Assembly: GCF_053078305.1 (NCBI RefSeq)
Contig: NZ_CP166879.1
Direction: 5' to 3' (one strand)
DNA length: 64,000 nucleotides
Shown here: positions 1 through 64,000 of the stretch, piece by piece
Layout of the letters: each line of letters begins with the position of its first letter
Position numbering within the stretch: the stretch's first letter is position 1
Made by a program: the position numbers and the translations under genes
Notes under the pieces: generated by a model
Database searches by the model: none
What the model was told of the DNA's origin: nothing
Seen by the model: the letters and a program-made list of their open reading frames with translations, nothing else

Positions 1-1924
<1,924 letters not shown>

Positions 1925-1966
1925 TTATAGCACAGTGGTGGTGACTTGACCACCGTGCGCGTAGTG

Positions 1967-3268
1967 TCAAGCAGAGGTAAATTGCGGGATGTTATGCCAT
2001 AACGGCCAGCTAAACGAGAAGCGGGCACCACCCAGTTCGCTGGTGTCACAATTAACCGTACCGCCCATTGCCAGTGCTATAGAGTGGACAATTGCCAGCC
2101 CCAGCCCGCAGCCGCCGGTTGAGCGATCCCGGCTGGGATCGAGGCGAACAAAAGGTTCAAAGATATGTTCGCGGTTTTCTGGGGCAATCCCTGGGCCATC
2201 ATCCTCAACAATTAATGTCGCTCTATTCCCCGACAGTAGCAGGCTGGTTTCAACCGTTGAATGGCAGTAGCGAAGGGCGTTATTGAGCAAATTATCCAGC
2301 ACGCGCTCCATTAAGCGCATATCCAACGCCGCATAATGGCCTTGCATGAGCGTTTTTATCCGTACCGTTTTATCGGGCGTTACTGCCTGAATATCTGCCA
2401 GATGCGTTGATAGCCACAACGGCAGGTCTGGTTCGCTAAGATGAAGCTCGTTTTGTGGGCGATCGAGTCGGGCATAAGTCAGCAGCTCTTCAATTAAAGC
2501 TTCAAGTTGACTGATATCACGATTCAACGCCTGGGATTCGGCGGCGCTCAGGTTATCGCTCATCTCCAGTCGATAACGCAGGCGCACTAACGGTGTTCGC
2601 AGTTCGTGAGCGATACCGTCAATAAGCTGTTTTTTGCTGGCAATCAAGGCGTTGATATTGTCCGCCATCTGGTTAAATGCGATACCAAGTCGTTCAAAGC
2701 TCGAACCCTCATCAAAGTGGATACGTTCATTGAGATGCCCATCGCCAAATCGTTGCGCCGCTGCTTCCAGTTTTAACATATCCTGCCAGTGCGGACGCAT
2801 CCAGATAAACACCGGAAAGGCGAGGGAAATAGCAATAAAAGCGATCAGGGCGATATCCAGCAATCGCATCTGATGGAGATAATAAAGATAAGGAACAGGA
2901 CCAACTGCCAGCACGTAGTGGCTGCGCGGGATACGCTGCAAAAACGTGTACTGATCGTCCAGGGCGACAATTTCGCCGCCACGCAGTCGGTGCATGGAAA
3001 TATCATCAAGATGGTATTTACTCAGTGGCTCGACACGCAGATCGAAAGAGAGATTTAAATCCATCTCTTTCAGCGTCTTACCCCAGTCGTGTGGGGGGAT
3101 CTCACGCAATTCGCTGCGCATCAGATACAGCGAACTGTTCATCAAATCATCCAGCGACTGTTTGCCCGCGCGTTCGGCGGTAAATTTGTACACCAGCCCA
3201 ACCAGCAGAGACATCACAAGGAAGCAGACAAACAATAACAGGTAAAACTGGATAAACAGTTTTTTCAT
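1967..3268 (-). CDS. rstB: Sensor histidine kinase RstB
   Basis: 433-aa minus-strand ORF; N-terminal TM segments, HAMP region, H-box (AHELRTPL) and HATPase C-terminus; synteny with rstA. Confidence 0.9.
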   Translation of the reverse strand: MKKLFIQFYLLLFVCFLVMSLLVGLVYKFTAERAGKQSLDDLMNSSLYLMRSELREIPPHDWGKTLKEMDLNLSFDLRVEPLSKYHLDDISMHRLRGGEIVALDDQYTFLQRIPRSHYVLAVGPVPYLYYLHQMRLLDIALIAFIAISLAFPVFIWMRPHWQDMLKLEAAAQRFGDGHLNERIHFDEGSSFERLGIAFNQMADNINALIASKKQLIDGIAHELRTPLVRLRYRLEMSDNLSAAESQALNRDISQLEALIEELLTYARLDRPQNELHLSEPDLPLWLSTHLADIQAVTPDKTVRIKTLMQGHYAALDMRLMERVLDNLLNNALRYCHSTVETSLLLSGNRATLIVEDDGPGIAPENREHIFEPFVRLDPSRDRSTGGCGLGLAIVHSIALAMGGTVNCDTSELGGARFSFSWPLWHNIPQFTSA

Positions 3269-3271
3269 CGC

Positions 3272-3991
3272 TTATTCCCATGCATGAGGCGCAAAAAGAT
3301 AGCCTTTGTTACGCACAGTTTTAATGCGATAAGGTTCTGCGGCGTTATCGAGCAGTTTTTTTCTTAACCGCGAAATAGCCACGTCCACGCTACGATCCAG
3401 TCCGTCATAACTGACGCCGCGTAAATTTTTCAGCAATGCATCGCGGTCCATGATTTGCCCGGCATGGGTAGCTAATTCCCACAATAATTCGAAATCAGCT
3501 GTCGAGAGCGAGATTTCAGTGTTAGCCAGGGTGACTACGCGGTTGATGGGATCGATGGTCAACGTGCCGAAATGCAGGGCTTTGTAGGGAGTCAGAGACG
3601 TTTCCTGAAGACCTTTGGTCAGTGTGGCTTGCTCATTCTGACGCAAATGCAAACGTAAACGCGCTAACAAAACAGCAGGGGGCGTCGTTTTGAGAATATA
3701 GTCGCAGGCACCCATTTCCAGTGCCAGGATATGGTTCATATCGCTATCGAGAGAGGTTAGAAGAACAATCGGTCCGGACCACTTTGCGCGTAAATCACGA
3801 CAAATGGTCATGCCGTCCTTGCCTGGTAGCATGATGTCGAGTAACACCAAATCCGGATTTTCTCGCAAAATGGTTTCTTCGGCCTGGTCGCCGCGCGGCT
3901 CTACGGTAACCTGCATATCATGTTTTGCCAGGTACGCGGCAATCAGTGAACCGACTTCCGCATCATCTTCCACAAATACGATAGTGTTCAT
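3272..3991 (-). CDS. rstA: Response regulator RstA (OmpR family)
   Basis: Translation MNTIVFVEDD... with receiver and winged-helix domains; track ORF trimmed by 20 codons to the ATG at 3989-3991. Confidence 0.9.
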   Translation of the reverse strand: MNTIVFVEDDAEVGSLIAAYLAKHDMQVTVEPRGDQAEETILRENPDLVLLDIMLPGKDGMTICRDLRAKWSGPIVLLTSLDSDMNHILALEMGACDYILKTTPPAVLLARLRLHLRQNEQATLTKGLQETSLTPYKALHFGTLTIDPINRVVTLANTEISLSTADFELLWELATHAGQIMDRDALLKNLRGVSYDGLDRSVDVAISRLRKKLLDNAAEPYRIKTVRNKGYLFAPHAWE

Positions 3992-4119
3992 AACATTCAC
4001 GGTAGATATAAAAACGTCACAATACACCGCGCTGTTTTTACTTACTATCAATCGTTTCTAAACAAGTTTTCATCAGGTATTCTACTGATGACTTGTTATG
4101 GAAGTGTTAAGGTAAAAAG

Positions 4120-4455
4120 ATGGGGCTGGTAATCAAAGCCGCGCTCGGTGCGCTGGTAGTGCTGTTGATTGGTGTTTTAGCAAAAACGAAAAATTATTAT
4201 ATCGCCGGGCTGATTCCACTTTTCCCGACCTTTGCGCTCATCGCGCATTATATTGTTGCCAGCGAACGTGGCATCGAAGCCTTGCGTGCAACCATCATTT
4301 TTAGCATGTGGTCGATTATTCCCTATTTTGTTTACCTGGTGTCACTGTGGTATTTCACCGGAATGATGCGCTTACCCGCTGCTTTTGTTGGTTCTGTTGC
4401 GTGTTGGGGGATAAGCGCATGGGTGTTGATTATATGCTGGATAAAGCTGCATTAA
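4120..4455 (+). CDS. ydgC: Inner membrane protein YdgC (GlpM family)
   Basis: 111-aa hydrophobic ORF between rstA and folM, matching K-12 gene order. Confidence 0.8.
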   Translation: MGLVIKAALGALVVLLIGVLAKTKNYYIAGLIPLFPTFALIAHYIVASERGIEALRATIIFSMWSIIPYFVYLVSLWYFTGMMRLPAAFVGSVACWGISAWVLIICWIKLH

Positions 4456-5174
4456 CGCAGATGACGACCGCCATCAAGTGGGAAACTGCGTCCGGTGACA
4501 AAGCAACTGGTAAGTAAGTAATCGACCAGGTCGATCACTTCTTTCTCGCCAGGCGCGGTTTTCATCAGTGATTTATTCAGCGCCTGTTGTCGATATTCGG
4601 CATCATCATGTTCATTAAACAGGATCAGCGATGGCGCAATAGAATTCACTTTCACTTCCGGTGCCAGCTTGCGGGCAAACGAGCGGGTCATATTATCCAG
4701 TGCCGCTTTGCTTGCAGCATACGCAATATGCTTGTCGCTACCGCGCTCCACCACATAATCGGTAAAGTGAATGATATCGCTGGCGGCGTGTCCGTGCCCA
4801 CGCAGTAATCTTTCCAGCGCATGGTTGAGCAGGTATGGGGTATTAACGTGGATCTGCATCATGCAAGCCAGTACGTCGGCCAGTGGCGCACCCGGTTTTT
4901 CCGCCATCCACGCACTGGCGTTATGCAAAATAGCACGCAGACCATGGGTGCTTTTTAGTACTTCATCGGCAAACGCCATCACACCGTCGTTGGTCGAAAA
5001 ATCAGCCTGAATACACTGCGCACCTGCATTAATCAGTCCATCAATGGCTGGATAGTGTGTCCGATAGCTGACAATCACCGGTTGCTTTTGATTAATGAAA
5101 TGCCATGCAAGGGCGAGGCCGATGCGACGACCTCCGCCAGTAATTAATATTGGCAAGGGCTGGGTTTTACCCAT
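4452..5174 (-). CDS. folM: Dihydromonapterin reductase FolM (short-chain dehydrogenase)
   Basis: 240-aa ORF with N-terminal TGGGRRIG dinucleotide-binding motif and YxxxK active-site pattern; synteny. Confidence 0.85.
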   Translation of the reverse strand: MGKTQPLPILITGGGRRIGLALAWHFINQKQPVIVSYRTHYPAIDGLINAGAQCIQADFSTNDGVMAFADEVLKSTHGLRAILHNASAWMAEKPGAPLADVLACMMQIHVNTPYLLNHALERLLRGHGHAASDIIHFTDYVVERGSDKHIAYAASKAALDNMTRSFARKLAPEVKVNSIAPSLILFNEHDDAEYRQQALNKSLMKTAPGEKEVIDLVDYLLTSCFVTGRSFPLDGGRHLR

Positions 5175-5210
5175 CGTTATCTCCTTTACTATCCAACGAT
5201 GGGATGAACG

Positions 5211-6593
5211 TTATCCCACCAGCATCCAGGTCGCCGGAACTGAGGCAATTAACAGCATGCCAATCAGCACCATTTCCTGACGGTTCAGTACATTATCATG
5301 TGTATGCGTTTTGCGCGCATACAGGAAAACCAGCAGCCCCGGTGCATACAGAACAACGGATAACAGCAAGTGCATTGGACCAGAGGCGTACAATAACCAT
5401 AAGCCATAAATGCAGGCACCGACACCTACCGCTTTATGCAGTGGACGGGTTGCGATTTTCAGCAAGAACGCGCCGACCAGGAAATAGGGCACCAGAATCA
5501 TTTCTGAGGCGATGGTCAGCAACGTGTTGTAATCGGAACCGGTCAGCCAGATGAGTACCAGACAAATTTGCACGCAGATGTTGGTCAACCACAGTGAGGC
5601 GGATGGCGCAGCTTGTGCGTTCTGGCGCGCAAAAATGCGTGGGAATGCTTTATGAGTGGCAGCCAGGAACGGAACTTCTGCCGCCATGATGGTCCAGCTT
5701 AAGTACGCGCCGCAAACGGAAACGATCAAACCGGCAGCGATGATGATTTCGCCCCATGGTCCCATCATTTCCACCATCAGACCGGCCATTGATGGGTTAC
5801 GAATTTCAGCCAGTTCAGGACGTGCCACCACACCCAGCGAAAGCAGCGTTACCAGCAAGTAAACGCCCAGAGCGGAGAGAACCGCCAGTAGTGTCGCTTT
5901 GCCAACATCACGTTTATTACGCGCACGCGCAGAAACAACCACGGCACCTTCCACACCAATGAAAACCCACAGGGTGATCAGCATGGTGTTTTTCACCTGT
6001 TCCCAAACAGGTACGCCAAGTGCAAGTCCGGTGAAGTCGAGCTTGAAGGTATCCAGTTTGAACATCATCATCGCCAGCACAACAAACAGACCCAGCGGCA
6101 ACAATTTTGCCAGTGTCGCCACCAGGTTAATGCTGGCAGCGGTTTGCACCCCGCGCAGGATCAAAAAGTGAACAATCCACAATAAAGCCGATGCACCGAC
6201 TATCGATTGCCAGGTATTACCATCGCCAAACAGGCGCAATTCCGGCGTGTCCGTAAAAAAGCTTAACGCGGAAAAAACGATCACCAGATAGGAGACGTTG
6301 GCGATGACTGCACACAGCCAGTATCCCCATGCGGAACAAAAGCCGATTAGCTCGCCAAACCCTTCGCGGGCATAGGTAAAGATACCGCCGTCAAGTTCGG
6401 GACGAATGCGCGTGAGGATCAGCATGGCAAAGGCCAGCAATAAAATGCCAGCGCCAGTAATACCCCAGCCGATGAGCAGTGCTGCCGGGCTGGCAACTGC
6501 CGCCATATTTTGCGGCAGACTGAAAACACCCGCGCCCAGCATTGAGCTTAATACCAGCGCGGTGAGTGCGCTCAGTCCCAGTTTCTTTTCCAT
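5211..6593 (-). CDS. ydgI: Amino-acid antiporter YdgI/ArcD family (APC transporter)
   Basis: 460-aa polytopic membrane ORF; conserved position between folM and ydgH. Confidence 0.85.
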   Translation of the reverse strand: MEKKLGLSALTALVLSSMLGAGVFSLPQNMAAVASPAALLIGWGITGAGILLLAFAMLILTRIRPELDGGIFTYAREGFGELIGFCSAWGYWLCAVIANVSYLVIVFSALSFFTDTPELRLFGDGNTWQSIVGASALLWIVHFLILRGVQTAASINLVATLAKLLPLGLFVVLAMMMFKLDTFKLDFTGLALGVPVWEQVKNTMLITLWVFIGVEGAVVVSARARNKRDVGKATLLAVLSALGVYLLVTLLSLGVVARPELAEIRNPSMAGLMVEMMGPWGEIIIAAGLIVSVCGAYLSWTIMAAEVPFLAATHKAFPRIFARQNAQAAPSASLWLTNICVQICLVLIWLTGSDYNTLLTIASEMILVPYFLVGAFLLKIATRPLHKAVGVGACIYGLWLLYASGPMHLLLSVVLYAPGLLVFLYARKTHTHDNVLNRQEMVLIGMLLIASVPATWMLVG

Positions 6594-6725
6594 CGATATC
6601 CAGTGATTAAAACGTGATAAGAAGAATAAATATTAGGGCAAAACGCATAAAAATGGAGTTTGCCACTGAAGCGCGGGATTTTACGAAGAGATGTGTCTGC
6701 ATGCAATGGTCGTAGGGAAATTTGT

Positions 6726-6760
6726 GACTAAAAATGCGAAAGGCGGCATCAAGCCGCCTT
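6726..6760 (-). terminator. Putative intrinsic terminator downstream of ydgH
   Basis: Hairpin AGGCGGC-ATCAA-GCCGCCT (6741-6760) followed on the minus strand by a T-rich run. Confidence 0.4.
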
Positions 6761-6778
6761 ATAGGAGTAACTGAATAG

Positions 6779-7723
6779 TTATTTATACAGATCTGCGCTG
6801 ACGGTCAGGTTATTACCACGTTCCTGCCACTGGCGGGTGATGTGGTAATACTTAGCACCTTTCTTCGCGGCACGTTTCGCAACCTGATAGGAGACTTCGG
6901 TCATGTTGCCGTAGTTGCCAGAGAATTTGATGCTGTCGAACGGGACCATCATCGCTGCTGTCGCTTTGTTCAGTTCTTCGACTTTAGTGCCATCCGGGAG
7001 CGTGACGGTGTAACGCCCGCCTTTTGATGACTGGGTTTCAAAGAAGCGACCGACTTCAGAACTTGGTGATGCGGTAGTCGCAACACCCGGGATCTCAACT
7101 TTCTTCGCGGCTTCGCCACCGGCAGCCAGAGCTGCACGTCCTGCTTCGGAATCTGCCGGGATCACATCCGGGCTCTGGACGATACGTTTCTTAGCATCTT
7201 TTTTATAGATGAATGCAGTAATACGCTGGTTGCCGCCCTGGTTGGCATCGATTTGACGAACGATGTAGAAAGAGTAGGCACCTTTCGCTTTTGCCGCTTT
7301 GGTGATGGCATCATTGACTTCTGGCTGGCTACGATAGAAGCCCTGGACGGTGACCGTGTCAAACGGTTCAATCAGAACAGCCTGATCTTTCGGCAGTTCG
7401 ACAACACCGTTAATTACGCGATTACTTGTTTCTTCTGCTTTTTCAGCATCGGCTTTATAGAGGTCAGCGACCACACGCCAGTTACCGCTGTTACCAAAAT
7501 CAGAAGTGTCGACAACATAAAAAGAGGCGGCACCTTCTTTATCTGCGCGACGAGAAACGGCTTTCACCGCTTCGCCAATAGCATTAAAACGACCGGTAAC
7601 CACTACACGGTCAAAAGGTTTAACCGCTGCCGCTTGCTCCGGTGTCAGTTCTGTTGCTGCGTTAACGGAGAATGCCGTAGCAGAAAGCAGTGCCGACGCC
7701 AGGAGGGTGTTCTTAAGCTTCAT
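6779..7723 (-). CDS. ydgH: Periplasmic protein YdgH (DUF1471 repeats)
   Basis: 314-aa ORF with signal peptide and three internally repeated segments; synteny. Confidence 0.85.
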   Translation of the reverse strand: MKLKNTLLASALLSATAFSVNAATELTPEQAAAVKPFDRVVVTGRFNAIGEAVKAVSRRADKEGAASFYVVDTSDFGNSGNWRVVADLYKADAEKAEETSNRVINGVVELPKDQAVLIEPFDTVTVQGFYRSQPEVNDAITKAAKAKGAYSFYIVRQIDANQGGNQRITAFIYKKDAKKRIVQSPDVIPADSEAGRAALAAGGEAAKKVEIPGVATTASPSSEVGRFFETQSSKGGRYTVTLPDGTKVEELNKATAAMMVPFDSIKFSGNYGNMTEVSYQVAKRAAKKGAKYYHITRQWQERGNNLTVSADLYK

Positions 7724-8183
7724 AAAAATAATCCTTCGCCTTGCGCAAACCAGGTACTGGTATTGTTATTAACGAGAAACGTGGCTGATTATTGCATTTA
7801 AACGGTGTAACTGTCTGCGTCATTTTTCATATCACATTCCTTAAGCCAATTTTAATCCTGCTCAAATGACCGTCTATGCTTAAAAAACAGCCGTATCAGC
7901 ATCATTACTACTGAAGCAACTGAATTGTATAAGTTAATTTAATGTTAAGTAGTGATTCGTGCCGGGGCGATGTCTCGTTTTACCCGACCGTCGAAGACAA
8001 TTATCAGTCTTTATCCGGCGTTCTAAGGTGTTTATCCCACTATCACGGCTGAATCGTTAATATTTTGCGAGTTCACGCCGAAATACTGATTTTTGGCGCT
8101 AGATCACAGGCATAATTTTCAGTACGTTATAGGGCGTTTGTTACTAATTTATTTTAACGGAGTAACATTTAGCTCGTACATGA

Positions 8184-9779
<1,596 letters not shown>

Positions 9780-9786
9780 GGGGTAA

Positions 9787-11178
<1,392 letters not shown>

Positions 11179-11182
11179 CCCT

Positions 11183-11214
11183 GACGGCCTCTGCGGAGGC
11201 CGTCACTCTTTATT
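11183..11214 (+). terminator. Intrinsic terminator after pntB
   Basis: GC-rich hairpin GACGGCCTC-TGC-GGAGGCCGTC followed by ACTCTTTATT; overlaps the convergent tqsA stop. Confidence 0.6.
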
Positions 11215-12237
11215 GAGATCGCTTAACAGAACGGCGATGCTTTGACCTCCCGCTGTTTGTTCAAGCGCAATTTTGACAATAATTGTCAACGGCACGGAAA
11301 GCAGCATACCCACCGGTCCTAACAACCATCCCCAAAAAATCAACGACAAAAATACCACCAATGTGGAAAGACCCAGCCCACGCCCCATGATGCGCGGCTC
11401 CAGAATATTGCCGAAGACCAGATTAATCAGCAGATATCCCGCCAGCACCAGCAACGCTTCGTAGAAGCCATTAAATACCAGTACCTGAGCGATAGGGGGG
11501 ATTGCCGCGAGAACTGAACCAATATTAGGGATGTAATTAAGCGCAAAGGCCAGCAATCCCCAGACAAAAGCGAAGCGAACATCGAGGGCGGCGAGCATCG
11601 CCCATGCGACCAGGCCGGTGATGATGCTGATGGCTGTTTTCAGCACCAGATAATGAGACACACTGTCAATCGCACGCTGAATCGCCGCCATCCCTTCAAC
11701 CGGACGCGCCATCATTTGCTGAAATTTTCCGGGCAATTGTGGCACTTCGAGCAGCATAAACAGCACCGTCAGCAGCAATAAAAATATTGATGACATGGCA
11801 TTAGATAACTGCGTCAATAAGTTGGTGAGCAACGTCATCGCCGCGTTCGGATCAATGTAATGCGCCAGTTGGTCAACTGAGACGTCAATCCCTACGCGTT
11901 GCAACAACGGCTCAAGAGCTTGCAGCGGCGTCATAATAGAGTTGCGATATTGCGGTAACGTCCGCGTCAACTCGTTGAGCGCGGAACCCAGATAAGCTAA
12001 CAGCAACACCATAGCCATCACAATGATGGTCATCAAAATCGACACCGCCAGTACACGCGGCACTCGCCAGCGGACCATGTGTTGCACCAGCGGGTTAAGA
12101 ATAACAGCAATAAATAATGCGAGAATAAACGGCACGATGATCTCGGCGGCAAAACGGATACCGCAGAGAATAATGACCAGCATTCCCAACATAATGACGA
12201 TTTTTAGGCCATTGAGCGTGATGATCGGCTTTGCCAT
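11203..12237 (-). CDS. tqsA: AI-2 transport protein TqsA (YdgG)
   Basis: 344-aa polytopic membrane ORF ([14 protein letters not shown]...); synteny. Confidence 0.85.
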
Positions 12238-12648
12238 GCTTGTCCCCGTTTTTTCTTCCTTTGCTAATAATAATGTCTTTTTCGCTCCGTCATCATAACG
12301 AAAATCAAACCGCTCAGGTAAAGAAGTGAAAATATTTTGAGTTAATTCTTAAGCTATGATACAAATCAGGCGTGTTCAACTACCGAGGACAATTATCATC
12401 CGCGATGACGAGAAGCAACACTGCGGATAATTGTAATATTATGGACAATTTGTTCAGGACGTTATTTTCTACATTTACCCATCTTCGTACCTCATCCACT
12501 ATCTTGCTCGTAGGTGAGCAGCACTGGCGCAACGCGCTTTAGTCCTTTCTTCTGCCAAAGCTTGCGCTAAGCGCGGGGCTTGACCACTTTACTTTGGTTT
12601 CGCTGAATTAAGCGAAAATTAAAATAATTCTCTTGCAGGAGAAGGACA

Positions 12649-13014
12649 ATGTATATTTATTGGATTTTATTAGGTCTGGCTATTGCTACAGAAATTACCG
12701 GTACGCTGTCCATGAAATGGGCGAGCGTCAGTGAGGGAAATGGCGGTTTTATTTTAATGCTGGTGATGATTTCTCTGTCGTATATATTTCTCTCTATCGC
12801 CGTTAAAAAAATCGCCTTAGGCGTAGCTTATGCGCTGTGGGAAGGTATCGGTATTTTATTTATTACCTTGTTTAGCGTTTTGTTATTCGACGAAAGTTTA
12901 TCGCTGATGAAAATTGCCGGGTTAACCACCCTGGTCGCCGGGATTGTGTTGATAAAATCAGGTACCCGTAAAGCGCGTAAACCTGAACTGGAGGTGAACC
13001 ATGGCGCAGTTTGA
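12649..13014 (+). CDS. mdtJ: Spermidine export protein MdtJ (SMR family)
   Basis: 121-aa four-helix SMR-type ORF; long upstream leader (12250-12648); overlaps mdtI. Confidence 0.9.
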
Positions 13015-13330
13015 ATGGGTTCACGCCGCCTGGCTGGCATTGGCAATCGTGCTGGAAATCGTTGCTAACGTCTTTTTGAAATTTTCTGACGGCTTTCGTC
13101 GCAAAATATTTGGCTTGCTCTCCCTGGCGGCGGTGCTGGCTGCCTTTAGTGCGCTTTCTCAGGCCGTTATAGGGATCGACTTGTCTGTCGCTTATGCATT
13201 GTGGGGCGGGTTTGGTATTGCCGCCACGTTAGCCGCAGGTTGGATCTTGTTTGGTCAACGGTTAAATCGTAAAGGCTGGATTGGCCTGGTCTTGCTGTTG
13301 GCTGGAATGATCATGGTGAAACTTGCCTGA
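13001..13330 (+). CDS. mdtI: Spermidine export protein MdtI (SMR family)
   Basis: 109-aa SMR-type ORF overlapping the mdtJ 3' end. Confidence 0.9.
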
Positions 13331-13335
13331 TGAAC

Positions 13336-13377
13336 ACGCTGCCCGCACAGTCGGGCAGCGTTTGAACATTATTTTTG
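13336..13377 (+). terminator. Terminator between convergent mdtI and ydgD
   Basis: 10-bp perfect stem ACGCTGCCCG/CGGGCAGCGT followed by TTGAACATTATTTTT. Confidence 0.6.
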
Positions 13378-14190
13378 CGACAGTTGATCCAGCTTGTCGC
13401 GAAAACCGGTAACAGAAATGGCCCGGTTATCGGCGCGCCAGCGATCTTTCGCGGCAGGAGCCGAACTTTGCACCCCAATTAATTGCCAGCCGTCATCGGT
13501 ATGCAACATCAGAGGCGAACCGCTGTCACCCGGCAAGGTATCGCACTGATGTGACATCACCGACGTTTGCGCCCAGCCAGTCACTTCACAGTTTTGATGA
13601 CTGTACAACGTATCGAGATGATCTTCAGGGTATCCTGCCTGAGTCACTTTACGACCTGCCGCTTTTAATGCGGCGGTAAGCGCGGCTTTATCTCCCTCAA
13701 ATAACGGCAACGGCGTAATGCCAGAAGGGGGATTACGTAGCACAATCAATCCGAAGTCCCACGGCGCGGCTGCGGGAGGTACAATCCAACCATCCCCATC
13801 TGCTTTTAACCGCTTTCCCAGTGTCGGATCAACGCGGCCTTCTATGTCGTGGATGTCATAGCGCCAAAGACCTTTATTTGACACAAAACGCAGCGCCACT
13901 GCTTTATCGGCTTTACCCCTTGGAGGTGTCAATAAACAGTGTCCTGCCGTTAATGCCAGATTGGGTGCAATCAGCGTCGCCGTACATAAATTGCCGCTGG
14001 CCGTTTCCAGTTGCCCAACCGCATCCCACGGTGATTGGGTCGTGTCATTCACTGGCACACGATCATCATGACCAAAAAACAGGGTGCTGACCTCATCGTT
14101 TGCCGATTTGGCAACGTCTGGTTTATCTGCAAACACAAAAGCAGACGTCAAACTAATTGCACCCAACACTACAGCAATGGTTGTACGCAT
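13369..14190 (-). CDS. ydgD: Trypsin-like serine peptidase YdgD
   Basis: 273-aa ORF with signal peptide, TAGHC histidine motif and GDSGSP serine motif. Confidence 0.85.
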
Positions 14191-14289
14191 ATCACACTCT
14201 GGTGGGTAATTATGATTATTAAAAGCAAACCCTCATAAATACTATAGACGGGACGGGATGAAAGTGGGAGTAAAATCAGATAACTACAG

Positions 14290-14373
14290 TCAGGAAAGAT
14301 AAAAACGGGCGGCAATCAGTGCGCATAAAATAAGGATGATAAGAATGAACTCAAAGCGATAACGGCCCACCAT
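14290..14373 (-). CDS. ydgU: Small membrane protein YdgU (27 aa)
   Basis: Minus-strand translation MVGRYRFEFILIILILCALIAARFYLS; matches the position of the K-12 small protein between asr and ydgD. Confidence 0.55.
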   Translation of the reverse strand: MVGRYRFEFILIILILCALIAARFYLS

Positions 14374-14465
14374 ACTACCCTCCGCTAAAGGCGGTGCTAA
14401 ACGTTACCCGCTTAGCACCGTAATTTTCAGGCGCGAGGGGGCGCGCCAGCATTACTGTTGAAAAC

Positions 14466-14774
14466 TTACGCTGCGGGTTGTGCAGCAGGTTTTGCCGGTT
14501 GCTGATGGCTGTGTTTCTTGGCGTGTTTCTTCGCTGCCTGCGCTTTTTGTTCTGGGGCTTTCTGTTCAGCTTTCGCATTTTTATGATGCTTTTTAGCCGC
14601 CTGCGCTTTCTGGGCAGGTGCTGCTTTATGCTGTTTTTTATGATGTGTAGTTTTCGCCGGTGCTGCTTTGGTGGTCGTCGCAGTCGGAGCAGGTGTGGTC
14701 GCAGTCTCTGCAGCAAAGGCGGCAGAAGACAGACCCATAGCAGCGGCAACAACCAGAGCTAATACTTTTTTCAT
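14466..14774 (-). CDS. asr: Acid shock protein Asr
   Basis: Translation [21 protein letters not shown] followed by a low-complexity A/K/H/Q-rich repeat; track ORF trimmed by 9 codons. Confidence 0.85.
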
Positions 14775-14877
14775 TGTCATACCCTCAATTTGTTTTTTCA
14801 TTTAACCCCACTGCGGGGCCGTTGAAATAACTATATCCCTGGGAATGGCAGACTTCCGTGAGTGGTTGGTTTCAGCG

Positions 14878-14893
14878 TGTAACGATATGTACA
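14878..14893 (-). promoter_or_regulatory. RstA box upstream of asr
   Basis: Minus-strand TGTACATATCGTTACA fits the reported RstA consensus TACATNTNGTTACA, about 105 bp upstream of the asr start. Confidence 0.55.
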
Positions 14894-15197
14894 AACGCTG
14901 AATAAATTACAGCGTTGATAATAACGTATTGTGACTTAAGGAAAATTTAGCTACCAATAATAGTAGTCTTGATCGGGTTAACTATTTTACTACTTACAAA
15001 GCGGTAGAATAACTGCGCATCAGTAATAAATGACACACAGCAAAATGAATCCGTTTATTTGGGTACTTATAATCCTGATGACGCTAGACGCGCTGCGGGA
15101 ATTGGCTGGCGCTTCGTCTATTTTAGGATGGCTATTAACGTTGGTTTGAGTAGGCAATAAGTCCGGACGGGTATTTACCGCAGTCCGGACTTATTTT

Positions 15198-16451
15198 TCA
15201 GGCGTGCAGACGACGATGCAAACGCGTCCCGACCAGCAGAGCAATGACCAGCATCAGAGCAATAAATGCGCCGACGCCGTTCCAGCCATAGTTATGCCAG
15301 AAAACACCACCCAGCGTCCCGGCAATACTCGACCCCAGATAGTAACTGAACAGATACAGCGAGGAGGCCTGGCCTTTAGCGCGTTTTGCGCGGGGGCCGA
15401 TCCAGCTGCTGGCAACTGAGTGGGCTGCGAAGAATCCTGCTGAGAAGAGTAACATTCCGGCAAAGATCAGCCACAGCGAGCTGAATAAGGTCATCAGTAA
15501 ACCAAACAGCATAACCCCCGTCGAAAACAACATCACTGGACCACGCCCATAGCGGGTGGTCATGGTTCCGGCTTTGGGTGAGCTCCATGTACCGGTCAAA
15601 TAAGCCAGCGATAATAAGCCAACCACGGCCTGACTGACATGCCAGGGGGAGAGCATCAACCGATAGCCGATGTAATTAAACAGCGTGACGAACGACCCCA
15701 TCAGCAAAAAGCCTTCTGCGAACAATAACGGTAATCCCCGGTCACGCCAGTGCAGACGAAAGTTGATAAACAACGACTTAGGTCGCAGCGAAGTCGGGCG
15801 AAAATGGCGTGATTCCGGGAGGATTTTCCAGAACATCAACGCCGAGGCTAGCGCGAAACAACCGATAGCCGCCAGAGCAATTCGCCAGTTGAAAAAGTCC
15901 GTGAAGACACCGCTAATTAAGCGTCCGCTCATGCCGCCAATTGAGTTGCCGCTGATATACAACCCCATCGAAAAGGCCACGAAACTGGGGTGGATTTCCT
16001 CGCTAAGATAAGTCATGCCAACAGCTGCCACGCCACTTAACGAAAGCCCAATCAAGGCGCGCATAATCAAAATGCCGTGCCAGCTGGTCATCATTGTCGA
16101 AAGTAACGTACAAATGGAGGCCAACAGTAGCGCCGTGACCATCACTGGTTTGCGACCAATGGCATCGGATAGGGGGCCAGTAAACAGCAAACCAATAGCC
16201 AACATCGCCGTGGAAATGGACAGTGAAATACTACTGTTCGCGGGCGTTAAGCCAAACTCCTGCGAAAGCACCGGAAGGATAGGCTGCACACAATAGAGAA
16301 GTGCAAATGTTGCCAGTCCGGCAGAGAACAGCGCCAGGGTGACGCGCATAAATTGCGGCGTACCGCGTTTAATAAATTGATTTGGCTGAGAAATGCTTTG
16401 CTTGTCAGTGTCGCTTGCCGGAGCGCCATCAACAGTTGTAGTACGGCTCAC
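15198..16451 (-). CDS. ynfM: MFS transporter YnfM
   Basis: 417-aa 12-TM ORF; synteny. Confidence 0.85.
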   Translation of the reverse strand: MSRTTTVDGAPASDTDKQSISQPNQFIKRGTPQFMRVTLALFSAGLATFALLYCVQPILPVLSQEFGLTPANSSISLSISTAMLAIGLLFTGPLSDAIGRKPVMVTALLLASICTLLSTMMTSWHGILIMRALIGLSLSGVAAVGMTYLSEEIHPSFVAFSMGLYISGNSIGGMSGRLISGVFTDFFNWRIALAAIGCFALASALMFWKILPESRHFRPTSLRPKSLFINFRLHWRDRGLPLLFAEGFLLMGSFVTLFNYIGYRLMLSPWHVSQAVVGLLSLAYLTGTWSSPKAGTMTTRYGRGPVMLFSTGVMLFGLLMTLFSSLWLIFAGMLLFSAGFFAAHSVASSWIGPRAKRAKGQASSLYLFSYYLGSSIAGTLGGVFWHNYGWNGVGAFIALMLVIALLVGTRLHRRLHA

Positions 16452-16557
16452 TTGAAATCCTTGCTAAATATGCCTGTGGATCAGGCTTATACATAGGGTA
16501 GGAAAATCGAATTGTTCTGTCTAATATATTAATAATCTCAAATAAGATGTTTTAAAT

Positions 16558-17451
16558 ATGAATATTGAACTTCGTCATCTGCGTTACTTTGTTGCTGTTG
16601 CGGAAGAGCTGCATTTCGGGCGCGCCGCTGCCCGCCTGAATATTTCGCAACCGCCGCTAAGTCAGCAGATTCAGGCGCTGGAGCAACAAATTGGTGCCCG
16701 ACTGCTGGCACGAACCAATCGCAGTGTATTGCTGACGGCAGCAGGAAAACAGTTTCTTGCAGATAGTCGGCAAATCCTGTCTATGGTGGATGACGCTGCC
16801 GCTCGCGCTGAAAGACTGCATCAGGGTGAAGCGGGGGAGTTGCGCATTGGTTTTACTTCGTCGGCTCCTTTTATTCGGGCGGTGTCCGATACGTTATCGC
16901 TGTTTCGCCGAGATTATCCCGATGTCCATTTACAAACCCGCGAAATGAACACTCGCGAGCAAATCGCTCCGCTCATTGAAGGAACGCTGGATATGGGATT
17001 GCTGCGTAACACAGCGTTACCGGAGACGCTTGAACACGCAGTCATCGTCCATGAACCGCTTATGGCGATGATCCCGCACGATCATCCCCTGGCAAATAAC
17101 CCGAATGTAACGCTGGCTGAACTGGCGAAAGAACCCTTTGTCTTTTTTGATCCGCACGTCGGGACAGGGCTGTATGACGATATTCTCGGGCTGATGCGAC
17201 GTTACCATTTGACGCCCGTCATCACTCAGGAGGTGGGCGAGGCAATGACCATCATCGGTCTGGTTTCCGCCGGTCTGGGTGTTTCAATTTTGCCTGCGTC
17301 ATTTAAACGTGTTCAGCTCAACGAAATGCGCTGGGTGCCGATTGCTGAAGAGGATGCGGTTTCTGAAATGTGGTTGGTCTGGCCGAAACATCATGAACAA
17401 AGTCCAGCTGCGCGTAACTTTCGTATTCATCTGCTGAATGCTCTCAGGTGA
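16558..17451 (+). CDS. ynfL: LysR-family transcriptional regulator YnfL
   Basis: 297-aa ORF with N-terminal LysR HTH, divergent from ynfM. Confidence 0.85.
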   Translation: MNIELRHLRYFVAVAEELHFGRAAARLNISQPPLSQQIQALEQQIGARLLARTNRSVLLTAAGKQFLADSRQILSMVDDAAARAERLHQGEAGELRIGFTSSAPFIRAVSDTLSLFRRDYPDVHLQTREMNTREQIAPLIEGTLDMGLLRNTALPETLEHAVIVHEPLMAMIPHDHPLANNPNVTLAELAKEPFVFFDPHVGTGLYDDILGLMRRYHLTPVITQEVGEAMTIIGLVSAGLGVSILPASFKRVQLNEMRWVPIAEEDAVSEMWLVWPKHHEQSPAARNFRIHLLNALR

Positions 17452-17585
17452 GGGAAATTTCAGCGAAAAAGCCCGAAAAATGTGCTGTTAATCACATGCC
17501 TAAGTAAAAATTTGACGACACGTATTGAAGTGCTTCACCATAGCCTACAGATTATTTCGGAGCGCGAAAATATAGGGAGTATGCG

Positions 17586-18806
17586 GTGGTTGCTGAAAAC
17601 CAGCCTGGGCACATTGATCAAATAAAGCAGACCAACGCGGGCGCGGTTTATCGCCTGATTGATCAACTTGGTCCAGTCTCGCGTATCGATCTTTCCCGTC
17701 TGGCGCAGCTGGCTCCTGCCAGTATCACTAAAATTGTCCGTGAGATGCTCGAAGCACACCTGGTGCAAGAGCTGGAAATCAAAGAAGCGGGGAACCGTGG
17801 CCGTCCGGCGGTGGGGCTGGTGGTTGAAACTGAAGCCTGGCACTATCTTTCTCTGCGCATTAGTCGCGGGGAGATTTTCCTTGCTCTGCGCGATCTGAGC
17901 AGCAAACTGGTGGTGGAAGAGTCGCAGGAACTGGCGTTAAAAGATGACTCGCCATTGCTGGATCGTATCATTTCCCATATCGATCAGTTTTTTATCCGCC
18001 ACCAGAAAAAACTTGAGCGTCTAACTTCGATTGCCATAACCCTGCCGGGAATTATTGATACGGAAAATGGCATTGTACATCGCATGCCGTTCTACGAGGA
18101 TGTAAAAGAGATGCCGCTCGGCGAGGCTCTGGAGCAGCATACCGGCGTTCCGGTTTATATACAGCATGATATCAGCGCATGGACGATGGCAGAGGCCTTG
18201 TTTGGTGCCTCACGCGGGGCGCGCGATGTGATTCAGGTGGTTATCGATCACAACGTGGGGGCGGGCGTCATTACCGATGGTCATCTGCTACACGCAGGCA
18301 GCAGTAGCCTCGTGGAAATAGGTCACACACAGGTAGACCCATATGGTAAACGCTGTTATTGCGGGAACCACGGCTGCCTCGAAACCATCGCCAGTGTGGA
18401 CAGTATTCTGGAGCTGGCACAGCTGCGTCTCAATCAATCCATGAGCTCGATGTTACATGGGCAACCGTTAACCGTGGACTCATTGTGTCAGGCGGCATTG
18501 CGCGGCGATCTGCTGGCAAAAGACATCATTACCGGGGTGGGCGCGCATGTAGGGCGCATTCTTGCCATCATGGTGAATTTATTTAACCCACAAAAAATAC
18601 TGATTGGCTCACCGTTAAGTAAAGCGGCAGATATCCTCTTCCCGGTCATCTCAGATAGCATCCGTCAGCAGGCCCTTCCTGCGTATAGTCAGCACATTAG
18701 CGTTGAGAGTACTCAGTTTTCTAACCAGGGCACGATGGCAGGGGCTGCGCTGGTAAAAGACGCGATGTATAACGGTTCTTTGTTGATTCGTCTGTTGCAG
18801 GGTTAA
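17586..18806 (+). CDS. mlc: ROK-family global regulator Mlc (DgsA)
   Basis: 406-aa ORF starting at GTG (VAENQPGHIDQIK...), ROK zinc motif CYCGNHGCLE. Confidence 0.9.
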   Translation: MVAENQPGHIDQIKQTNAGAVYRLIDQLGPVSRIDLSRLAQLAPASITKIVREMLEAHLVQELEIKEAGNRGRPAVGLVVETEAWHYLSLRISRGEIFLALRDLSSKLVVEESQELALKDDSPLLDRIISHIDQFFIRHQKKLERLTSIAITLPGIIDTENGIVHRMPFYEDVKEMPLGEALEQHTGVPVYIQHDISAWTMAEALFGASRGARDVIQVVIDHNVGAGVITDGHLLHAGSSSLVEIGHTQVDPYGKRCYCGNHGCLETIASVDSILELAQLRLNQSMSSMLHGQPLTVDSLCQAALRGDLLAKDIITGVGAHVGRILAIMVNLFNPQKILIGSPLSKAADILFPVISDSIRQQALPAYSQHISVESTQFSNQGTMAGAALVKDAMYNGSLLIRLLQG

Positions 18807-18930
18807 CATTTTTTAACTGTTCTACCAAAATTTGCGCTATCTCAATTTGGGCCAGGAAAGCATAACTTAGACTTTCAAGGTTAATTATTTTCCTGGTTTA
18901 TATTTGTGAAGCATAACGGTGGAGTTAGTG

Positions 18931-19626
18931 ATGCTGAAGCGTTTCTTTATTACCGGTACAGACACTTCTGTAGGGAAAACGGTGGTTTCCCGCGCATTGC
19001 TACAAGCGTTAGCCTCCCAGGGAAAAACGGTTGCGGGATATAAACCCGTAGCGAAGGGGAGCAAAGAGACACCCGAAGGGCTGCGTAATAAAGATGCCCT
19101 GGTGTTGCAGAGTGTTTCAACCATCGAACTGCCTTATGAAGCAGTTAATCCTATCGCGTTAAGCGAAGAAGAAAGTAGCGTGGCGCACAGTTGCCCAATC
19201 AATTACACCCTCATTTCAAACGGCTTGGCAAACCTGACCGAAAAAGTCGATCATGTCGTGGTAGAAGGGACTGGCGGCTGGCGTAGTCTGATGAATGATT
19301 TGCGTCCACTCTCTGAATGGGTGGTGCAGGAACAACTGCCGGTGTTGATGGTTGTCGGTATTCAGGAAGGTTGCATTAACCATGCACTGCTAACAGCTCA
19401 GGCGATTGCCAACGACGGGCTGCCGCTCATTGGCTGGGTGGCTAACCGAATCAACCCAGGACTGGCGCATTATGCGGAAATCATTGATGTGCTCGATAAA
19501 AAACTTCCGGCACCGCTCATTGGTGAACTGCCTTATCTGCCGCGCGCCGAACAGCGTGAACTGGGGCAATACATCCGCTTAGCTATGCTGCGCAGTGTGC
19601 TGGCGGTAGATAGAGTCACGGTGTAA
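18931..19626 (+). CDS. ynfK: Dethiobiotin synthetase paralogue YnfK (BioD2)
   Basis: Translation [17 protein letters not shown] (P-loop); start set to the ATG at 18931. Confidence 0.85.
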
Positions 19627-20835
19627 CGTCCGCGAGATTACCGACGCAATTACGCAGGCAATCAATAAACCGGGGAGTAGCTGATACTCCCCGGTCATTT
19701 CACATATCATCAACGTCGACATAATCGGCGCGTGCGTGGTTGCCGCCAACAGTGTCGCCATCCCGGTCAATCCGAGTAAAAGCGTAATTTCTTCGCCATC
19801 AGGGAACCATAATCCCATGCTACGACCATACAACATGCCAATGGCAAGACCGATAAATAGCGTCGGTGTAAAGACACCACCGGGTGCGCCGGAACCGCTA
19901 CTCGCCAGCACGGCACACAGTTTACAAAGGAAGATCCCGGCAATGATCATTAACAGTGGCGGGGCGGTTAAAAAGGATTGTACGGTGCTATAGCCGTTGC
20001 CCCACACTGCAGGTGTGAACAGGGAAAGCAGACCCACGATCAACCCGCCTAGTGCCAGTTGCCAGGGCGGCGCAAGTTTGAGACTCACAAATCCACGATG
20101 ACAGGCGTTCATTAACGTTAACAACAGTGGTCCGCACAGACCTGCCAGCACACCTGTACTGATAATCAGCGCATAGTCACGAGCCTGAACCGTCACTGAG
20201 AATTGTACGCTGTAGAGTAACGCGTCGCTATGATTAATCAGATTGCTAACCAGCAATGCCACGACGGCGGAAATAATCACCGGGCCGAGAGAGGCCAACA
20301 TCATAGTGCCAAACAGCACTTCGGCTATAAATAAACTGCCAGCAAGCGGGGCACGATAGGCCGCAGCCATTCCCGCCGCGGCCCCACAGGCGATCCATAA
20401 TTTCCACTCCTGGCGTGGCGTAAAACGTTGGGCAAAACAGGAGGCGGCAAGGGCAGCTAAAAGAATCATCGCACCTTCGCGACCAATTGCACTGCCGCTG
20501 GTTACTACCAGCAGAGAGGCAAGCGATTTAACCAGGCTTGCTGCGTAATCAAACTGACCCTCGGTTTGCAACGCTTCCATATAATCGGTCGGCGCATGAG
20601 GGCGTTGCTGGGTAAATTTCTGCCAGCCCATCAGCAACAAACCCGCCGCCAGTCCGCCGAGCGCCGGAGTTAGCAGCCGTCGCCAGGGGGAAAGGTTTGT
20701 CGCTGCATTGACCAGACTGCCGGAGTCATTATTGAGGAACAACCACTCCAGTAGCAGCATCGCATGACGAAACCCGGCAACGGCAAAGGCCGCGAGAATA
20801 CCGACGACTGTTGCGATAAGCAGACGGCGGAACAT
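19579..20835 (-). CDS. clcB: ClC-type voltage-gated chloride channel ClcB
   Basis: Translation [12 protein letters not shown]..., GREGA selectivity motif; trimmed to the 418-aa form; 3' end overlaps ynfK convergently. Confidence 0.85.
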
Positions 20836-21029
20836 AGTGCGCAGATCCGGATAGATGTGTAGATGATGCATGAGCAGAAATGGGCAATGAAACACGGGCG
20901 ACTATTTTGCGGCAAAAGAGGCCAGCCGCAAAAGCAGTGCGTGCTTTAAGAGATAAAAAAACGTGACACTGTAACCTATTATTGCCGGATTGCGCGTAAT
21001 CGTCACCATCCGGCAATATTACGGTGATC

Positions 21030-21644
21030 CTATCGAAACAGCGGTTTAACCGCGACAGGAATTAACAGTTGTGATTGCCATTGCGCCAGCGTTAAGCGAG
21101 CCAGTTCACCCAGTGCACGGTAGAAAGGGTGTTCTGCTTTTTCGATAAAAACATCAAGAAAACGTGTTGACCACGGAAAAAGGTGCCATGCCAGCAATTC
21201 TTCGCATTCTGTCTGGCGACCATTCTCCGCCAACCACGCAGCCATCAACAGCAGTGAACCAAAATGATCTTCCGGTTCGTTTTGCTTCATTTCAAACTGA
21301 ATGCCTTTCTCGCGCATCCACTGACGAAGTGCCAATGTTGAATCGCCAAACAGCACAGATTCGCGATCCAGCCAGACCGACCCCCACGGCGGAGACGGCA
21401 GTGCCCACGGGCCGACAAACAAACGCTGCCAGGCCTGGGCGTGAGTCTCTTCACACTGTGTCTGAAAAGCCGTCACCAGCGGCGCTAATGACGCTTCTGG
21501 TAGAGGCCACTGAGTTTCCCAGCCGTCACTGGTGAGTACCGCAACCAGAGGTGCGGCTTCAGCACTCTCTGGAGCGTAGTAAAACAGTGCGCCCAACACG
21601 CGCGCCGCAACAGAAAAATTATCTTGCTGTGAAAAATGGGTCAT
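21030..21644 (-). CDS. dmsD: Tat proofreading chaperone DmsD
   Basis: Translation MTHFSQQDNFSVAARVLGALFYYAPES...; downstream of ynfH. Confidence 0.85.
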   Translation of the reverse strand: MTHFSQQDNFSVAARVLGALFYYAPESAEAAPLVAVLTSDGWETQWPLPEASLAPLVTAFQTQCEETHAQAWQRLFVGPWALPSPPWGSVWLDRESVLFGDSTLALRQWMREKGIQFEMKQNEPEDHFGSLLLMAAWLAENGRQTECEELLAWHLFPWSTRFLDVFIEKAEHPFYRALGELARLTLAQWQSQLLIPVAVKPLFR

Positions 21645-21686
21645 TCCTAACATCCTGAAATGTGCGGGTTGCCCCGCACTAATTTG

Positions 21687-22541
21687 TTAACCTGCAATAG
21701 CCATTCCTACCGTCATGTGCAGGCCATAAAAGAGCACACGCCCGATCATCTCACCGCCAAGTATGAGGATTAGCCCCAGAATAAGTCCGGCAACGTGAGG
21801 TTCACGGCGACGAATGAGCGGACAAAGCCAGCATCCAAGACCTGCGCATAACAATACCACACGCCAGACCTGTAAGGAGGCGTAATCTGGTACCAGTGCG
21901 CTGGCTTGTTGCACGGATGAGTGAATAGACGACAGAGACAAACCTTGCAGCACAATCACCCCGGCACAAGCGATCAGCGCCAGAACGCTAATGATGGCAA
22001 ATGGTGTGGTATTAAATGTAACGCGGGCTGCCCGCAGAATTGCGGCAGCAAGTATTGGACCACTCAACAATACCGTCAGGAAGAAAGCCAGCGTAGTGTA
22101 ACCGTTATGCCAGGTTGGCACAGTGTCGATTTGATACACGCAGGTCATCATCCAGACGAAAATGACGCCGAGCGCCATGCTGACAAGTAACCAGAGTTTC
22201 CCCAACGCTTGCGGCATTTTACCGATGACCGCCACCAGCCACCATAGTCCGCCAACGGCAAAAAATATGGAACCGGCAGCAATCTCGTTACTTAGACCAG
22301 AAGCTCCGATTCGATTCAGCGAGTTAAACGCCCGCAGTGGCGATCCCAGGTGCATGACAGAGGCAATAAACCCGATGCCCATCAACAGCCAGAGGAAAAA
22401 CATGCCACGAACAATGTGCTGACGGTCTGCGTCATTTTTGGCGGCGAACCAGCCAATTCCGCTAACAATCAGCGCGCCTACTACGCATTGACCCAATACG
22501 GTAAAGATAACCAGTGGCCATTCATGCCATCCATTTCCCAT
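21687..22541 (-). CDS. ynfH: DMSO-reductase-type membrane anchor subunit YnfH (DmsC paralogue)
   Basis: Translation MGNGWHEWPLVIFTVLGQ...; 284-aa polytopic protein; track ORF trimmed by 80 codons. Confidence 0.85.
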   Translation of the reverse strand: MGNGWHEWPLVIFTVLGQCVVGALIVSGIGWFAAKNDADRQHIVRGMFFLWLLMGIGFIASVMHLGSPLRAFNSLNRIGASGLSNEIAAGSIFFAVGGLWWLVAVIGKMPQALGKLWLLVSMALGVIFVWMMTCVYQIDTVPTWHNGYTTLAFFLTVLLSGPILAAAILRAARVTFNTTPFAIISVLALIACAGVIVLQGLSLSSIHSSVQQASALVPDYASLQVWRVVLLCAGLGCWLCPLIRRREPHVAGLILGLILILGGEMIGRVLFYGLHMTVGMAIAG

Positions 22542-22542
22542 T

Positions 22543-23160
22543 TTACACTTCCTCCGGATTAGCCAGATAACCAGTGGTATCGCCGGTCGGGCGGCTGTTG
22601 GCGTTAGGTTTGATAACGATATTGGGTTTTGTGAAATGCGCGCGCGGCAGTGGCGCGACGGCAGCAAGAGTGCCGTGCTTCTGGCGCAGCTCTTCAATTG
22701 GACCGAACTCAAGTGCACGCAGCGGGCAGGATTCGACACATATGGGTTGTTTCCCCTCGGCGACGCGCGAATAACAACCATCGCACTTCGTCATGTGCCC
22801 TTTTTCAGCATTGTACTGTGGCGCGCCGTACGGACAAGCCATGTGGCAGTAGCGGCAGCCGATACAAACATCTTCATCAACCACCACAAAGCCATCTTCA
22901 CGCTTATGCATTGCGCCGCTGGGGCAGACTTTTGTACATGCGGGGTCATCGCAATGGTTACAGGAGATGGAGAGATAATAAGCGAACACGTTCTGGTGCC
23001 AGACGCCATTATCTTCCTGCCAGTCGCCGCCAGCATATTCATAAATACGGCGGAAACTGACTTCCGGGCCAAGATCTTTAAAATCTTTGCACGCCAGTTC
23101 GCAGGTTTTACAGCCAGTACAGCGGCTGGAATCGATAAAAAATCCATATTGTGTGGTCAT
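22543..23160 (-). CDS. ynfG: DMSO-reductase-type Fe-S subunit YnfG (DmsB paralogue)
   Basis: 205-aa ORF with four ferredoxin-type Cys clusters. Confidence 0.9.
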   Translation of the reverse strand: MTTQYGFFIDSSRCTGCKTCELACKDFKDLGPEVSFRRIYEYAGGDWQEDNGVWHQNVFAYYLSISCNHCDDPACTKVCPSGAMHKREDGFVVVDEDVCIGCRYCHMACPYGAPQYNAEKGHMTKCDGCYSRVAEGKQPICVESCPLRALEFGPIEELRQKHGTLAAVAPLPRAHFTKPNIVIKPNANSRPTGDTTGYLANPEEV

Positions 23161-23170
23161 GGGCTACTCC

Positions 23171-25594
23171 TTAAACCTTTTCGATCTGGACAAGATTGCT
23201 GTGCGACGGGTTTCCCTTTGCCAGCGGTGAAGGGCGGTGAGAGGTCAGAATATTAATACTGCCGCCGTGATCGACCCGGTCACCAAACATATCCGCTTTA
23301 AGCCACGCACCTTGCCCGATGGCGGTAACGCCAGGCAGAATACGCGGAGTCACTTTTGCGGCAATCAGCATTTCTCCATTATTGTTAAATACCCGCACGG
23401 TATCGCCATGACGGATACCGCGAGCCTGAGCATCAATGGGGTTGATCCACACCTCTTGTGGGCAGGCCTGCTGTAACACATCAATATTGCCGTAGCTGGA
23501 GTGGGTACGCGCTTTGTAGTGGAAGCCCGTTAACTGCAGTGGATAGGTTTTCCGCAGGGGATCGTCCCAGCCATCAAAACCTGGGGTATACGCAGGAAGG
23601 GGATGAATAATTTCATCTTTTTTCAATTCCCAGGTATCTGCAATCTTCGCCAGTCGTTCAGAATAAATTTCGATTTTCCCCGAAGGTGTTTTCAACGGGT
23701 TTGCCTGTGGATCTTCACGGAATGCGCGGAAAGCGACGTAGTGTTCTTCCGGGCATTTTTTCTTAAAGATCCCGGTCGTTTTCATCTCCTCGTAGTCGGG
23801 CATCTCAGGGTTACGTTCCTTCGTTTTCGCATGGAGATATTTGATCCATTCATGCTGACTGCGACCTTCAGTAAAGGTTTGATAAACGTCCGGTCCTAAG
23901 CGTTTGGCGACTTCACTCAGCATCCAGTAGATGGGTTTGCGTTCAAATTTTGCTGAGGTTGCGGGTTGGGCGAGGATCACATAGCCCATATTCCCTGCAG
24001 ATTCATGAGAGATAAGGTCTTCTTGCTCTGTTGGCATCAGGTCGGGCAACAGGATATCGCAATACTTAGCCGAGGCCGTCATGAAGTGGTCAATGCCGAC
24101 AATCATCTCGCACTTGCTGTCATCCTGAAGCACCTCATGGGTGTGATTGATGTCGCCATGTTGATTGATCAATGTGTTACTGGCGTAGCACCATAAAAAC
24201 TTGATGGGGACATCCAGTTTTTCTTTTCCACGAACACCATCACGGGTCGCGGTCATTTCCGTACCATGGTCGATGGCATCTGTCCATGTAAAGACGGAAA
24301 TCTGCGTTTTAACAGGATTCTCGAGCATCGGGAACCATTCTACCCCCAGATCCCAGCTACCTTCGCGTACGCCTGAGTTGCCGCCGTTTATGCCGACGTT
24401 ACCGGTGAGAACGGAAAGCATGGCAATAGCGCGGGATGTTTGTTCGCCGTTGGAGTGTCGTTGTGGCCCCCAACCCTGACAAATATAAGCAGGTTTTGCT
24501 GAACCGATCTCTCGTGCCAACTGGATAATTTTTTCTGCCGGGATGCTGGTGATTTTTGCTGCCCATTCCGGCGTTTTAGCTATGCCGTCAGGCCCTTCGC
24601 CCAGAATATAGGCTTTATAATGCGCGTTACGTGGTGCGTTGGCGGGCAGCGTTTTTTCATCGTAACCAACACAATATTTGTCGAGAAATGGCTGATCGAC
24701 CATGTTTTCAGTAATCAGTACCCAGGCAATCGCACAGGCCAGTGCGCCATCGGTGCCAGGGCGAATGGGCAGCCATTCATCTTCACGCCCGGCAGCTGTG
24801 TCGTTATAACGTGGATCGATGACGATCATGCGTGCGTTTGAACGTTCGCGGGCTTGCTCGACGTAGTAAGTGACACCACCGCCGCTCATCCGCGTTTCTG
24901 CCGGGTTATTTCCGAACATAACGACCAGTTTCGTATTGGCGATATCATCCGGGCTGTTGCCATCATTGGCACCGAACATATAACTCATTGCGGCACTGAT
25001 CTGTGCGGTACTGTAGCTGCCATAGCGACTGAGAAAACCACCGCAAGAGTTCATCAGACGGTACGGGACGTTTGAGTTGGTGATGTTTCCGCCATCTACG
25101 CCTGTTCCGTACAGGACATGTACAGCCTCATTGCCGTAATCTTTCAGGATCCGCCGAAGATTATCACTGATGGTATCCAGGGCTTCGTCCCAACTTATCC
25201 GTTCAAATTTACCTTCACCGCGCTTGCCGACGCGCTTCATGGGATATTTCAACCTATCAGGATGATTCATCCGTCGGCGGATAGAGCGCCCGCGTAAACA
25301 CGCTCGAACCTGATGATTACCGTAGACGTCGTCACCTGTCGTATCAGATTCCACCCAGTACACGGTGTCATCTTTCACATGCAAACGTAACAGACAGCGG
25401 CTCCCGCAGTTAACGGTGCAGGAACTCCAGACCGCTTTCTCTTCTACCGGAGCCTGTGCCGCCCGGACCATTTGGGAAAATGGCAGAGTGAAAGCACTGC
25501 TTGCCAGCGCAAGACTGCCAAGTGCGGAGGTTTTCATCAGACTTCTACGGCTGATTTCAGCCTTCATGAGCGCCTCTGTGGTATGGATTTTCAT
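23171..25594 (-). CDS. ynfF: Molybdopterin oxidoreductase catalytic subunit YnfF (DmsA paralogue)
   Basis: About 807-aa ORF with Tat signal (SRRSLMK) and Cys cluster; tandem paralogue of ynfE. Confidence 0.9.
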   Translation of the reverse strand: MKIHTTEALMKAEISRRSLMKTSALGSLALASSAFTLPFSQMVRAAQAPVEEKAVWSSCTVNCGSRCLLRLHVKDDTVYWVESDTTGDDVYGNHQVRACLRGRSIRRRMNHPDRLKYPMKRVGKRGEGKFERISWDEALDTISDNLRRILKDYGNEAVHVLYGTGVDGGNITNSNVPYRLMNSCGGFLSRYGSYSTAQISAAMSYMFGANDGNSPDDIANTKLVVMFGNNPAETRMSGGGVTYYVEQARERSNARMIVIDPRYNDTAAGREDEWLPIRPGTDGALACAIAWVLITENMVDQPFLDKYCVGYDEKTLPANAPRNAHYKAYILGEGPDGIAKTPEWAAKITSIPAEKIIQLAREIGSAKPAYICQGWGPQRHSNGEQTSRAIAMLSVLTGNVGINGGNSGVREGSWDLGVEWFPMLENPVKTQISVFTWTDAIDHGTEMTATRDGVRGKEKLDVPIKFLWCYASNTLINQHGDINHTHEVLQDDSKCEMIVGIDHFMTASAKYCDILLPDLMPTEQEDLISHESAGNMGYVILAQPATSAKFERKPIYWMLSEVAKRLGPDVYQTFTEGRSQHEWIKYLHAKTKERNPEMPDYEEMKTTGIFKKKCPEEHYVAFRAFREDPQANPLKTPSGKIEIYSERLAKIADTWELKKDEIIHPLPAYTPGFDGWDDPLRKTYPLQLTGFHYKARTHSSYGNIDVLQQACPQEVWINPIDAQARGIRHGDTVRVFNNNGEMLIAAKVTPRILPGVTAIGQGAWLKADMFGDRVDHGGSINILTSHRPSPLAKGNPSHSNLVQIEKV

Positions 25595-25654
25595 CATTAC
25601 TCACTTATTGCTTTTCAAACAAAATGTCATGCCAGAATTTATGGTTGTAGTGGG

Positions 25655-28081
25655 TTATATTTTTTCGATCTCGACCAGATTCGTATGCTGCGGGTTTCCC
25701 TTCGCCAGTGGTGAAGGGCGCAGAGTGGTTAGCGTATTCACACAGCCTCCATGGTCGATTTTATCGCCAGACATATTGGCCTCGTGCCAGGCTCCCTGGC
25801 CCATAGCGCTAACTCCAGGGAGAATACGTGGTGTCACTTTGGCTGGTAGCCGAACTTCGCCACGATGGTTAAACACCCGCACCATATCGCCGTTGGCAAT
25901 CCCACGTTTCTGCGCATCTATAGGGTTGATCCACACCTCCTGACGGCAGGCAGCCTTCAGGAGATCAATATTGCCGTAGGTCGAGTGAGTACGGGATTTG
26001 TAATGGAAACCAAACAGTTGCAGTGGAAAGGTACTACGTTCAGGGGAGTCCCAGCCTTCAAAGGTTGAGGCATAAACTGGCAGTGGGCTTATCACTTCAT
26101 CTTTTTCCAGTTCCCAGGTACGGGCAATTTCCGCCAGCTTGCTGGAATAAATTTCAATCTTACCGGAAGGTGTTTTAAGTGGATTTGCCTCGGGGTCGTC
26201 ACGAAATGCTTTGTAGGCGACAAAATGACCATTGGGATCTTTACGCTTATAGATACCCATTTTTTTCAGTTCGTCGTAAGATGGTAACGCCGGATCTTTG
26301 GCAAGCATTTTGGCGTACAGATGTTGTAACCATTGTTCCTGCGTGCGACCTTCAGTGAACTTTTGATAGACGTCAGGTCCAAGACGTTTCGCGACTTCAC
26401 TCAGGATCCAGTAAATCGGTTTACGTTCGAATTTTTCGCTGGTGACTGGCTGGAGGAAAATGAGATATCCCATGTTACCGGCGTAGTCGTTAGGAATAAT
26501 ATCTTCCTGCTCAACGGTCATCAGGTCTGGCAGCAGAATGTCGGCATATTTTGCCGATGAGGTCATAAAGTTTTCGATGACCACAATCATTTCGCATTTC
26601 GATTCGTCCTGCAGAATTTCATGCGTTTTGTTGATGTCAGAATGCTGATTAACGAGGGTATTTCCCGCGTAGTTCCAGATGAACTTAATGGGCACATCCA
26701 GTTTATCTTTGCCGCGGACGCCATCGCGGATTGCCGTCATTTGCGGAACATGATCGATAGCATCTGTCCAGCTGAAGCAGGAAATTGACGTTTTGACCGG
26801 ATTATCCAGCACCGGCAGTCGCTCTATGGTAATGGTATAGGTCGATTCACGCGCGCCACTATTTCCGCCGCTGATGCCGACATTGCCCGTCAGAATAGGC
26901 AACATAGCAATAGCGCGTGCGGTCAGTTCGCCGTTTGCCTGGCGTTGCGGCCCCCAGCCCTGGCAGATATAAGCGGGTTTTGCTGTGCCAATTTCACGCG
27001 CCAGTTTGATGATACGGTCCACCGGGATACCGGTAATTTGCGAAGCCCACTGCGGCGTTTTCGCTGTGTTATCATCACCTTCACCAAGAATATAGGCTTT
27101 ATAGTGACCATTTTTGGGTGCATCTGCAGGTAAGGTTTTTTCGTCATAGCCGACGCAGTATTTATCGAGAAAAGGTTGATCAACGAGATTTTCGTTAATC
27201 AATACCCAGGCAATCCCCGCAACCAGCGCGGCATCGGTGCCCGGGCGAATAGGAAGCCATTCATCTTCACGACCAGCAGCCGTATCGGTATATCGCGGAT
27301 CGATAACAATCATTTTGGCGTTCGATTTCTCGCGCGCTTTTTCAAGAAGATAAGTGATGCCACCGCCGCTCATGCGGGTTTCTGCCGGGTTGTTACCAAA
27401 CATCACGACCAGCTTGCTGTTTTCAATATCCGTGGTGCTGTTGCCATCATTACTGCCGTAGGTGTAGGGCATGGCACAGGAAATTTGTGCGGTGCTGTAG
27501 GAGCCATACTGATTGAGTGAACCGCCGTAGCAGTTCATCAGGCGTTTGACCGCCGAGGCTGATGGCGAAGAGCGGGTCATATTGCCGCCAACGATCCCCG
27601 AAGAGTACTGAATATATACAGCCTCATTGCCATATTGTTCGACGGTTTTCTTCAGGCTACTGGCGATAGTATCCAGGGCTTCATCCCAGCTAATCCGTTC
27701 GAATTTGCCTTCGCCGCGTTTGCCCACGCGTTTCATTGGGTAATTCAAGCGATCGGGATGATTAATACGCCGACGGATGGAGCGACCACGCAAACAGGCG
27801 CGTACTTGATGATTGCCATACTCGTCGTTGCCGGTGTTGTCAGTTTCCACCCAGATCACTTCATTATCTTTAACATGCAGACGAAGTGCACAGCGGCTAC
27901 CACAGTTGACGGAACAGGCACCCCAGACCACTTTTTCGCTGGCCTGTTGTACTGCTGCCGCTGCACTGCGCAGGGTGAACGGTAAAGAAAAATCGCCTGC
28001 AGCCAGCGCCAGAGAACCTATTGCGGTAGATTTAACGAGTGTTCTGCGGCTGATGCCCACCATTTGTTCATTTTTGGACAT
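25655..28081 (-). CDS. ynfE: Molybdopterin oxidoreductase catalytic subunit YnfE (DmsA paralogue)
   Basis: 808-aa ORF with Tat signal (SRRTLVK); first gene of the ynfEFGH-dmsD operon. Confidence 0.9.
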   Translation of the reverse strand: MSKNEQMVGISRRTLVKSTAIGSLALAAGDFSLPFTLRSAAAAVQQASEKVVWGACSVNCGSRCALRLHVKDNEVIWVETDNTGNDEYGNHQVRACLRGRSIRRRINHPDRLNYPMKRVGKRGEGKFERISWDEALDTIASSLKKTVEQYGNEAVYIQYSSGIVGGNMTRSSPSASAVKRLMNCYGGSLNQYGSYSTAQISCAMPYTYGSNDGNSTTDIENSKLVVMFGNNPAETRMSGGGITYLLEKAREKSNAKMIVIDPRYTDTAAGREDEWLPIRPGTDAALVAGIAWVLINENLVDQPFLDKYCVGYDEKTLPADAPKNGHYKAYILGEGDDNTAKTPQWASQITGIPVDRIIKLAREIGTAKPAYICQGWGPQRQANGELTARAIAMLPILTGNVGISGGNSGARESTYTITIERLPVLDNPVKTSISCFSWTDAIDHVPQMTAIRDGVRGKDKLDVPIKFIWNYAGNTLVNQHSDINKTHEILQDESKCEMIVVIENFMTSSAKYADILLPDLMTVEQEDIIPNDYAGNMGYLIFLQPVTSEKFERKPIYWILSEVAKRLGPDVYQKFTEGRTQEQWLQHLYAKMLAKDPALPSYDELKKMGIYKRKDPNGHFVAYKAFRDDPEANPLKTPSGKIEIYSSKLAEIARTWELEKDEVISPLPVYASTFEGWDSPERSTFPLQLFGFHYKSRTHSTYGNIDLLKAACRQEVWINPIDAQKRGIANGDMVRVFNHRGEVRLPAKVTPRILPGVSAMGQGAWHEANMSGDKIDHGGCVNTLTTLRPSPLAKGNPQHTNLVEIEKI

Positions 28082-28180
28082 AACTCACTCCCTGTTCTTT
28101 ATCGTTATATAAAAGTTTATATATTGAATATTTAGCGCGCTAATAATAGAGGAAGTCTACCCATTTTGGGTTAAGAATTA

Positions 28181-28194
28181 TTAATCCATATCAA
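28181..28194. promoter_or_regulatory. Possible FNR-type site upstream of ynfE
   Basis: TTAATCCATATCAA resembles TTGAT-N4-ATCAA with one mismatch, about 100 bp upstream of the ynfE start; operon is known to be anaerobically expressed. Confidence 0.3.
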
Positions 28195-28278
28195 TAGAAG
28201 GGTATGAGTAATAAGGTGGGTTATGTTATATGTTCAAATCGCCGGATGCGTCGTATCCGGCGTTCAGTCGATAATGTA

Positions 28279-28584
28279 TTACTGCGGTTCGGCAGGCACG
28301 CCATCCTGGTTAGACTGCGCGGGAGCAGAGACGTTACCGCTGGTGGTGCGGGTGTAGAGAATTTTATGCGTATCATTAGCGCAATGCCCGACGACCTGGG
28401 AATCAGGCTGATCAACCTGGTCATTGGGTACAATACTTAACGTGAAGCTGCTTTCGGGTACGCCATTATTGATAATGCGTTGTGATATATCGCTCTGTAT
28501 GCGCTCACAGGATCCCGGCGCGGCGAGTACCGTGGGTGAGGAGAGGGCGAGCAGAAGCGCGGCACAGCAGGCTGAGAGTTTCAT
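28279..28584 (-). CDS. ynfD: Secreted protein YnfD (DUF1161)
   Basis: Translation MKLSACCAALLLALSSPTVLA (signal peptide); AAGGAG SD 6 nt upstream of this ATG. Confidence 0.8.
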   Translation of the reverse strand: MKLSACCAALLLALSSPTVLAAPGSCERIQSDISQRIINNGVPESSFTLSIVPNDQVDQPDSQVVGHCANDTHKILYTRTTSGNVSAPAQSNQDGVPAEPQ

Positions 28585-28691
28585 CATAAGCTCCTTACGC
28601 GAAGATAACTTCTTTAAGCATAGCATTTAACGTGTAAAGTACTGTATTTGCTACTATGATTGAGAATCATCTCTACTCTCTGGTGACTGAT

Positions 28692-29402
28692 GTGAAATAC
28701 AAATTACTGCCATGCTTACTCGCGATATTACTCACAGGATGTGACCGCACAGAGGTAACACTTTCATTTACTCCTGAGATGGCCAGTTTCTCTAATGAAT
28801 TCGATTTTGATCCGCTGCGTGGTCCGGTAAAAGATTTCACTCAGACATTAATGGATGAGCAAGGTGAAGTGACGAAACGTGTTTCTGGAACTTTGTCGGA
28901 AGAAGGCTGTTTTGATTCACTCGAATTACTGGATCTGGAAAATAATACCGTGGTCGCTCTGGTACTGGACGCCAATTATTACCGTGATGCCGAGACGCTG
29001 GAGAAGAGAGTACGTTTACAGGGAAAATGCCAGCTAGCGGAATTACCTTCCGCCGGGGTGAGTTGGGAAACCGATGATAATGGCTTCGTGATTAAAGCCA
29101 GCAGCAAACAGATGCAGATGGAATATCGCTATGATGATCAGGGGTATCCGCTGGGTAAAACCACGAAAAATAACGACAAAACATTATCTGTCAGCGCCAC
29201 GCCATCAACGGATCCGATCAAAAAATTAGATTACACAGCGGTTACTTTACTGAACAATCAACGGGTTGGTAATGTAAAACAGAGCTGTGAATATGACAGT
29301 CACGCCAATCCGGTGGACTGTCAGCTAATCATTGTTGATGAAGGAGTAAAACCCGCCGTCGAACGGGTTTACACCATCAAAAATACAATCGATTATTATT
29401 AA
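28692..29402 (+). CDS. ynfC: Lipoprotein YnfC (UPF0257)
   Basis: GTG start giving MKYKLLPCLLAILLTGC lipobox; 236 aa. Confidence 0.8.
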   Translation: MKYKLLPCLLAILLTGCDRTEVTLSFTPEMASFSNEFDFDPLRGPVKDFTQTLMDEQGEVTKRVSGTLSEEGCFDSLELLDLENNTVVALVLDANYYRDAETLEKRVRLQGKCQLAELPSAGVSWETDDNGFVIKASSKQMQMEYRYDDQGYPLGKTTKNNDKTLSVSATPSTDPIKKLDYTAVTLLNNQRVGNVKQSCEYDSHANPVDCQLIIVDEGVKPAVERVYTIKNTIDYY

Positions 29403-29404
29403 TG

Positions 29405-29965
29405 CTATTGTGCGGTCGGCTTCAGGAGAGTCTGACCCGGTGTTTTGTGCTCTGCCAGATACTGATGCTGGAATATACACATGCGAATGGCATTACGATA
29501 TTGACCATTAATAAAGAACTCATGCATCAATTCACCTTCAACCGTAAAGCCAAGCTTGCGGTAAATGTGAATCGCTTTTTCATTCTCTTTATCAACGATC
29601 AGATACAGCTTATAGAGATTGAGAACGGTGAAGCCATAGTCCATTGCTAATTTGGCGGCACGGGTTGCCAGACCTTTCCCTTGATACTCCGGGGAGATAA
29701 TTATCTGAAATTCTGCGCGGCGATGAACATGGTTAATTTCCACCAGCTCCACCAGACCGGCTTTTTCGCCGTCACATTCCACCACAAAGCGCCGTTCGCT
29801 CTGATCGTGAATATGCTTATCATACAGATCAGAGAGTTCAACAAAGGCTTCGTAGGGTTCCTCAAACCAGTAACGCATCACACTGGCGTTATTGTCGAGT
29901 TGATGTACATAGCGTAAATCTTCACGCTCCAGCGGGCGTAGCTTAACACTGTGGGCGCTTGGCAT
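29405..29965 (-). CDS. speG: Spermidine N1-acetyltransferase SpeG (GNAT)
   Basis: 186-aa [26 protein letters not shown]... with GNAT motifs. Confidence 0.9.
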
Positions 29966-29999
29966 AACGTGTCCTTACATTCCTTAAATCAATAACAGG

Positions 30000-30341
30000 T
30001 TAGGGGGTAATAACGCGGCCAGTTCGACGGTCCAGGCAGCGCAAAGTATTTGGCTCCCAGTAGGCATTGATGTTGGCGCTTTGCTCACATTTATCGCGGT
30101 TATCAAAAGCGGCGTCGGCTTTATCCCACTCTTTTTCAGTGCGTTTATTCACTTTCTGACGCAGATTGCGCGTGTCATTCCATTGCTCTTTTTCCATAGC
30201 GGCGTGCTGGCGGCTTTGTGCACTGTCGCCAGACTCAATCACCAGTTTGTTAGTTTCGGCATGAACAGTTGTGCTCAATGCCAGTGCGCAAGGCAGCAGA
30301 AAAGCGAGCAGGCCGATTCGTTTGCTGAGAGTGATTTTCAT
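30000..30341 (-). CDS. ynfB: Secreted protein YnfB (UPF0482)
   Basis: 113-aa ORF with signal peptide; synteny. Confidence 0.8.
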
Positions 30342-30475
30342 AATTCATTCCCTGTGTGAATGATTAAAGGTGATTCTACACCATCCACTGCGAACGCAAA
30401 ACGTACCAGGAGGGTGTTTATATTGATGATATTATGTCGCCCTATAACTATACATGATGTCAATAAGTGACAAAG

Positions 30476-30802
30476 ATGATTAAAACAACGTTACTATTTT
30501 TTGCTACTGCGCTGTGTGAAATTATTGGATGCTTTCTGCCCTGGTTGTGGTTAAAACGAAACGCCAGTATCTGGCTGTTGCTTCCGGCGGGGATTTCACT
30601 GGCGCTGTTTGTCTGGTTGTTAACGTTGCATCCTGCGGCGAGTGGGCGTGTTTACGCGGCTTATGGTGGCGTTTATGTCTGCACGGCGTTGATGTGGCTG
30701 CGCGTTGTGGATGGCGTGAAACTGACTCTTTATGACTGGACGGGTGCGTTGATTGCGCTTTGCGGCATGTTGATCATTGTTGCGGGCTGGGGGCGCACGT
30801 AG
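30476..30802 (+). CDS. ynfA: Membrane protein YnfA (UPF0060)
   Basis: Translation [20 protein letters not shown]...; 108 aa, four TM helices. Confidence 0.8.
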
Positions 30803-31007
30803 GAACATAAATCCATTTTATCAATAAGATACGAGGAAGTGTCAGCTGACAAAAGGTATTCTATTTCATCTTTTGTCAACCGTTCACAGCGCAAATATAC
30901 GCCTTTTTTTGTGATCACTCCGGCTTTTTTTGATCTTCATACTTGTATGGTAGTAGCTCAGTTGCGTAGATTTCATGCATCACGACAAGCGATGCAAGGA
31001 ATCGAAC

Positions 31008-32222
31008 ATGAAGATCGTAAAGGCTGAAGTTTTTGTTACCTGTCCGGGGCGTAATTTCGTCACATTAAAAATCACCACTGAGGACGGTATTACGGGCCTT
31101 GGGGATGCCACCCTCAATGGACGTGAGCTTTCTGTGGCCTCTTATTTGCAGGATCACCTTTGTCCGCAGCTTATTGGTCGCGATGCGCACCGTATCGAAG
31201 ATATCTGGCAGTTTTTCTATAAAGGTGCTTACTGGCGTCGCGGTCCGGTTACGATGTCGGCCATTTCAGCGGTTGATATGGCGCTGTGGGATATTAAAGC
31301 CAAAGCTGCCAACATGCCGCTTTACCAGTTACTCGGCGGCGCGTCTCGTGAAGGGGTGATGGTTTATTGCCATACCACCGGTCACAGTATTGATGAAGCT
31401 CTGGATGATTATGCCCGTCATCAGGAGCTGGGATTCAAAGCCATCCGCGTGCAGTGCGGCATCCCTGGTATGAAAACCACCTACGGCATGTCGAAAGGTA
31501 AAGGTCTGGCTTATGAACCCGCAACCAAAGGACAGTGGCCGGAAGAGCAGCTGTGGTCGACGGAGAAATACCTCGATTTCATGCCGAAATTGTTTGACGC
31601 GGTACGTAACAAGTTTGGTTTTAATGAACATTTGCTGCATGACATGCACCATCGCTTAACGCCTATTGAAGCGGCGCGCTTTGGTAAAAGCATTGAAGAT
31701 TATCGCATGTTCTGGATGGAAGACCCGACGCCTGCGGAAAACCAGGAATGCTTCCGTCTCATTCGCCAACATACCATCACACCCATCGCGGTGGGTGAAG
31801 TCTTCAACAGCATCTGGGACTGCAAGCAACTGATTGAAGAGCAACTTATCGATTATATCCGCACCACGCTGACCCATGCAGGCGGAATTACCGGTATGCG
31901 CCGGATTGCCGATTTTGCTTCGTTGTATCAGGTACGTACTGGCTCACACGGTCCTTCCGATTTGTCACCAGTCTGCATGGCTGCGGCGCTGCACTTTGAT
32001 CTGTGGGTCCCCAATTTCGGTGTCCAGGAATACATGGGTTATTCCGAACAAATGCTCGAAGTCTTCCCGCACAACTGGACTTTCGATAACGGCTATATGC
32101 ATCCGGGAGACAAACCGGGTCTTGGCATCGAATTCGATGAAAAGCTGGCGGCGAAATATCCCTATGAACCTGCTTATCTGCCAGTCGCACGTCTGGAAGA
32201 TGGCACGCTGTGGAACTGGTAA
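31008..32222 (+). CDS. rspA: Starvation-sensing protein RspA (enolase superfamily, mannonate dehydratase-like)
   Basis: Translation [22 protein letters not shown]...; track ORF trimmed to the ATG at 31008. Confidence 0.9.
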
Positions 32223-32233
32223 GGAGTAAGATA

Positions 32234-33253
32234 ATGAAAAGCATATTAATTGAAAAACCGAATCAACTGGCGATTGTCGAACGTGAAATACCCACCCCGT
32301 CAGCGGGTGAAGTTCGAGTAAAAGTAAAACTTGCCGGAATTTGTGGTTCAGATAGCCATATTTATCGTGGGCATAATCCTTTTGCGAAATATCCGCGCGT
32401 CATTGGACATGAATTCTTTGGCGTCATTGATGCGGTGGGTGAAGGTGTGGCAAGCGCCAGAGTCGGTGAACGTGTTGCTGTCGATCCGGTGGTCAGCTGT
32501 GGTCATTGCTATCCGTGCTCTATAGGTAAGCCGAACGTTTGTACGACACTGGCTGTATTAGGTGTGCACGCTGACGGTGGTTTCAGTGAATATGCCGTGG
32601 TTCCGGCAAAAAATGCGTGGAAAATTCCTGAAGCAGTGGCCGATCAATATGCGGTGATGATCGAACCTTTTACCATTGCGGCTAACGTAACCGGTCATGG
32701 TCAACCGACTGAAAATGATACCGTTCTGGTTTACGGTGCCGGTCCAATCGGCCTGACGATCGTTCAGGTATTAAAAGGCGTCTATAACGTTAAAAATGTG
32801 ATTGTTGCCGATCGCATTGATGAACGACTGGAAAAAGCGAAAGAGAGCGGGGCTGACTGGGTGATTAATAACAGCCAGACACCGCTTGGCGAGATTTTCG
32901 CTGAAAAAGGCATCAAGCCGACATTAATTATCGATGCGGCTTGTCATCCTTCTATCTTGAAAGAGGCCGTAACGCTGGCTTCTCCAGCGGCACGTATTGT
33001 ATTGATGGGGTTCTCCAGTGAACCGTCTGAAGTGATTCAGCAAGGAATTACCGGAAAAGAACTCTCTATTTTCTCTTCACGCTTAAATGCAAATAAATTT
33101 CCGGTCGTTATCGACTGGTTAAGTAAAGGGTTAATTAAACCAGAAAAATTAATTACCCATACGTTTGATTTTCAGCATGTTGCTGATGCCATTAGTTTAT
33201 TTGAACAGGATCAAAAACATTGCTGCAAAGTCTTACTCACTTTTTCTGAATAA
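32234..33253 (+). CDS. rspB: Starvation-sensing protein RspB (zinc-type alcohol dehydrogenase family)
   Basis: Translation MKSILIEKPNQLAIVER..., GHEFFG zinc motif, GAGPIG Rossmann motif. Confidence 0.9.
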   Translation: MKSILIEKPNQLAIVEREIPTPSAGEVRVKVKLAGICGSDSHIYRGHNPFAKYPRVIGHEFFGVIDAVGEGVASARVGERVAVDPVVSCGHCYPCSIGKPNVCTTLAVLGVHADGGFSEYAVVPAKNAWKIPEAVADQYAVMIEPFTIAANVTGHGQPTENDTVLVYGAGPIGLTIVQVLKGVYNVKNVIVADRIDERLEKAKESGADWVINNSQTPLGEIFAEKGIKPTLIIDAACHPSILKEAVTLASPAARIVLMGFSSEPSEVIQQGITGKELSIFSSRLNANKFPVVIDWLSKGLIKPEKLITHTFDFQHVADAISLFEQDQKHCCKVLLTFSE

Positions 33254-33310
33254 TACCAATAACGGCGAGTAAGTAGTACGCATCTTACCTCTTTTTTAGA
33301 GATAACCATT

Positions 33311-33418
33311 ATGACAATAGAAAAACACGAAAGAAGCACTAAGGATTTGGTGAAAGCAGCGGTATCGGGATGGCTGGGCACTGCGCTTGAATTTATGGAT
33401 TTCAAGAGTCATGCATAG
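33311..33418 (+). pseudogene. ydfJ: 5' fragment of MHS-family transporter gene ydfJ, truncated by prophage insertion
   Basis: ORF MTIEKHERSTKDLVKAAVSGWLGTALEFMDF then stop after only 35 codons; the G-x3-E-[FW]-x-DF motif is the start of an MHS transporter; an integrase gene begins immediately downstream. Confidence 0.6.
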
Positions 33419-33446
33419 TAACCATTTGATAAATATTAAATTAATT

Positions 33447-34721
33447 TTACCCCGCCTTGTTATGGGGCATGGTTGGGGCAAACTCGCTTAGCTGTGTATT
33501 TAACAGCGTTACCTGTGCATTATTATTTTCTGACATCCATTTTCCGTACACCTGAAACACCATTTGCGCATCGGCATGCCCCATCTGGTTTGCTATGAAT
33601 GCAGGATTAGCACCAGCTGTTAGCGACCAGCAGGCATAAGTATGTCTCGACTGATATGATTTTCGGTGGCGGAGTCCTGCTCGTTTTATTGCTGCGTCCC
33701 ACATCTGTCTTATTGAGTCAACAGTAAAATGGTCACCATAATTTTTTACTCTCGCTGACACTTCAGGTTGAAAAACAAAGGTGCATTTTTGTTTTTCTGT
33801 TCTGCCATACTCTCTGAGGTGAACATCAATGATATGCTCTTTGCTCAGTCTCGTTAGTGTCATCTGATTCTGGAGGGCCTCGATTGCTGGCTTAATAAGG
33901 TGAATTACACGATTAGTCCCCGCCTGTGTTTTTGGTACCGTAAAATGGTCTTTTGCTAAATTTCTCCTGATCATCATTGTTCCATTTTTCAGATCTATGT
34001 CCTCCCATCCAAGTGCACACAACTCACCAGGGCGAACGCCAGTATAAACAGAAACACACCACAAATTTTTGGCTTGCTGATTTCTGCACGCATCTATAAG
34101 GCGGATAAATTCCTCCCGCGAAAGAGGATCTGGAATGGTTCTTGATTCCTTTAATGGCGATATCCCCTTAAACGGATTATCTGCCAGGTAGCTGTTATCA
34201 ACACCAAACTGGAACACGGCGTTAAGATTTGTCATGTAATTATTTACGGTAACAGCCGATCTCCCGGGTTGTGTAACAATATAGTTACTTTTGGGGATCT
34301 GGTATCCAGTCAGTAACTCTTTACGAACCTCCAGTAATTTTTCTTTATTAATCGATGAGGCAAGATTTTTTTCACCGATTATGCTCAGGATATTTTTGAT
34401 GACGGCACGGTATGTATTGAGTGAACTTCTGGCAACTTCGGCCTCTTTTAGTGCCAGAAATTTTTCGGCCAGTTCACCTATAGTCAAATTTTGTCTGGCT
34501 TCCCCAAATTTTTCCAGATTGTGGGAGTAGGGGAACTGTTTTGCGTAGTCAAAAATCCCCGTTTTTATTGCGTAACAAACAGAAGCGCGTAGTTCACCAG
34601 CGATGCGTCTGTTTTTTACTGTGTCAGGGACACCGAGGTTTTCCCTGACTCTTACGCCTTTATAAACAAACCAGATGCGTAATGTCCCCCCGTGTTTTTC
34701 TACGCCTGTCGGATATTTCAT
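33447..34721 (-). CDS. int: Phage integrase (tyrosine recombinase)
   Basis: 424-aa ORF with C-terminal catalytic R...H-x-x-R...Y region (RHTYACWSLTAG...HADAQMVFQVYGKW); adjacent to the disrupted ydfJ. Confidence 0.9.
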   Translation of the reverse strand: MKYPTGVEKHGGTLRIWFVYKGVRVRENLGVPDTVKNRRIAGELRASVCYAIKTGIFDYAKQFPYSHNLEKFGEARQNLTIGELAEKFLALKEAEVARSSLNTYRAVIKNILSIIGEKNLASSINKEKLLEVRKELLTGYQIPKSNYIVTQPGRSAVTVNNYMTNLNAVFQFGVDNSYLADNPFKGISPLKESRTIPDPLSREEFIRLIDACRNQQAKNLWCVSVYTGVRPGELCALGWEDIDLKNGTMMIRRNLAKDHFTVPKTQAGTNRVIHLIKPAIEALQNQMTLTRLSKEHIIDVHLREYGRTEKQKCTFVFQPEVSARVKNYGDHFTVDSIRQMWDAAIKRAGLRHRKSYQSRHTYACWSLTAGANPAFIANQMGHADAQMVFQVYGKWMSENNNAQVTLLNTQLSEFAPTMPHNKAG

Positions 34722-34755
34722 GCCAGCTTCTCTCGTTGATTAGTGTTGTTTTGGA

Positions 34756-35007
34756 TTAAGCAAGGTGACGTCTTGGCCTTGCCGATGCCTGACGCTCGAT
34801 CCAGCGATCAATTTCTTCCAGATTGTAAAAACATGGGCTGTTATCCCACGGCATGCCGTCATGAGCGACATGTTTATACTCTCTCCCTTCCATAAATGAT
34901 TTTTCCCTGGCTTTTTTCAGTGTTCCTTTTTTTATTCCTTTCAGCGCAATTAACTGCTCTTCAGATACCCATTTGCCGGGAGAGACAATCATGATTACTT
35001 CACTCAT
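34756..35007 (-). CDS. xis: Putative excisionase
   Basis: 83-aa ORF immediately upstream of int on the same strand; typical xis position. Confidence 0.5.
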   Translation of the reverse strand: MSEVIMIVSPGKWVSEEQLIALKGIKKGTLKKAREKSFMEGREYKHVAHDGMPWDNSPCFYNLEEIDRWIERQASARPRRHLA

Positions 35008-35077
35008 CGCTTTTTATCTCTTACATCAGATGAGCGCCGGTTGCAGAATACCAGTCACAACCGGCGACGGTTGAACA

Positions 35078-37597
35078 TTAAAAATCAGCCTGATTCGGGA
35101 ACAGTTTTTGCCAGATAACTGAAACGTATTTTGCCTGGTAACGCGCATCGTGCAGGGCATTATGGCGTTCACCCTCAAATGTGATGACGTTGCGGGCATC
35201 GAAATCCATCACCAGTCCCAGGGCAACAATCGTTCTTACATCACGATCGTTGTAGTGACGCCACGGGCAGGGGATTTCTTGTCGTTTATATGAACGGCTT
35301 AAAATTACGTTGTCGAAGTTGGCTCCATTTCCCCAGACCTGAACAAAAAACTCACCGGAGTTTTCGTCTATAAATTCCCGTAATTGTAAAAGCGCATCAT
35401 CAAGCGGTATTCGATCAGCTAAAATGGCGGCACGGGCTTCGCCAGAGCGTTGAAGCCACCATTCGATGGTGCTTATGTCTACAGTGCCACCACATGTATC
35501 CATATCAATTATTTTGCTGAATTCTGGCCCCAGTTCTCCGGTTTGCGGATCGAAAAAGACTGCGCCTATTGAGGCTATTGGTGCGTCAGGATTTTTGCCC
35601 ATCGTTTCAAGGTCAATCATCAGGTGATCCCACATTCTGCTGGTGGATGTGCTTTCACGATGACCGTTCACCTTAATTAAGGGATTTGCTGTCTCGCCTG
35701 TTTCATTATTGCCATTGGCATGTTGATCGCCTTCGGTGCACTCCTTGTTCGGGTGTCCGGCACTTTCCATTTCCTCCAGATCTTTTTCCCGGGCTTCATC
35801 CTGGCTTTCTTCGTTGAATGTCTCCTGGTATGTTGCGTCGCCCATCACCGCGCCACAGTCAGGACAGTTGCCGCCACCGCTCTGACCGCAGGCGGTGCAG
35901 ACTTTTTCCTCTTCCTGTTGCGCTACTGGTTCGGATTGTTTCGTTTCTGGCTCGTCTTGTAACGCATTTTGGCTGTTTTGTTCTGCTTTCTGGTCGTTCT
36001 GTTCCGTTTCTTGCTGGTTCTGGTTCACAGAATCGCAGGTTTCAATCCCCTTAACCCATTTCGAATCATTCGGGTCGCTAATCCCTTCAACAAACTCACC
36101 ACGGGAAGCGGCAAGCAATTTGTCGGCATCTGGTCGACTGATGTCTGCTGCCTCCATAATTTTATTTACTTCTTCAGCAGTAACTTTTACCTGTGACTTG
36201 TCATCCAGCGGCTGCGGGTCCTGATGATGTTCAACTGTATCCGCTGCCATTGTTTCAGCCGTTGCCTGTTCATCTGCCATTGCGCCAGATGGCTGCGGTT
36301 TTTCTTCATCATCCTGTTTTCCTTCTTTTGTTACACGCTGAGGGATAGGGGCAGAGGAGCGACCGCAGGCAATATCCACGATTTCCGGATCAGGGTTGGC
36401 ATGATCGGTTTCGGTCAGTACTTTGTTCAGATATTCGGTAACACGGTGGGGAGTAGCCTCGATACCAATTGGTGCTTCTTTCACGGACGCAACTACTATC
36501 GCGCGGGAATAATCCAGGTGACCAGGCATGGCGATGAATTTGTCACGAAAAACAGAAAAGGGCGGCTTATTCTCTGAAACGATTTCTTCAATGCGTTTGG
36601 CGTGTGCCGGATGTGGATTGTAAATATCGATGTCCATTGAACGGGCCAGAACGCCAGCGGCAACGTCACGTTCCACTGACGCATCATCGTGGACAAAACC
36701 TTCACCGCGATCGGTAAGAATTCCTCCGCCAGCATTAGCGCCGGACGGGGTGCGATTGATTTCAGATACGCAATTTCCCTTTGCCCACTCTTTTGTCAAC
36801 AGCCCCTGATCAAGGTAGTCAGTCTTCATCCAGGTGGAAATGAACTTGTCGAATTCTGCCGGGCTGATACGGCGTGTTGTTGCGTGAGTGAATGCCTTTT
36901 CCACCGAATGCGCCAGTCTTCCAAGATGATGGTTTGTCAGCTTATCCAGCTCAGGATGCGAACGTACTGCAGTAAGCAGGCTCTGTATGTTTCCATCTTC
37001 CATATCCATTTCGATGCGGATCACGTCCTTGCGTTGTTCTGGTGTGGCGTGATGTTTGTATTTCTCGTCGAACTCCTGACCAAAGAAGTAGAGGTGCAGG
37101 AAGCGATGGGTAAGACTCAGGGTGGAGACGGGGATTTCACATTCAGGGCAGTCATCGTTGCTGTCCGGGGATTCGCTTTTATCTGCGTTCTCTGTCTGAG
37201 AGTCACTTTGTTCATCGCAGTCACGGCTGACACCTGTAACAGCTTCGCCGCTGGTATTGTCAGTGCTGGCAGGTTTGTCCTGAGCTGAAGGGGAAGGAGC
37301 TATAAATATCATTGTGATACCATCTTCCCCGCCTTTTTCGTAACGGTTGCAGAATTCAGTATCAAACACGCCTTCTGGAGGAAGGTCATTCACAACGGGT
37401 AAATGGACGCGAACAGGTTTTTTAAAGTCGTCCTCGTCATAATCATTATCATCCATTGCGGTAATGCAGCGGGAGATGGCAACAGATAATTTTTTTGCTG
37501 TAGTCCAGTAAAAACCACCTTTAATCCCAAGGCGTTTTCTGACCTTGTCATTTTTTGCTTCGCAATATAGTGCAAAAGTTTCTTTATCAGTGCTCAT
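35078..37597 (-). CDS. Prophage exonuclease, 839 aa, with C-terminal DEDDh-type 3'-5' exonuclease domain (often annotated exodeoxyribonuclease VIII)
   Basis: C-terminal approx. 190 aa carry the exonuclease motifs (MIDLETMG ... NGANFD ... HNALHDARYQA); central region strongly acidic and low-complexity with a CxxC...CxxC pair. Confidence 0.6.
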   Translation of the reverse strand: MSTDKETFALYCEAKNDKVRKRLGIKGGFYWTTAKKLSVAISRCITAMDDNDYDEDDFKKPVRVHLPVVNDLPPEGVFDTEFCNRYEKGGEDGITMIFIAPSPSAQDKPASTDNTSGEAVTGVSRDCDEQSDSQTENADKSESPDSNDDCPECEIPVSTLSLTHRFLHLYFFGQEFDEKYKHHATPEQRKDVIRIEMDMEDGNIQSLLTAVRSHPELDKLTNHHLGRLAHSVEKAFTHATTRRISPAEFDKFISTWMKTDYLDQGLLTKEWAKGNCVSEINRTPSGANAGGGILTDRGEGFVHDDASVERDVAAGVLARSMDIDIYNPHPAHAKRIEEIVSENKPPFSVFRDKFIAMPGHLDYSRAIVVASVKEAPIGIEATPHRVTEYLNKVLTETDHANPDPEIVDIACGRSSAPIPQRVTKEGKQDDEEKPQPSGAMADEQATAETMAADTVEHHQDPQPLDDKSQVKVTAEEVNKIMEAADISRPDADKLLAASRGEFVEGISDPNDSKWVKGIETCDSVNQNQQETEQNDQKAEQNSQNALQDEPETKQSEPVAQQEEEKVCTACGQSGGGNCPDCGAVMGDATYQETFNEESQDEAREKDLEEMESAGHPNKECTEGDQHANGNNETGETANPLIKVNGHRESTSTSRMWDHLMIDLETMGKNPDAPIASIGAVFFDPQTGELGPEFSKIIDMDTCGGTVDISTIEWWLQRSGEARAAILADRIPLDDALLQLREFIDENSGEFFVQVWGNGANFDNVILSRSYKRQEIPCPWRHYNDRDVRTIVALGLVMDFDARNVITFEGERHNALHDARYQAKYVSVIWQKLFPNQADF

Positions 37598-37689
37598 TGA
37601 TAAACCTCATTACTATTTTAAGGTTGTGCGAATCCCTGCCATTGCTGGCATTTTTAATCCGTTTGTATGGCGTTAATATGGCTGGTGGG

Positions 37690-37878
37690 TTATCCAGCCG
37701 GTATTTCGTTATTCAGGTACAGCGATACTTTTTTTAACGGGAGGCATTCGCCAGAAATTTTTTGCTCGTCTCTTGCACGGAGGCATGATTCTTTACTGGC
37801 ATAAATTCCGGTAATCACATTCTGTGGCTCACCCGTTATAAGAAAAACAGTCATTACCAGTGCAAATGCAGAAGTCAC
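37690..37878 (-). CDS. ydfD: YdfD-like small protein (DUF1482)
   Basis: 62-aa ORF immediately downstream of the dicB-like gene; resembles Qin YdfD in length and N-terminal hydrophobic segment. Confidence 0.55.
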   Translation of the reverse strand: MTSAFALVMTVFLITGEPQNVITGIYASKESCLRARDEQKISGECLPLKKVSLYLNNEIPAG

Positions 37879-38063
37879 TGCTGCCCCCCGAAAATACCAA
37901 GTTTAAGAAGGGCAATTCTGGAGAGTATGGAATTATCATTGAGAAGATAAGGCTCATATTTTCTCATCTTAATGGCATCTTCAGTAAACTCCCGGTTACT
38001 GAGCAGAACACCAATATCAAAACACCCTTCAGACGTATTAACGTTTGGTAATAACGTTTCCAT
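37875..38063 (-). CDS. dicB: DicB-like cell-division inhibitor
   Basis: 62-aa ORF METLLPNVNTSEGCFDIGV...FTEDAI... closely resembles K-12 DicB (MKTLLPNVNTSEGCFEIGV...). Confidence 0.7.
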   Translation of the reverse strand: METLLPNVNTSEGCFDIGVLLSNREFTEDAIKMRKYEPYLLNDNSILSRIALLKLGIFGGQQ

Positions 38064-38073
38064 TATCGCGTCC

Positions 38074-38631
38074 TCAACAATGAATTTTTAGTAATTGCTC
38101 CACAGTCATATTTTTAATTGCGCTCCGGTTTACAAGAGTCCAGCCTTGTTTCTCCAGATAAAACTGGAAGGTATCCAGGGTGCAGACCATTGCGCCGTCC
38201 GGAACGGTTTCAGTGAATTTGATATTGCCGTGTTCGTCGAGACGGATAACCAGGGTACGTCCGTCCCCGTGAATCATTTTGTCGGGAGACGGGGCGTTAT
38301 TCTGGCGCAGTTCTTTCTCCATGCGATCGAACTCAGCGATGTAGGCTTCTTTAAATGCAGCGGCTTTTTTGCCGGTGAAGCCCATCACCAGGAAAACGAA
38401 GCCGTTTTTGGTGATTTGGTACATGGGGCGTTTTTCGCCTTTGGCATCGGTGTAGGTAACCGACACAAAATTGTGTTCGTTAAAATTTGATGAGCAGTCT
38501 AAATTGCGAATTTTATCCAGTACTCGCTCGTGACGCTTACCAAAGAACTCTGCAATTGCAACAGACGTAGTGACAGCGCGACCATTTTTGATGGTTACGT
38601 CAGGGTGAGAAAGGGTAGGGATAGTAGCCAT
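38074..38631 (-). CDS. Rha-family phage regulatory protein
   Basis: Translation MATIPTLSHPDVTIKNGRAVTTSVAIAEFFGKRHERVLDKIRNL matches the Rha N-terminal motif; AAGAGG SD upstream; the track's longer ORF (to 38928) crosses a terminator-like hairpin. Confidence 0.6.
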   Translation of the reverse strand: MATIPTLSHPDVTIKNGRAVTTSVAIAEFFGKRHERVLDKIRNLDCSSNFNEHNFVSVTYTDAKGEKRPMYQITKNGFVFLVMGFTGKKAAAFKEAYIAEFDRMEKELRQNNAPSPDKMIHGDGRTLVIRLDEHGNIKFTETVPDGAMVCTLDTFQFYLEKQGWTLVNRSAIKNMTVEQLLKIHC

Positions 38632-38794
38632 AATGGCAGCCTCTTGGTTGAGTATTAATAACTCACCACCAAGGTTTTCCACGACCATAAGGGTGGTGAG
38701 ACGTACAGGGGTGGAAATACCGGTCAACCAAGAATCCGGCCAGCCTTGCGGCTGCCCTGCACGCCCCACCATAATCTGAATGTGGCTGTGCATT

Positions 38795-38823
38795 ACGCAT
38801 AAAAAAACCGCCTGAGCGCGGTT
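38795..38823 (-). terminator. Weak intrinsic terminator between the DicF-like RNA and the Rha-like gene
   Basis: Minus-strand AACCGCGCTCAGGCGG followed by TTTTTTT; stem only 4-5 bp. Confidence 0.3.
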
Positions 38824-39119
38824 ATGCGCTTGATTGAATTCCGGGTTTCCACGCCCGGCACCCGCTTTATGAGGTGCAGATGAACTATAATTCCACCCGT
38901 TCTGGTTTTCAATAGCTACATTCAACATTTTCTCTTACCCTTCATCACCGAAGTGAACTTTGTTGATGCAGTGCCTGGTGCCTCCAGGTGACGTTAACCA
39001 GTTAACAATTAACGCCGGAATACAGAAGTATGCCCGTTACGCCCCGTAAAAGACCACTTTACGGTTTTAACTGTTCCGCGTGCGCTTAGCCGCATTCACC
39101 GCATCACAAAATTCACTTT

Positions 39120-39177
39120 AAAAAGGGTGGCAGAGCAGTCACGGAGTAGAACTGATGCCACCAAAGACTACACATGG
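39120..39177 (-). ncRNA. dicF: DicF-like small RNA
   Basis: Minus strand reads ...GGTGGCATCAGTTCTACTCCGTGACTGCTCTGCCACCCTTTTT, near-identical to the 3' two-thirds of K-12 DicF including its terminator hairpin; 5' segment diverges. Confidence 0.55.
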
Positions 39178-39428
39178 GTATTGTGGCGGGGCTGTCACTT
39201 AAGCGTATGGTCAACCTGACAACCCGGTGCATTTTCTGGAGCAATGGAGGAAACCCCAGCCATACTTACCGCCGCGCCATTTCGCGGAGTGCCACAACCG
39301 GAAGCGCACGTTCGAAGAAATCTAACGACAAGCCTTCTAAGGGAAAGAGCTTCGCCGTACGCTTTCGCGTTATGCCCTGACTTTTCAGGGTAAATTAACC
39401 AGTGGCAACCTGTTTTTACTGGTGCTAA

Positions 39429-39581
39429 TCAGTTAGTGTTTCTTGCTAACCAGCGACGCGCGCCAGCTTCGGTTTTAAACTTTTTACTTTTGGTATACGT
39501 CATCGCGGTAAACGTGCCGTCCTGGTTAGGGAACACACCGCATACCAGAGATTCGTTGTTGCCAAGATTGAGCGTATCCAT
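39429..39581 (-). CDS. ydfA: YdfA-like small protein (DUF1391)
   Basis: 50-aa ORF MDTLNLGNNESLVCGVFPNQDGTFTAMTYTKSK... downstream of the dicA-like gene, as in Qin. Confidence 0.55.
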   Translation of the reverse strand: MDTLNLGNNESLVCGVFPNQDGTFTAMTYTKSKKFKTEAGARRWLARNTN

Positions 39582-39771
39582 GTTGACCTCATTTCCCCTT
39601 AACGCCGGGGTAGCGGAACTGTTTGCTGAGAACACCGTGCGGTGTCTTGATGGATGGTAATTTAGTTTTCTCATTGCGCTTGGTCAAATGTTTTTGATGA
39701 GAAATCTCAATATTTAATACAAAACAAAGCCAATACATTGAAATGTAAGGCTTTAAATTTTGTGAAGGGGG

Positions 39772-40179
39772 TTATTGATGTTTGTTACGTTTGCGAGCTT
39801 CTAGTAGCTCGGTGAATAGGCGATTAAAATTCTCAACGCGGGCACGGAGTTCGCTGATCTGTGCTTGCTGCTCTGATTTTGGAAGTGCGCGATACAATCG
39901 CAACATCTCCAACTCATCTTCCGATAAGTCTAAGGCGCTGTTGAGTGCAACTGGTGGATCTGGTGTTTTATCCTCGTCACCAAACAGTATCCAAGTTGGT
40001 GAACATTGCAATACCTCAGCTAGGCGATGCAAATTTTGCCCGCGCGGGGCTGTATGGTCGCTTTCCCATAGTGAAATTGATGAGCCAGATACGCCAGCAG
40101 CTTTGCTTAAATCGTTTTGACTTAAACCAACCTGTTTGCGTCTTTCTCTAATTCGTTGACCTAAAGTTTTCTCGTTCAT
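39772..40179 (-). CDS. dicA: DicA-like HTH (XRE family) prophage repressor
   Basis: 135-aa ORF with N-terminal HTH (LSQNDLSKAAGVSGSSISLWE) and the DicA-like C-terminal segment VLQCSPTWILFGDEDK; divergent from the Cro-like gene. Confidence 0.8.
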   Translation of the reverse strand: MNEKTLGQRIRERRKQVGLSQNDLSKAAGVSGSSISLWESDHTAPRGQNLHRLAEVLQCSPTWILFGDEDKTPDPPVALNSALDLSEDELEMLRLYRALPKSEQQAQISELRARVENFNRLFTELLEARKRNKHQ

Positions 40180-40256
40180 ATTTAGATATCTTAATAACCC
40201 TTGACTTGAGATTCCTTGAGTGATTACTATTGAGAAAACTCAAGCCTGGAGGGGTG
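40180..40256. promoter_or_regulatory. Immunity-region operator with divergent promoters
   Basis: Repeated half-sites ACTTGAG...TTGAGT...TTGAG...CTCAAG between the divergent dicA-like and dicC-like genes. Confidence 0.5.
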
Positions 40257-40484
40257 ATGTTTAAATCAGACGTAATTAATTTTTATGGGACGAAAGCCAA
40301 AGTAGCGAAAGCTGCTGGTGTTGATCCATCTGCTGTTTCTCAATGGGGGGAACTGGTCCCTGAAGGTCGCGCGATGCGCCTGCAAGAGGCATCCGGCGGG
40401 GAGCTTCAGTATGACCCCAAAGTTTATGACGAATATCGTAAGACGAAGCGGGCGGGGCGGGTGAACAATGAAAATCACTCCTGA
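40257..40484 (+). CDS. dicC: DicC-like Cro-type regulator
   Basis: Translation MFKSDVINFYGTKAKVAKAAGVDPSAVSQWGELVPEGRAMRLQEASGGELQYDP resembles DicC; start set to the internal ATG. Confidence 0.7.
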   Translation: MFKSDVINFYGTKAKVAKAAGVDPSAVSQWGELVPEGRAMRLQEASGGELQYDPKVYDEYRKTKRAGRVNNENHS

Positions 40485-40989
40485 ACAGGTTTGCGAGGCT
40501 CTGGATGCCTGGGTATGCAGACCAGGAATGACACAGGAGCAGGCGACGATATTAATCACCGAAGCATTCTGGGATCTGAAAGAGCGCCCGAACATCGATG
40601 TTCAGCGTGTCACGTTTGATGATGGCGCGGTTGATCAACGGGCGCTTGGCGTTAACCGGGTGAAGATATTCGAACGCTGGAAGGCTATCGACACCAGGGA
40701 TAAGCGTGAAAAATTCACGGCGCTGATTCCGGCAATTATGGAGGCTATCCGGATTAGTGATTTCAGGTTGTACCGCGAAATTACTGACGGAAAAAGCATT
40801 ACGTACATGATTGCCGGGTTAAACAAAGAATATGGCGATGTGGTGGAGTCCGGGCTGCTTTTTGCAGATCCAGCTGTTGTGGAACGTGAGACAGACGAGC
40901 TTATAGAAAAAGCAATCGCTTTCAAGCGTGCCTATCGTCACCAGTACCAACAAAAAGCCGGATGGAATTATGAGCCTTCTTTTTGCTGA
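40468..40989 (+). CDS. YdaT-like prophage protein
   Basis: 173-aa ORF MKITPEQVCEAL... overlapping the dicC-like 3' end; resembles Rac YdaT in N-terminus and the ...REKFTALIPAIMEAI... segment. Confidence 0.45.
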   Translation: MKITPEQVCEALDAWVCRPGMTQEQATILITEAFWDLKERPNIDVQRVTFDDGAVDQRALGVNRVKIFERWKAIDTRDKREKFTALIPAIMEAIRISDFRLYREITDGKSITYMIAGLNKEYGDVVESGLLFADPAVVERETDELIEKAIAFKRAYRHQYQQKAGWNYEPSFC

Positions 40990-41935
40990 ACGCCCGCTGG
41001 TTATAAACACACAGCTGGCGATGAAGATTGGTTTAAACGAAGCCATTGTGTTGCAGCAACTGCATTACTGGTTAAGGGATACCAGTTCCGGCATGGAATG
41101 TGATGGCGTTCGCTGGATTTACAACACAACGGAACAATGGCTGGAACAGTTTCCGTTCTGGTCAGAGTCAACGTTAAAGCGTGCGTTTGCAAGTCTGAAA
41201 GCGCTGGGGCTTTTGCGTAGCGAAAAGCTCAATAAATCGAAGCGTGATATGACTAATTTTTACACAATTAACTACGATAGCGCGCTTTTAGATGATGGCA
41301 AAGTGAACGAATCCATCGGGGCAAAATGCGCCACTCCATCAGGTCAAAATGACACGATGGAAGAGGTCAAAATGAAACGTTCCATTGGTTCAAAACGGCC
41401 CAATGTCATCAGGTCAAAATGGCCCGATGATCCTACAGAGAATACAACAGAGAATACAACAGAGAATAAAAAACTCTCTTGTCCGGACGCTTCGCAACCG
41501 GACGAGTTGACGGCTGAACAGGCGTTTTTAACCCGCCATCCTGATGCAGTTGTGTTCAGCGTGAAAAAACGCCAGTGGGGAACCCGGGAGGATTTGACAT
41601 GTGCGCAGTGGATCTGGGGGCGGGTTGTAAACCTGTACGAACAGGCTGCCAGTGACGATGGTGAGATCACGCGACCGAAAGAGCCCAACTGGACGGCGTG
41701 GGCCAATGACGTGCGCACAATGCGGATGCTGGATGGAAGAAGTCACAGACAAATTTGCGAAATGTTCAGTCGGGCACAACGGGATCCGTTCTGGATAAAA
41801 AACATCAAGAGCCCGGAAAAACTCCGTGAGAAATGGGATGAACTGGTTATTCGACTGTGGCGTGGTCCCGCGCAGCGTTGCGTGAATCATATTTCTGAAC
41901 CGGATACCGAAATTCCGCCGGGTTTCAGGGGGTAG
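40970..41935 (+). CDS. Phage replication initiation protein (O-like replisome organiser)
   Basis: Translation MSLLFAERPLVINTQLAMKIGLNEAIVLQQLHYW...; internal repeat-encoded linker; followed by a DnaC-like loader. Confidence 0.6.
   Translation: MSLLFAERPLVINTQLAMKIGLNEAIVLQQLHYWLRDTSSGMECDGVRWIYNTTEQWLEQFPFWSESTLKRAFASLKALGLLRSEKLNKSKRDMTNFYTINYDSALLDDGKVNESIGAKCATPSGQNDTMEEVKMKRSIGSKRPNVIRSKWPDDPTENTTENTTENKKLSCPDASQPDELTAEQAFLTRHPDAVVFSVKKRQWGTREDLTCAQWIWGRVVNLYEQAASDDGEITRPKEPNWTAWANDVRTMRMLDGRSHRQICEMFSRAQRDPFWIKNIKSPEKLREKWDELVIRLWRGPAQRCVNHISEPDTEIPPGFRG
41318..41475 (+). repeat. Iteron-like direct repeats plus 12-bp tandem repeats (candidate ori) inside the replication gene
   Basis: GGTCAAAATG at 41342, 41365 and 41412, variants GGGCAAAATG and GGTTCAAAACGG, followed by ACAGAGAATACA in about 2.7 tandem copies (41436-41468). 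Confidence 0.55.
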
Positions 41936-41941
41936 CGCACC

Positions 41942-42682
41942 ATGAAAAACATTACGTCAGGTGGTGTTCTGGCAAGAGTCAGCAGATTTGTGCCGCAGGA
42001 TGCAATCCCTCCGTACCGTACGGTGGCGGAGTGGCGGGAATGGCAGCTTGCTGAAGGGCGTAAGCGAAGCGAGGAGGTTAATCGTCTGAATCATCAGACG
42101 CGGGTTGAAAAAATCATTAACCGCTCCGGTATCCAGCTGCTTCACCGGAAGTGTACGTTCGGTAACTACCGGGTGCAGAACGATGGTCAGCGCCATGCCC
42201 TGAGTCAGGCGAAATCCATTGTGGCAGAGCTGGAAGGCGGCTGTACGAATTTTGTTTTCAGTGGCAGGCCTGGCACAGGAAAAAACCACCTGGCGGCGGC
42301 TATTGGCAACCACCTTCTGGCGAAAGGTCGCAGTGTGATTGTGATAACAGTGGCGGATGTGATGCTGGCGTTACATGGCAGCTACGACAACAAAAACTCG
42401 GGCGAAAAATTTTTGCAGGGATTGTGTGGCGTTGACCTGCTGGTACTGGATGAAATTGGCATGCAACGGGATACGCGTAATGAGCAGGTCACGCTTAATC
42501 AGATTGTTGACCGCAGAACGGCATCGTTACTCAGTGTGGGGATGCTGACAAATCTTAATCATGCAGCGATGAATACACTTCTCGGCGAGCGGGTAATGGA
42601 CCGCATGTCCATGAACGGTGGTCGCTGGGTGACTTTTAACTGGGAGAGCTGGCGTCCGAACGTCAGCCAGCACAGGAACTGA
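41942..42682 (+). CDS. DnaC-like helicase loader (IstB-type AAA+ ATPase)
   Basis: Walker [16 protein letters not shown] and Walker [10 protein letters not shown]. Confidence 0.8.
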
Positions 42683-42711
42683 GAAGTAATTTTTATCCGG
42701 AGGAAATTTTA

Positions 42712-43473
42712 ATGGAAACCGTATTGCATGCACTGAAAGCGATGGGTAAAGCCAATTCTGTTGAACTGGCGGCGCGGCTTGATATCAGCCGTGAAGAAGT
42801 TCTCAACGAACTGTGGGAACTCAAAAAAAATGGCGTTGTTGATAAAACGGGTCACACCTGGTTTCTGGCTGGTGAAGGTGAATCCGGGGTAACCGAAGAG
42901 CAGCCAGCACAGTCTGAAGTACCGGATGTGCTGACCGGGGAGGTCGAACAAAAAGTTACCGCGGACATGATGATTGAGTTTATCTGTCAGGATGGGGCTA
43001 AAACGTGTGAGGAACTGGCGGATAAGTTCGGTGTTAGCATTCGCAAGGTTGCTTCCACGTTGGCGGTCGTAACAGCAACGGGGCGCCTGGCACGCGTAAA
43101 TCAGAACGGTAAATTTCGTTACTGCATACCGGGCGCTGATTTACCGGCAGAGCCGGAAGCTGCATCCGTAGCGGAAACCGATGGTAAAGCCTTTCCTCAG
43201 CCAGCAGGTGTTGCGTTACCAGTCCGGGAAGCTGCAACACAGGAAGAAATAAAAACGGAAAGTGTGGCGGTCACAGTGCAGTCACAGCCGTCGTTCACCA
43301 GAAAGCATCCGGATGGTCTGATTTTACCATCGCTGCATGTGGCTAACCGCGAGCTGCGCCGGGCAAAAGGTCAGGTTCAGAAGTGGGAGCGAGTCTGCGC
43401 CGCGCTGCGGGAGCTGAACAAGTGCCGGGATATTCTCCGGGATATTACCGCCACCAGAGAACACCAGCGGTGA
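42712..43473 (+). CDS. Hypothetical phage protein with N-terminal winged-helix-like segment
   Basis: 253-aa ORF; no family recognised. Confidence 0.5.
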
Positions 43474-43532
43474 GTGGGTGGAAGACGTGGTGCCGGGCTG
43501 AAATTCTGATACTCCGGCAGTGCGCGGGAACA

Positions 43533-43787
43533 ATGAAGGTAAAAAGCATTGGCGCACTTATCGGACGAACTGAAGCGGCAGTGAGAACGAAGGCACGGGA
43601 GTTGGGCATCAGCATGATGTTACGTGGTGATTTTCACCCGTCGGCAAAATATTCACAACGTGATATTGAGCTGGCGCGGCAACTGCATCAGCGCGGTGTA
43701 CCCCGACGGGAAATTGCCGAAAAGTTCGGAATGAAGTTGCGCACAGTGAATAACTACGTTTATTTCGACAGGAGGGTTCAGGCGTGA
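43533..43787 (+). CDS. Hypothetical small protein (start uncertain)
   Basis: Frame open from 43383; first ATG after the upstream stop is at 43533; possible HTH (RREIAEKFGMKLRTVNNYV). Confidence 0.35.
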   Translation: MKVKSIGALIGRTEAAVRTKARELGISMMLRGDFHPSAKYSQRDIELARQLHQRGVPRREIAEKFGMKLRTVNNYVYFDRRVQA

Positions 43788-44080
43788 GGGTGAGAATTTA
43801 TATCGCCGGTCCGATGACGGGATATGAAAATTTCAACCGCGAGGCGTTTCACAGGGCGGAAGAAGCACTGAAACGGGAAGGGCATACCGTTTTAAACCCG
43901 GCAGTACTTCCGGACGGGCTGACTCAGCCGCAGTACATGGATATTTGCATGGCAATGATTCGTTGTGTGGATGCGGTTTATATGCTGAAAGGCTGGCAGC
44001 GGTCGGCAGGCGCTAAGGCAGAGCTGGCACTGGCGGAGAAACTGGGGCATGCGGTGATTTATCAGGAGGTGGCTCAATGA
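43784..44080 (+). CDS. DUF4406-type protein (nucleoside 2-deoxyribosyltransferase-like fold)
   Basis: Translation MRVRIYIAGPMTGYENFNREAFHRAEEALKREGHTVLNPA fits the N-terminal motif of this family. Confidence 0.6.
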   Translation: MRVRIYIAGPMTGYENFNREAFHRAEEALKREGHTVLNPAVLPDGLTQPQYMDICMAMIRCVDAVYMLKGWQRSAGAKAELALAEKLGHAVIYQEVAQ

Positions 44081-44538
44081 GAGAGGTTAACTATGAGGCG
44101 CTTCGTGAGGCAGCACAAAACTATCAGTCGACGCTGGCGTGGTATCAGGCTATCCCGGACAGCCCAAATGCTGAACGGGATTGTGATGCGGCTCTTGCTG
44201 CGTTTAAGCGTCACATCCGTCATCGGGAAGCGGATATTATCGCTGATTTGCTGGATGGACTGGAAGAAGCAAAATCACAACTCAACGAGCAACGTGAGTA
44301 TTACGAAGGTGTTATCTCGGATGGGAGTAAGCGCATTGCTGAACTGGAAGCGCGGGAAGTTCAATTACCGACTCGCTACGACCTTCGATATGGACACCCG
44401 ATAAATGCAGATGAGCGACAAGTCATGATACCTAAAGAAAATGGCAGTTGGCTTTACCTGATTGACCTAGAACACGCATTACGCGTCGCTGGCATTCGCA
44501 TCAAAGGAGAGGAGCATGGAAATAAAACCAGAGGATGA
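44077..44538 (+). CDS. Hypothetical phage protein (Ead/Ea22-like, coiled-coil)
   Basis: 153-aa ORF overlapping neighbours by 4 nt; coiled-coil centre; family assignment tentative. Confidence 0.45.
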   Translation: MREVNYEALREAAQNYQSTLAWYQAIPDSPNAERDCDAALAAFKRHIRHREADIIADLLDGLEEAKSQLNEQREYYEGVISDGSKRIAELEAREVQLPTRYDLRYGHPINADERQVMIPKENGSWLYLIDLEHALRVAGIRIKGEEHGNKTRG

Positions 44539-44872
44539 GTTAAGCAATATCGTTTTATTTCCGGTAAAAGAGGATGACCCTCGTAATCAGGTTAATTTTC
44601 TTTATGAGCCATCGGAAAGACCATATTGTCATCACGCCTCTGTTCGGGTTGACGAAAAAGAGCGTCAGGTCCGCTGTAAAATCTGCGGTGCAGTTGTGGA
44701 GCCGTTTGACTGGATGCTCTCTGTGGCGAAAAGAGAAACCAGACTGGCAGATGATGTAAGGCTATTGCACCAGGAGGAACAGGAAAGGCGGAAAAATATA
44801 GAAAAGTTAATTCAGATTGAGCGTAACGCGAAAGCGCGGATACGCAGGGCGACAAAATCCAGAACTGAATAA
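44516..44872 (+). CDS. Hypothetical protein with possible zinc-ribbon
   Basis: 118-aa ORF; CHH...CKIC motif, basic C-terminus. Confidence 0.45.
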   Translation: MEIKPEDELSNIVLFPVKEDDPRNQVNFLYEPSERPYCHHASVRVDEKERQVRCKICGAVVEPFDWMLSVAKRETRLADDVRLLHQEEQERRKNIEKLIQIERNAKARIRRATKSRTE

Positions 44873-44922
44873 ATAAATTTAGCGCTGTAAATAAAATCTA
44901 ATCCTTAACTGGAGGTATATTT

Positions 44923-45135
44923 ATGTTAAATACACAGAAATCCATTAATGCGGAAAAATATAACGAGTGGGCAAGAAAATTCTCTGAGCAGATTTTTAAA
45001 ATTACTGGCGATGAGAATGCGGCAAAAAATGAATTAGAACCGTGGACGCCTGAAGGAGCCGACCCAAATTATTGCTGGAGGGAGGTTGATCCAGTTGATG
45101 CTGCAAATGAAGCTATGAGTTATCACAACGATTAA
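44923..45135 (+). CDS. Hypothetical protein
   Basis: 70-aa ORF preceded by GGAGG. Confidence 0.45.
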   Translation: MLNTQKSINAEKYNEWARKFSEQIFKITGDENAAKNELEPWTPEGADPNYCWREVDPVDAANEAMSYHND

Positions 45136-45167
45136 TGTCAGGAGGCCGCCCGAAAGGGCGGTAATGA

Positions 45168-45386
45168 ATGGTCACATTATTTAGAAAAAAATATCCGCGA
45201 AAGAGTAGAACAACAGAATTTCTGTTTCTCATTCTGTTTATCGTGTTGATGATACCGATATCCCCGTTAATCCTAGTCTGGATAATCGGAAAAATAATTG
45301 AGCCAGTTATTGAATTGTATAACGACGTGGTATGGGCGTCATTCAACACACTGCACAATAAAATTAATCCGTATAAGGAAAGCTGA
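45168..45386 (+). CDS. Hypothetical small membrane protein
   Basis: 72-aa AT-rich ORF with one long hydrophobic segment, filling the gap before the HNH gene. Confidence 0.35.
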   Translation: MVTLFRKKYPRKSRTTEFLFLILFIVLMIPISPLILVWIIGKIIEPVIELYNDVVWASFNTLHNKINPYKES

Positions 45387-45387
45387 T

Positions 45388-45753
45388 ATGGCACTGACGA
45401 AAAAACAACGCGCAGAACTGCGCATGAAGTTCGGTGGTCGCTGTGCTTATTGCGGCTGCGAACTTGGCGAAAAGTGGCATGCAGACCATGTAAAACCGGT
45501 CATTCGTTTTGATGGAAATATGCTTCACCAGGAACGTGACGATATATCCAACATGGTTCCGGCATGCCACCCATGCAATCTGCACAAGCATTGCAGTAGT
45601 CTGGAAGATTATCGGCGAATTATCAGTGATGGTCGTCGTGAATTCCTTGCGTCCGGGAAAGGCAAAGCGCTGGTTCGTATGGGATTGGTTGAAATGAAAT
45701 CTGACCCGGTTGTGTTCTGGTTTGAAAAATATCAAGAAGGGGCTACGGCATGA
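45388..45753 (+). CDS. HNH endonuclease
   Basis: Translation [26 protein letters not shown]...WHADHVKPV...[11 protein letters not shown]; AAGGAA SD upstream. Confidence 0.75.
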
Positions 45754-46094
45754 CGACTTTTACCAGAGAGCAGTTAATAGCTCACGCAGAGGAGACTATT
45801 GAAGCACAGAGACTGTGCATACCGGGCACAATCGACCATGACATCATCCGCACATATAAGATGGATATTGCTGTTCTGGAAATCGCACTGGTATCGCTGG
45901 CAGCAGAGCCAGCCGGTAAATTGCATGAATACAAACCAGTGGGATATCAGCGTCTGGTCGATGAGTTAACCATGCTGGTAAAGCAGTTAACCTGGCAACT
46001 GAGGAAAGCGAAGCCAGACTGCAAATTACCGGATAAGGCGATGAGTTATCTGGAGCGGAACGGACTGATAAGCGTGGAGGATATTTTACGATGA
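45750..46094 (+). CDS. Hypothetical phage protein
   Basis: 114-aa ORF overlapping the HNH stop. Confidence 0.5.
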
Positions 46095-46385
46095 CCTGGC
46101 CTGAAGCATTAACAACGGTAGGAATTGCGATGGCGGTGGCGCTGGTGGTGTATTCGATTTGCCGCTGGGGATAAAAACGGTTTGCGGGAAAAGGAGAGTT
46201 AAGTAGAATTGCAGCGGGTGCTTGAGGCTATCTGTCTCAGGCATGAACACCAAAAGGCAGATAGAGAAAAGCCCCAGTTAACATTACGCGTCCGGCAAGA
46301 CGCTTAACATTAATCTGAGGCTCAATCTGTGAACGGCAAATCTAGGTTAGCCTCTTACGCGCCGAAAGGCAAGGAGAAGCAGGCT

Positions 46386-46541
46386 ATGAAGCAGCAAAAG
46401 GCGATGTTAGTCGCCCTGATCGTCATCTGTATTACCGTCATTGTGACGGCACTGGTAACGAGGAAAGACCTCTGCGAGGTACGAATCCGAACCGGCCAGA
46501 CGGAGGTCGCTGTCTTCACAGCTTACGAACCTGAGGAGTAA
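46386..46541 (+). CDS. hokD: Hok/Gef-family type I toxin (HokD-like)
   Basis: Translation MKQQKAMLVALIVICITVIVTALVTRKDLCEVRIRTGQTEVAVFTAYEPEE; upstream in-frame extension corresponds to the overlapping mok frame. Confidence 0.85.
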   Translation: MKQQKAMLVALIVICITVIVTALVTRKDLCEVRIRTGQTEVAVFTAYEPEE

Positions 46542-46643
46542 GAGACCAGGCGGGGGAGAAATCCCTCGCCACCTCTGATGTGCCAGGCATCCTCAACGCA
46601 CCCGCACTTAACATGCTTCGGCGGGTTTTGTTGTATTAGAATA

Positions 46644-46961
46644 TCAGGATATTACCTGGATCCCGTTTTTCTCGACAACTGAAAGAAGCCGAAGAGCTGC
46701 ACCTCCCGGGCGTTTCACTCCTCGTTCCCAGTCTGATATCAGGTTTTTACTGACGTTGAGGTATCTGGCAAAAACAGGTTGAGACAGATGCTCTCGTTCT
46801 CGCAGTGCACGGATCCTTTCTGGAGACATTACCGGCGCAGGCTGAAGACAAGTTTCATCGAATTCGCGCATAGTTTGTTTTGTGATTGCACCGATATCAT
46901 GGAGTGACTCCATCATTTCATGTACAGATGCAAGTGCATCACTGCGGTAATTTTTACTCAT
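46644..46961 (-). CDS. HTH (XRE family) antitoxin, HigA-like
   Basis: 105-aa ORF with C-terminal HTH (LSQPVFARYLNVSKNLISDWERG); overlaps the upstream toxin gene by 8 nt. Confidence 0.55.
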   Translation of the reverse strand: MSKNYRSDALASVHEMMESLHDIGAITKQTMREFDETCLQPAPVMSPERIRALREREHLSQPVFARYLNVSKNLISDWERGVKRPGGAALRLLSVVEKNGIQVIS

Positions 46962-47325
46962 TGGGTACCTCCGTGAACTGGCCTTGTTGAATCAATTGTG
47001 CCAGCTGTTCATCAGTAAGATTGAGGACATGGGGAGCGGCTTTTCGAAAAGCATTTTCCTCTATAGCAGTGATATTCTCTCGTTCATTCTTTGCGTATGC
47101 GTAGATGAAAAAGGCTTTTTCTGCAACGCGGTAAAAAATTATTGTCCGGTAACCGCCTGATTTTCCGCCACCACTTCGGGCTAATCTTTGTTTAATGACA
47201 CCACTACCCAAATTTGCGGATATGATCCCCTTATCGGCCAGCTCCACGATTTTGCGCAGCGATTTATCGGAAATCCGATGTTTTCGGGCGAAACGTTCAA
47301 ACCAGGCGTTTTTGAAAATTCGCAT
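46954..47325 (-). CDS. RelE/ParE-superfamily toxin, HigB-like
   Basis: 123-aa ORF with GGGKSGGYRTIIFY segment; toxin-first order typical of higBA. Confidence 0.5.
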   Translation of the reverse strand: MRIFKNAWFERFARKHRISDKSLRKIVELADKGIISANLGSGVIKQRLARSGGGKSGGYRTIIFYRVAEKAFFIYAYAKNERENITAIEENAFRKAAPHVLNLTDEQLAQLIQQGQFTEVPNE

Positions 47326-47548
47326 ACCTGCCTCTGCATTTTATATAACACATAGTGTTACACCATGTGGACTATGGAGGCAATCTTTATTTGAGAATGC
47401 TTGCTGATTTATCGGTGTTCAAAAAACAGACGTAATTCAGATTGTATAAACGGCAGACAGAAAAAGTCATTGTTCTTGCGCATAAAATCCTCAGATTTAC
47501 TGAGTGAAATGCGTCTCTTTTCATGGTTATAGTCCGAGAGAAGCGATA

Positions 47549-47776
47549 ATGCATTTCATTTCCTTTACGTCAGGAGGTGTTGTGAAAATCCCAGCCAGTT
47601 TGATCCCGGGGTTTTATGAGAGCACGCGCCCGGTTGTTGTTTACAGAAACAGTGATGGTTCTTTTCAATGTGGTTTTGTTATGCGAAGTAATGAGGTTGT
47701 TGTAAGCCTTTCTCTTCTTTCTGAGGTAAGAGAGTTGGCAGGATTACCTGTTGATGATATTCAGAAGCAGCTATAA
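47549..47776 (+). CDS. Hypothetical protein (start uncertain; alternative GTG at 47582 has an AGGAGG SD)
   Basis: Open frame from 47504; no family recognised. Confidence 0.4.
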   Translation: MHFISFTSGGVVKIPASLIPGFYESTRPVVVYRNSDGSFQCGFVMRSNEVVVSLSLLSEVRELAGLPVDDIQKQL

Positions 47777-47829
47777 AATCAGGCTGACTTGAACCGTCGC
47801 TGAGAAACACCGTGCCACCGGAGATCCCG

Positions 47830-48102
47830 ATGGCGCACGATATCAAACATCACAATTCTGATACCGGCCCTGCCAGCAGGCACGGGCGGCGTTCTCACAC
47901 ATTCAAATCTGACTGGTTCCTGCATGACCCATGCACTGAAGAACAGGCCGAATGGCTGATTCAGTGCTACCGCAGACGCGGGTATAAGTTTGAGAAAGCC
48001 CTCAGTCTTGACCGTCGCCACTGGATAATCTCCGTCAGGCTCCCTTATTCCGAACGCCCACCGCGTCCGTCCCGTACATTCCAGCAGCGCATCTGGAGGT
48101 AA
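47830..48102 (+). CDS. Hypothetical protein
   Basis: Translation MAHDIKHHNSDTG...; GGAGA SD 7 nt upstream. Confidence 0.45.
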   Translation: MAHDIKHHNSDTGPASRHGRRSHTFKSDWFLHDPCTEEQAEWLIQCYRRRGYKFEKALSLDRRHWIISVRLPYSERPPRPSRTFQQRIWR

Positions 48103-48103
48103 C

Positions 48104-49153
48104 GTGCGGGTATTACTTCGACCTGTTCTGGTACCGGAACTCGGGATGGTGCTCCTAAAGCCGGGCCGTGAATCAATGTCAGCATTCCATAACGGCAGAA
48201 TATTGGTGGAGCCGGAACCGAAAAACATGCGCGGTCTGCCGTCCGGAGTCGTTCCTGCCGTTCGACAGCCGCTGGCAGAGGATAAAACATTACTGCCATT
48301 TTTCAGCAACGAACGGGTGATTCGTGCTGCGGGTGGCGCTGGTGCACTGTCTGACTGGTTATTACGTCACGTGAAATCCTGCCAGTGGCCACACGGTGAT
48401 TATCATCACAGCGAAACTGTCATTCACCGTTACGGTACCGGCGCGATGGTGTTGTGCTGGCACTGCGACAACCAGCTGCGCGACCAGACATCAGAATCAC
48501 TCGATCAACTTGCTCAGCAGAATCTGGTTGCCTGGATGATTGACGTTATCCGTCACGCAATAAGCAGTACGCAGGAGAGGGAGTTATCGCTGGCCGAATT
48601 ATCCTGGTGGGCGGCCTGCAATCAGGTGGTGGATGCACTACCTGAGGCAGTAGCGCGTCGTTCGCTGGGATTACCAGCGGAAAAAATCCGCTCCGTATAC
48701 CGTGAGAGTGACATCGTACCGGGAGAACAGACAGCCATCAGCATACTGAAGCAGCGCACAAAAAATATTGCGCTGCCACTTCACGTCCACCAGCAACAAA
48801 ATCCACCACAGAAAAAAACGGTTGTCAGTATCGCCGTTGATCCGGAGTCTCCTGAATCGTTCATGAGGCGGCCTAAACGTCGCCGTTGGGTTAATGAGAA
48901 ATACACGCGCTGGGTAAAGACACAGCCGTGTGCGTGTTGTGGTAAGCCTGCTGACGATCCGCATCACCTGATTGGTCATGGTCAGGGGGGAATGGGGACA
49001 AAGGCCCACGATATTTTCACGCTACCGTTGTGCCGGGAGCACCACAACGAACTTCATGCAGACCCGCTGGAGTTTGAGAAAAAGTACGGCTCTCAGATTG
49101 AGTTAATTTTTCGTTTTCTTGATCACGCCTTTGCGACTGGCGTGCTCGGGTAA
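48104..49153 (+). CDS. ydfU: YdfU-like prophage protein (DUF968)
   Basis: 349-aa ORF; C-terminal CACCGKPADDPHHLIGHG...LPLCREHHNELH Cys/His cluster; same length and position as Qin YdfU. Confidence 0.55.
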   Translation: MRVLLRPVLVPELGMVLLKPGRESMSAFHNGRILVEPEPKNMRGLPSGVVPAVRQPLAEDKTLLPFFSNERVIRAAGGAGALSDWLLRHVKSCQWPHGDYHHSETVIHRYGTGAMVLCWHCDNQLRDQTSESLDQLAQQNLVAWMIDVIRHAISSTQERELSLAELSWWAACNQVVDALPEAVARRSLGLPAEKIRSVYRESDIVPGEQTAISILKQRTKNIALPLHVHQQQNPPQKKTVVSIAVDPESPESFMRRPKRRRWVNEKYTRWVKTQPCACCGKPADDPHHLIGHGQGGMGTKAHDIFTLPLCREHHNELHADPLEFEKKYGSQIELIFRFLDHAFATGVLG

Positions 49154-49165
49154 AAGAGGTGACTG

Positions 49166-49525
49166 ATGCTCATAGATTTGGTTTTACCTTACCCGCCGAC
49201 GGTGAACACTTACTGGCGACGCCGTGGCAGCACATATTTTGTATCAAAAGCAGGGGAGCGTTATCGCCGGGCAGTGGCACTTATTGTTCGCCAGCAGCGG
49301 CTGAAATTAAGCCTGTCCGGACGGCTGGCAATAAAAATTATTGCAGAGCCACCGGATAAGCGTCGTCGTGACCTGGACAATATTCTGAAAGCACCGCTGG
49401 ATGCGCTGACGCATGCGGGAGTGCTCATTGATGACGAGCAGTTTGATGAAATCAATATTGTACGTGGTCAGCTTGTTCCTGGTGGTCGGTTGGGTGTGAA
49501 GATTTACAAAATTGAGAGTGAGTGA
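49166..49525 (+). CDS. rusA: Holliday junction resolvase RusA
   Basis: 119-aa ORF MLIDLVLPYPPTVNTYW...RRRDLDNILKAPLDAL matching RusA. Confidence 0.85.
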   Translation: MLIDLVLPYPPTVNTYWRRRGSTYFVSKAGERYRRAVALIVRQQRLKLSLSGRLAIKIIAEPPDKRRRDLDNILKAPLDALTHAGVLIDDEQFDEINIVRGQLVPGGRLGVKIYKIESE

Positions 49526-50094
49526 GCGTAAATATGATATATCCGGAAATTACAGGCAAAAGCGGCGAACATTTACGCCTGAACACGCTGGAAGCAGTCT
49601 GGATCCAGGGGAAATTACGGATGTGGGGGCGGTGGTCGTATATCGGTGGGGGTAAATCCGGAAATATGTTTAACCGGTTACTGGTTTCGAAGAAGCTGAC
49701 GAAAACAGCAGTTAATGAGGTTTTACGCAGAATGAAGAAATCCGGGCTGGAAAAACCGGAACTTGAGGCATTTTTTCGGGATATGACCAGAGGGAAGCAG
49801 AAGAGCTGGTTGTCACATTGTACAGACACAGAGGCGTTGATTATTGATCGCGTTATCAGTGAGGTGCTTGGGGAATATCCCGGGCTAATCAATATTCTCC
49901 GGCAAAGGTACGAAGGACGGGGAATGAGCAAACTGAAAATGGCCGAAAGGTTAAATGCAGATCATCCTGAGTGGACGTTGGTTACGTGCAGACGCCGAAT
50001 TGATCAGTGGTTGGGGATATCTGAATTTATGTTACATGCCCCCATGCGTATGGCTTTTGTTACAGAGAAAAAAATGTTGCAAACTGATCAATAA
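49522..50094 (+). CDS. Putative late-gene antiterminator (Q-like)
   Basis: 190-aa ORF between rusA and the terminators/tRNAs; assignment by position and loose resemblance to QuuD-type Q proteins. Confidence 0.45.
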   Translation: MSVNMIYPEITGKSGEHLRLNTLEAVWIQGKLRMWGRWSYIGGGKSGNMFNRLLVSKKLTKTAVNEVLRRMKKSGLEKPELEAFFRDMTRGKQKSWLSHCTDTEALIIDRVISEVLGEYPGLINILRQRYEGRGMSKLKMAERLNADHPEWTLVTCRRRIDQWLGISEFMLHAPMRMAFVTEKKMLQTDQ

Positions 50095-50163
50095 ACTGCT
50101 TCAATCCGTATAAGCTTCGCAAGGCTGTATCGCGAGGCGAAACGCAAGTTTTTTCGCACAAGG

Positions 50164-50187
50164 AAGCCACCGGAAGGTGGTTTTTTT
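50164..50187 (+). terminator. Intrinsic terminator about 70 nt downstream of the Q-like gene
   Basis: CCACC-GGAA-GGTGG hairpin followed by TTTTTTT. Confidence 0.6.
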
Positions 50188-50310
50188 GTGTCCGTAATAT
50201 ACAGCAGCGCAATAAATTCGCTGGTGGTTATTAATACCGTTCTTTCAGCTTGCTGGCTTGTTCGACAAGAGTTATTGGTGTGTCACGTTAACCGGAAAAA
50301 GGAAAAAGAC

Positions 50311-50508
50311 ATGCTGAAACAGCAGGATATGACCGAAACCGCCAGAGTGGTGTTTAATGAATTAAGCGTCACAGAACCGGCGACAGTCGGGGAGATTGCG
50401 CAGAATACTTACCTTTCACGCGAACGCTGTCAGTTAATACTGACCCAGCTGGTTATGGCGGGTCTGGCAGACTATCAGTTCGGTTGTTACAGACGCCTTC
50501 AGTCCTGA
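50311..50508 (+). CDS. Hypothetical small protein, possibly winged-helix
   Basis: Translation MLKQQDMTETARVVFNELSVTEPATVGEIAQNTYLSRERCQLILTQLVMAGLADYQFGCYRRLQS; AAGGA SD upstream. Confidence 0.45.
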   Translation: MLKQQDMTETARVVFNELSVTEPATVGEIAQNTYLSRERCQLILTQLVMAGLADYQFGCYRRLQS

Positions 50509-50520
50509 AGGCTTTTTTAT
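50495..50520 (+). terminator. Intrinsic terminator overlapping the stop of the small ORF
   Basis: GCCTTCAG-TCC-TGAAGGC hairpin followed by TTTTTTAT. Confidence 0.65.
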
Positions 50521-50658
50521 TTGTGGTAAATGGGCGGCTGGTGGGTGTTAGGGGCACTCACCAGCCATCTGCTCATGCGTCCGGATCACAAGCAAACCTC
50601 AGGCCCACTGCTTTGCGCAAAAGCAGAATGAGCCTATCAGAGACAGGCTTAATGATCC

Positions 50659-51717
50659 ATGCTTAATACTGTAAAAATATCCAGTTGTGAGTTAATCAAC
50701 GCCGACTGCCTGGCATTTATCCGGTCGTTACCCGAAAATTCTGTTGACCTGATAGTCACGGACCCGCCGTACTTTAAAGTGAAGCCTGAGGGCTGGGATA
50801 ACCAGTGGAAGGGCGACGATGATTACCTGAAGTGGCTGGACCAGTGTCTTGCGCAGTTCTGGCGGGTGCTGAAACCTGCCGGAAGTCTTTACCTGTTCTG
50901 TGGCCATCGCCTGGCATCTGATATCGAAATCATGATGCGTGAACGCTTCAGTGTGCTGAACCATATTATCTGGGCAAAGCCGTCCGGACGCTGGAACGGG
51001 TGCAACAAGGAAAGCCTGAGGGCGTATTTCCCCGCCACAGAGCGCATTCTGTTCGCGGAACATTATCAGGGGCCGTATCGTCCGAAAGATGCCGGGTATG
51101 AGGCGAAGGGCAGGGCACTGAAACAGCATGTGATGGCCCCGCTGATTGCTTACTTTCGTGATGCGCGTGCTGCCCTGGGGATAACGGCAAAACAGATTGT
51201 GGATGCCACAGGAAAGAAAAACATGGTGTCGCACTGGTTCAGTGCCAGTCAGTGGCAGCTACCGAACGAAAGCGATTATCTGAAATTACAGGCGCTGTTT
51301 GCCCGGGTGGCAGAAGAGAAGCATCAGCGCGGTGAACTGGAAAAGCCCCACCACCAGCTGCTGGAGACGTATACTTCACTGAACCGGCAGTATGCGGAAC
51401 TGCAGAGTGAATATAAGCATCTGCGGCGGTATTTTGGCGTGACGGCGCAGGTGCCGTACACCGATGTGTGGACGCATAAACCGGTGCAGTACTATCCCGG
51501 GAAACATCCGTGCGAAAAACCGGCAGAAATGCTGCAGCAGATAATCAGCGCGAGCAGTCGTCCGGGGGACCTGGTTGCAGATTTTTTCATGGGGTCGGGT
51601 TCGACAGTCAAAGCCGCGATGGCGCTGGGGCGTCGTGCAACTGGCGTTGAGCTGGAGACTGAACGTTTTGAGCAGACGGTCAGGGAAGTACAGGATTTAG
51701 CCAGTCAGAACGGATGA
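50659..51717 (+). CDS. DNA methyltransferase (N6-adenine/N4-cytosine, DPPY type)
   Basis: N-terminal LIVTDPPYF and C-terminal FFMGSGST motifs; 352 aa with a long insert between them. Confidence 0.8.
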   Translation: MLNTVKISSCELINADCLAFIRSLPENSVDLIVTDPPYFKVKPEGWDNQWKGDDDYLKWLDQCLAQFWRVLKPAGSLYLFCGHRLASDIEIMMRERFSVLNHIIWAKPSGRWNGCNKESLRAYFPATERILFAEHYQGPYRPKDAGYEAKGRALKQHVMAPLIAYFRDARAALGITAKQIVDATGKKNMVSHWFSASQWQLPNESDYLKLQALFARVAEEKHQRGELEKPHHQLLETYTSLNRQYAELQSEYKHLRRYFGVTAQVPYTDVWTHKPVQYYPGKHPCEKPAEMLQQIISASSRPGDLVADFFMGSGSTVKAAMALGRRATGVELETERFEQTVREVQDLASQNG

Positions 51718-51757
51718 TATTGCAGTATTAGTTACGTACCGTTATTATCCTGCACCC

Positions 51758-51833
51758 GGCCCTTTAGCTCAGTGGTGAGAGCGAGCGACTCATAATCGCC
51801 AGGTCGCTGGTTCAAATCCAGCAAGGGCCACCA
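51758..51833 (+). tRNA. tRNA with CAU anticodon, ileX-like (tRNA-Ile2 lysidine type)
   Basis: Cloverleaf GGCCCTTTAGCTCAGTGGTGAGAGC...ACTCATAATCG...GGTTCAAATCC...AAGGGCCACCA; close to E. coli ileX. Confidence 0.75.
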
Positions 51834-51842
51834 TATCACATA

Positions 51843-51919
51843 CCGCCATTAGCTCATCGGGACAGAGCGTCAGCCTTCGAAGCTGGTTGCGCGGGGTTCG
51901 AGTCCTCGATGGCGGTCCA
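51843..51919 (+). tRNA. tRNA-Arg (anticodon TCG)
   Basis: Acceptor stem CCGCCAT/ATGGCGG, anticodon loop CTTCGAA, T-loop GGTTCGAGTCC, 3' CCA. Confidence 0.7.
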
Positions 51920-51932
51920 TTATCGGTATTCA

Positions 51933-52009
51933 GCGTTGTTAGCTCAGCCGGACAGAGCAATTGCCTTCTAAGCAATCGGTCACTGGTTCGAATCCAGTAC
52001 AACGCGCCA
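51933..52009 (+). tRNA. tRNA-Arg (anticodon TCT)
   Basis: Acceptor stem GCGTTGT/ACAACGC, anticodon loop CTTCTAA, T-loop GGTTCGAATCC, 3' CCA. Confidence 0.75.
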
Positions 52010-52178
52010 TACTTATTTTTCTGGCTCGCTTTTGCGGGCCTTTTTTGTATCCGCGCCACGCCCGGCGCATATCAACCACAGAGCCTTTCGGGGGTGAGCT
52101 TACGGAGTGGTCAGTGTGACTTTCTCTGTGGGCAGATCGCTCCCGGGCGTTGGCTCACCCACCCAAAGGAACGTCACG

Positions 52179-52610
52179 ATGTTTGGTATTTTCAAAAAGA
52201 AAACCCGCAGAGCAGCAACGGAAATTAAAAAGTTTGAGAAACGCGATCTGGCACAGGCGGTTATTAATGCTGCCTACCTGGTAGCCTATGCAGATGGTGA
52301 ATGTGAGGCTTCAGAGAAAGCGAAGATCGAACAGGTATTACGTAACCAGCCTGCGTTGTCCGCGTTTACGTCAGAAATTAATGCCATCAGTGCCACGATC
52401 ACAGGTCAGCTTGACACCAACTTTAAAATTGGTCGTCGAGCGGCGTTGCGTGAAATTGAAGATGTGAAACACGATACGCGTGAAGCGGAAGATGTGCTGG
52501 ATGTGGCGGTGGCTATTGCTGAAGCAGATGGTGAAATTGAGCCGGAAGAGCGTAAGGTTCTGGAAGAGATTGCAGGTGTTCTTGGCCTGCGACTGGAGAA
52601 CCACCTGTGA
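52179..52610 (+). CDS. TerB-domain protein
   Basis: Translation MFGIFKKKTRRAATEIKKFEKRDLAQAVINAAYLVAYADGECEASEKAKIEQVL...AIAEADGEIEPEERKVLEEIAGVLGL; AAAGGA SD upstream. Confidence 0.6.
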   Translation: MFGIFKKKTRRAATEIKKFEKRDLAQAVINAAYLVAYADGECEASEKAKIEQVLRNQPALSAFTSEINAISATITGQLDTNFKIGRRAALREIEDVKHDTREAEDVLDVAVAIAEADGEIEPEERKVLEEIAGVLGLRLENHL

Positions 52611-52771
52611 CGGTAAAACTGCGTCTGGCCGCTGTGGCACTCCTGCTGTTTCTGGTGGTGATGGTGGATTTCACCAGCAGGATCATGTCGGTGCTGGCGG
52701 ATGGAGTGCTGGTGGTCGGTATTGTGGTGGTGCTTTTTCCTTTGGTGAAAAAGGACATGCCAGGTAGTTAG
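52607..52771 (+). CDS. Possible small hydrophobic protein translationally coupled to the TerB-like gene
   Basis: GTG overlapping the upstream TGA (GTGA), GGAGA 7 nt upstream; 54 codons, two hydrophobic stretches; below the track length cutoff. Confidence 0.3.
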   Translation: MTVKLRLAAVALLLFLVVMVDFTSRIMSVLADGVLVVGIVVVLFPLVKKDMPGS

Positions 52772-53019
52772 CCGGGTATCAGTCATGCCCCGAAAATTTT
52801 AAATGTCTCACAATTCAGACGGTTGACAGTTGTCTGTTTTGCGGGGAGTTTGTTAAAAGAAACTGGCATGGTGAATCCCCCTGAGCGGAGGGGCGACTGG
52901 TGCATTAGGTGTTATCTTTGATACCTAGGAAAGTGAACGCGCGGGTTTGGTTGCACCGGGCTGAACTCACCGGGAGGCACCCGGCATCATGCGCATGATG
53001 ATACAGATACGCGGCTTTA

Positions 53020-53046
53020 GCCCCTCTCCGGAGGGGCTTTTATATG
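53020..53046 (+). terminator. Intrinsic terminator
   Basis: GCCCCTC-TCCG-GAGGGGC hairpin followed by TTTTATATG. Confidence 0.6.
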
Positions 53047-53072
53047 AATTTTGTAAGATATGAGTAAACTAA

Positions 53073-53408
53073 TTATGGACACTGTTGTTTTAGTCCGTAA
53101 GGGCATATTTGCAGAATGCAATGATTATTAAAGCATTCTTTCAATACGTTATCTGAATTTGCAGGACATTCCTGGCTGTTTTTGATTAAATCCCAGAATC
53201 TTTTATTGAATGGTACAACGTTGTAAATGGTTACAGGTAGCACTTTGTTATTAAGTACGATACCTGTGTGAGTCAACGTAAATATACTTTCAGGAGGTAA
53301 GAAAACATCCGATTGATACCAGATTATTAATTTTATTTTACTCCATATGGCTGAAAAAGATATTCCGCATGATGGCTGGATAACTGTATCAATCACAATC
53401 CACTTCAT
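53073..53408 (-). CDS. Hypothetical Cys-rich protein on an AT-rich antisense island
   Basis: 111-aa ORF with AAGGAGG SD 5 nt upstream of the ATG; seven Cys, five in the C-terminal third; region visibly AT-rich. Confidence 0.55.
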
Positions 53409-53661
53409 TTAGCCTCCTTATTTATGCTGTGCTGGTGATGTTCTGAAAAGTATAAATGATAATTTTGAATGTAAACCATAGAGCAGAATTATTTTTCTGA
53501 TGTTGTTTATTTAAATACAGGTTTTTTATATCCCGTCTTGTAGTTTATCCATGCATACCTGCTTTATGATGAGGTTTTCATTTAAGGTATGGTTTTGTGT
53601 TTTTTTCTGTATTTCATGTCAGGTATTTTAAAGAATTGTTTTTAATATGGTGGAAAGAACC

Positions 53662-55629
53662 ATGGCATTTAAACACTACGATGTGGTCAGGGCGGCGTCG
53701 CCGTCAGACCTTGCGGAGCGACTGACTCAAAAACTGAAGGAGGGGTGGCAGCCATTTGGCAGTCCTGTCGCCATCACGCCTTATACCCTGATGCAGGCCA
53801 TTGCGGCGGAAGGTGATGTCACCACACCTGTGCTGGTGAAGCCGTCGGATGGAGAAGGCACAGTTATCAGCACCACCAGCGAACCGGAGTATTACTTTGT
53901 TGTTGTTCTGGCGGGGCAGTCAAACAGCATGGCATATGGTGAAGGCCTTCCGCTGCCGGAGACATATGACCGTCCGGACCCGCGTATTAAGCAGCTGGCG
54001 CGCCGCAGTACGGTGACACCGGGCGGTGCCGCCTGTAAGTATAACGACATTATTCCGGCGGACCATTGTCTGCATGATGTGCAGGACATGAGCCGTCTTA
54101 ACCATCCGAAAGCGAACCTGTCAAAGGGGCAGTACGGAACCGTGGGGCAGGGGCTGCATATCGGCAAAAAACTGCTGCCGTTTATACCGGCGAATGCGGG
54201 CATTCTGCTGGTTCCGTGCTGCCGTGGTGCTTCGGCATTCACAACGGGTGCAGACGGCACATACAGCGAATCAGCCGGTGCATCGGAAAATTCACTGCGC
54301 TGGGGTGTGGGTAAGCCGCTGTATCAGGATTTGGTGAGCCGGACTAAAGCCGCACTGGCGAAGAACCCGAAAAACCGTCTGCTTGCGGTGGTGTGGATGC
54401 AGGGAGAAGGTGATGCGGCAGTGGGGACGCATGCGCAGCATCCGGGGCTGTTTAGTGCGATGGTGAATCAGTTCAGAACGGAGCTTGCCGGTCTGGCATC
54501 ACAGAGCACAGGAGGCAGCGCATCAGCGGTACCGTGGATTTGCGGGGACACAACGTATTTCTGGAAGCAGCGTCATGCGGAAGGGTATGCATCAGTATAC
54601 GGAGGGTATAAGGGTAAGGAGTCGCAGAACATTTTCTTTGTACCGTTAATGACGGATGAGAATGGTGCGAATGTGCAGACCAATGACCCGGCAGAAGACC
54701 CGGACCTGGAAGCCGTCGGTTATTACGGTTCAAAGTGGCGTAATGACCAGAAGACCTGGACATCTGTGGACAGGGCAAGCCATTTCAGTTCATGGGCACG
54801 CCGTGGGATTATTTCCGACCGTCTGGCAACGGCGATTCTGGTGCATGCCGGGAGAACTGCTGAATTCATTACCGGAAAACAGCCTGATACGGTGAAGCCC
54901 ACCGGACCTTCCGGTGAAGGCCCGGAGAGAGAGCCGGAAGCCCCGGTCAGTAACCGAACCCTGATGAGTCTGCTGGCGTCCGGTGAAGACCTGGCATCAC
55001 AGGGCTGGCGCTATTATCACAAACCGGCGAGCGGAGACAATGTTGATAAAAACATCGCTGAGGCTGTGGTCAGTGATGAGGGTGCCACCGGTGGTAAGGC
55101 CCTGCAACTGAACAAACCGGAAAGCCACATCTGGTTTCTGGAGCATGATGCCGCCGGGCAGGGGGCAGAGTTGCTGAAGAAAGGCGGACGTGTGAGCGTA
55201 CGGTTTAAGGTGCCGGGCTCACTGGTGCCGAATCAGTTTGCCCTGGGTATTTACTGGCAGTTGTCGTCCCTGCCGGAGGGAGTGACGCTGGCAGAGGAAG
55301 GCAACGACATGCTGATGTCCTTCTTCCTGCAGACGGATGCGACGAACCTGAACGCGATGTACCACAAGAAGCAGAATGCGAAGCTGGATACGTTCGGGGT
55401 CTTTGATAACGGATGGCACACACTGGCTTTTGAGTTTGCCGGAAACAACAGCATTCAGGTGACGCCGGTACTGGATGAGAAACGGGGTACACCGTTCACA
55501 CTGGTGAAATCTCCGGCATCAGGGGCGGCGGACAAACTGCAACTGACAGGCATATCAAAGGCGGCGACATATACGTTGCTGATTGACAGTGTGAAGGTGG
55601 AAGTGAACAACGCGGACGCCGCGGCATGA
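53662..55629 (+). CDS. Prophage O-acetyl sialic acid esterase NanS-p-like protein (DUF1737 + SGNH/DUF303)
   Basis: About 655-aa ORF; N-terminal MAFKHYDVVRAASPSDLAERL... segment and VVVLAGQSNSMAYGEG esterase motif; located after the tRNAs and before the lysis genes as in Stx phages. Start could be the ATG at 53647. Confidence 0.7.
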   Translation: MAFKHYDVVRAASPSDLAERLTQKLKEGWQPFGSPVAITPYTLMQAIAAEGDVTTPVLVKPSDGEGTVISTTSEPEYYFVVVLAGQSNSMAYGEGLPLPETYDRPDPRIKQLARRSTVTPGGAACKYNDIIPADHCLHDVQDMSRLNHPKANLSKGQYGTVGQGLHIGKKLLPFIPANAGILLVPCCRGASAFTTGADGTYSESAGASENSLRWGVGKPLYQDLVSRTKAALAKNPKNRLLAVVWMQGEGDAAVGTHAQHPGLFSAMVNQFRTELAGLASQSTGGSASAVPWICGDTTYFWKQRHAEGYASVYGGYKGKESQNIFFVPLMTDENGANVQTNDPAEDPDLEAVGYYGSKWRNDQKTWTSVDRASHFSSWARRGIISDRLATAILVHAGRTAEFITGKQPDTVKPTGPSGEGPEREPEAPVSNRTLMSLLASGEDLASQGWRYYHKPASGDNVDKNIAEAVVSDEGATGGKALQLNKPESHIWFLEHDAAGQGAELLKKGGRVSVRFKVPGSLVPNQFALGIYWQLSSLPEGVTLAEEGNDMLMSFFLQTDATNLNAMYHKKQNAKLDTFGVFDNGWHTLAFEFAGNNSIQVTPVLDEKRGTPFTLVKSPASGAADKLQLTGISKAATYTLLIDSVKVEVNNADAAA

Positions 55630-55768
55630 TAAAAAGAGCCGCCAGCGGCAGGAATGGAAGCTGGCGGAGGTAATCCCAATGGAGAATGTAAAGAAAAGAT
55701 GCTTTCGTACATCGGTTGTTTTTTTAAATGAAAACAGTTCTCATTGTCAACCATAACGGTAAGAAATT

Positions 55769-55948
55769 ATGACATTTATTCATCAGGTGATGCTGTACTT
55801 CTGTACGGCGGTCTGTGTGCTGTATCTTCTTTCGGGTGGGTACAGGGCCGTGCGCGATTTCTGGCGCAGGCAGATTGATAAAAGGGCCGCAGAGAAAATC
55901 AGCGCCAGTCAGTCAGCCGGAAGCAAACCCGAAGAGCCGCTCATTTAG
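55769..55948 (+). CDS. Possible small membrane protein
   Basis: 59-codon ORF MTFIHQVMLYFCTAVCVLYLLSGG...; weak SD. Confidence 0.3.
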   Translation: MTFIHQVMLYFCTAVCVLYLLSGGYRAVRDFWRRQIDKRAAEKISASQSAGSKPEEPLI

Positions 55949-55988
55949 CTGCAACTTTCTTAACAACCATTTTCAACGAGAAAATCCC

Positions 55989-56234
55989 ATGTCAGAAATC
56001 ACATCCCTGGTCACTGCAGAGGCAGTGAAGGAAGTCCTGCGCTCTGAAGAAGTCCTGAGCGCACTGAAACAGAAACTCCGCCAGAACCTTGAGTCGCGTC
56101 TTGATGCAGAAGTGGATGCCATTCTGGATGAACTGCTGGGCGCACCGGCTGTTCCGGAGCCGGAAGGCATTGCGGGTGACGGGAGTGCTTCAGATGGCGG
56201 TGAACCCACACCCGACAGCGACATGATGATGTAA
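55989..56234 (+). CDS. Hypothetical acidic protein
   Basis: 81-aa [25 protein letters not shown]... upstream of the holin. Confidence 0.45.
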
Positions 56235-56310
56235 GCATGCGCAAGGGACCATCGGTGTGTGCCGGTGGTCTTTATATTGTTGTGAGCTTCCGGATTGCGG
56301 GAGACGGGGT

Positions 56311-56526
56311 ATGTACCAGATGGAAAAAATCACAACAGGTGTGTCATACACCACGTCAGCGGTGGGAACGGGCTACTGGTTCCTGCAGTTGCTGGACAGG
56401 GTTTCCCCGTCTCAGTGGGCGGCAATAGGCGTGCTGGGGAGTCTGCTGTTTGGTCTGCTGACATACCTGACGAACCTGTATTTTAAAATCAGAGAAGACC
56501 GGCGTAAGGCGGCCCGGGGAGAGTAA
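56311..56526 (+). CDS. Class II holin / pinholin (phage 21 S-like)
   Basis: Translation [71 protein letters not shown]; dual-start arrangement (ATG 56311 and 56320). Confidence 0.8.
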
Positions 56527-56530
56527 AGCG

Positions 56531-57517
56531 ATGAATAACAAATATGAACTGGTTGTAAAAGGGATAAATCATTACCCGGATAAGATAACTGTTACGGTGG
56601 CACTGGAAATTGCCGGTCAGCCGTCGTTGTTGTCGCCATATGTGGCGATTAGTCTTGACCGTACTGAAGGTGCCACGCTGGAATTTTACGAAGCTGAGGC
56701 GAAAAAACAGGCGAAGCAGTTTTTCATGGATGCGGCTCTCGGATTACGCGAAGGGACTGCGCGATGTGGCTTTCAGAATATTTCTTCATGGACAATGCCG
56801 GAAAAAATCGCCACTTACCCGGGGCGTGAAAAGGTCAACGAACCGGTAAAAAATGCGCCTGATGATGTGCAGAGCGCGATGGTTAATGTGGAGCTTCCGG
56901 CACGTGTGACACCAGGAGTGAAAGTCGGGGAAGATTCTCGTCTTGTGCTGACCAAAAGAATAGGCAGCGTGGTCAGTGTTCATATTGATCATGAGGAAGT
57001 TCTGTCGGTTATGTACAGGGAAGACTACGATCCGAAAACAACATTCAGCGACTATGAAGCGAGAGCAAAGGAGTATGCCTTGTCGGTATTTGCTGCGGTA
57101 CGTGGCGAGGACTGTCGTAAAAACGGGCATGAAAGTGATTTTACTGTGCCTGTGTCGGACAAAAACCAGGAACGGGAGTGTAACCGGCCATCCTTTGTTG
57201 TATCCGGTGATGACGGGAAAATCACCATATCAGAAAATGGAAAAGTAACACCGCCATCGCACCAGCACAGTGAGACGCTCATTGAATTTGCCATTGATTA
57301 CCTGAAGAACAATAAAAAACAGGGGCTGATGAAGCGCATTGGTCGCTGCATGGGATATCTGCAGCTGGCGGCAGAGATTGAAGCACTTGCCAGTGGTGCA
57401 GACAGGGATGCTGCGGTGCGGGAGGCTCTTCTTTGTGATTTCAATACGCCACCCTTTAAGAAAGAGCCTGATGGCTGGATCCAGCCGGGGCTGACTTATC
57501 TTAAAGTGCGTATTTAG
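56531..57517 (+). CDS. Hypothetical 328-aa protein inserted between holin and endolysin
   Basis: Uninterrupted ORF starting 5 nt after the holin stop; no signal peptide and no motif recognised. Confidence 0.6.
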   Translation: MNNKYELVVKGINHYPDKITVTVALEIAGQPSLLSPYVAISLDRTEGATLEFYEAEAKKQAKQFFMDAALGLREGTARCGFQNISSWTMPEKIATYPGREKVNEPVKNAPDDVQSAMVNVELPARVTPGVKVGEDSRLVLTKRIGSVVSVHIDHEEVLSVMYREDYDPKTTFSDYEARAKEYALSVFAAVRGEDCRKNGHESDFTVPVSDKNQERECNRPSFVVSGDDGKITISENGKVTPPSHQHSETLIEFAIDYLKNNKKQGLMKRIGRCMGYLQLAAEIEALASGADRDAAVREALLCDFNTPPFKKEPDGWIQPGLTYLKVRI

Positions 57518-57553
57518 TGGGCCAGGGACAGCGGCTGAATATTTAATATATAC

Positions 57554-58087
57554 ATGAACGCAAAAATCAAATACGGCCTGTCAGCTGCTGTTCTGGCGCT
57601 GATTGCCGCAGGTGCGCCTGCGCCTGAAATCCTCGACCAGTTTCTTGACGAAAAAGAAGGTAACCACAGCACGGCATACCGTGATGGTGCGGGTATCTGG
57701 ACCATCTGCCGTGGTGCCACCCGGGTGGATGGTAAGCCTGTCGTCCCTGGCATGAAGCTGTCGAAGGAAAAATGCGACCAGGTTAACGCCATTGAACGTG
57801 ATAAGGCGCTGGCATGGGTGGCGAAAAACATCAAAGTGCCACTGACTGAACCCCAGAAAGCGGGGATCGCGTCATTCTGTCCTTACAACATTGGCCCAGG
57901 TAAGTGTTTCCCGTCGACGTTTTATAAACGAATTAATGCAGGCGATCGCAGGGGAGCGTGTGAGGCGATTCGCTGGTGGATTAAGGACGGTGGCAGAGAC
58001 TGCCGTATTCGCTCAAATAACTGTTACGGTCAGGTATCCCGGAGAGACCAGGAGAGCGCGCTGGCGTGCTGGGAAATCGACAGATAA
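57554..58087 (+). CDS. SAR endolysin (T4-lysozyme-type, phage 21 R-like)
   Basis: N-terminal signal-anchor-release segment LSAAVLALIAAGA and catalytic E...D...T pattern (EGNHSTAYRDGAGIWTICRG). Confidence 0.85.
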   Translation: MNAKIKYGLSAAVLALIAAGAPAPEILDQFLDEKEGNHSTAYRDGAGIWTICRGATRVDGKPVVPGMKLSKEKCDQVNAIERDKALAWVAKNIKVPLTEPQKAGIASFCPYNIGPGKCFPSTFYKRINAGDRRGACEAIRWWIKDGGRDCRIRSNNCYGQVSRRDQESALACWEIDR

Positions 58088-58243
58088 GCAGAATATTTTG
58101 CTGAAAAATGAGGTTTGCTTACATGGACGGATAACACGAAATCCTGCGAACTGGCAAAATGTAAGTGAATAAAAGTAAAAACCCCGTTTGTTGGCAGCAA
58201 GCGGGGTTTTGTGTTTCTGACCTTGGATAAGGCAAGGGAGAAC

Positions 58244-58426
58244 ATGGAAAAGTATAAACGAATTCTGTTGAGGTTGACTATGAAAAACGGCCTTGAACTG
58301 AAAGCGCCAGTAACTGATGACATCAGCAGAGCACTGGCTTTTGCTATTAAGTGGGTGGCGGTCGGTATCGCTGTGTCTCCGATGCTGTATGGGCTGGCAA
58401 AACTGGTCATTGCGTTGAAATCGTGA
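58244..58426 (+). CDS. Hypothetical small membrane protein
   Basis: 60-aa ORF MEKYKRILLRLTMKNG... with C-terminal hydrophobic helix; GGGAGA SD upstream. Confidence 0.4.
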   Translation: MEKYKRILLRLTMKNGLELKAPVTDDISRALAFAIKWVAVGIAVSPMLYGLAKLVIALKS

Positions 58427-58440
58427 AGGGAGGATTAAAC

Positions 58441-58572
58441 ATGTCAGACAAACTCATAATGCTGGCGAAGATCCTCTGTGTAATCGTCGGCATTTCATTT
58501 TCACTAATGCTGGTTGCTATTTGCTTTTCCACTGCCTGGCGCGTCTTAACTCTGTCAGGGCTGGTGGGGTGA
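58441..58572 (+). CDS. Hypothetical small membrane protein
   Basis: 43-aa ORF MSDKLIMLAKILCVIVGISFSLMLVAICFSTAWRVLTLSGLVG; GGGAGG SD upstream. Confidence 0.45.
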   Translation: MSDKLIMLAKILCVIVGISFSLMLVAICFSTAWRVLTLSGLVG

Positions 58573-58579
58573 CAGAAAC

Positions 58580-59515
58580 ATGAAATGTGTACTGTATTCC
58601 GGTGACTGTCTTGATGTTATGCCTTCATTACTACCGGGAAGTGTTGACCTGGTTTTATGTGACCCGCCGTATGGAACCATTAAAGGGCTTACACTCCGTA
58701 CATGGGATAAGAGTACGACAGCATGGGACGATGCCTTAAATCCTGAAGATATTTTCACACAGTGCGAACGACTGCTGAGGGTGGGCGGTGTGCTGGTCAT
58801 GTTCAGCCAGGAGCCGCATACAAGCACGATGATTACTCTGGCGGATAAAAACCTGCCGTTTTTATATCGTATGGTGTGGAAGAAGGAGCATTTCCCCAAC
58901 CCGCTTTCAGTAAAAAAAGCACCTGTATCTTTATTCGAGGATATCGTTGTTTTCCGGAAAAAATATGACAGTGAGAAAAACCACCCGCTGAGGGAGTACG
59001 CCCGAAATATCCTTTCTTTCATTGGCCACAGGACAGACAAGGAAGTTAACAAAACACTGGGGCACTGTCGGGCAGAGCATTTTTTTCGCGTGAACACAGT
59101 CCAGTTTTCCCTCTGCTCACAGGATACGTACAACGAGTTAATTAAACGCTTTGGTATCGACCGTATGCCGGGTTTCATGACATATGAAGAAATGTGCAAA
59201 GTGAATTCCGGTTACGGCACTGTGGTTTTTAATCTCCCTCAGGGGAAAAAATACCGCGCAAATATTCTGGAGTACGCGCGGGAGCGGGAGCGATGGCATC
59301 CGACCCAGAAGCCAGTTGCATTACTGGAAGAGCTGATTCAGACGTACAGCAACCCTGGCGACAGGGTACTGGATTTTACTATGGGGAGTGGTTCAACAGG
59401 TGTTGCATGTATCCGGACGGGGAGACGGTTTACCGGAATAGAAAAGGATGACCGGTATTTCGCTGTTGCAAAAAAACGTCTGGAAAAAGAAAACAGTGAA
59501 ATGGTGGTGATATGA
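58580..59515 (+). CDS. DNA methyltransferase (DPPY type), second copy, inserted between endolysin and Rz
   Basis: N-terminal LVLCDPPYG and C-terminal FTMGSGSTG motifs; stop overlaps the Rz start. Confidence 0.8.
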
Positions 59516-59979
59516 ACCGTGTTCTGTGTGTGGTGATTATTGTCCTGCTGGTGGCCTGTGGTGCGCTTAGTCTGGGGCTGAATCATTACCGCGATAACGC
59601 CATCACCTACAAAGCGCAGCGCGATAAAAAAGCCAGAGAGCTGGAGCTGGCAAACGCAACCATTACTGATATGCAGCAGCGCCAGCGCGATGTTGCTGCG
59701 CTCGATGCTAAATACTCGAGGGAATTAGCCGATGCGAGAGCTGAAAATGAAACTCTGCGTGCTGATGTTGCCGCTGGTCGTAAGCGCCTGCGGGTTAAAG
59801 CCACCTGTCCAGGCTCCGTGCGTGAAGCCCCCACCACCTCCGGCGTGGATAATGCAACCGGCCCCCGACTGGCAGACACCGCTGAACGGGATTATTTCAT
59901 CCTCAGAGAACGGTTGATGACAATGCAGAAGCAGCTGGAAGGGGCGAAGGAATATATCCGCACTCAGTGTATTAACTAG
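59512..59979 (+). CDS. Spanin inner-membrane subunit Rz
   Basis: 155-aa ORF with N-terminal TM helix and coiled-coil periplasmic domain; contains Rz1 in the +1 frame. Confidence 0.75.
59732..59917 (+). CDS. Spanin outer-membrane lipoprotein Rz1 (embedded in Rz)
   Basis: Lipobox LVVSAC followed by the proline-rich [27 protein letters not shown] segment, as in lambda Rz1. Confidence 0.65.
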
Positions 59980-60002
59980 TATTTTTGTTATCCGGAGAAT
60001 GC

Positions 60003-60227
60003 ATGAAGAAATTACTGGTAACCGTAAAGCCTTTTCAGGGAACAATTCCGTTCCGTATTTTGCAGTGTGGTCGTGTTCTTGTTGAAGGTTCGTTCAGTGG
60101 TAAATGTACGCAATTACACTCCCGGACCTTTCAGGTGAATGCCACGAATGAAGAGCTAACCGTTGAGTGTACGATGAATGCAGCTAAATGCCGCATGGTA
60201 TCGGCTGCATTACAGCCAGTGTGTTGA
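60003..60227 (+). CDS. Hypothetical Cys-containing small protein
   Basis: 74-aa ORF MKKLLVTVKPFQG...; GGAG SD upstream. Confidence 0.4.
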   Translation: MKKLLVTVKPFQGTIPFRILQCGRVLVEGSFSGKCTQLHSRTFQVNATNEELTVECTMNAAKCRMVSAALQPVC

Positions 60228-60469
60228 GCGACCTTATTATCCATGCGCGGTATTGTCGCCGTATTCCTGCATTAACAGAGACCGCAGCCCGACAGGGAGA
60301 CTCCTCTGCGCGAGTGTGCGGGGATAATCAAAAACGATACACACCGGGGTTTACCGCGTTAACGGAGCGCGGCGTTGTCCCCTCATGGTCGCTGGTCCGG
60401 TGCGATGGTGGAAGAAACTGGATTTTGTTGCAACTGATAATCATTATCATTTTCTCGGGTCCTTTCCGG

Positions 60470-60660
60470 CATATGGACCCGTTACGGGGCGGCGACCTCG
60501 CGGATTTTCACTATTTATGAAAATTTTCCGGGATCCATGTCCGGTTTCTCTGCAAGTTAACCATATGAAAAATATAAAAACATGCTTTCCATGAACCGGA
60601 CATGCGCAAAAAATAGACACTAAAACCGGACATGACCGGTTTTGTTGTGATTGTGAGGTG
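60470..60660 (+). other. cos site (cosN with lambda-identical 12-nt cohesive-end sequence, plus cosB-like R sites)
   Basis: GGGCGGCGACCT at 60487-60498 followed by CGCGGATTTTCACTATTTATGAAAATTTTCCGG, near-identical to the lambda genome ends; three CCGGACATG-type motifs at 60536, 60596 and 60626. Confidence 0.8.
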
Positions 60661-60681
60661 AGAGTTTTTGCGAGGTGAGGA

Positions 60682-61191
60682 GTGGCTACGCAGACTGAAG
60701 TTGCCAGGCATTTAAGTCTGACCGATCGCCAGCTTCGCAGATTGCAGAAATTGCCGGGTGCCCCGATATCGAATAAGCGAGGGCAACTGGATCTGGATGC
60801 CTGGCGCGATTTTTACATATCGTATCTGAGAAGAAGTAAAAACGATGTGCCTGATGGCGATAGCGAAGACGACTATGAGGAGAAATTGCTTATTGCCAGA
60901 TGGGAACTGACAGCAGAACAGGCTGTTACACAGCAGTTAAAAAATGAGGTGTCAAAAGGAAAACTTATTGACACCGGGTTCTGTATTTTTGCCCTCAGCA
61001 AGCTGGCAATGGCGTTATCCAGTACGCTTGATTCCATCCCTTTATCCATGCAGCGACAGTTTCCTGATTTAACACCGCGCCATCTTGACCATCTGAAAAC
61101 CCTTATTGCGAAGGGGGCAAATCAGTGTGCGCGGGCGGGGGATAAATTACCGGATTTACTCGATGAATATATCAGAGCAACAACTGAATAA
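60682..61191 (+). CDS. Terminase small subunit (lambda Nu1-like)
   Basis: GTG start with GAGGTGAGGA SD; C-terminal half aligns with lambda Nu1. Confidence 0.8.
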   Translation: MATQTEVARHLSLTDRQLRRLQKLPGAPISNKRGQLDLDAWRDFYISYLRRSKNDVPDGDSEDDYEEKLLIARWELTAEQAVTQQLKNEVSKGKLIDTGFCIFALSKLAMALSSTLDSIPLSMQRQFPDLTPRHLDHLKTLIAKGANQCARAGDKLPDLLDEYIRATTE

Positions 61192-63091
61192 TATGATGAG
61201 CGCTGTCACAACAGCATTACAGCCCCTGATAAGGGCATTGCCGGTGACGCCAGTTGAATGGGCTGATCAAAATTATTATCTGCCTAAAGAATCTTCATAT
61301 GGTGAGGGAGAATGGAAAACGCTGCCGTTCCAGATCGCCATCATGAACAGCATGGGGAATGATCAGATCCGGACTGTTAATCTGATTAAATCTGCCCGTG
61401 TTGGCTATACAAAGATGTTGCTGGGAGTCGCCGGGTATTTTATTGAGCATAAATCCCGAAACAGTCTGCTTTTTCAGCCCACGGATTCTGCCGCTGAAGA
61501 TTTTATGAAGTCTCACGTGGAGGCGACGATTCGCGATGTTCCCTGCCTGAAAAAACTTTCTCCCTGGCTGGGACGTAAACATCGTGATAATACCATCACG
61601 CTGAAACGCTTTTCATCGGGTGTGGGTTTCTGGTGCCTGGGTGGTGCGGCAGCAAAAAACTACCGTGAAAAATCCGTGGATGTGGTCTGCTATGACGAGC
61701 TTTCCTCGTTCGAGCCGGATGTTGAAAAAGAGGGCTCGCCAACCCTGCTGGGGGATAAGCGTATTGAGGGCTCGGTATGGCCAAAATCCATTCGCGGCTC
61801 GACGCCAAAAATAAAAGGTTCCTGCCAGATCGAAAAAGCGGCCAACGAGTCGGCGCATTTTATGCGTTTTTATGTGCCCTGCCCACACTGCGGGGAGGAG
61901 CAGTATCTGAAATTTGGCGATGAGTCCACGCCTTTTGGCCTTAAATGGGAGAAGGACAGCCCCGAAAGCGTTTTCTACCTCTGTGAACATCATGGCTGCG
62001 TGATCCATCAGTCTGAGCTTGACCAGAGCAACGGGCGGTGGATCTGTGAAAACACGGGGATGTGGACCCGTGATGGTCTGACGTTTTTCAGCGCTGCGGG
62101 TAATGAAATTCCACCGCCGCGCTCCATCACGTTCCACATCTGGACGGCGTACAGTCCGTTCACCACCTGGGTACAGATAGTCTATGACTGGCTGGATGCA
62201 CTGAAAGATCCCAACGGCGTGAAAACCTTTGTGAACACCACGCTGGGCGAGACCTGGGAAGAGGCCGTGGGCGAAAAACTCGATCACCAGGTGCTGATGG
62301 ATAAGGTTGTGCGTTACACAGCGGCGGTGCCTGCCCGGGTGGTTTATCTGACGGCGGGTATTGACTCGCAGCGAAACCGTTTTGAGATGTATGTCTGGGG
62401 ATGGGCTCCGGGAGAGGAAGCCTTTCTGGTGGATAAAATCATCATTATGGGGCGTCCCGATGAGGAAGAGACGCTGTTACGTGTGGATGCGGCGATCAAC
62501 AAAAAATACCGCCATGCAGACGGAACCGAAATGACCATTTCCCGTGTCTGCTGGGACACAGGGGGGATCGATGGCGAAATTGTCTATCAGAGGTCAAAAA
62601 AACACGGTGTTTTCCGGGTGCTGCCGGTAAAAGGTGCATCTGTTTATGGCAAGCCGGTGATCACCATGCCAAAAACCCGCAATCAGCGGGGCGTGTATCT
62701 GTGCGAAGTGGGGACGGACACCGCAAAAGAAATTCTCTATGCCCGTATGAAAGCCGATCCCACGCCTGCGGATGAAGCCACGTCGTATGCCATCCGTTTT
62801 CCTGATGATCCGGAGATTTTTTCGCAGACAGAGGCGCAGCAACTGGTGGCGGAAGAGCTTGTGGAGAAGTGGGAAAAAGGAAAGATGCGTCTGCTGTGGG
62901 ATAACAAAAAGCGGCGTAACGAAGCGCTGGACTGCCTGGTGTATGCCTACGCGGCATTACGTGTGTCCGTGCAACGCTGGCAGCTTGATCTGGCTGTACT
63001 GGCAAAATCCCGGGAAGAAGAGACGACCCGGCCAACCCTTAAAGAACTGGCAGCGAAGCTGTCCGGAGGAGTGAATGGTTACAGTCGCTGA
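61163..63091 (+). CDS. Terminase large subunit (lambda gpA-like)
   Basis: Translation MNISEQQLNNMMSAV...; long stretches match lambda gpA (AVEWADQNYYLPKES, KSARVGYTKMLLGV, EGSVWPKSIRGSTPK, CPHCGEEQYLKFGD, KKRRNEALDC). Confidence 0.9.
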   Translation: MNISEQQLNNMMSAVTTALQPLIRALPVTPVEWADQNYYLPKESSYGEGEWKTLPFQIAIMNSMGNDQIRTVNLIKSARVGYTKMLLGVAGYFIEHKSRNSLLFQPTDSAAEDFMKSHVEATIRDVPCLKKLSPWLGRKHRDNTITLKRFSSGVGFWCLGGAAAKNYREKSVDVVCYDELSSFEPDVEKEGSPTLLGDKRIEGSVWPKSIRGSTPKIKGSCQIEKAANESAHFMRFYVPCPHCGEEQYLKFGDESTPFGLKWEKDSPESVFYLCEHHGCVIHQSELDQSNGRWICENTGMWTRDGLTFFSAAGNEIPPPRSITFHIWTAYSPFTTWVQIVYDWLDALKDPNGVKTFVNTTLGETWEEAVGEKLDHQVLMDKVVRYTAAVPARVVYLTAGIDSQRNRFEMYVWGWAPGEEAFLVDKIIIMGRPDEEETLLRVDAAINKKYRHADGTEMTISRVCWDTGGIDGEIVYQRSKKHGVFRVLPVKGASVYGKPVITMPKTRNQRGVYLCEVGTDTAKEILYARMKADPTPADEATSYAIRFPDDPEIFSQTEAQQLVAEELVEKWEKGKMRLLWDNKKRRNEALDCLVYAYAALRVSVQRWQLDLAVLAKSREEETTRPTLKELAAKLSGGVNGYSR

Positions 63092-63281
63092 ACTGCAGGC
63101 GCTGCGTCAGGCGCGCCTTGATTTATTAACCGGTAAACGGGTGGTGTCTGTCCAGAAAGATGGTCGCAGAATTGAATATACGGCGGCCTCTCTGGATGAG
63201 CTTAACCGTGCGATCAATGATGCTGAGTTGGTACTGGGGACAACCCGCCGTCGCCGTCGTCCGCTGGGAGTGAGGTTATGA
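63075..63281 (+). CDS. Head-tail joining protein (lambda gpW-like)
   Basis: 68-aa ORF with TGKRVVSVQKDGRRIEYTAAS matching lambda W. Confidence 0.85.
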   Translation: MVTVAELQALRQARLDLLTGKRVVSVQKDGRRIEYTAASLDELNRAINDAELVLGTTRRRRRPLGVRL

Positions 63282-64000
63282 AACGAACGCCTGTCCTGAT
63301 TGATGTGAACGGCGTTCCGCTTCGGGAGAGCCTAAGCTACAACGGGGGCGGCGCAGGATTTGGCGGGCAAATGGCAGAGTGGTTGCCACCCTCGCAGAGT
63401 GCCGATGCGGCCCTGCTGCCCGCGTTGCGTCTGGGGAATGCCCGTGCAGATGATCTGGTGCGCAATAACGGAATAGCGGCCAATGCGGTGGCCCTGCATA
63501 AGGATCACATTGTCGGGCATATGTTTCTGATTAGCTACCGTCCGAACTGGCGCTGGCTGGGGATGCGGGAGACCGCGGCAAAAAGTTTTGTCGATGAGGT
63601 GGAGGCGGCCTGGTCAGAATACGCAGAAGGGATGTTTGGTGAGATCGACGTGGAAGGGAAACGCACGTTTACGGAATTTATCCGTGAAGGTGTGGGCGTT
63701 CATGCGTTTAACGGCGAAATCTTTGTGCAGCCGGTCTGGGATACGGAGAGCACGCAACTGTTTCGTACGCGTTTTAAAGCCGTGAGTCCGAAACGGGTGG
63801 ACACGCCAGGACACGGTATGGGGAACCGTTTTCTGCGGGCCGGTGTGGAGGTCGATCGATATGGTCGTGCCGTTGCGTACCATATCTGTGAGGATGATTT
63901 TCCTCACTCCGGGAGTGGACGATGGGAACGGATCCCGCGTGAACTTCTCACCGGGCGTCCGGCCATGCTGCATATTTTCGAGCCGGTGGAGGACGGGCAG
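63278..64000 (+). CDS. Portal protein (lambda gpB-like), 5' part; continues beyond window
   Basis: Open frame from ATG 63278 to the window end (not in the track because no stop is reached); NARADDLVRNNG and IHVFEPVEDGQ-type segments match lambda B. Confidence 0.85.
   Translation, partial: MKRTPVLIDVNGVPLRESLSYNGGGAGFGGQMAEWLPPSQSADAALLPALRLGNARADDLVRNNGIAANAVALHKDHIVGHMFLISYRPNWRWLGMRETAAKSFVDEVEAAWSEYAEGMFGEIDVEGKRTFTEFIREGVGVHAFNGEIFVQPVWDTESTQLFRTRFKAVSPKRVDTPGHGMGNRFLRAGVEVDRYGRAVAYHICEDDFPHSGSGRWERIPRELLTGRPAMLHIFEPVEDGQ

Follow-up and report, generated by a model that had tools for sequence, protein, structure and literature searches.

The stretch of DNA analysed here (the window, 64,000 nucleotides) is E. 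coli chromosome and holds the whole of a known circuit: the regulator genes rstAB, the RstA box, the acid-shock gene asr and samT, the gene for a feedback peptide (Table 1). Gene coordinates were transferred to the window from the RefSeq annotation of one identical isolate, and the open reading frames were confirmed directly. An in-frame ATG upstream of asr (14775-14801, minus strand) would add 9 residues to Asr and give a 111-aa ORF. We favour the 102-aa start, on the basis of RefSeq and of a conserved Shine-Dalgarno sequence, GAGG, at +38 to +41. The small gene that follows, ydgU/samT, is co-transcribed with asr, and its product SamT is a negative feedback inhibitor of RstB (PMC13425233). 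In other genera, 101 of 120 asr loci among the matches listed had a tblastn match to a SamT-like ORF.

Table 1. Genes and promoter elements of the asr circuit in the window (promoter positions relative to the asr transcription start)
Feature	Position	Strand	Description
rstB, cognate sensor histidine kinase	1967-3268	-	433 aa; NCBIfam NF007898, 833 bits (cut-off 478)
rstA, response regulator	3272-3991	-	239 aa; NCBIfam NF007977, 485 bits (cut-off 330)
ydgU/samT	14290-14373	-	27-aa small membrane protein MVGRYRFEFILIILILCALIAARFYLS; 92 nt past the asr stop codon
asr	14466-14774	-	102-aa periplasmic acid-shock protein; NCBIfam NF033636 equivalog, 99.1 bits (cut-off 50)
5'-UTR hairpin	14805-14821	-	CGGCCCCGCAGTGGGGT; +3 to +19, invariant
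asr transcription start, inferred	14823	-	+1 (A); published numbering via PMC9026648; A invariant in 118 sequences
-10 hexamer	14830-14835	-	TATAGT; -12 to -7; T-12, A-11 and T-7 invariant
Spacer	14836-14844	-	TCCCAGGGA; 9 bp, -21 to -13; A at -17 and -13 only
Published PhoB (Pho) box	14845-14862	-	CTCACGGAAGTCTGCCAT; -39 to -22, position from PMC9026648
Near-invariant block	14854-14877	-	CGCTGAAACCAACCACTCACGGAA; -54 to -31, between RstA box and promoter core; from per-column conservation
RstA box	14878-14893	-	flagged 16 bases TGTACATATCGTTACA; 14-mer 14878-14891 at -68 to -55, centre -61.5 from asr +1
ynfM	15198-16451	-	transferred RefSeq annotation

The ORFs of rstA and rstB are full-length and intact, and 10.9 kb separate the box from the start codon of rstA, in agreement with the initial annotation, which had put rstAB about 10 kb away. 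This proximity is unnecessary for the regulation of asr because RstA acts in trans. Over its full length, the DNA-binding domain of RstA aligns with the K. pneumoniae RstA structures 2MLK and 4NHJ, and its recognition-helix stretch, DRSVDVAISRLRKKLLDNA, is identical to that of K. pneumoniae RstA in the 2MLK alignment. Upstream of rstA, a PhoP-box scan gave TGTTTAGAAACGATTGA; the PhoP-box-like direct repeat there, TGATGAAAACTTGTTTAGAAACGATTGA, is found at 4048-4075 on the minus strand, 57-84 nt 5' of the rstA start codon. This repeat fits the published cascade from PhoQP to rstAB, but the count of 2-mismatch matches in the window is at chance level.

Gene order around asr was also compared among genera. 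The E. coli rstAB genes are 10.5 kb downstream of asr. In two Serratia species, Rahnella rivi and an Enterobacterales MAG (L054, L064, L094, L113), rstA is found 3.2-3.6 kb upstream of an asr copy and on the same strand; upstream linkage could be read in the 43 of 120 listed loci that reach at least 5 kb upstream of asr. A loose linkage of rstA and asr recurs among genera, in differing arrangements.

At 14878-14893, the plus strand reads TGTAACGATATGTACA, and its reverse complement, TGTACATATCGTTACA, which agrees with the initial annotation, lies on the sense strand of asr. The inner 14-mer (14878-14891, minus strand), TACATATCGTTACA, has 0 mismatches to the RstA consensus TACATNTNGTTACA. This exact match is the sole one in the 64 kb, where 0.01 would be expected from 100 dinucleotide-preserving shuffles, and it bears out the suggestion that the sequence fits the published RstA recognition pattern. 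With up to 2 mismatches to the RstA consensus allowed, there are 3 more sites in the 64-kb window, which is the chance level. For the relaxed pattern TACA-N6-TACA, the window has 3 occurrences, where 1.1 would be expected. At the flagged site, the two TACA half-sites (14888-14891 and 14878-14881, minus strand) form a direct repeat with 6 bp between them, in a 10-bp register, and the box starts 117 nt 5' of the asr start codon (14774).

From about -118 to the asr ATG, the promoter in the window is identical to that of K-12 MG1655, and therefore the K-12 numbering transfers to the window. For the K-12 asr promoter, PMC9026648, citing the primary papers (Ogasawara 2007 and Suziedeliene 1999), gives an RstA box at -77 to -55, a PhoB box at -39 to -22, a 9-bp spacer from the PhoB box to the -10 hexamer, and a wild-type spacer with A at -17 and -13 and none at -16 to -14. 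A single assignment, with +1 being the A at 14823, satisfies all of the numbering statements in that paper. The alignment of asr upstream regions described below supports this assignment, in that T-12, A-11 and T-7 are invariant, as is the A at +1. The 14-bp box falls within the published RstA region, and its 3' end coincides with the limit of -55 given there. Thus, the comparison with mapped promoter elements places the box inside the regulatory region of asr, where the initial annotation had put it, and not outside.

No recognisable -35 hexamer is present in the asr promoter, and a scan of 14400-15250 for a consensus sigma-70 promoter gave no match. The missing -35 hexamer is as expected of an activator-dependent promoter. 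Classical class I activator sites are centred near -61.5, -71.5 and so on, on one helical face with the promoter, from where the activator contacts the alpha-CTD of RNA polymerase. Given +1 at 14823, the box centre of -61.5 is such a class I position, a resemblance that is positional only, and by analogy it suggests that RstA could activate in a class I-like manner through contact with the alpha-CTD. The Pho box consensus, in which two 7-bp repeats stand in an 11-bp register (CTGTCATAWAWCTGTCAY), has no match with 3 or fewer mismatches anywhere in the window, and the published asr Pho box itself has more than 3 mismatches to this consensus.

Two further features of the promoter region should be mentioned. 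The hairpin in the 5'-UTR has a folding energy of -9 kcal/mol and lies at the extreme 5' end of the asr mRNA. An Rfam scan of 14300-15250 at E<=1 returned no family for it, its folding energy is no better than that of shuffles (z = -0.19), and its sequence is invariant, hence there is no covariation. The hairpin may stabilise this very abundant acid-shock RNA from its 5' end. The other feature is a set of three AACGCTG/CAGCGTT copies in E. coli (14873-14917, minus strand). One pair makes a hairpin-like inverted repeat, AACGCTG-N9-CAGCGTT, directly 5' of the box, and CAGCGT...ACGCTG flanks the RstA box on both sides. A second palindromic operator built from these repeats was considered and rejected. 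The repeats are probably non-functional because conservation of their upstream arms does not extend to other genera.

This element is not new. Genomic SELEX had already led Ogasawara et al. 2007 (J Bacteriol 189:4791) to describe it as the asr RstA box, as that work is cited in PMC9026648, PMC4117788, PMC6824119 and PMC13425233, and it has been confirmed by several groups. Published work has demonstrated the binding of RstA, the requirement of the box for that binding, and activation both in vitro and in vivo. In EHEC, RstA shifted the asr promoter in EMSA, and asr was down-regulated in the rstA mutant by RNA-seq (PMC6824119). In strain LF82, RstA no longer bound the asr promoter when the RstA box was deleted or scrambled (PMC11135836). 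Purified RstA bound Pasr in a DRaCALA assay and activated asr transcription in vitro with the sigma-70 holoenzyme, and induction of Pasr at pH 5 needed rstA and Asp52, since deletion of rstA or the D52A substitution abolished it (PMC13425233). Saturation mutagenesis of the box gave only variants of 1.6-40% of wild-type strength (PMC9026648). These EMSA, in vitro transcription and mutant data tie asr to RstA via the box, which is the regulatory link drawn by the initial annotation. At csgD, OmpR and RstA have a DNA motif in common (PMC13425233); therefore, other OmpR-family regulators could also occupy the asr box.

Since the box itself is known, the new part of this analysis is the phylogenetic footprint. 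Within E. coli, the 1 kb around the site occurs in 5422 of 5426 complete genomes, with 100% identity in several isolates, and a box-centred 38-mer is at least 99% identical in 5361 of 5426. For a wider comparison, asr loci were collected with a degenerate DNA pattern for the invariant N-terminus of Asr. This gave at least 120 loci, all encoding Asr-like proteins, from 24 named Enterobacterales genera among the matches listed, including Escherichia, Salmonella, Citrobacter, Enterobacter, Klebsiella, Raoultella, Kosakonia, Serratia, Rahnella, Ewingella, Hafnia and Acerihabitans. We scored 117 regions, i.e., the 116 listed loci with at least 250 bp upstream and the window itself. Among these matches, the best RstA-consensus match lies on the sense strand, 117-122 nt before the ATG and with at most 2 mismatches, in 117 of 117 regions, a count that overstates independence because the sequences are kin by descent and were picked via the conserved Asr N-terminus. 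The best match has 0 mismatches in 20 of the listed regions, 1 in 70 and 2 in 27. Matches with up to 2 mismatches were otherwise rare: 3 of the 117 listed regions had one on the antisense strand, and 19 of 2340 shuffles (0.8%) had one at any position.

Per-column conservation was taken from a MAFFT alignment of 118 distinct sequences from among the matches listed. The columns T-68 to A-65 (TACA) and G-60 to A-55 (GTTACA) are 94-100% conserved in these sequences, so that TACA-N5-GTTACA is nearly invariant across the listed asr upstream regions. Consensus positions 5 and 7 are looser, with T-64 at 84% and T-62 at only 21%. Upstream of -72, the 118 sequences have essentially no conservation. The second half-site varies to TACT, TACC or TACG in Raoultella and Enterobacter loci among the matches listed. 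Judged from the aligned sequences, the site is conserved in position, strand and core sequence across Enterobacterales. The exact match, the mapped position and this deep conservation are what the present analysis establishes at the site.

Two asr paralogues, lying far apart or on separate contigs, are present in many genera (Rahnella, Raoultella, Cedecea, Ewingella, Hafnia and some Enterobacter). In the paralogue pairs (L008/L019, L009/L010, L038/L039, L041/L042, L046/L047, L062/L063 and others), an RstA-box-like site is found at an equal distance from the ATG in both copies.

We conclude that the flagged sequence is almost certainly the RstA operator of the E. coli asr-samT (asr-ydgU) promoter. 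In the mechanism that we propose, low Mg2+ or acid raises the transcription of rstAB via PhoQP, and acid pH then leads to phosphorylation of RstB and RstA and brings RstA to the box. An RstA dimer sits on the direct repeat TACA-N6-TACA centred at -61.5, in a head-to-tail arrangement as in the crystal structure of the K. pneumoniae RstA-DNA complex. The bound RstA activates transcription by sigma-70 RNA polymerase; the promoter's -10 hexamer is good and a -35 hexamer is absent. Activation in vivo needs a phosphorylatable Asp52. The products of the asr-samT mRNA then feed back on RstB, SamT negatively and Asr positively (PMC13425233).

The footprint also raises the question of how far the operator extends. 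The block from -54 to -31 is as conserved as the box, with many columns 95-100% identical (118 listed sequences, 24 named genera), while -30 to -13 is variable in the same sequences, as is the region upstream of -72. The block is unexplained by the 14-bp RstA consensus, and to our knowledge no described factor accounts for it. Because conservation runs 24 bp past the box, the alignment suggests that a single RstA dimer on the 14-bp box may be an incomplete element. By eye, and with a register of 10-11 bp, the block contains weak half-site-like sequences, GA(T/A)ACC at about -50 to -45 and CTCACG at about -39 to -34. At its 3' end, the block runs into the 5' half of the Pho box as positioned in PMC9026648. 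Of that Pho box, the 5' half (-39 to -31) is conserved, and the 3' half (-30 to -22, 14845-14853) is not conserved across the listed genera.

It is therefore conceivable, though we rate it clearly the less probable reading, that the box is part of a composite operator, a 41-bp block from -71 to -31 with two further degenerate half-sites. We would be equally tentative in proposing that such an operator takes up a second RstA dimer or else a second regulator of the OmpR/PhoB family, e.g., PhoB, which would reach the -35 region and contact sigma region 4. The contrast between the conserved -54 to -31 block and its variable surroundings speaks for a larger operator, as do the promoter's lack of a -35 hexamer, a published Pho box that begins at -39, and the finding that mutations in the -21 to -13 spacer can abolish acid responsiveness (PMC9026648). 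However, the published RstA region ends at -55 in the same paper, the extra half-sites are weak matches read by eye, and the Pho box, conserved in its 5' half only, differs from the Pho box consensus by more than 3 mismatches.

A related and somewhat more doubtful proposal, again drawn from the alignment, is that the acid-response element of asr would be a module of about 41 bp (-71 to -31), near-invariant in Enterobacterales, in which the downstream 24 bp, CGCTGAAACCAACCACTCACGGAA, would be an undescribed candidate binding surface, to be occupied by additional RstA protomers or by a second factor contributing part of the pH signal. The textbook Pho box, being conserved in its 5' half only, may be misassigned.

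With regard to the RstA operator itself, we consider it very unlikely that the flagged repeat is mainly a PhoB or OmpR site through which the phoBR dependence reported in 1999 would act. This reading takes its appeal from the first description of asr as phoBR-dependent (1999, as cited in PMC9026648), from the motif common to OmpR and RstA at csgD (PMC13425233), and from the binding of the whole family to direct repeats with 10-11 bp spacing. But the PhoB box published for asr is a different sequence, at -39 to -22 (PMC9026648), and the flagged site, an exact match to the RstA box, differs from the Pho box consensus by more than 3 mismatches. Moreover, deletion of the box abolishes RstA binding (PMC11135836), and deletion of rstA or D52A abolishes acid induction (PMC13425233), so the reading is already largely refuted. 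That the match is a functionless chance occurrence of an AT-rich short motif in an intergenic region is improbable in the extreme: three relaxed TACA-N6-TACA repeats against 1.1 expected and 2-mismatch matches at chance level are what it could draw on, but the chance expectation for an exact match is 0.01, 117 of 117 orthologous and paralogous promoters among the matches listed have the site in a fixed position and on a fixed strand, and conservation together with published binding and mutagenesis (PMC9026648, PMC6824119, PMC11135836, PMC13425233) has already refuted it.

As a discovery, the RstA operator carries little weight, having been in print since 2007. It serves well as a positive control for the scan, since a real and experimentally validated element was recognised here from sequence alone. 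The RstA box of asr is in routine use in synthetic pH sensors, and the -54 to -31 block is a small and cheap mutagenesis target for dissecting or engineering Pasr.

PhoB activates in a class II-like manner, with the Pho box replacing the -35 hexamer. Like RstA, PhoB belongs to the OmpR/PhoB family and binds direct repeats, and a Pho-box-like sequence is placed at -39 to -22 in the asr promoter (PMC9026648). In comparison with that Pho box, the flagged site lies 16 bp further upstream and its register is 10 bp, not 11 bp; its mismatches to the consensus number more than 3. In contrast to PhoB activation, the site is centred at -61.5 and does not overlap -35. The omrB promoter has an RstA-box-like sequence with 2 mismatches, AACCTTTGGTTACA, at -79 to -66, adjoining a conserved box; in vitro, no binding of RstA to this promoter could be detected, while the asr promoter was clearly bound (PMC13425233). 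The omrB flanks were compared by eye only with the asr -54 to -31 block, and no convincing likeness was seen.

The closest known system is the RstA box of E. coli K-12 asr, with the same sequence at the same locus and no difference at the site; the window strain is non-K-12 and has one substitution near -119. The asr box of K. pneumoniae and its complex with the kpRstA DNA-binding domain (PDB code: 4NHJ; PMC4117788) are also alike, in that two direct-repeat half-sites are bound by the two DNA-binding domains of the dimer; in that work, the two domains occupied the tandem half-sites by sequential binding. The K. pneumoniae box is an imperfect TACA/TACT repeat (PMC4117788); in the E. coli box, both half-sites are perfect TACA.

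Follow-up and report, generated by a model that had tools for sequence, protein, structure and literature searches.

The ynfEFGH-dmsD operon in contig NZ_CP166879.1 and its anciently duplicated molybdoenzyme genes ynfE and ynfF

The window analysed here is a 64,000-nucleotide stretch of contig NZ_CP166879.1 (RefSeq assembly GCF_053078305.1). In its open reading frame listing, positions 23171-28081 hold two adjacent ORFs on the minus strand, ynfE and ynfF (Table 1), and these limits are exact: the ynfF stop codon ends at 23171, and the ynfE ATG begins with its A at 28081. The first-pass annotation had described a tandem ynfE/ynfF pair of 808 and 807 aa, figures that agree with the annotated lengths. 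RefSeq places the start of ynfF at the second ATG of an ATGATG, which gives 807 aa, and the in-frame ATG at 25597 gives 808 aa. A Shine-Dalgarno-like AGTGAGT stands just 5' of the ynfF start, and the identical string precedes ynfE. Gene identities, domains, ligand residues, operon order, duplication age and population distribution were all determined directly.

Table 1. Positions in the window of the genes of the operon and of features within and around them.
Feature	Position	Strand	Description	Basis
ynfE	25655..28081	-	808 aa; Tat-exported Mo-bisMGD catalytic subunit, first gene of the operon	ORF, NCBIfam, Pfam
ynfE signal peptide	~aa 1-43 (28081-27953)	-		length from PMC3316669
ynfE Mo-ligand Ser196	codon 27494-27496	-		alignment to Ser147 of 1eu1
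ynfE-ynfF intergenic spacer	25595..25654	-	60 nt	sequence read directly
ynfF	23171..25594	-	807 aa; paralogous Tat-exported Mo-bisMGD catalytic subunit	ORF, NCBIfam, Pfam
ynfF signal peptide	~aa 1-45 (25594-25460)	-		alignment with DmsA
ynfF Mo-ligand Ser195	codon 25010-25012	-		five-sequence alignment and codon check
ynfG	22543..23160	-	205 aa; DmsB-like electron-transfer subunit, four [4Fe-4S] clusters	TIGR02951 DMSO_dmsB 264.8 bits (cut-off 214.1), Pfam Fer4_11
ynfH	21687..22541	-	284 aa; DmsC-like membrane anchor, menaquinol-oxidising	Pfam DmsC PF04976 E = 4.5e-128, full length
dmsD (ynfI)	21030..21644	-	204 aa (RefSeq-type start); Tat proofreading chaperone	NF008632 347.3 bits (cut-off 162), Pfam Nitrate_red_del
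FNR-box-like palindrome TTGATATGGATTAA	28181..28194	.	one mismatch to TTGAT-N4-ATCAA; ~100 nt 5' of the ynfE ATG	

Both large proteins exceed the cut-off of the TIGR02166 dmsA_ynfE model (777.7), and both match Pfam Molybdop_Fe4S4, Molybdopterin and Molydop_binding above the gathering cut-offs. The narrower NCBIfam models separate them: YnfE scores 1792.6 bits on NF041885 selenate_YnfE (cut-off 1675) and 1475 on the YnfF model (below 1650), and YnfF scores 1775.2 bits on NF041884 selenate_YnfF (cut-off 1650) and 1483 on the YnfE model (below 1675). Neither reaches the DmsA-specific cut-off of 1600 (1340 and 1320 bits). Telling ynfE, ynfF and dmsA apart therefore requires model-specific cut-offs; the best generic hit can swap the names, because each protein scores above 1300 bits with every one of the three models. 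Together with the RefSeq annotation of the orthologous stretches in K-12 and O145:H28 and with the literature, these cut-offs confirm the naming proposed in the first-pass annotation.

In an alignment of five sequences (window YnfE and YnfF, K-12 YnfE and YnfF, and DmsA), the FS0 cysteines C56/C60/C64/C96 (YnfE numbering; C-x3-C-x3-C ... C), the SRRxLxK motif and the Mo-ligand serine are invariant. The closest solved fold by sequence is Rhodobacter DMSO reductase DorA (PDB 1eu1, E = 1e-76); its Ser147 (GDYSTA) aligns with YnfE Ser196 (GSYSTA), and a YGSYSTA motif is present in both genes. The 1eu1 match begins only at YnfE residue 120, and DorA and the TMAO reductases are soluble periplasmic enzymes that have neither the N-terminal FS0 cysteine cluster nor DmsB- or DmsC-type partners.

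The earlier suggestion of matching Tat signals also held, since both N-termini combine a twin-arginine motif with a similar h-region (ISRRTLVKSTAIGSLALA in YnfE, ISRRSLMKTSALGSLALA in YnfF). Each thus presents what characterises a DmsD-recognised Tat signal, an S/T-R-R-x-F-L-K motif followed by a DmsA-like hydrophobic region: YnfE has SRRTLVK and YnfF has SRRSLMK, each followed by a GSLALA h-region. The n-region ahead of the RR motif differs (MSKNEQMVG in YnfE, MKIHTTEALMKAE in YnfF), and the same difference between the two signals has been reported previously (PMC5203670), as has the resemblance of DmsA, YnfE and YnfF in their h- and c-regions (PMC3316669, PMC5203670). DmsD binds the signal peptides of all three proteins (PMC5203670, PMC3316669).

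Directly 3' of ynfF, and on the same strand, lie ynfG, ynfH and dmsD, with 10 nt, 1 nt and 42 nt between successive genes, the NF008632 DmsD match covering residues 4-207 of the longest dmsD ORF. The catalytic genes are thus followed on one strand by a DmsB-like gene, a DmsC-like gene and dmsD, as in an operon of this type, and this order is that of K-12 b1587-b1591 and of O145:H28 in the RefSeq annotation. The likeness to K-12 extends to orientation and flanks (ynfD, ynfC and speG upstream, clcB downstream), and the differences are allelic only. The K-12 operon is reportedly treated by Lubitz and Weiner in 2003 and by Guymer et al. in 2009. Salmonella enterica, a different genus, has an orthologous ynfEFGH-dmsD locus, likened here by its published description, with the same tandem ynfE-ynfF and with a selenate reduction that depends on DmsD and Tat (PMC5203670).

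DmsABC (dmsA, b0894) is built like the operon of the window: its Mo-bisMGD/FS0 catalytic subunit is exported by Tat, another subunit carries four [4Fe-4S] clusters, and an anchor oxidises quinol. Both systems use the chaperone DmsD, and the Tat motif, the FS0 cysteines and the Mo-ligand serine are conserved. Unlike DmsABC, the ynf operon has two catalytic genes as well as dmsD, and its assigned substrate is selenate/tellurate. The locus is almost certainly the canonical E. coli ynfEFGH-dmsD operon, with ynfE and ynfF as ancient tandem duplicates that are both paralogues of dmsA; no observation speaks against this identification. The pair, described in the literature as DmsA paralogues (PMC5203670, PMC12724226, PMC3316669), and its operon are already known, textbook E. 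coli.

A consensus promoter and terminator scan of positions 20800-28700 found nothing 5' of ynfE or in the ynfE-ynfF spacer, and promoter-like sites were fewer than in shuffled sequences. A missing sigma-70-like site in such a scan is usual for an activator-dependent promoter. The FNR-box-like palindrome and the sequence around it are identical in K-12, and the pattern occurs six times in the window against 3.3 expected, which is not above chance. The activator of the operon promoter probably acts at 28181-28194. Control of ynfEFGH by FNR is stated in the literature (PMC10845959, citing Xu, Busby & Browning 2009).

At the protein level, YnfE and YnfF share 566 of 801 aligned residues (71% identity, 85% positives; BLASTP, 1226 bits, E = 0) over residues 10-808, and 71% is also the identity given for their Salmonella counterparts (PMC5203670). 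The long identical peptide stretches noticed in the first reading are real, the longest run being 26 aa (YPMKRVGKRGEGKFERISWDEALDTI) and the next 20, 19, 18 and 18 aa. At the DNA level the genes are 69.9% identical, with a pS of 0.70 (dS ~2, saturated) and a dN of 0.21. Either copy shares 67% of its residues with DmsA and 71% with its tandem partner; adjacent, co-oriented, homologous over their full length and nearer to each other than to DmsA, the two have the properties of tandem duplicates. Judged from this divergence, they are an old duplication and not repeated DNA. Between the window and K-12, dN/dS is ~0.08 for ynfE and ~0.03 for ynfF, which indicates that both copies are under purifying selection. 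Gene conversion between the paralogues was considered and rejected: in 80-codon windows sliding along the whole pair, pS stays high throughout (0.60-0.83), with no conversion tract. Of the 55 sites where the window ynfE differs from that of K-12, ynfF has the window base at 23 and the K-12 base at 17, and the sites do not cluster in a way that would suggest ynfF or dmsA as donor.

By homology and published genetics, YnfE and YnfF would be alternative molybdenum catalytic subunits of a membrane-bound selenate/tellurate reductase. Under anaerobiosis, FNR would activate the promoter 5' of ynfE. YnfE and YnfF would be matured in the cytoplasm, each with Mo-bis(MGD) and one [4Fe-4S] cluster (FS0), and DmsD, the product of the last gene, would bind the h-region of their twin-arginine signals during cofactor insertion. 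Once folded, the catalytic subunit would be exported via Tat, probably with the ferredoxin-like YnfG, and dock on the YnfH anchor. Electrons would pass from menaquinol to YnfH, the Fe-S clusters of YnfG, FS0 and finally the serine-ligated Mo centre, which would reduce selenate or tellurate (and S-oxides) in the periplasm. We infer activity, stoichiometry and regulation from homology with DmsABC and from published genetics. That genetics was done in K-12, BW25113 and Salmonella. ynfEF are cited as tellurate reductase genes, with reference to Fujita 2021. Deleting ynfEF in E. coli abolishes selenate reduction (PMC12724226). YnfE is reported as the main selenate reductase, and in Salmonella YnfF contributes little (PMC5203670). 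The same study states that a direct biochemical assay for the enzyme is lacking (PMC5203670), and there is no YnfEFGH structure or purified enzyme on record, the closest solved relatives being the soluble Rhodobacter DMSO reductase and the TMAO reductases.

Two isoenzymes, YnfE-GH and YnfF-GH, with a common electron-transfer module are the most likely arrangement by analogy, because ynfG and ynfH each occur once in the operon and DmsABC is a trimer with 1:1:1 stoichiometry. Alternatively, YnfE and YnfF may both be stoichiometric subunits of one four-subunit YnfEFGH complex. Several papers write of a 'YnfEFGH selenate reductase complex', and the transcript of both catalytic genes includes just one ynfG and one ynfH. 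However, in the homologous DmsABC each DmsB and DmsC goes with a single catalytic subunit, selenate reduction persists in a Salmonella ΔynfF mutant, where YnfE is the 'sole selenate reductase catalytic subunit' (PMC5203670), and in about 10% of complete E. coli genomes ynfF is destroyed while ynfE, ynfG, ynfH and dmsD are retained. As the two proteins have also been termed 'paralogous selenate reductase isoenzymes' (PMC12724226), we consider a single complex unlikely and retain the two isoenzymes.

The region was matched in 5322 of 5426 complete E. coli genomes, 5126 of them with at least 80% query coverage. A ynfF pseudogene with two internal deletions (580 bp and 274 bp) was observed in 546 of the 5426, ynfE being intact; its carriers include the ST131 strains ZH193 and EC958. 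An IS3 lies inside ynfF in some O145 strains. A ynfF pseudogene in roughly one complete genome in ten, the widely used EC958 among them, bears on ynfF expression and knockout data from such strains.

The window ynfE is itself a rare allele: none of the 5426 complete genomes matches it at more than 98.6% identity, and the divergence clusters in its first 300 nt and in the ynfD region upstream. Its product is 98.5% identical to K-12 b1587, with 12 changes. Among these, G30D falls in the h-region of the signal, and G445V affects a glycine that is invariant in the alignment of five sequences; YnfF is 99.9% identical to b1588, with the single change E47Q. Sequencing error was rejected as the source of the odd YnfE residues, the exact 808-aa protein being present in at least 32 blocks of independent assemblies. 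Either substitution could alter function, G30D by introducing a charge into the hydrophobic stretch of the Tat signal that DmsD binds and G445V by replacing a glycine common to YnfE, YnfF and DmsA. Full activity of this allele, DmsD binding included, is assumed here. We think it quite improbable that this is a lineage-specific variant in which G30D and G445V impair export or catalysis and the lineage relies on YnfF; if true, such reliance would be the reverse of the ST131-type ynfF loss, and the paralogues would be reciprocally dispensable across E. coli.

Less probable still, indeed very hard to sustain, is that one of the two window copies is redundant and heading for loss, the locus being effectively one with a single catalytic subunit. 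The dispensability of ynfF across the species (the 546 deleted copies and the IS3 in some O145 strains), the small part of YnfF in Salmonella selenate reduction (PMC5203670) and the unusual substitutions of the window YnfE could all be read in this manner. Yet both window ORFs are full length with all cofactor ligands and the Tat motif intact, YnfF is one residue from its K-12 counterpart, dN/dS is low (~0.03-0.08) for both genes, and the exact YnfE protein recurs in the independent assemblies mentioned above. Two retained catalytic genes thus remain the preferred reading.

The first-pass annotation had also warned that the repeated DNA of the pair can confound assembly and mapping, and had proposed a pairwise alignment as the check. 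The alignment upholds the kinship of the proteins (71%), but at 69.9% DNA identity it reveals two distinct genes, and the warning itself fails. Repeated DNA in this sense is near-identical DNA with shared exact words of at least k-mer or seed length (~19-31 nt); the longest exact word common to ynfE and ynfF is 17 nt, and they have no k-mers of 18 nt or more in common. We give next to no credit to a recent duplication, or effectively repeated DNA, leading to collapse, mis-joins or ambiguous read mapping: the genes are adjacent, equally oriented and equal in length, and a repeat search picks out collinear segments of 300 nt that lie 2484 nt apart, but these segments are only 70-77% identical, pS is saturated, the two-gene arrangement is assembled in the 5126 well-covered complete genomes, and megablast with ynfF by itself returns 5331 places in 5316 records, a single place in almost all genomes. 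The saturated dS and the presence of the pair in those genomes likewise rule out an assembly artefact. The pair poses no assembly or mapping hazard, and special handling is therefore unnecessary. The most similar windows of the two genes reach 83% identity over 100 nt and 81% over 150 nt.

The interval 23171-28081 runs exactly from the stop codon of ynfF to the start codon of ynfE, and the tandem pair that the first-pass annotation named there is genuine, bears the right names and was known before. Both proteins contain the Pfam domains Molybdop_Fe4S4, Molybdopterin oxidoreductase and Molydop_binding, and each passes its own NCBIfam model: the upstream ORF scores 1792.6 bits with YnfE (cut-off 1675) and fails YnfF (1475, cut-off 1650), whereas the downstream ORF scores 1775.2 bits with YnfF and fails YnfE (1483). 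Both far exceed the NCBIfam DmsA/YnfE subfamily cut-off and stay below the DmsA-specific one (1340 and 1320 bits, cut-off 1600). The lengths of 807 and 808 aa agree with the annotation, since RefSeq starts ynfF at the second of two adjoining ATGs; this start is ambiguous, and the gene caller of one assembly picked a later one, giving 798 aa. The same Shine-Dalgarno-like string, AGTGAGT, precedes both genes (gggAGTGAGTtATG and aAGTGAGTaATGATG; 25594-25610, 28081-28095).

The long identical peptide stretches are equally evident, with 566/801 identities in BLASTP (71%; 85% positives, 1226 bits, E = 0) and longest runs of 26, 20, 19, 18 and 18 residues. The Tat signals said to match do so in the twin-arginine motif at both N-termini and in the very similar hydrophobic region that follows (ISRRTLVKSTAIGSLALA and ISRRSLMKTSALGSLALA), but not in the segments preceding the RR motif, which are unrelated, as they also differ in Salmonella (PMC5203670). 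Three further same-strand genes, ynfG, ynfH and dmsD, lie directly downstream of ynfF. Gene order and flanking genes (clcB downstream; ynfD, ynfC, speG, ynfB, ynfA and rspAB upstream) are the same in K-12 (b1587-b1591) and in O145:H28 RM12761, and the 4.9-kb stretch was matched by megablast in 5322 of 5426 complete E. coli genomes, with at least 80% coverage in 5126.

Features of the ynf locus, its ynfF pseudogene equivalents and the adjoining prophage (window positions unless a comparison locus is named)
Feature	Position	Strand	Remark
ynfE	25655-28081	-	808 aa; upstream in transcription direction
ynfF, first ATG	23171-25597	-	808 aa
ynfF, RefSeq start	23171-25594	-	807 aa
ynfG	22543-23160	-	DmsB-type model TIGR02951, above cut-off
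ynfH	21687-22541	-	Pfam DmsC, full-length match
dmsD	21030-21644	-	NF008632, above cut-off
YnfE G30D	27992-27994		codon 30; signal h-region, the DmsD-binding hydrophobic part
YnfE G445V	26747-26749		codon 445; glycine kept in K-12 YnfE, both YnfF and DmsA
Candidate FNR box	28181-28194		TTGATATGGATTAA
ynfF pseudogene, ZH193	L002 (ZH193 locus) 1501-3070		equivalent to 23171-25594
ynfF pseudogene, EC958	L009 (EC958 locus) 11264-12833		equivalent to 23171-25594
Integrase ORF	33447-34721	-	prophage
Exonuclease-like ORF	35078-37597	-	prophage
C4 antisense	38689-38776		Rfam
isrK	38801-38877		Rfam
DicF	39125-39176		Rfam
sok	46216-46391		Rfam
tRNA trio Met(cat), Arg(tcg), Arg(tct)	51758-52009
STnc100	52837-53049		Rfam

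The only non-trivial claim of the first-pass annotation, that the repeated DNA can confound assembly and mapping, is wrong. The concern finds no support because the two genes are only 69.9% identical in DNA (1685/2412 aligned positions), their longest exact match is 17 nt with no shared k-mer of 18 nt or more, and a repeat search of the window recovered them just as collinear stretches that are 70-77% identical. Their most similar stretches reach 83% over 100 nt and 81% over 150 nt, and the rest of the window contains no 20-mer of the region. Nei-Gojobori counts gave pS = 0.70 (dS ~2, saturated) and dN = 0.21, with the same figures for the K-12 pair, and each copy is 67% identical to DmsA in protein, slightly below the 71% between copies. 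YnfE and YnfF of Salmonella are also 71% identical to each other (PMC5203670), so that the duplication is, judging from these identities, older than the Escherichia-Salmonella split. Gene conversion between the paralogues left no sign, as pS is uniformly high along the pair (0.60-0.83 in 80-codon windows) and the bases peculiar to the window ynfE do not favour those of ynfF or dmsA.

In an alignment of YnfE and YnfF from the window and from K-12 with DmsA (five sequences), the Tat motif S11 R12 R13 x L15 x K17 (YnfE numbering), the cysteines of the FS0 [4Fe-4S] cluster motif (C56, C60, C64, C96) and the serine of YGSYSTAQ are invariant. The PDB copy searched contained no structure of DmsA, YnfE or YnfF; the closest solved one was Rhodobacter DMSO reductase (1eu1, E = 1.3e-76), opposite whose molybdenum ligand Ser147 sit YnfE S196 and YnfF S195 in the phmmer alignment.

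The window ynfF is near common alleles (best match 99.8%; 3158 complete E. coli genomes at 99% or above), and its protein differs from K-12 YnfF at one amino acid. The window ynfE is a genuine, selected, rare allele: its best match among the 5426 complete genomes is 98.6%, none reaching 99%, and 900 bp across its 5' end and ynfD reach at best 98.2%. It differs from K-12 at 55 nucleotides, 19 of them within the first 309 nt, and at 12 amino acids, including G30D and G445V; dN/dS against K-12 or O145 is 0.05-0.08, and at least 32 blocks of draft assemblies encode exactly this protein. This allele (25655-28650, ynfE and ynfD) was probably imported by recombination. Between E. coli lineages ynfE is 3-4 times more polymorphic than the adjoining ynfF (dS 0.073-0.082 versus 0.019-0.024, for window and O145 each against K-12), a disparity suggesting that ynfE and ynfF have not shared one recombination history.

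At 80% coverage or more, ynfF is found in only 4739 of the 5426 complete genomes, versus 5111 for ynfE. The ST131-type genomes ZH193 and EC958 carry ynfF as a 'frameshifted' pseudogene of 1570 bp that lacks two internal segments, nt 715-1294 (580 bp) and nt 2069-2342 (274 bp) of the gene, while ynfE, ynfG, ynfH and dmsD are intact; an 80-nt probe for the first junction matched in full in 546/5426 genomes. The 'ynfF' whose expression in EC958 was found unlike that of other reductase genes in a 2025 study is the doubly deleted pseudogene. Several O145 strains carry an IS3-family transposase in ynfF, leaving two annotated fragments (H5-H9, e.g. NZ_CP031345.1).

The function of ynfEFGH in the window is assigned from homology with DmsABC and from published genetics. 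In E. coli, deleting ynfEF abolishes the reduction of selenate to elemental selenium (PMC12724226), and ynfEF have been cited, with reference to Fujita et al. (2021), as genes for tellurate reductase. Salmonella selenate reductase depends on Tat and on DmsD, which binds the signal peptides of DmsA, YnfE and YnfF via the last part of the h-region; its main catalytic subunit is YnfE, the sole one in ΔynfF, and YnfF 'does not contribute greatly' (PMC5203670; PMC3316669; PMC4464133). YnfE and YnfF would be alternative catalytic subunits with one YnfG-YnfH electron-transfer module common to both. Two isoenzymes sharing YnfG-YnfH are most likely, and a single YnfEFGH complex holding both catalytic subunits is improbable, because DmsABC is a trimer of 1:1:1 composition, activity persists in ΔynfF strains and ynfF alone has been lost from many natural isolates. 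In work attributed to Lubitz and Weiner from 2003, YnfFGH expressed from the dms promoter reportedly supports DMSO respiration, and DmsB and DmsC are said to be replaceable by YnfG and YnfH.

PMC10845959 places ynfEFGH among FNR-regulated molybdoenzyme operons, with Xu, Busby & Browning 2009 as source. A near-consensus FNR box is found ~100 nt ahead of the ynfE start codon, where the sequence matches K-12 exactly; as the pattern itself shows no enrichment across the window (6 matches versus 3.3 expected), the box is a candidate site for FNR.

Everything to the right of rspB (33400-63100) is a lambdoid prophage. Its Met-Arg-Arg tRNA trio is an arrangement that Stx phages have ahead of stx. Between the trio and 53647 there is no ORF of at least 180 aa, and hence no stxA-sized gene. 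Identity to the O145:H28 genome falls sharply from ~33.2 kb, so that the prophage which O145:H28 has at this site is another one.

Follow-up and report, generated by a model that had tools for sequence, protein, structure and literature searches.

The 5' end of ydfJ is a well-described site of prophage integration in E. coli. In K-12, the Qin prophage is integrated site-specifically at this position, removing 28 codons of the gene (PMC6379469). In STEC, ydfJ is a standard prophage integration site (PMC8112680, PMC8767318), and in O157:H7 and O177:H25 strains two to four prophages are clustered there (PMC8112680). The prophages found there, designated PPydfJ, take part in inversions with prophages at ompW, ttcA and dusA in several STEC lineages (PMC8112680, PMC8767318). 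For one of them, P11 of the O26 strain 11368, excision has been shown by attP PCR (PMC8112680), and the legend to S7 Fig of the same paper gives an 18- or 19-bp att for PPydfJ, obtained from the sequenced attP PCR product of this O26:H11 strain (Nakamura et al., 2021).

The site, its att and its frequent occupancy are already published, and the junction described here is an ordinary one of the described kind. Beyond correct annotation the finding therefore matters little. It is worth adding that, in STEC, ydfJ prophages are documented both to undergo inversions and to accumulate prophages within prophages.

The stretch of DNA analysed here (the window, 64,000 nucleotides) had been predicted to contain a prophage inserted inside ydfJ beside an integrase gene, at the locus where K-12 carries the defective Qin prophage. 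This is what was found: ydfJ is interrupted at codon 31/32, the integrase gene adjoins it, and the junction matches the Qin/intQ/ynfP junction nearly base for base. The features around the junction are as follows.

30975-32222: rspA, chromosomal flank
32234-33253 (+): rspB, Zn-dependent oxidoreductase, annotated as rspB in every matching genome
33311-33418 (+): 35-codon open reading frame, the 5' fragment of ydfJ fused to phage DNA
33388-33406 (+): attL copy of the 18/19-nt att, TGAATTTATGGATTTCAAG, its left side of attB type and its right side of attP type
33393-33403 (+): 11-bp core TTATGGATTTC, identical in attL, attB, attR and attP
33404-64000: visible part of a lambdoid prophage, 30.6 kb, running off the end of the window in the portal gene
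33419-33431 (-): IHF-consensus match, a candidate H'-like site
33447-34721 (-): tyrosine integrase, 424 aa, full length
33463-33469 and 33474-33480 (+): tandem TGGGGCA, candidate P' arm-type Int sites
34756-35007 (-): excisionase of the DUF1233 family, 83 aa (E = 1.6e-31), annotated as excisionase in relatives

The start of rspB is inferred from its annotated length of 1020 nt, the mechanically called reading frame being 32210-33253. The flanks of the junction are rspA, rspB and ynfA, and the int-proximal end of the prophage faces rspB. The insertion point lies between rspB and ydfI, within codons 29-32 of ydfJ, and is colinear with K-12, RM10466 and FHI_NMBU_10. Promoters and terminators were scanned for around the junction, with no result exceeding what shuffled sequence would give.

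The transporter-like frame that was seen to stop after 35 codons (33311-33418, translation MTIEKHERSTKDLVKAAVSGWLGTALEFMDFKSHA*) has its ydfJ homology in the first 31 codons. Codons 1-31 (33311-33403) are native ydfJ, while codons 32-35 and the TAG stop are derived from the phage. A comparison with a prophage-free ydfJ allele had been suggested as a check, and was made with strain 5264, whose empty locus has the gene order ynfA-rspA-rspB-ydfJ-ydfI and an intact ydfJ of 455 codons, annotated as an MHS-family MFS transporter. When the intact rspA-rspB-ydfJ locus was compared with the window by BLAST, it matched 30601-33406 at 98.75% identity, with no other match. In a pairwise alignment with the empty allele, the two sequences are identical through ...TTATGGATTTC and diverge completely beyond it. 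This comparison places the breakpoint at 33403-33406, and since the homology stops there, the hybrid frame retains 31 native codons. The integrase gene had been placed 29 bp further on, which is right to within one base: the outer base of the int stop (33447) lies 29 positions past the final base of the ydfJ' stop (33418), with 28 nt between them. The 35-codon frame should be annotated as a 5' remnant of ydfJ, similar to ynfP, and not as a gene.

A second copy of the core and the 3' part of ydfJ were sought within the 64-kb window, and neither was found; homology to ydfJ ends at 33406, and the core occurs once. The att site was analysed by comparing the window junction with three kinds of sequence: the empty ydfJ allele, the junctions at the far ends of K-12 Qin, RM10466 and FHI_NMBU_10, and the attP of the free phage mEp460_ev081. 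The window junction reads ...GCGCTTGAATTTATGGATTTCAAGAGTCATGCAT... and the empty ydfJ site reads ...GCGCTTGAATTTATGGATTTCCAGTTATATTCGC... The far-end (attR) junctions of the relatives read ...ACA(C/T)CT(G/A)TGAATTATGGATTTCCAGTTATATTCGC..., and the contiguous attP of mEp460_ev081 reads ...ACACCTGTGAATTATGGATTTCAAGAGTCATACGT... At the far ends of RM10466, K-12 Qin and FHI_NMBU_10, the phage arm is followed by TTATGGATTTC and then by the 3' part of ydfJ. The left arm of the mEp460_ev081 attP is the phage side of the Qin attR, and its right arm is the phage side of the window junction. The four-way alignment thus has the pattern expected of attP x attB giving attL and attR. Allowing a length difference of one T and a C/A mismatch, the att is 18 nt long in attP and 19 nt in attB.

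Because the 11-bp core is identical in all four types of site, strand exchange must fall within 33393-33403, and the prophage boundary can be placed there. The core had been expected within about 33390-33440; it lies inside that interval, while the 19-nt att begins two bases earlier than the interval. The length of the att in the window (33388-33406) agrees with the 18/19 bp given for PPydfJ in the S7 Fig legend (PMC8112680). One of the two attP primers of that work matches the 3' end of int at 33530-33549 (minus strand, GTACGGAAAATGGATGTCAG) in 19 of 20 bases. A search for the exact attR junction in species-representative genomes gave 0 matches.

We conclude, with a probability of about 0.92, that 33388-33480 is an attL (BOP') left by a lambda-like temperate phage that integrated into the 5' end of ydfJ. 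On this reading, the tyrosine integrase recombined the phage attP (...CCTGTGAATTATGGATTTCAAGAGTCAT...) with an attB in codons 26-32 of ydfJ (...CTTGAATTTATGGATTTCCAGTTAT...). The strands were exchanged within the shared 11-bp core TTATGGATTTC, splitting ydfJ in two. The promoter-proximal codons 1-31 remain beside rspB, where the phage DNA adds four codons and a stop, and the remainder of ydfJ is expected at the other end of the prophage. Excision would yield an attP reading ...GTGAATTATGGATTTCAAGAG... and a restored attB reading ...TTGAATTTATGGATTTCCAGTT...

The core contains the ATG of ydfJ codon 29 (M29), so the far-end ydfJ fragment always retains an in-frame start. The K-12 annotation has a 427-aa YdfJ starting at this core ATG. 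A phage-encoded N-terminal extension on the 3' fragment was considered and rejected, since in the P arms of both K-12 and mEp460 a TGA in the same frame stands two codons ahead of the core ATG.

The integrase itself has the domains expected of this type of enzyme, namely Arm-DNA-bind_2 (PF12167, residues 4-66, E = 1.2e-22) and Phage_integrase (PF00589, residues 201-392, E = 1.3e-18). Alignment to the structure of Tn1549 Int (6EMY) identifies the catalytic residues as R230, K264, R359, H382 and the nucleophile Y392, with Y356 replacing the first His. The window Int and the mEp460 Int are 95% identical over 423 aligned residues, without gaps. The DUF1233 excisionase gene lies directly upstream of int.

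An identical 424-aa Int adjoins rspB/rspA in 8 of 8 contigs among the matches listed. These contigs differ in their immunity and replication modules, the latter being of IstB type in some and of lambda-P/DnaT type in others. Since the identical Int is found at rspB/rspA in all eight despite this variation, the choice of site follows int.

It could be argued that an unrelated event (a deletion, an IS element, illegitimate recombination) cut ydfJ short, and that the integrase gene is adjacent only by coincidence. We regard this as extremely improbable, and the four-way att alignment excludes it: the breakpoint falls exactly at a core shared with the attP of a free phage and with the attR of other genomes. 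The constant position of the identical Int in the 8 contigs argues in the same direction. So does the distribution of the junction. Using a 601-nt query with at least 80% coverage, the same rspB-ydfJ'-int junction was found in 2,673 of 5,426 complete E. coli genomes, which shows that it is not a chance resemblance. The attR junction (400-nt query, at least 80% covered) was found in 3,166 of the same 5,426 genomes. Taken together, the two counts imply that at least about half of the E. coli sequenced are occupied at ydfJ.

The arms of the att site were also examined. Lambda attP has arm-type sites near -130 and at +60 to +80 from the core, with the H' site between. In the window, the two TGGGGCA repeats of the P' arm are spaced by 11 nt and overlap the last codons of int. 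The mEp460 attP and the window P' arm have the pair TTATGGGGCA-TGGTTGGGGCA in common, in tandem at +70/+81 relative to the core. The P arms of relatives also contain TGGGRCA, with two copies in mEp460 and K-12 Qin and three in RM10466, at -147/-137/-126. All of the arm copies have one orientation and a spacing of 10-11 nt. TGGGRCA occurs 14 times in the 64-kb window, counting both strands, and only at 33463-33480 do two copies stand in tandem. The IHF-consensus match TAACCATTTGATA (= YAANNNNTTGATW), one of 7 such matches on both strands of the whole 64 kb, lies between the core and these repeats.

The layout resembles that of lambda attP and would fit an Int with an arm-binding domain. We suggest that the tandem TGGGRCA repeats in both arms may be the sites for the N-terminal arm-binding domain of Int, and that the IHF-consensus match could serve to bend the P' arm as in lambda; on sequence grounds, all of them are candidate sites. 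A limited literature search did not return, for this integrase family, an attP layout with tandem TGGGRCA repeats near -130 and +70 together with an IHF site.

Inside int, the sequence ACCTGTGCATTATTATTTTCT at 33511-33531 (+) resembles the P side of attP plus the core (ACCTGTGAATTATGGATTTCA), about 120 nt from the real core. In a repeat search, the mEp460 copy of this sequence had 86% identity to the attP reference. It may be a chance resemblance or a secondary core-type site.

The remainder of the visible prophage was annotated using Pfam and Rfam. In addition to the genes listed above, it contains the following features.

35078-37597 (-): RecE-like / Rv2179c-like exonuclease, 839 aa
37603-38088: region homologous to the K-12 dicB region
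38074-38928: Rha/Ash regulator reading frame, with C4 and isrK RNAs
38689-38877 (-): C4 antisense RNA (Rfam, 79.8 bits) and isrK (68.4 bits), within the Rha/Ash reading frame
39125-39176 (-): DicF sRNA (Rfam, 61.1 bits)
39772-40179 (-): DicA-like HTH repressor, 135 aa
40230-40484 (+): P22_Cro-like protein; 39772-40484 forms the immunity region
40230-40989: Cro and YdaT
40928-41935 (+): reading frame at the position of the initiator gene, no Pfam family match; replication module 40928-42682
41942-42682 (+): DnaC/IstB-like ATPase, replication module
42712-44538: DUF1627, DUF4406 and Ead proteins
about 46216-46629: hok/sok (sok 109.7 bits), 97% DNA identity to K-12 hokD
46644-47325 (-): RelE-family toxin (123 aa) and HTH antitoxin (105 aa)
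48104-49525: DUF968 protein and RusA
49522-50094 (+): late antiterminator Q (DUF1133 / Phage_antitermQ)
50659-51717 (+): first DNA methylase
51758-52009: three tRNAs, anticodons CAT, TCG and TCT
52107-52610 (+): TerB-domain protein, 167 aa (PF05099), downstream of Q and the tRNAs
52837-53049: STnc100 sRNA (140.9 bits), following the TerB reading frame
53647-55629: NanS-p-like esterase
56257-56526 (+): P21-type holin; lysis cassette 56257-59979
57554-58087 (+): lysozyme, lysis cassette
58580-59515 (+): second DNA methylase, inserted between the lysozyme and Rz genes
59512-59979 (+): Rz, lysis cassette
60682-61191 (+): Nu1, lambda-type terminase
61163-63091 (+): gpA, lambda-type terminase, 642 aa, ATG start at 61163

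The order int-xis-exo ... repressor/cro-replication-NinR(RusA)-Q-lysis-terminase along 33447-63091 is lambdoid, and all of the scanned reading frames in the visible 30.6 kb are uninterrupted. The element had been predicted to retain integrase, excisionase, replication, lysis and packaging genes, all of which are present in this part. The first 30.6 kb of the prophage looks complete. Head and tail genes fall past the end of the window; contigs with an identical gpA continue with the lambda-type genes W, portal, C protease, D, E, FI, FII, Z, U, V, G, T and H.

The immunity region is homologous to the K-12 dicC/ydfX region. A domain search recognised no autocleavage domain in the DicA-like repressor, which makes SOS inducibility uncertain. 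Several features of the gene content are worth recording. The prophage combines a Qin-like cell-division-inhibitor module (DicF and the dicB-homologous region) with a P1/Gifsy-like antirepressor control region. The hok/sok and RelE/HTH loci form two adjoining toxin-antitoxin loci in a nin-like region. There are also two genes for N6/N4-type DNA methyltransferases in the one prophage (50659-51717 and 58580-59515).

The far end of the prophage lies outside the window, which leaves two further possibilities to be weighed. The first is that the attL is genuine, and that its far end has been separated from it by inversion or prophage recombination, or has been deleted, leaving a 'grounded' remnant like Qin. 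The inversions of ydfJ prophages with those at ompW, ttcA and dusA, noted above for several STEC lineages, provide a precedent. In the complete-genome set the attR junctions (3,166 genomes) outnumber the int-side junctions (2,673), so the two ends of a prophage are often not both retained.

The contig JPQG01000004.1 (GCA_000736735.1, E. coli strain 48) is also relevant. Over 21,275 nt its identity to the window is 100%, and coordinate arithmetic makes the window the reverse complement of its positions 8018-72017. By the same arithmetic, the contig ends about 8 kb beyond the end of the window, still inside the prophage. Judging from the gene order of contigs with an identical gpA, this break probably falls in the tail genes. 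A break in the late region of a prophage is the usual sign of repeated lambdoid sequence, and fits a separated far end. However, no gene in the visible 30.6 kb is interrupted and their order is lambdoid, and in the closest relative, FHI_NMBU_10, a single 52-kb prophage retains both att junctions. We therefore consider a separated or lost far end unlikely.

The second possibility, which we consider more doubtful still, is that the prophage in the window is the first of several arranged in tandem, in which case the next junction downstream would be a phage-phage hybrid. The clusters described in O157:H7 and O177:H25 (PMC8112680) provide the precedent here. There is no sign of such an arrangement in the window, and the three relatives examined carry single elements at ydfJ.

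On the preferred reading, of an attL formed by simple integration, the window prophage would be expected still to have its attR and to be able to excise. Strain 48 (JPQG00000000) is the reference for the subAB2-3 subtilase operon (PMC5323612). We put at about even the chances that the element is a complete, excision-competent, non-Stx phage of the PPydfJ group in the subAB-positive E. coli 48, with a TerB gene at the stx2 position. Among the 5,426 complete E. coli genomes, the best backbone identity to the window is 99.3%, and none has a prophage matching that of the window at >97% over its full length.

The element is best described as mosaic and lambdoid, a member of the PPydfJ / Qin integration group, and can be compared with several known systems. 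K-12 Qin (Kim) shares with it the chromosomal site, the att core and a near-identical rspB-ynfP-int junction. In MG1655 the 3' part of ydfJ (b1543, from M29) is followed by Qin (1632277-1652745); then come the intQ pseudogene, the 36-codon ynfP and rspB. DNA identity with the window is 97% from rspA through the intact part of intQ, and homologous patches are found at int, dicB, dicF, dicC/ydfX, hokD, ydfU, essQ and rrrQ. Qin is, however, a 20.5-kb remnant, with intQ broken by IS2, without xis or replication genes, and with only the terminase fragment nohA. By contrast, int and xis are intact in the window element, and its early, lysis and terminase modules are present in full. Its ynfP-like frame is one codon shorter than ynfP of K-12 (35 versus 36 codons).

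The PPydfJ prophages of STEC, such as P11 of O26:H11 strain 11368, have the same integration locus as the window element (PMC8112680). T3SS effector loci (nleC, nleG) or internal attB sites are frequent in them (PMC8112680), whereas no such genes were seen in the visible 30.6 kb; the far-end region, where effector loci are located, lies beyond the window. mEp460 (LR597641), HannyBb, Tritos and PhiR42_1 are free isolated phages of 45-49 kb, while the window contains a prophage. The int-xis region of the mEp460 group has 91% DNA identity to that of the window, and its attP supplies the phage halves of both attL and attR.

RM10466 has an Stx2c prophage at ydfJ, whose junction is 99.7% identical to that of the window over 601 nt. 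At its far end there are tail-fibre genes, then a ydfJ fragment annotated as 'missing N-terminus', and then ydfI. It differs in carrying the stx2c A and B genes at the slot occupied by the TerB-domain reading frame in the window. In the same RM10466 prophage (NZ_CP028381.1, approximately 1900947-1907363), a gene block interrupts the large-terminase gene. Its products are a second tyrosine integrase, a regulator of HTH type, Icd-like proteins and a DNA primase. This block looks like a P4-like satellite integrated in the prophage, and a duplicated capsid-protease fusion gene is found near it.

The prophage in FHI_NMBU_10 comes closest to that of the window, 75% of whose visible part it shares at 91-99% identity. 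It is non-Stx, has the 3' part of ydfJ at its end, and shares with the window prophage a TerB-family gene at the stx position. Its packaging/head module is of HK97 type, in contrast to the lambda-type Nu1/gpA of the window.

The resemblance to lambda lies in the two-domain tyrosine Int with an arm-binding N-terminus, the adjacent xis, the short core identity and, as candidate sites, the arm motifs repeated near -130 and +70 and the IHF-consensus match between the core and the P' repeats. The target is different, being the gal-bio intergenic region for lambda and the 5' end of ydfJ here, and the att sequences also differ, as do the Xis, which in the window is of the DUF1233 family, and the arm motif, which is TGGGRCA.

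What the first reader, a model, noticed from the sequence alone, without database searches (positions are those of the whole stretch)
35078..37597. 839-aa exonuclease with a long acidic low-complexity region
Only the C-terminal approx. 190 aa look like a DEDDh 3'-5' exonuclease. The preceding approx. 650 aa include a very acidic, Q/E/D-rich stretch and a CxxC...CxxC pair. It sits in the early operon where recombination genes normally lie. The N-terminal region's function is unknown.
Basis: partly seen in the sequence, partly recalled or inferred. Interest (0 to 1): 0.45.

Follow-up and report, generated by a model that had tools for sequence, protein, structure and literature searches.

The report
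RecE-like prophage protein with swapped nuclease
This E. coli prophage gene joins the mysterious front part of the recombination enzyme RecE to a different nuclease that cuts DNA from the opposite end; the family is common and catalogued but untested, so it is a useful though not surprising handle on what the RecE front part does.

Summary
The ORF is real and exactly as described (35078-37597, minus strand, 839 aa). It is the last early-left gene, just before xis and int, of a lambdoid prophage at the E. coli Qin/rspB site.

The C-terminal 183 aa are a DnaQ-like DEDDh 3'-5' exonuclease (Pfam Rv2179c-like, E=2.6e-63; D662, E664, D762, H812 and D817 all present).

The protein is therefore a chimera. 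It has a confidently predicted N-terminal module with no known structural relative (aa 1-105 and 150-425). A disordered acidic linker follows, carrying a short helical pair and a Cys4 ribbon, and then the DEDDh domain.

The same N-terminal module also occurs with RecE's nuclease (next to RecT), with a 45-aa tail (next to Gam and lambda Bet/Exo-like genes), and once with RecT itself. DEDDh fusions never sit beside an annealase or an anti-RecBCD gene. The prophage is Chi-rich, like phage Tritos, which carries a family member.

My best guess, which is inferred, is that it trims DNA 3' ends in aid of host RecBCD/Chi recombination. The family is catalogued but uncharacterised, so this is a new member of a known kind.

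The parts
35078..37597 (-). Complete CDS, 839 aa plus stop: a chimeric exonuclease made of a RecE-type N-terminal module joined to a DEDDh domain
   Evidence: ORF list; 99% identical over residues 1-645 to P0001, an 839-aa NCBI 'exonuclease [E. coli]'; Pfam PF06630 + PF16473
37283..37597 (-). aa 1-105: N-terminal alpha/beta subdomain of the RecE-N module. It contains the conserved P67, D71, P73, C83, Y86 motif.
   Evidence: AF2 pLDDT 85-98; conservation profile; dN/dS 0.08-0.15; PF06630 / phrog_607
37151..37282 (-). aa 106-149: acidic disordered insert of variable length, with a CxxC at 150-153 on its edge
   Evidence: pLDDT 38-51; net charge -11 over aa 100-165; low alignment occupancy; dN/dS 0.2-0.77
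36323..37150 (-). aa 150-425: mainly helical core of the RecE-N module. It carries the family's most conserved motifs: E270-W271, T283, G290-G291, T295-D296-R297, R365, P383, E396.
   Evidence: pLDDT 84-98; about 81-90% identical to RecE proteins over aa 251-420; conservation; dN/dS ~0.13; no structural neighbour
35900..36322 (-). aa 426-566: disordered acidic Q/E/D-rich linker 1, which includes the conserved helical pair below
   Evidence: pLDDT below 50 except around aa 490-510; composition; dN/dS 0.19-0.57
36104..36175 (-). aa 475-498: short conserved helical pair within the linker, followed by the LLAASRGEFVEGISDPND motif; shared with RecE
   Evidence: Helices 475-482 and 491-498, block pLDDT 77-84; aligned with RecE; conservation
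35855..35899 (-). aa 567-581: Cys4 zinc-ribbon-like knuckle (CTAC-x7-CPDC)
   Evidence: Cys positions; identical spacing in K-12 RecE; dN/dS 0.07-0.17; only weak Pfam DZR (E=0.068) and NCBIfam ribbon hits; pLDDT only ~57; present in only ~20% of divergent family members
35630..35854 (-). aa 582-656: acidic linker 2. Homology with RecE ends at aa 641 (…ETGETANPLI), which is the recombination breakpoint shared by all three C-terminal types.
   Evidence: Junction comparison; BLASTP end point; dN/dS 0.29-0.95
35081..35629 (-). aa 657-839: DnaQ-like DEDDh 3'-5' exonuclease domain (Rv2179c-like/DexA-like). Catalytic residues are D662, E664, D762, H812 and D817.
   Evidence: PF16473 E=2.6e-63; T4 DexA 8KEL E=1.3e-5; 52-54% identity to the epsilon34 and mEp235 exonucleases; catalytic residues invariant or nearly so in 49 unique fused domains; dN/dS ~0.13
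35639..35646 (+). Chi site (GCTGGTGG) on the antisense strand, lying on the codons for S651-T-S-R654 at the linker/DEDDh junction
   Evidence: conserved at the same codons in four E. coli-type DEDDh fusion genes; absent from K-12 recE and from the P0064 and P0095 genes
37681..37688 (+). Chi site in the ydfD-exonuclease intergenic spacer, 91 nt upstream of the start codon
   Evidence: same position in the UTAK-6 and P0116 loci
34756..35007 (-). Excisionase gene immediately downstream (DUF1233)
33447..34721 (-). Integrase gene (424 aa) at the prophage end next to host rspB
   Evidence: ORF and its translation, with no family search run on it; integrase occupies the same position in relatives; host flank 99% identical to E. 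coli rspA-rspB
37690..38063 (-). ydfD-like (DUF1482) and dicB genes immediately upstream in the same operon
   Evidence: same order in relatives
39125..39176 (-). DicF sRNA further upstream in the same leftward operon
   Evidence: Rfam RF00039, 61 bits against a gathering score of 48

Best explanation
The gene encodes a modular early-left nuclease of a Qin/Tritos-type lambdoid prophage.

Shown: the protein has three parts. (1) A folded N-terminal module homologous to the N-terminal region of RecE (aa 1-105 and 150-425) with no known structural relative. (2) A disordered acidic linker shared with RecE, carrying a conserved helical pair and a Cys4 ribbon. (3) A DnaQ-like DEDDh exonuclease domain with an intact active site, sitting where RecE has its 5'-3' PD-(D/E)XK nuclease. 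The swap lies at a single breakpoint at the end of the shared linker. The same N-module is also found joined to RecE's nuclease, to a 45-aa tail next to Gam and lambda Bet/Exo-like genes, and to RecT.

Inferred from homology: the C-terminal domain removes nucleotides from DNA 3' ends.

Inferred from context: the N-module supplies a function that does not depend on nuclease polarity, such as targeting or tethering to DNA ends or to a shared partner. This prophage has no annealase and no anti-RecBCD gene and is Chi-rich. In that setting the enzyme most likely trims 3' single-stranded tails on phage DNA ends, so that host RecBCD can load, meet Chi and drive RecA-dependent recombination that supports phage growth.
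For: Identity and anatomy:
- PF16473 E=2.6e-63 and PF06630; NF007259 covers aa 1-641.
- BLASTP to K-12 RecE covers query 58-641 = RecE 50-591 and stops before the nuclease domain.
- The DEDDh residues are present and near-invariant in 49 unique sequences.
- AF2 pLDDT exceeds 90 for aa 1-105 and 150-425.
- Purifying selection acts on all folded parts, with relaxed linkers.

Modularity:
- Three architectures sit on near-identical N-termini and recur among divergent representatives. There is also a RecE-N::RecT fusion.
- N-terminal segments are mosaic and do not track C-terminal type.
- All types share one breakpoint.
- Against UTAK-6, dS is at most 0.005 for aa 1-425 but 1.04 for the DEDDh domain.

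Context:
- PD-(D/E)XK forms sit next to RecT. Tail forms sit next to Gam, a 261-aa RecT-family protein and a 226-aa YqaJ-family protein.
- DEDDh fusions are always the last gene before xis/int with no annealase. This holds in 80 of 80 further loci.
- Stand-alone homologues lie in Erf/Rad52-SSB-exo-Abc2 modules. Of 80 such loci, 79 have Abc2 and none has Gam.
- So the domain is found where RecBCD stays active.

Chi:
- The prophage part holds 12 Chi sites in 30.6 kb (9 on +, 3 on -). The adjacent host DNA holds 5 in 33.4 kb, and shuffles predict about 2 for the whole window.
- Phage Tritos carries a family member. It is the prototype of the nuclease-only, Chi-rich class of Zheng et al. 2025 (PMC12315714).
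- Host 3'-5' ssDNA exonucleases are known to recreate blunt ends for RecBCD loading (PMC5592934).
Against: - No biochemical data exist for any fused member.
- The Pfam family is named after an RNase (Rv2179c), so the substrate could be RNA.
- 3'-5' exonucleases usually inhibit rather than promote recombination, as Zheng et al. note.
- E. coli already has several 3' exonucleases, so a phage copy may be redundant.
- The 160 loci are closely related, so the co-occurrence pattern is not an independent statistical test. Only Gam, Abc2, Bet, lambda Exo, RecT, one Erf/Rad52-type annealase and SSB were used as probes.
- The Chi enrichment could simply mark the phage class without involving this protein.
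- Nothing here shows what the N-module binds.
Confidence: 0.5

Rival explanations
1. It is a polarity-reversed RecE. The enzyme resects 3' strands to expose 5' tails, and these are annealed by an annealase supplied in trans, for example RecT or Bet from a co-resident prophage. It would then still act in a RecA-independent single-strand-annealing pathway.
For: The N-module and linker are shared with RecE, and the N-module also accompanies RecT or a lambda Red-like gene set. Stand-alone homologues lie next to Erf/Rad52-type annealases and SSB. E. coli genomes commonly carry several family members: a median of 2 and up to 9 matching places per genome.
Against: No annealase lies in cis in any of the 7 annotated contexts or the 80 extra loci. 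Tritos, described by Zheng et al. as lacking an annealase, is an isolated phage. Known annealase-nuclease pairs interact specifically and load onto 3' tails (review PMC11611040).
Confidence: 0.17
2. It is a prophage-encoded anti-phage nuclease of the HREX type. Like the E. coli DexA homologue EcD, it would selectively degrade modified (5hmC) DNA of superinfecting T-even phages.
For: The domain belongs to the same family as T4 DexA (8KEL, E=1.3e-5). Kang et al. 2025 (PMC12153337) show that stand-alone EcD cuts 5hmC DNA only and protects against T4. The residue equivalent to DexA D169 is kept (D798). The EcD-like proxy is 39% identical to the domain here.
Against: The equivalent of DexA W152, needed for 5hmC recognition, is Tyr here and varies (T/Y/C/W/H) across fused members. 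The D169 equivalent is Gly in 14 of 49. The domain is closer to the Rec-module exonuclease of mEp235 (54% identity) than to the EcD proxy (39%). By its position and orientation downstream of DicF and dicB, the gene appears to belong to the repressor-controlled dicB-type early-left operon rather than a lysogen-expressed moron. That membership is inferred, not measured. The conserved 650-aa N-terminal extension is unexplained by this model.
Confidence: 0.12
3. It is a 3'-5' exoribonuclease, as several database records name it, and it processes or degrades phage or host RNAs during the early phase.
For: The Pfam family PF16473 is named for the M. tuberculosis RNase Rv2179c. Several NCBI records are named '3'-5' exoribonuclease'. 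The operon is rich in regulatory RNAs: DicF, isrK and C4.
Against: The only solved relative detected by sequence is the DNase T4 DexA. The closest stand-alone homologues are embedded in DNA recombination modules. The fusion partner is the N-terminal region of a DNA exonuclease.
Confidence: 0.08
4. It is a decaying, non-functional relic of recE in a defective prophage.
For: The Qin site in K-12 carries a truncated family member, ydfE. Many database entries are partial.
Against: The 839-aa reading frame is intact. dN/dS is 0.07-0.15 for all folded parts and the catalytic residues are invariant. Intact copies occur in isolated phage genomes: Tritos, Chris1 and vB_EcoS-640R1.
Confidence: 0.03

Closest known systems
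RecE (exonuclease VIII) of the Rac prophage, E. coli K-12 b1350
   Same: The N-terminal ~590 aa are homologous: query 58-641 aligns with RecE 50-591 at 53% identity, and about 81% over aa 251-420. The acidic linker, helical pair and Cys4 ribbon are the same. The gene is also in the early-left operon close to xis/int.
   Different: The C-terminal PD-(D/E)XK 5'-3' nuclease (PF12684) is absent and replaced by a DEDDh 3'-5' domain. There is no adjacent recT. The score is below the NCBIfam equivalog cut-off (791 against 1269 bits).
Stand-alone DnaQ-type exonucleases of lambdoid Rec modules (epsilon34 gp34, mEp235 gp30; Zheng et al. 2025, PMC12315714)
   Same: They are 52-54% identical to aa 657-832, have the same DEDDh motifs and lie in the early-left operon.
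   Different: They are 182-aa proteins packed between SSB and Abc2 beside an Erf/Rad52-type annealase. The protein here is fused to a 656-aa RecE-type N-terminal region and has no Rec-module neighbours.
Phage Tritos TRITO_27 (823 aa) and its K-12 remnant YdfE (Qin prophage)
   Same: The operon is the same (DicF-DicB-YdfD-exonuclease-Xis-Int). Linker plus DEDDh domain are 59.5% identical over query 337-838. In K-12 the remnant sits at the same rspB-adjacent site.
   Different: The N-terminal ~300 aa are a YdfE-type allele, related to the RecE-type module only at profile level (hhalign 97.6%, E=4e-12; no BLASTP similarity). K-12 ydfE is cut by IS2 after residue 256.
T4 DexA and E. coli EcD (HREX; Kang et al. 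2025, PMC12153337; PDB 8KEL)
   Same: They share the DEDDh fold family and catalytic residues. DexA is the only solved structure detectable by sequence.
   Different: Identity is only 28% to DexA and 39% to the EcD-like proxy. DexA's extra loops are missing. The W152 equivalent is Tyr. The domain here is fused to a large N-terminal region.
'RecE-2' nuclease-less RecE relatives (Zheng et al. 2025)
   Same: The N-terminal module and linker are the same. The 681-700-aa proteins found here (for example P0095 and P0042) probably correspond to them.
   Different: They end in a conserved ~45-aa tail instead of a nuclease, and they sit directly upstream of Gam and lambda Bet/Exo-like genes.

Membership tests
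DEDDh / DnaQ-like 3'-5' exonucleases, Rv2179c-like family (PF16473) | Profile match above the curated threshold | tested here: met
   213.3 bits against a cut-off of 27, E=2.6e-63, aa 658-829 covering model positions 2-177 of 177
DEDDh / DnaQ-like 3'-5' exonucleases, Rv2179c-like family (PF16473) | Exo I (DxE), Exo II (D) and Exo III (H-x4-D) catalytic motifs | tested here: met
   D662, E664, D762, H812 and D817 are present. They align with DexA D7, E9, D119, H186 and D191, and are invariant or nearly so in 49 unique fused domains.
DEDDh / DnaQ-like 3'-5' exonucleases, Rv2179c-like family (PF16473) | 3'-5' exonuclease activity and substrate (DNA or RNA) | not testable with these tools
   Requires enzyme assays
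RecE / exodeoxyribonuclease VIII (NCBIfam NF007259 equivalog) | N-terminal RecE region (PF06630 and beyond) | tested here: met
   PF06630 E=6e-12; NF007259 model positions 1-602 matched; BLASTP 53% identity to RecE 50-591
RecE / exodeoxyribonuclease VIII (NCBIfam NF007259 equivalog) | C-terminal PD-(D/E)XK 5'-3' nuclease domain (PF12684; RecE residues ~600-866) | tested here: not met
   No PF12684 hit. The alignment to RecE ends at RecE residue 591. NF007259 model positions 603-877 are unmatched.
RecE / exodeoxyribonuclease VIII (NCBIfam NF007259 equivalog) | Score above the curated equivalog cut-off | tested here: not met
   791 bits against 1269
RecE / exodeoxyribonuclease VIII (NCBIfam NF007259 equivalog) | Adjacent partner annealase gene recT | tested here: not met
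   The downstream gene is xis. No RecT, Bet or Erf was found among the early-region ORFs scanned between 34.7 and 50 kb. PD-(D/E)XK relatives do have recT adjacent.
HREX (5hmC-recognising DexA/EcD exonucleases, Kang et al. 2025) | Trp equivalent to DexA W152 (stacks on 5hmC) | tested here: not met
   Tyr782 here. The position is T/Y/C/W/H across 49 fused domains. The EcD-like proxy keeps Trp.
HREX (5hmC-recognising DexA/EcD exonucleases, Kang et al. 2025) | Acidic residue equivalent to DexA D169 | tested here: inconclusive
   D798 is present by the HMMER alignment. The position is Gly in 14 of 49 fused domains, and this loop aligns differently with MAFFT.
HREX (5hmC-recognising DexA/EcD exonucleases, Kang et al. 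2025) | Selective cleavage of 5hmC DNA and protection against T4 | not testable with these tools
   Needs nuclease and plaque assays
Lambdoid 'Tritos-class' phages: nuclease-only early-left region, no annealase, no anti-RecBCD, Chi-rich (Zheng et al. 2025) | Nuclease gene near int with no annealase, SSB or anti-RecBCD gene in the early-left operon | tested here: met
   The gene order is repressor, DUF1391, DicF, Rha/Ash, DicB, YdfD, exonuclease, Xis, Int. Tritos itself has the same order and a family member.
Lambdoid 'Tritos-class' phages: nuclease-only early-left region, no annealase, no anti-RecBCD, Chi-rich (Zheng et al. 2025) | Abundant, orientation-biased Chi sites | tested here: met
   There are 12 Chi sites in the visible 30.6 kb of prophage (9 on +, 3 on -), against 5 in 33.4 kb of host DNA. 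Shuffles predict 2.26 for the whole window. Only about half of the prophage is in the window.

The most novel reading that the evidence does not exclude
The RecE/YdfE N-terminal region is an autonomous adaptor module with a previously unseen fold. It delivers interchangeable DNA-processing effectors to one common target at phage DNA ends or on a host protein. The effectors are a 5'-3' nuclease, a 3'-5' nuclease, an annealase, or a 45-aa peptide that may recruit lambda Red. The DEDDh fusions would be a dedicated 'RecBCD helper' that blunts 3' tails, so that annealase-less, Chi-rich lambdoid phages can exploit host RecBCD/Chi recombination. This would make a 3'-5' exonuclease pro-recombinogenic, the opposite of the usual rule.
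Probability: 0.22. Interest if true: 0.65.

Novelty: new member of a known kind. Interest (0 to 1): 0.4.

Why it matters
The function of RecE's large N-terminal region has been unknown for decades, although full-length RecE is the engine of linear-linear recombineering.

This gene belongs to a natural experiment. The same N-terminal module is joined to nucleases of opposite polarity, to an annealase, or to no enzyme at all. Whatever the module does therefore cannot depend on resection polarity, which narrows the hypotheses to targeting, tethering or partner recruitment. It also gives ready-made constructs to test them.

The work explains the E. coli K-12 pseudogene ydfE as the stump of such an exonuclease. 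It also flags that database names such as 'exodeoxyribonuclease VIII' and '3'-5' exoribonuclease' for these proteins are unverified and probably wrong in part.

If the RecBCD-helper idea holds, it would supply a missing enzymatic piece for the recently described class of Chi-rich lambdoid phages that depend on host RecBCD.

Tried and rejected
1. K-12 Qin ydfE as a direct homologue. BLASTP showed no similarity, so I first rejected it. I then revised this. A profile comparison gave 97.6% probability, and YdfE residues 1-256 are 99% identical to the N-terminus of the Tritos 823-aa exonuclease. YdfE is therefore a remote N-terminal allele truncated by IS2.

2. An internal start codon that would give a free DEDDh domain. 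Rejected: M655 is not conserved (Leu or Thr in relatives), Met1 of the stand-alone enzymes aligns to W656, and there is no Shine-Dalgarno sequence upstream.

3. A fold assignment for the N-module.
- Foldseek against the PDB gave a best E of 2.
- Foldseek against BFVD gave a best E of 0.27.
- The afdb50 library was unavailable.
No relative was found.

I replaced it with local phmmer classification plus a 10-protein Pfam scan. That scan found no further payload domain except RecT in P0123.

5. Retrieval of EcD (HAK9828821.1). The reverse-primer search found nothing. The forward-primer search gave 189-aa proxies with the reported A78. The exact EcD sequence was not obtained.

6. The supplementary tables of Zheng et al. 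2025 are not held. I could not see how they classified the Tritos nuclease.

7. PMC12825301 (RecE truncations in mammalian cells) gave nothing usable on the N-terminal region.

8. The zinc ribbon as a family-defining feature. Rejected: it is present in only ~20% of divergent members.


Full report
**Observation**

Over residues 1-645, the part searched, it is 99% identical to P0001, an 839-aa NCBI protein named only 'exonuclease [Escherichia coli]'.

The protein is very acidic, with 155 D+E against 86 K+R. Residues 521-566 are 83% polar or charged with net charge -9. The CxxC...CxxC pair is C567/C570 and C578/C581.

The host flank is 99% identical to E. coli rspA-rspB. The gene therefore belongs to a prophage integrated at the site that the Qin prophage occupies in K-12.

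**What the two halves are**

Pfam places a Rv2179c-like DEDDh domain at aa 658-829 (E=2.6e-63). It also reports the family Exonuc_VIII at aa 57-196. The NCBIfam RecE equivalog matches aa 1-641 but only model positions 1-602 of 877, scoring 791 bits against a cut-off of 1269.

A direct BLASTP against K-12 Rac RecE aligns query 58-641 with RecE 50-591 at 53% identity, and about 81% over aa 251-420. The alignment ends just before RecE's PD-(D/E)XK nuclease domain.

The only solved structure detectable by sequence is T4 DexA (8KEL), a DNA 3'-5' exonuclease. The five catalytic residues (D662, E664, D762, H812, D817) are present. They are invariant or nearly so across 49 unique fused domains.

The protein is thus a RecE whose nuclease has been replaced by one of the opposite polarity. 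By the membership test it is not RecE: the defining nuclease domain, the equivalog score and the recT neighbour are all missing.

**Anatomy**

I built a 122-sequence family alignment and ran AlphaFold2 on residues 1-657.
- Residues 1-105 (alpha/beta) and 150-425 (mostly helical) are predicted with pLDDT above 90.
- Residues 106-148 are a disordered acidic insert.
- Residues 427-657 are largely disordered. The exceptions are a helical pair at 475-498 (pLDDT about 80) and the Cys4 knuckle (pLDDT about 57).

Conserved positions cluster in 67-86 and in the core: E270-W271, T283, G290-G291, T295-D296-R297, R365, P383 and E396.

Segment-wise dN/dS shows which parts are constrained:
- N-terminal subdomain: 0.08-0.15
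- helical core: about 0.13
- Cys4 ribbon: 0.07-0.17
- DEDDh domain: about 0.13
- linkers: about 0.2-0.95

The 'long acidic low-complexity region' is therefore a linker, inherited together with the N-module from the RecE lineage.

**Modularity**

Among the 120 closest relatives of the N-terminal region, three architectures share near-identical N-termini:
- N-module plus DEDDh (about 814-852 aa)
- N-module plus PD-(D/E)XK (915-1060 aa, true RecE)
- N-module plus a conserved ~45-aa tail with no nuclease (681-700 aa)

An exhaustive search found only 222 representatives among 1.84 billion clusters. All three architectures recur among them. One representative has the N-module fused to a RecT domain.

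N-terminal segments are mosaic and do not follow C-terminal type. For example, query 58-165 is 94% identical to tail-type proteins but 57% identical to other DEDDh-type proteins.

All three types share the linker up to '...SDETGE.A.P.I' and diverge immediately afterwards. Against the UTAK-6 allele, residues 1-425 have dS of at most 0.005 while the DEDDh domain has dS of 1.04, which is direct evidence of recent intragenic recombination.

**Context**

- True RecE forms are followed by recT.
- Tail forms are followed by Gam, a 261-aa RecT-family protein and a 226-aa YqaJ nuclease, which is a lambda Red-like set.
- DEDDh fusions are always the last early-left gene before xis/int with no annealase. 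This holds in this window, E. coli UTAK-6, phage 640R1, phage Chris1, four further contexts, phage Tritos and 80 of 80 additional viral contigs.
- Stand-alone homologues of the domain (52-54% identical) lie inside Erf/Rad52-SSB-exo-Abc2 modules in mEp235 and epsilon34.
- Of 80 further stand-alone loci, 79 have Abc2 and none has Gam.

These loci are closely related, so this shows consistency and is not independent statistics.

**Link to recent literature**

Zheng et al. 2025 (PMC12315714) report DnaQ-like 3'-5' nucleases in lambdoid Rec modules and sporadic ones 'very near int'. They also report nuclease-less 'RecE-2' proteins of unknown role. They define a 'Tritos' class with only a nuclease and many Chi sites, and they propose that phages without anti-RecBCD use Chi and RecBCD for recombination-dependent growth.

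Tritos carries an 823-aa family member in the same DicF-DicB-YdfD-exonuclease-Xis-Int operon. The window has DicF, dicB and ydfD upstream as well.

The visible 30.6 kb of this prophage contains 12 Chi sites (9 on +, 3 on -). The neighbouring host DNA has 5 in 33.4 kb, and shuffles predict about 2 for the whole window.

Host 3'-5' ssDNA exonucleases are known to trim 3' tails and recreate the blunt ends that RecBCD needs for loading (PMC5592934).

**Mechanism proposed**

Shown: an intact, selected DEDDh active site; an N-module whose presence is independent of nuclease polarity; and the absence of an annealase and of anti-RecBCD in a Chi-rich prophage.

Inferred: the enzyme trims DNA 3' ends. 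The N-module targets or tethers it to DNA ends or to a common partner. The net effect is to feed phage DNA ends into host RecBCD/Chi/RecA recombination.

I give the structural identification about 0.9 confidence and the functional role about 0.35, for roughly 0.5 overall.

**Rivals**

- A polarity-reversed RecE that uses an annealase supplied in trans (0.17).
- An HREX-like anti-T-even defence nuclease. Kang et al. 2025 (PMC12153337) showed that the stand-alone E. coli homologue EcD cuts only 5hmC DNA and protects against T4. Here the W152 equivalent is Tyr and variable in the family, and the domain is closer to the Rec-module type (54%) than to an EcD-like proxy (39%) (0.12).
- An RNase, as some records name it (0.08).
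- A dead relic, which selection and the intact phage copies contradict (0.03).

**By-product**

The K-12 pseudogene ydfE shows no BLASTP similarity to the query. At profile level, however, it is a remote homologue of the N-module (97.6%, E=4e-12). Its first 256 residues are 99% identical to the N-terminus of the Tritos exonuclease.

So ydfE is the IS2-truncated stump of a DEDDh exonuclease carrying a YdfE-type N-terminal allele. Among 80 fused loci, 52 carry the YdfE-type allele and 27 the RecE-type.

**Novelty and score**

The protein and its family are in the databases, carry Pfam architecture PF06630+PF16473, and fall within a phage class described in 2025. The gene is therefore a new member of a known but experimentally uncharacterised kind.

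The analysis adds several points:
- the explicit domain-swap reading;
- the single breakpoint;
- the lack of any structural relative for the N-module;
- the set of four alternative C-terminal partners;
- the ydfE explanation;
- a testable RecBCD-helper hypothesis.

Interest is 0.4. A specialist would not be greatly surprised, but the result makes the old question of the RecE N-terminal function more tractable.

Noticed in passing
window 33400-64000 (Chi at 35639, 37681, 46141, 50220, 50537, 52708, 57972, 58560, 59547 on +; 48787, 51351, 53873 on -): The prophage part of the window is Chi-rich and orientation-biased: 12 sites in 30.6 kb, 9:3. The adjacent host DNA has 5 in 33.4 kb and shuffles predict about 2 for the whole window. 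This matches the Chi-rich class of lambdoid phages lacking annealase and anti-RecBCD described by Zheng et al. 2025.
   Followed up: partly
window 35639-35646 (+) and 37681-37688 (+): Two same-orientation Chi sites bracket the N-module plus linker. One lies on the 'TSTS' codons at the linker/DEDDh junction, and is conserved in four E. coli-type fusion genes. The other lies 91 nt upstream of the start codon. All 7 DEDDh-type genes checked have an antisense-strand Chi in the linker or at the junction. K-12 recE and the P0064 and P0095 genes have none inside the gene. These sites may promote the domain shuffling seen, or may just reflect the phage class.
   Followed up: partly
L004:5079-5999 (E. 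coli K-12 ydfE, b1577) and L020:5170-7641 (phage Tritos TRITO_27): Residues 1-256 of the K-12 pseudogene ydfE are 99% identical to the N-terminus of the 823-aa Tritos DEDDh exonuclease. ydfE is therefore an IS2-truncated exonuclease gene. Its N-terminal region is a remote homologue of the RecE N-module (hhalign 97.6%).
   Followed up: yes
proteins P0095, P0042, P0056 (loci L005-L007, gene at 5001-7079): RecE-N proteins of 681-700 aa have no nuclease. They end in a conserved ~45-aa tail (DWKRQLVIAAVYGLCANPA...IANRLE) and overlap the start of a Gam gene, which is followed by lambda Bet-like and Exo-like genes. They are probably the 'RecE-2' proteins of Zheng et al. The role of the tail is unknown.
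   Followed up: partly
protein P0123 (703 aa): This is a RecE N-module fused directly to a RecT domain (PF03837 at aa 528-678). It may be a deletion fusion or a fourth natural architecture.
   Followed up: no
window 38689-38877 (-) and ORF 38074-38928 (-): Rfam finds C4 antisense RNA (38689-38776) and isrK (38801-38877) inside the 5' part of the 284-aa 'Ash+Rha' ORF. The Ash-like N-terminal part of that ORF may therefore be an RNA-coding immunity region (P1/P7 immI-like) and not protein-coding sequence.
   Followed up: no
window 46216-46391 (+) and 46644-47325 (-): A sok antitoxin RNA of a hok/sok-type module lies next to a RelE-like toxin (PF06296) and HTH antitoxin gene pair, in the region between the replication genes and the Q antiterminator gene.
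   Followed up: no
window 51758-52006 (+) and 52837-53049 (+): There are three tandem tRNA genes and an STnc100 sRNA downstream of the Q antiterminator region. From my own knowledge, not tested here, this arrangement is typical of Stx-like and Sp-like lambdoid prophages.
   Followed up: no
loci L029, L030, L033, L036, L043, L044: A 189-aa stand-alone DEDDh protein starts MIDTETLGNGPDAAIF. It matches the forward cloning primer and the reported A78 of the anti-T4 nuclease EcD (Kang et al. 2025). It is 39% identical to the DEDDh domain studied here.
   Followed up: partly

Follow-up and report, generated by a model that had tools for sequence, protein, structure and literature searches.

The locus raises a simple question, namely where its Rha-family gene begins, and behind it a second one, namely what the open stretch ahead of the gene encodes. 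In the window analyzed here (64,000 nucleotides of contig NZ_CP166879.1, NCBI RefSeq assembly GCF_053078305.1), a long ORF of 284 aa (38928..38074, minus strand, as are all features given below in descending coordinates) is named 'Rha family regulator' in databases and resembles an eta-like outer frame. Nested within it is a short ORF of 185 aa that carries the Rha domain (38631..38074) and whose start is probably controlled by antisense RNA. The earlier note, made from the letters alone, had described 99 open codons upstream of an SD-supported ATG at 38631. Both observations hold: the distance from ATG 38928 to ATG 38631 is exactly 297 nt (38928 to 38632), and ATG 38631 is preceded, at a distance of 8 nt, by the SD sequence AAGAGG (38645-38640). 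The ambiguity of the start that it pointed out is also real, as all database entries give the 284-aa long form, whereas the immunity-controlled start of the studied homologs is the SD-supported ATG. The homologs in question are anrP of Gifsy-1 and, by reported function and conserved start sequence, kil of P4 and icd of P1.

The 284-aa form was annotated by PGAP and has the protein record WP_044191340.1, which was the only form found among the protein database entries; no record exists there for the 185-aa form or for a 232-aa form. For ATG 38631, the anti-SD duplex energy is -5.8 kcal/mol (background, -2.6 +/- 2.6), and the values for the other two candidates are -4.6 kcal/mol (ATG 38928, a moderate site) and +0.4 kcal/mol (AUG 38772). 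These energies do not decide which of the three starts is used. The N-terminus of the short ORF, MATIPTLSHPDV, resembles those of P4 Kil (MATTLTPSHPEF) and of a P1-like Icd (MATIPTPTHPEF), and by sequence comparison the short ORF (38074..38631) occupies a position equivalent to those of P4 kil, P1 icd, and Gifsy-1 anrP.

A different picture emerged from the RNA-level analysis of the 99 codons, which hold two predicted RNA genes, a promoter, and antisense target sites that were absent from the earlier note. All of these elements fall inside the long ORF (38074..38928). The promoter is of the sigma-70 type (TTGAAA-17-TATAGT, 38912-38884, 10/12 consensus matches) and corresponds to PisrK of Gifsy-1 and PLE of P4. 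Its predicted transcription start, at about 38877, is the first base of a match to the Rfam isrK family, and in 72 of 76 relatives a TTGnnn-17/18-TAnnnT promoter of differing sequence is found equally far from the start of IsrK. ATG 38928 lies upstream of this internal promoter, whose -35 element is at 38912.

The first RNA is an IsrK/P4 seqA-like sRNA (38877-38801; Rfam isrK, RF01394, 68.4 bits for a gathering score of 50, E = 1.6e-13). Its predicted fold has two 5' hairpins, the second of which carries site a1 (38852-38846) in its loop; site b1 (38837-38828) comes next, and then an intrinsic terminator (38823-38801). Sites a1 and b1 are decoy copies of two further sites, a2 and b2, and are complementary to the elements a' and b' of the second RNA. 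The overlapping c4-a1b1 model (RF03163) stayed below its gathering score in the window (24.5 vs 46.7 bits). The terminator is the hairpin with a T7 run that had been noticed earlier: its stem, AACCGC-GCUCAG-GCGGUU, spans 38823-38806, and the last two T's of the stem open the run of seven (38807-38801). Taken alone, such an element is not above chance, as a scan of 3 kb gave 8 terminator-like sites where 3.4 +/- 1.9 were expected, but because it is the terminator of the isrK match we regard it as a genuine terminator-type element. The segment thus combines what defines an IsrK/seqA RNA, that is, a promoter, an intrinsic terminator, and a1/b1 sites complementary to a c4 RNA.

That second RNA, similar to the c4/P4 CI antisense RNA, follows at 38776-38689 (Rfam C4, RF01695, 79.8 bits, gathering score 45). 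The match is full-length (model positions 1-87), and the segment folds as the family consensus does (-47.4 kcal/mol, z = -5.35). The recognition element b' lies in the loop of its hairpin 2 (38733-38724) and a' in the junction (38717-38711). Their complements stand just ahead of the short ORF: the target site a2 at 38682-38676, complementary to a', and the target site b2 at 38651-38642, which pairs with b' over 10 bp in the window and overlaps the SD of the short Rha ORF. In an alternative hairpin (38700-38662), the 3' strand of the c4 closing stem (38700-38692) pairs with GGUGGUGAG (38670-38662), and a2 is predicted to be presented in the loop. No further c4 target was found in the window, where the exact b2 10-mer occurs nowhere except at b2 itself and as the complement of b'. 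The 5' end of c4 carries a conserved AUG (38772-38770), which shares its frame with the Rha ATG.

The conservation of these pairings was examined in relatives. A BLAST search of phage genomes returned 197 records, in which homology begins exactly at the IsrK 5' end (query position 74, window 38877). Loci were gathered from seven annotated phages, one E. coli locus, and 120 viral contigs picked by the motif GAGGCTGCCANNATGGC, which fixes the SD and the ATG of these related sequences and leaves the upstream frame free. The module-bearing set comprises 78 distinct leaders and the covariation alignment 49, but these counts are not independent trials, because the viral sample was picked by motif and the sequences are kin. 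In the 49 leaders, the c4 closing stem and the two inner hairpins are paired in 100% of cells, with 10 pairs changed on both sides, and the b':b2 helix is paired in 93.6%, with 8/10 pairs changed on both sides. Pairing of a1 with a' (98.5% of cells) and of b1 with b' (88.5%) also shows changes on both sides, and the a2-presenting hairpin is paired in 97.5% of cells, with 3 pairs changed on both sides. For the c4 helices and b':b2, none of 500 shuffles came up to the observed values, and pairing in slid controls was 36-46%. Since a 3-nt indel shifts a2 in the alignment columns, a':a2 was scored by complement search instead, and 25 of 26 distinct leaders had a perfect 7-mer complement of a' in the stretch from c4 to b2. 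The terminator stems run out of register between leader classes in the alignment, and the terminator was therefore left out of the covariation claims.

The sites fall into 8 a-types and 22 b-types, which are freely combined. Cognate b':b2 combinations form a mean of 9.05 of 10 pairs, against 6.06 for non-cognate ones. Across the 49 relatives, the predicted c4 loops covary with both sets of target sites.

These elements are known from three systems. Citron and Schuster are said to have described, in 1990, the immI region of P1 and P7, where a c4 antisense RNA controls icd-ant. As in our window, P1 and P7 have a c4 with a' and b', upstream a1/b1 sites, and a2/b2 over the RBS of the first gene, and the specificity types covary in the way that P1 and P7 differ. 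In a P1-like phage, the same module precedes icd, whose product has the start given above. However, the regulated genes there are icd and ant, and the icd-phase frame reaches back only 195 nt, to a point inside IsrK, leaving no full-length outer ORF.

A like layout is found in the immunity region of P4, which comprises PLE, seqA, the CI RNA, seqC, and the nested genes eta and kil. In P4, a constitutive promoter lies inside eta, and its transcript is soon terminated via CI and seqA interactions and processed to CI; Kil is a truncated form of Eta; full-length Eta comes solely from a late promoter further upstream and is coupled to an alpA homolog, and its translation prevents the termination (PMC10111431, summarising Forti et al. 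1999). On P4 itself, the isrK/seqA match falls at 8692-8615, the C4/CI match at 8507-8420, and the long ORF in the eta frame at 8812-8168, with a nested kil of 65 aa. The window likewise has an internal promoter, a seqA/IsrK-type RNA, a CI/c4-type RNA, and a target over the RBS of a short in-frame nested gene, with a long ORF that starts upstream of the promoter. In both, the Ash profile covers this same segment and the nested gene starts with MAT(T/I)..(T/L)(P/L)SHP(E/D). The two differ in their cargo (a 65-aa Kil in P4, a 185-aa Rha-domain regulator in the window), in leader length (327 nt against 246 nt), in the long ORF, which in the window has its own ATG and is uncoupled from any alpA-type gene, and in the host element, which here is a Qin-like lambdoid prophage that carries its cassette between dicF and dicB.

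Is the 99-codon frame, then, coding? An ORF from ATG 38928 runs through the RNA module into the short gene and is open to 38074, as in an eta/kil arrangement. One could argue that the leader is purely untranslated, with an RNA module ahead of ATG 38631 as the only start in use and an open frame that is an accident of G+C-rich structured RNA, over-extended by gene callers. The frame statistics bear on this directly. In the ATG phase, 72 of the 78 leaders are stop-free from the IsrK start to the ATG, against 0/78 and 18/78 in the other frames, and the mean number of stops per leader is 0.19 against 3.67 and 1.68. Seven leader lengths were found (240, 243, 246, 282, 285, 288, and 327 nt), each a multiple of three, and multiples of three make up 71 of the 78. 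Across the 8 a-types and 22 b-types, there were no distinct in-phase stop events outside three frameshifted sequences, whereas the other two phases had 28 and 30. In addition, at about 45 loci, in many unrelated sequence contexts, the stop codon of a sizeable upstream ORF overlaps the first ATG of the long ORF (ATGA), and P4 eta is reportedly translated. All of this speaks against an accident of composition, and we conclude from these comparisons that the leader frame is, in all appearance, maintained by selection and not by chance.

The amino-acid level gives the opposite answer, one that would suit an untranslated leader. In the ATG phase, the leader pN/pS was 0.98 (9 sequences) and 0.85 (32 sequences), and the other two frames gave similar values; on the same 162 sequence pairs, it was 0.80 for the leader and 0.29 for the downstream gene. 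Differences in the leader are spread evenly over codon positions (0.36, 0.32, and 0.32), with no third-position excess. The leader thus shows no constraint at the amino-acid level. An untranslated leader would also fit with a promoter downstream of ATG 38928, with the in-phase stops found in Gifsy-1 and in 6 of the 78 relatives, and with the description of P4 CI as derived from an untranslated primary transcript. Set against the frame statistics, we nevertheless consider it improbable that the leader is purely untranslated. The choice offered by the earlier note, between an untranslated leader and a longer protein, is probably a false one: the leader does encode IsrK-like and c4-like RNAs, yet its frame seems to have been selected to stay open without amino-acid constraint. 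An open but unconstrained leader is probably the pattern of the nested P4 genes eta and kil.

Our preferred explanation is that 38632-38930 is the leader of an RNA immunity module of the P4/P1/Gifsy-1 type, which would control a Rha-family (Bro-network) regulator, with the frame kept open as in eta/kil. We hold this to be likely, and with it, as part of the same judgment, that the selected feature is the passage of ribosomes and not the sequence of the peptide. The putative parts, their order, their complementarity, and their conservation come from sequence and comparison.

The same data bear on the protein that databases describe. The 284-aa product matches Pfam Phage_ASH (PF10554) over aa 14-109 (59.1 bits for a cut-off of 26), and the short ORF matches Phage_pRha (PF09669) over aa 21-106 (107 bits for a cut-off of 29.9). 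Taken at face value, the main product would be a genuine two-domain Ash-Rha protein of 284 aa, and the RNA-family matches would be incidental; the Ash score, the long form annotated in all databases, and the Rha/Ash domain proteins listed in the literature all agree with this. However, within the window the Ash profile falls exactly on the seqA/IsrK-CI/c4-a2b2 segment, as it does in lambdoid phages, in P4, and in a P1-like phage, and it matches the equivalent stretch in seven phage ORFs. Purifying selection on the Ash peptide was not found in the leader comparisons, where pN/pS ranged from 0.80 to 0.98 and was equal across frames, against the much lower value in the Rha gene. The RNA covariation is overwhelming, and the RNAs have been experimentally established in Gifsy-1 and reported for P4. 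We therefore see almost no chance that a two-domain protein is the main product. A 2022 paper on Stx phages gives the Ash domain no assigned function, and from the sequence evidence 'Ash' looks like the translation of an RNA module rather than a constrained protein domain.

Where ribosomes would enter the leader is a separate matter, on which Gifsy-1 is instructive. It is the best-studied relative. In its isrK-orf45(STnc1160)-anrP region, an IsrK that has a promoter and a terminator of its own comes first, then a c4-like RNA, and then an antirepressor-type gene, which is the order of the window. When its sequence is aligned to the window module, numbering from the predicted start reproduces the AUG107 and AUG119 of the published work, and the compensatory pairs reported for it (G28-C162 and G31-C159; Hershko-Shalev et al. 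2016, PMC4825925) coincide exactly with a1:a'. The pairing is extended by G173 and C175, which pair with C18 and G16 of IsrK. The differences are as informative. The Gifsy-1 module lies after antQ, whereas that of the window lies after DicF, and its cargo is an ORF6N protein and not Rha (about 23% identity over a weak local match). Its ATG-phase leader frame has 3 in-phase stops, whereas the window leader is fully open. Finally, orf45 starts from the AUG at the c4 5' end (A107), runs in the +1 frame, and ends in an ATGA on the anrP start, whereas the homologous AUG of the window, 38772, is in frame with Rha; an orf45-type frame overlapping the antirepressor start was not found in the window. 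A 45-aa ORF at 38800-38663 had been considered as the orf45 of the window and was rejected, as the real orf45 starts at the c4 5' AUG.

It could be proposed that ribosomes enter at the c4 5' AUG (38772-38770) and not at 38928. Once IsrK opens the structure, they would continue in frame across a2/b2 and into Rha, giving a 232-aa isoform in what would be an in-frame version of the orf45-anrP coupling. Gifsy-1 orf45 starts at exactly the homologous AUG, and its translation is required for full anrP activation. Such a route would work with transcripts of the internal promoter. The AUG does not vary among 49 sequences, but this need not reflect coding, because it is also fixed by the c4 closing stem. 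From this AUG, the frame is open and in phase to the antirepressor ATG in 73 of the 78 leaders, including three whose IsrK part is frameshifted. On the other hand, the energy of +0.4 kcal/mol amounts to no SD upstream of 38772, and entry at this AUG leaves unexplained why the frame is open through IsrK and up to the coupled upstream ATGs. We regard this entry point as rather unlikely, although less so than a purely untranslated leader; it and our preferred explanation are mutually compatible. As Gifsy-1 lacks the long frame and uses orf45, the eta-like route is not universal. The Gifsy-1 and window routes differ, but in both, ribosomes would traverse a2/b2.

Upstream of the long ORF, the window carries a gene for a dicA-like HTH repressor (40179-39772), a DUF1391 gene, and the DicF sRNA (39176-39125; Rfam DicF, 61.1 bits), which is the arrangement of a dicB operon. 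The earlier note had likened the sequence of 38632-38930 to the region following DicF in K-12. This likeness fails for that interval, as the Qin prophage of K-12 has no counterpart of 38953-38089. The Qin alignment covers 39229-38954 (DicF and spacer, 81%) and resumes at 38088-37959 (the start of dicB, 89%). Both have DicF, the spacer that follows, dicB, and a ydfD-like gene in collinear order, but in K-12 the spacer passes directly into dicB. Relative to the K-12 dicF-dicB spacer, the window thus has an insertion of about 865 bp (38953-38089), consisting of 25 nt and the whole long ORF and flanked by AAARTTCA repeats. That the insertion takes in ATG 38928, starting shortly ahead of it instead of at the promoter, gives mild support to the long ORF as a part of the cassette. 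At least 80% of a query spanning 38000-39250 was found in 381 of 5426 complete E. coli genomes (about 7%).

Two further observations concern the spacer upstream of the cassette. A weak STnc100-like match (38959-39113, 30.8 bits, below the gathering score) belongs to this K-12-type spacer and not to the module. In addition, PGAP annotates a 'dicB pseudogene fragment' upstream of the long ORF in E. coli 7/2, which could have been read as the scar of an insertion into dicB; we rejected this, as the fragment is merely the open frame of the dicF-dicB spacer, with no start codon in the window.

Based on these comparisons, a pathway can be proposed for the leader of the RNA immunity module. The internal promoter (38912-38884) would produce the IsrK-like RNA from about 38877, ending at the hairpin and U7 run. 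Some transcripts would pass this terminator and give a read-through RNA that carries the c4-like RNA (38776-38689). By analogy with P1, P4, and Gifsy-1, c4 would be excised from the read-through RNA and pair with a2/b2. In light of the homologs, this pairing would mask the SD of ATG 38631 and promote premature termination, keeping Rha off in the lysogen, while the a1/b1 sites of IsrK would compete for c4 and could relieve the block. Because ATG 38928 lies outside them, transcripts from the internal promoter would yield only the short, c4-controlled product. The frame statistics and the precedent of P4 eta suggest that transcripts from upstream (the dicA-like region, through DicF) carry ATG 38928. 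Ribosomes that start there would cross the terminator, c4, and a2/b2 and make a long Rha isoform, whose expression would be insensitive to the RNA immunity. The weak points of the nested-gene part of this proposal are that ATG 38928 is uncoupled in the window, where no upstream gene overlaps it and the open frame just upstream has no start codon; that its SD is moderate; and that the DicF terminator would have to be read through first.

Joining the protein and RNA analyses, one may go further and propose that the Ash 'domain' carried by many Rha and antirepressor proteins, in lambdoid, Stx, P1-like, and P4-like phages, is no protein domain but the translated shadow of an IsrK/seqA-c4/CI leader, held stop-free and in frame solely for the transit of upstream ribosomes. 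The 284-aa Rha would then be an immunity-bypass isoform made only on derepression of the dicB operon, and the 185-aa form the c4-controlled product. We offer this joint reading tentatively, with a probability that we place slightly short of even.

The locus is a new copy of a known system: an E. coli prophage carries, within its dicB operon, a P4/P1/IsrK RNA immunity module that guards a Rha-domain gene. For annotation, this means that 284-aa entries such as WP_044191340.1 hide two predicted regulatory RNAs, a promoter, a terminator, and a start codon that is regulated in homologous systems. The analysis also yields evidence for the Ash 'domain' as an RNA leader that stays translatable but is unconstrained as a peptide. 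An open frame of this kind, kept without constraint on its product, provides a testable case of selection for ribosome transit and not for a protein. From a biological perspective, one module joins three lines of research (P1 c4-ant, P4 CI-eta/kil, and Salmonella IsrK-AnrP) and appears as a movable cassette, found between dicF and dicB in the roughly 7% of complete E. coli genomes counted above. Finally, the many covarying specificity types suggest that co-resident prophages keep separate antirepressor immunities.

In the Pfam comparison, the Phage_ASH (PF10554) match coincides exactly with the translated seqA/IsrK-CI/c4-target leader ahead of the Rha gene (38632-38928, minus strand). The same holds for the eta frame of phage P4 (8168-8812, minus strand, in the P4 locus), for seven ORFs of lambdoid phages and for a P1-like phage. 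The pN/pS ratio of the leader is about 0.8-1. The Phage_ASH "family" appears to have been built on RNA-coding DNA.

Regardless of which cargo the module controls, about the first twelve codons of that gene (38596-38631, minus strand, in the window) move together with it. The N-terminus is MATIPTLSHPDV in the window Rha, MATTLTPSHPEF in P4 Kil and MATIPTPTHPEF in the P1-like Icd. Downstream of dicB and a DUF1482 gene lies an ORF of 839 aa (35078-37597, minus strand) with long low-complexity, acidic stretches, whose homologue in E. coli 7/2 is annotated as "exonuclease".

Comparison with K-12 revealed an 8-bp direct repeat, AAARTTCA, at each junction of the ~865-bp cassette between dicF and dicB (38961-38954 and 38088-38081, minus strand), a pair that may mark a past recombination or insertion event. 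The DicF-dicB spacer (38959-39113, minus strand), also conserved in E. coli K-12, contains the hairpin CACCUGGAGGCACCAGGCAC and shows a partial, weak likeness to STnc100 in Rfam (30.8 bits, below the gathering score). A full-length match to the STnc100 sRNA (140.9 bits; 52837-53049, plus strand) comes after three clustered tRNAs, tRNA-Met, tRNA-Arg(tcg) and tRNA-Arg(tct) (51758-52009, plus strand), an arrangement resembling the tRNA island of a lambdoid late region. The window also carries a hok/sok-type sok antitoxin RNA (46216-46391, plus strand; Rfam, 109.7 bits).

Among the comparison loci, IMGVR_UViG_2690316316_000015 (6897-7800) holds a tandem pair of isrK-c4 modules spaced 656 bp apart, whose specificities differ (a = GTCGCAG with b = TGTCAACGG versus a = TTGGCGT with b = TGTTATCGG). 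In a near relative of the window leader, locus L121 (5044-5290, minus strand), the U-tract of the IsrK terminator is T8 rather than the T7 of the window, and because of this replacement the long ORF is frameshifted and meets two in-phase stops. Homopolymer slippage in the U-tract of the IsrK terminator could toggle the outer frame.
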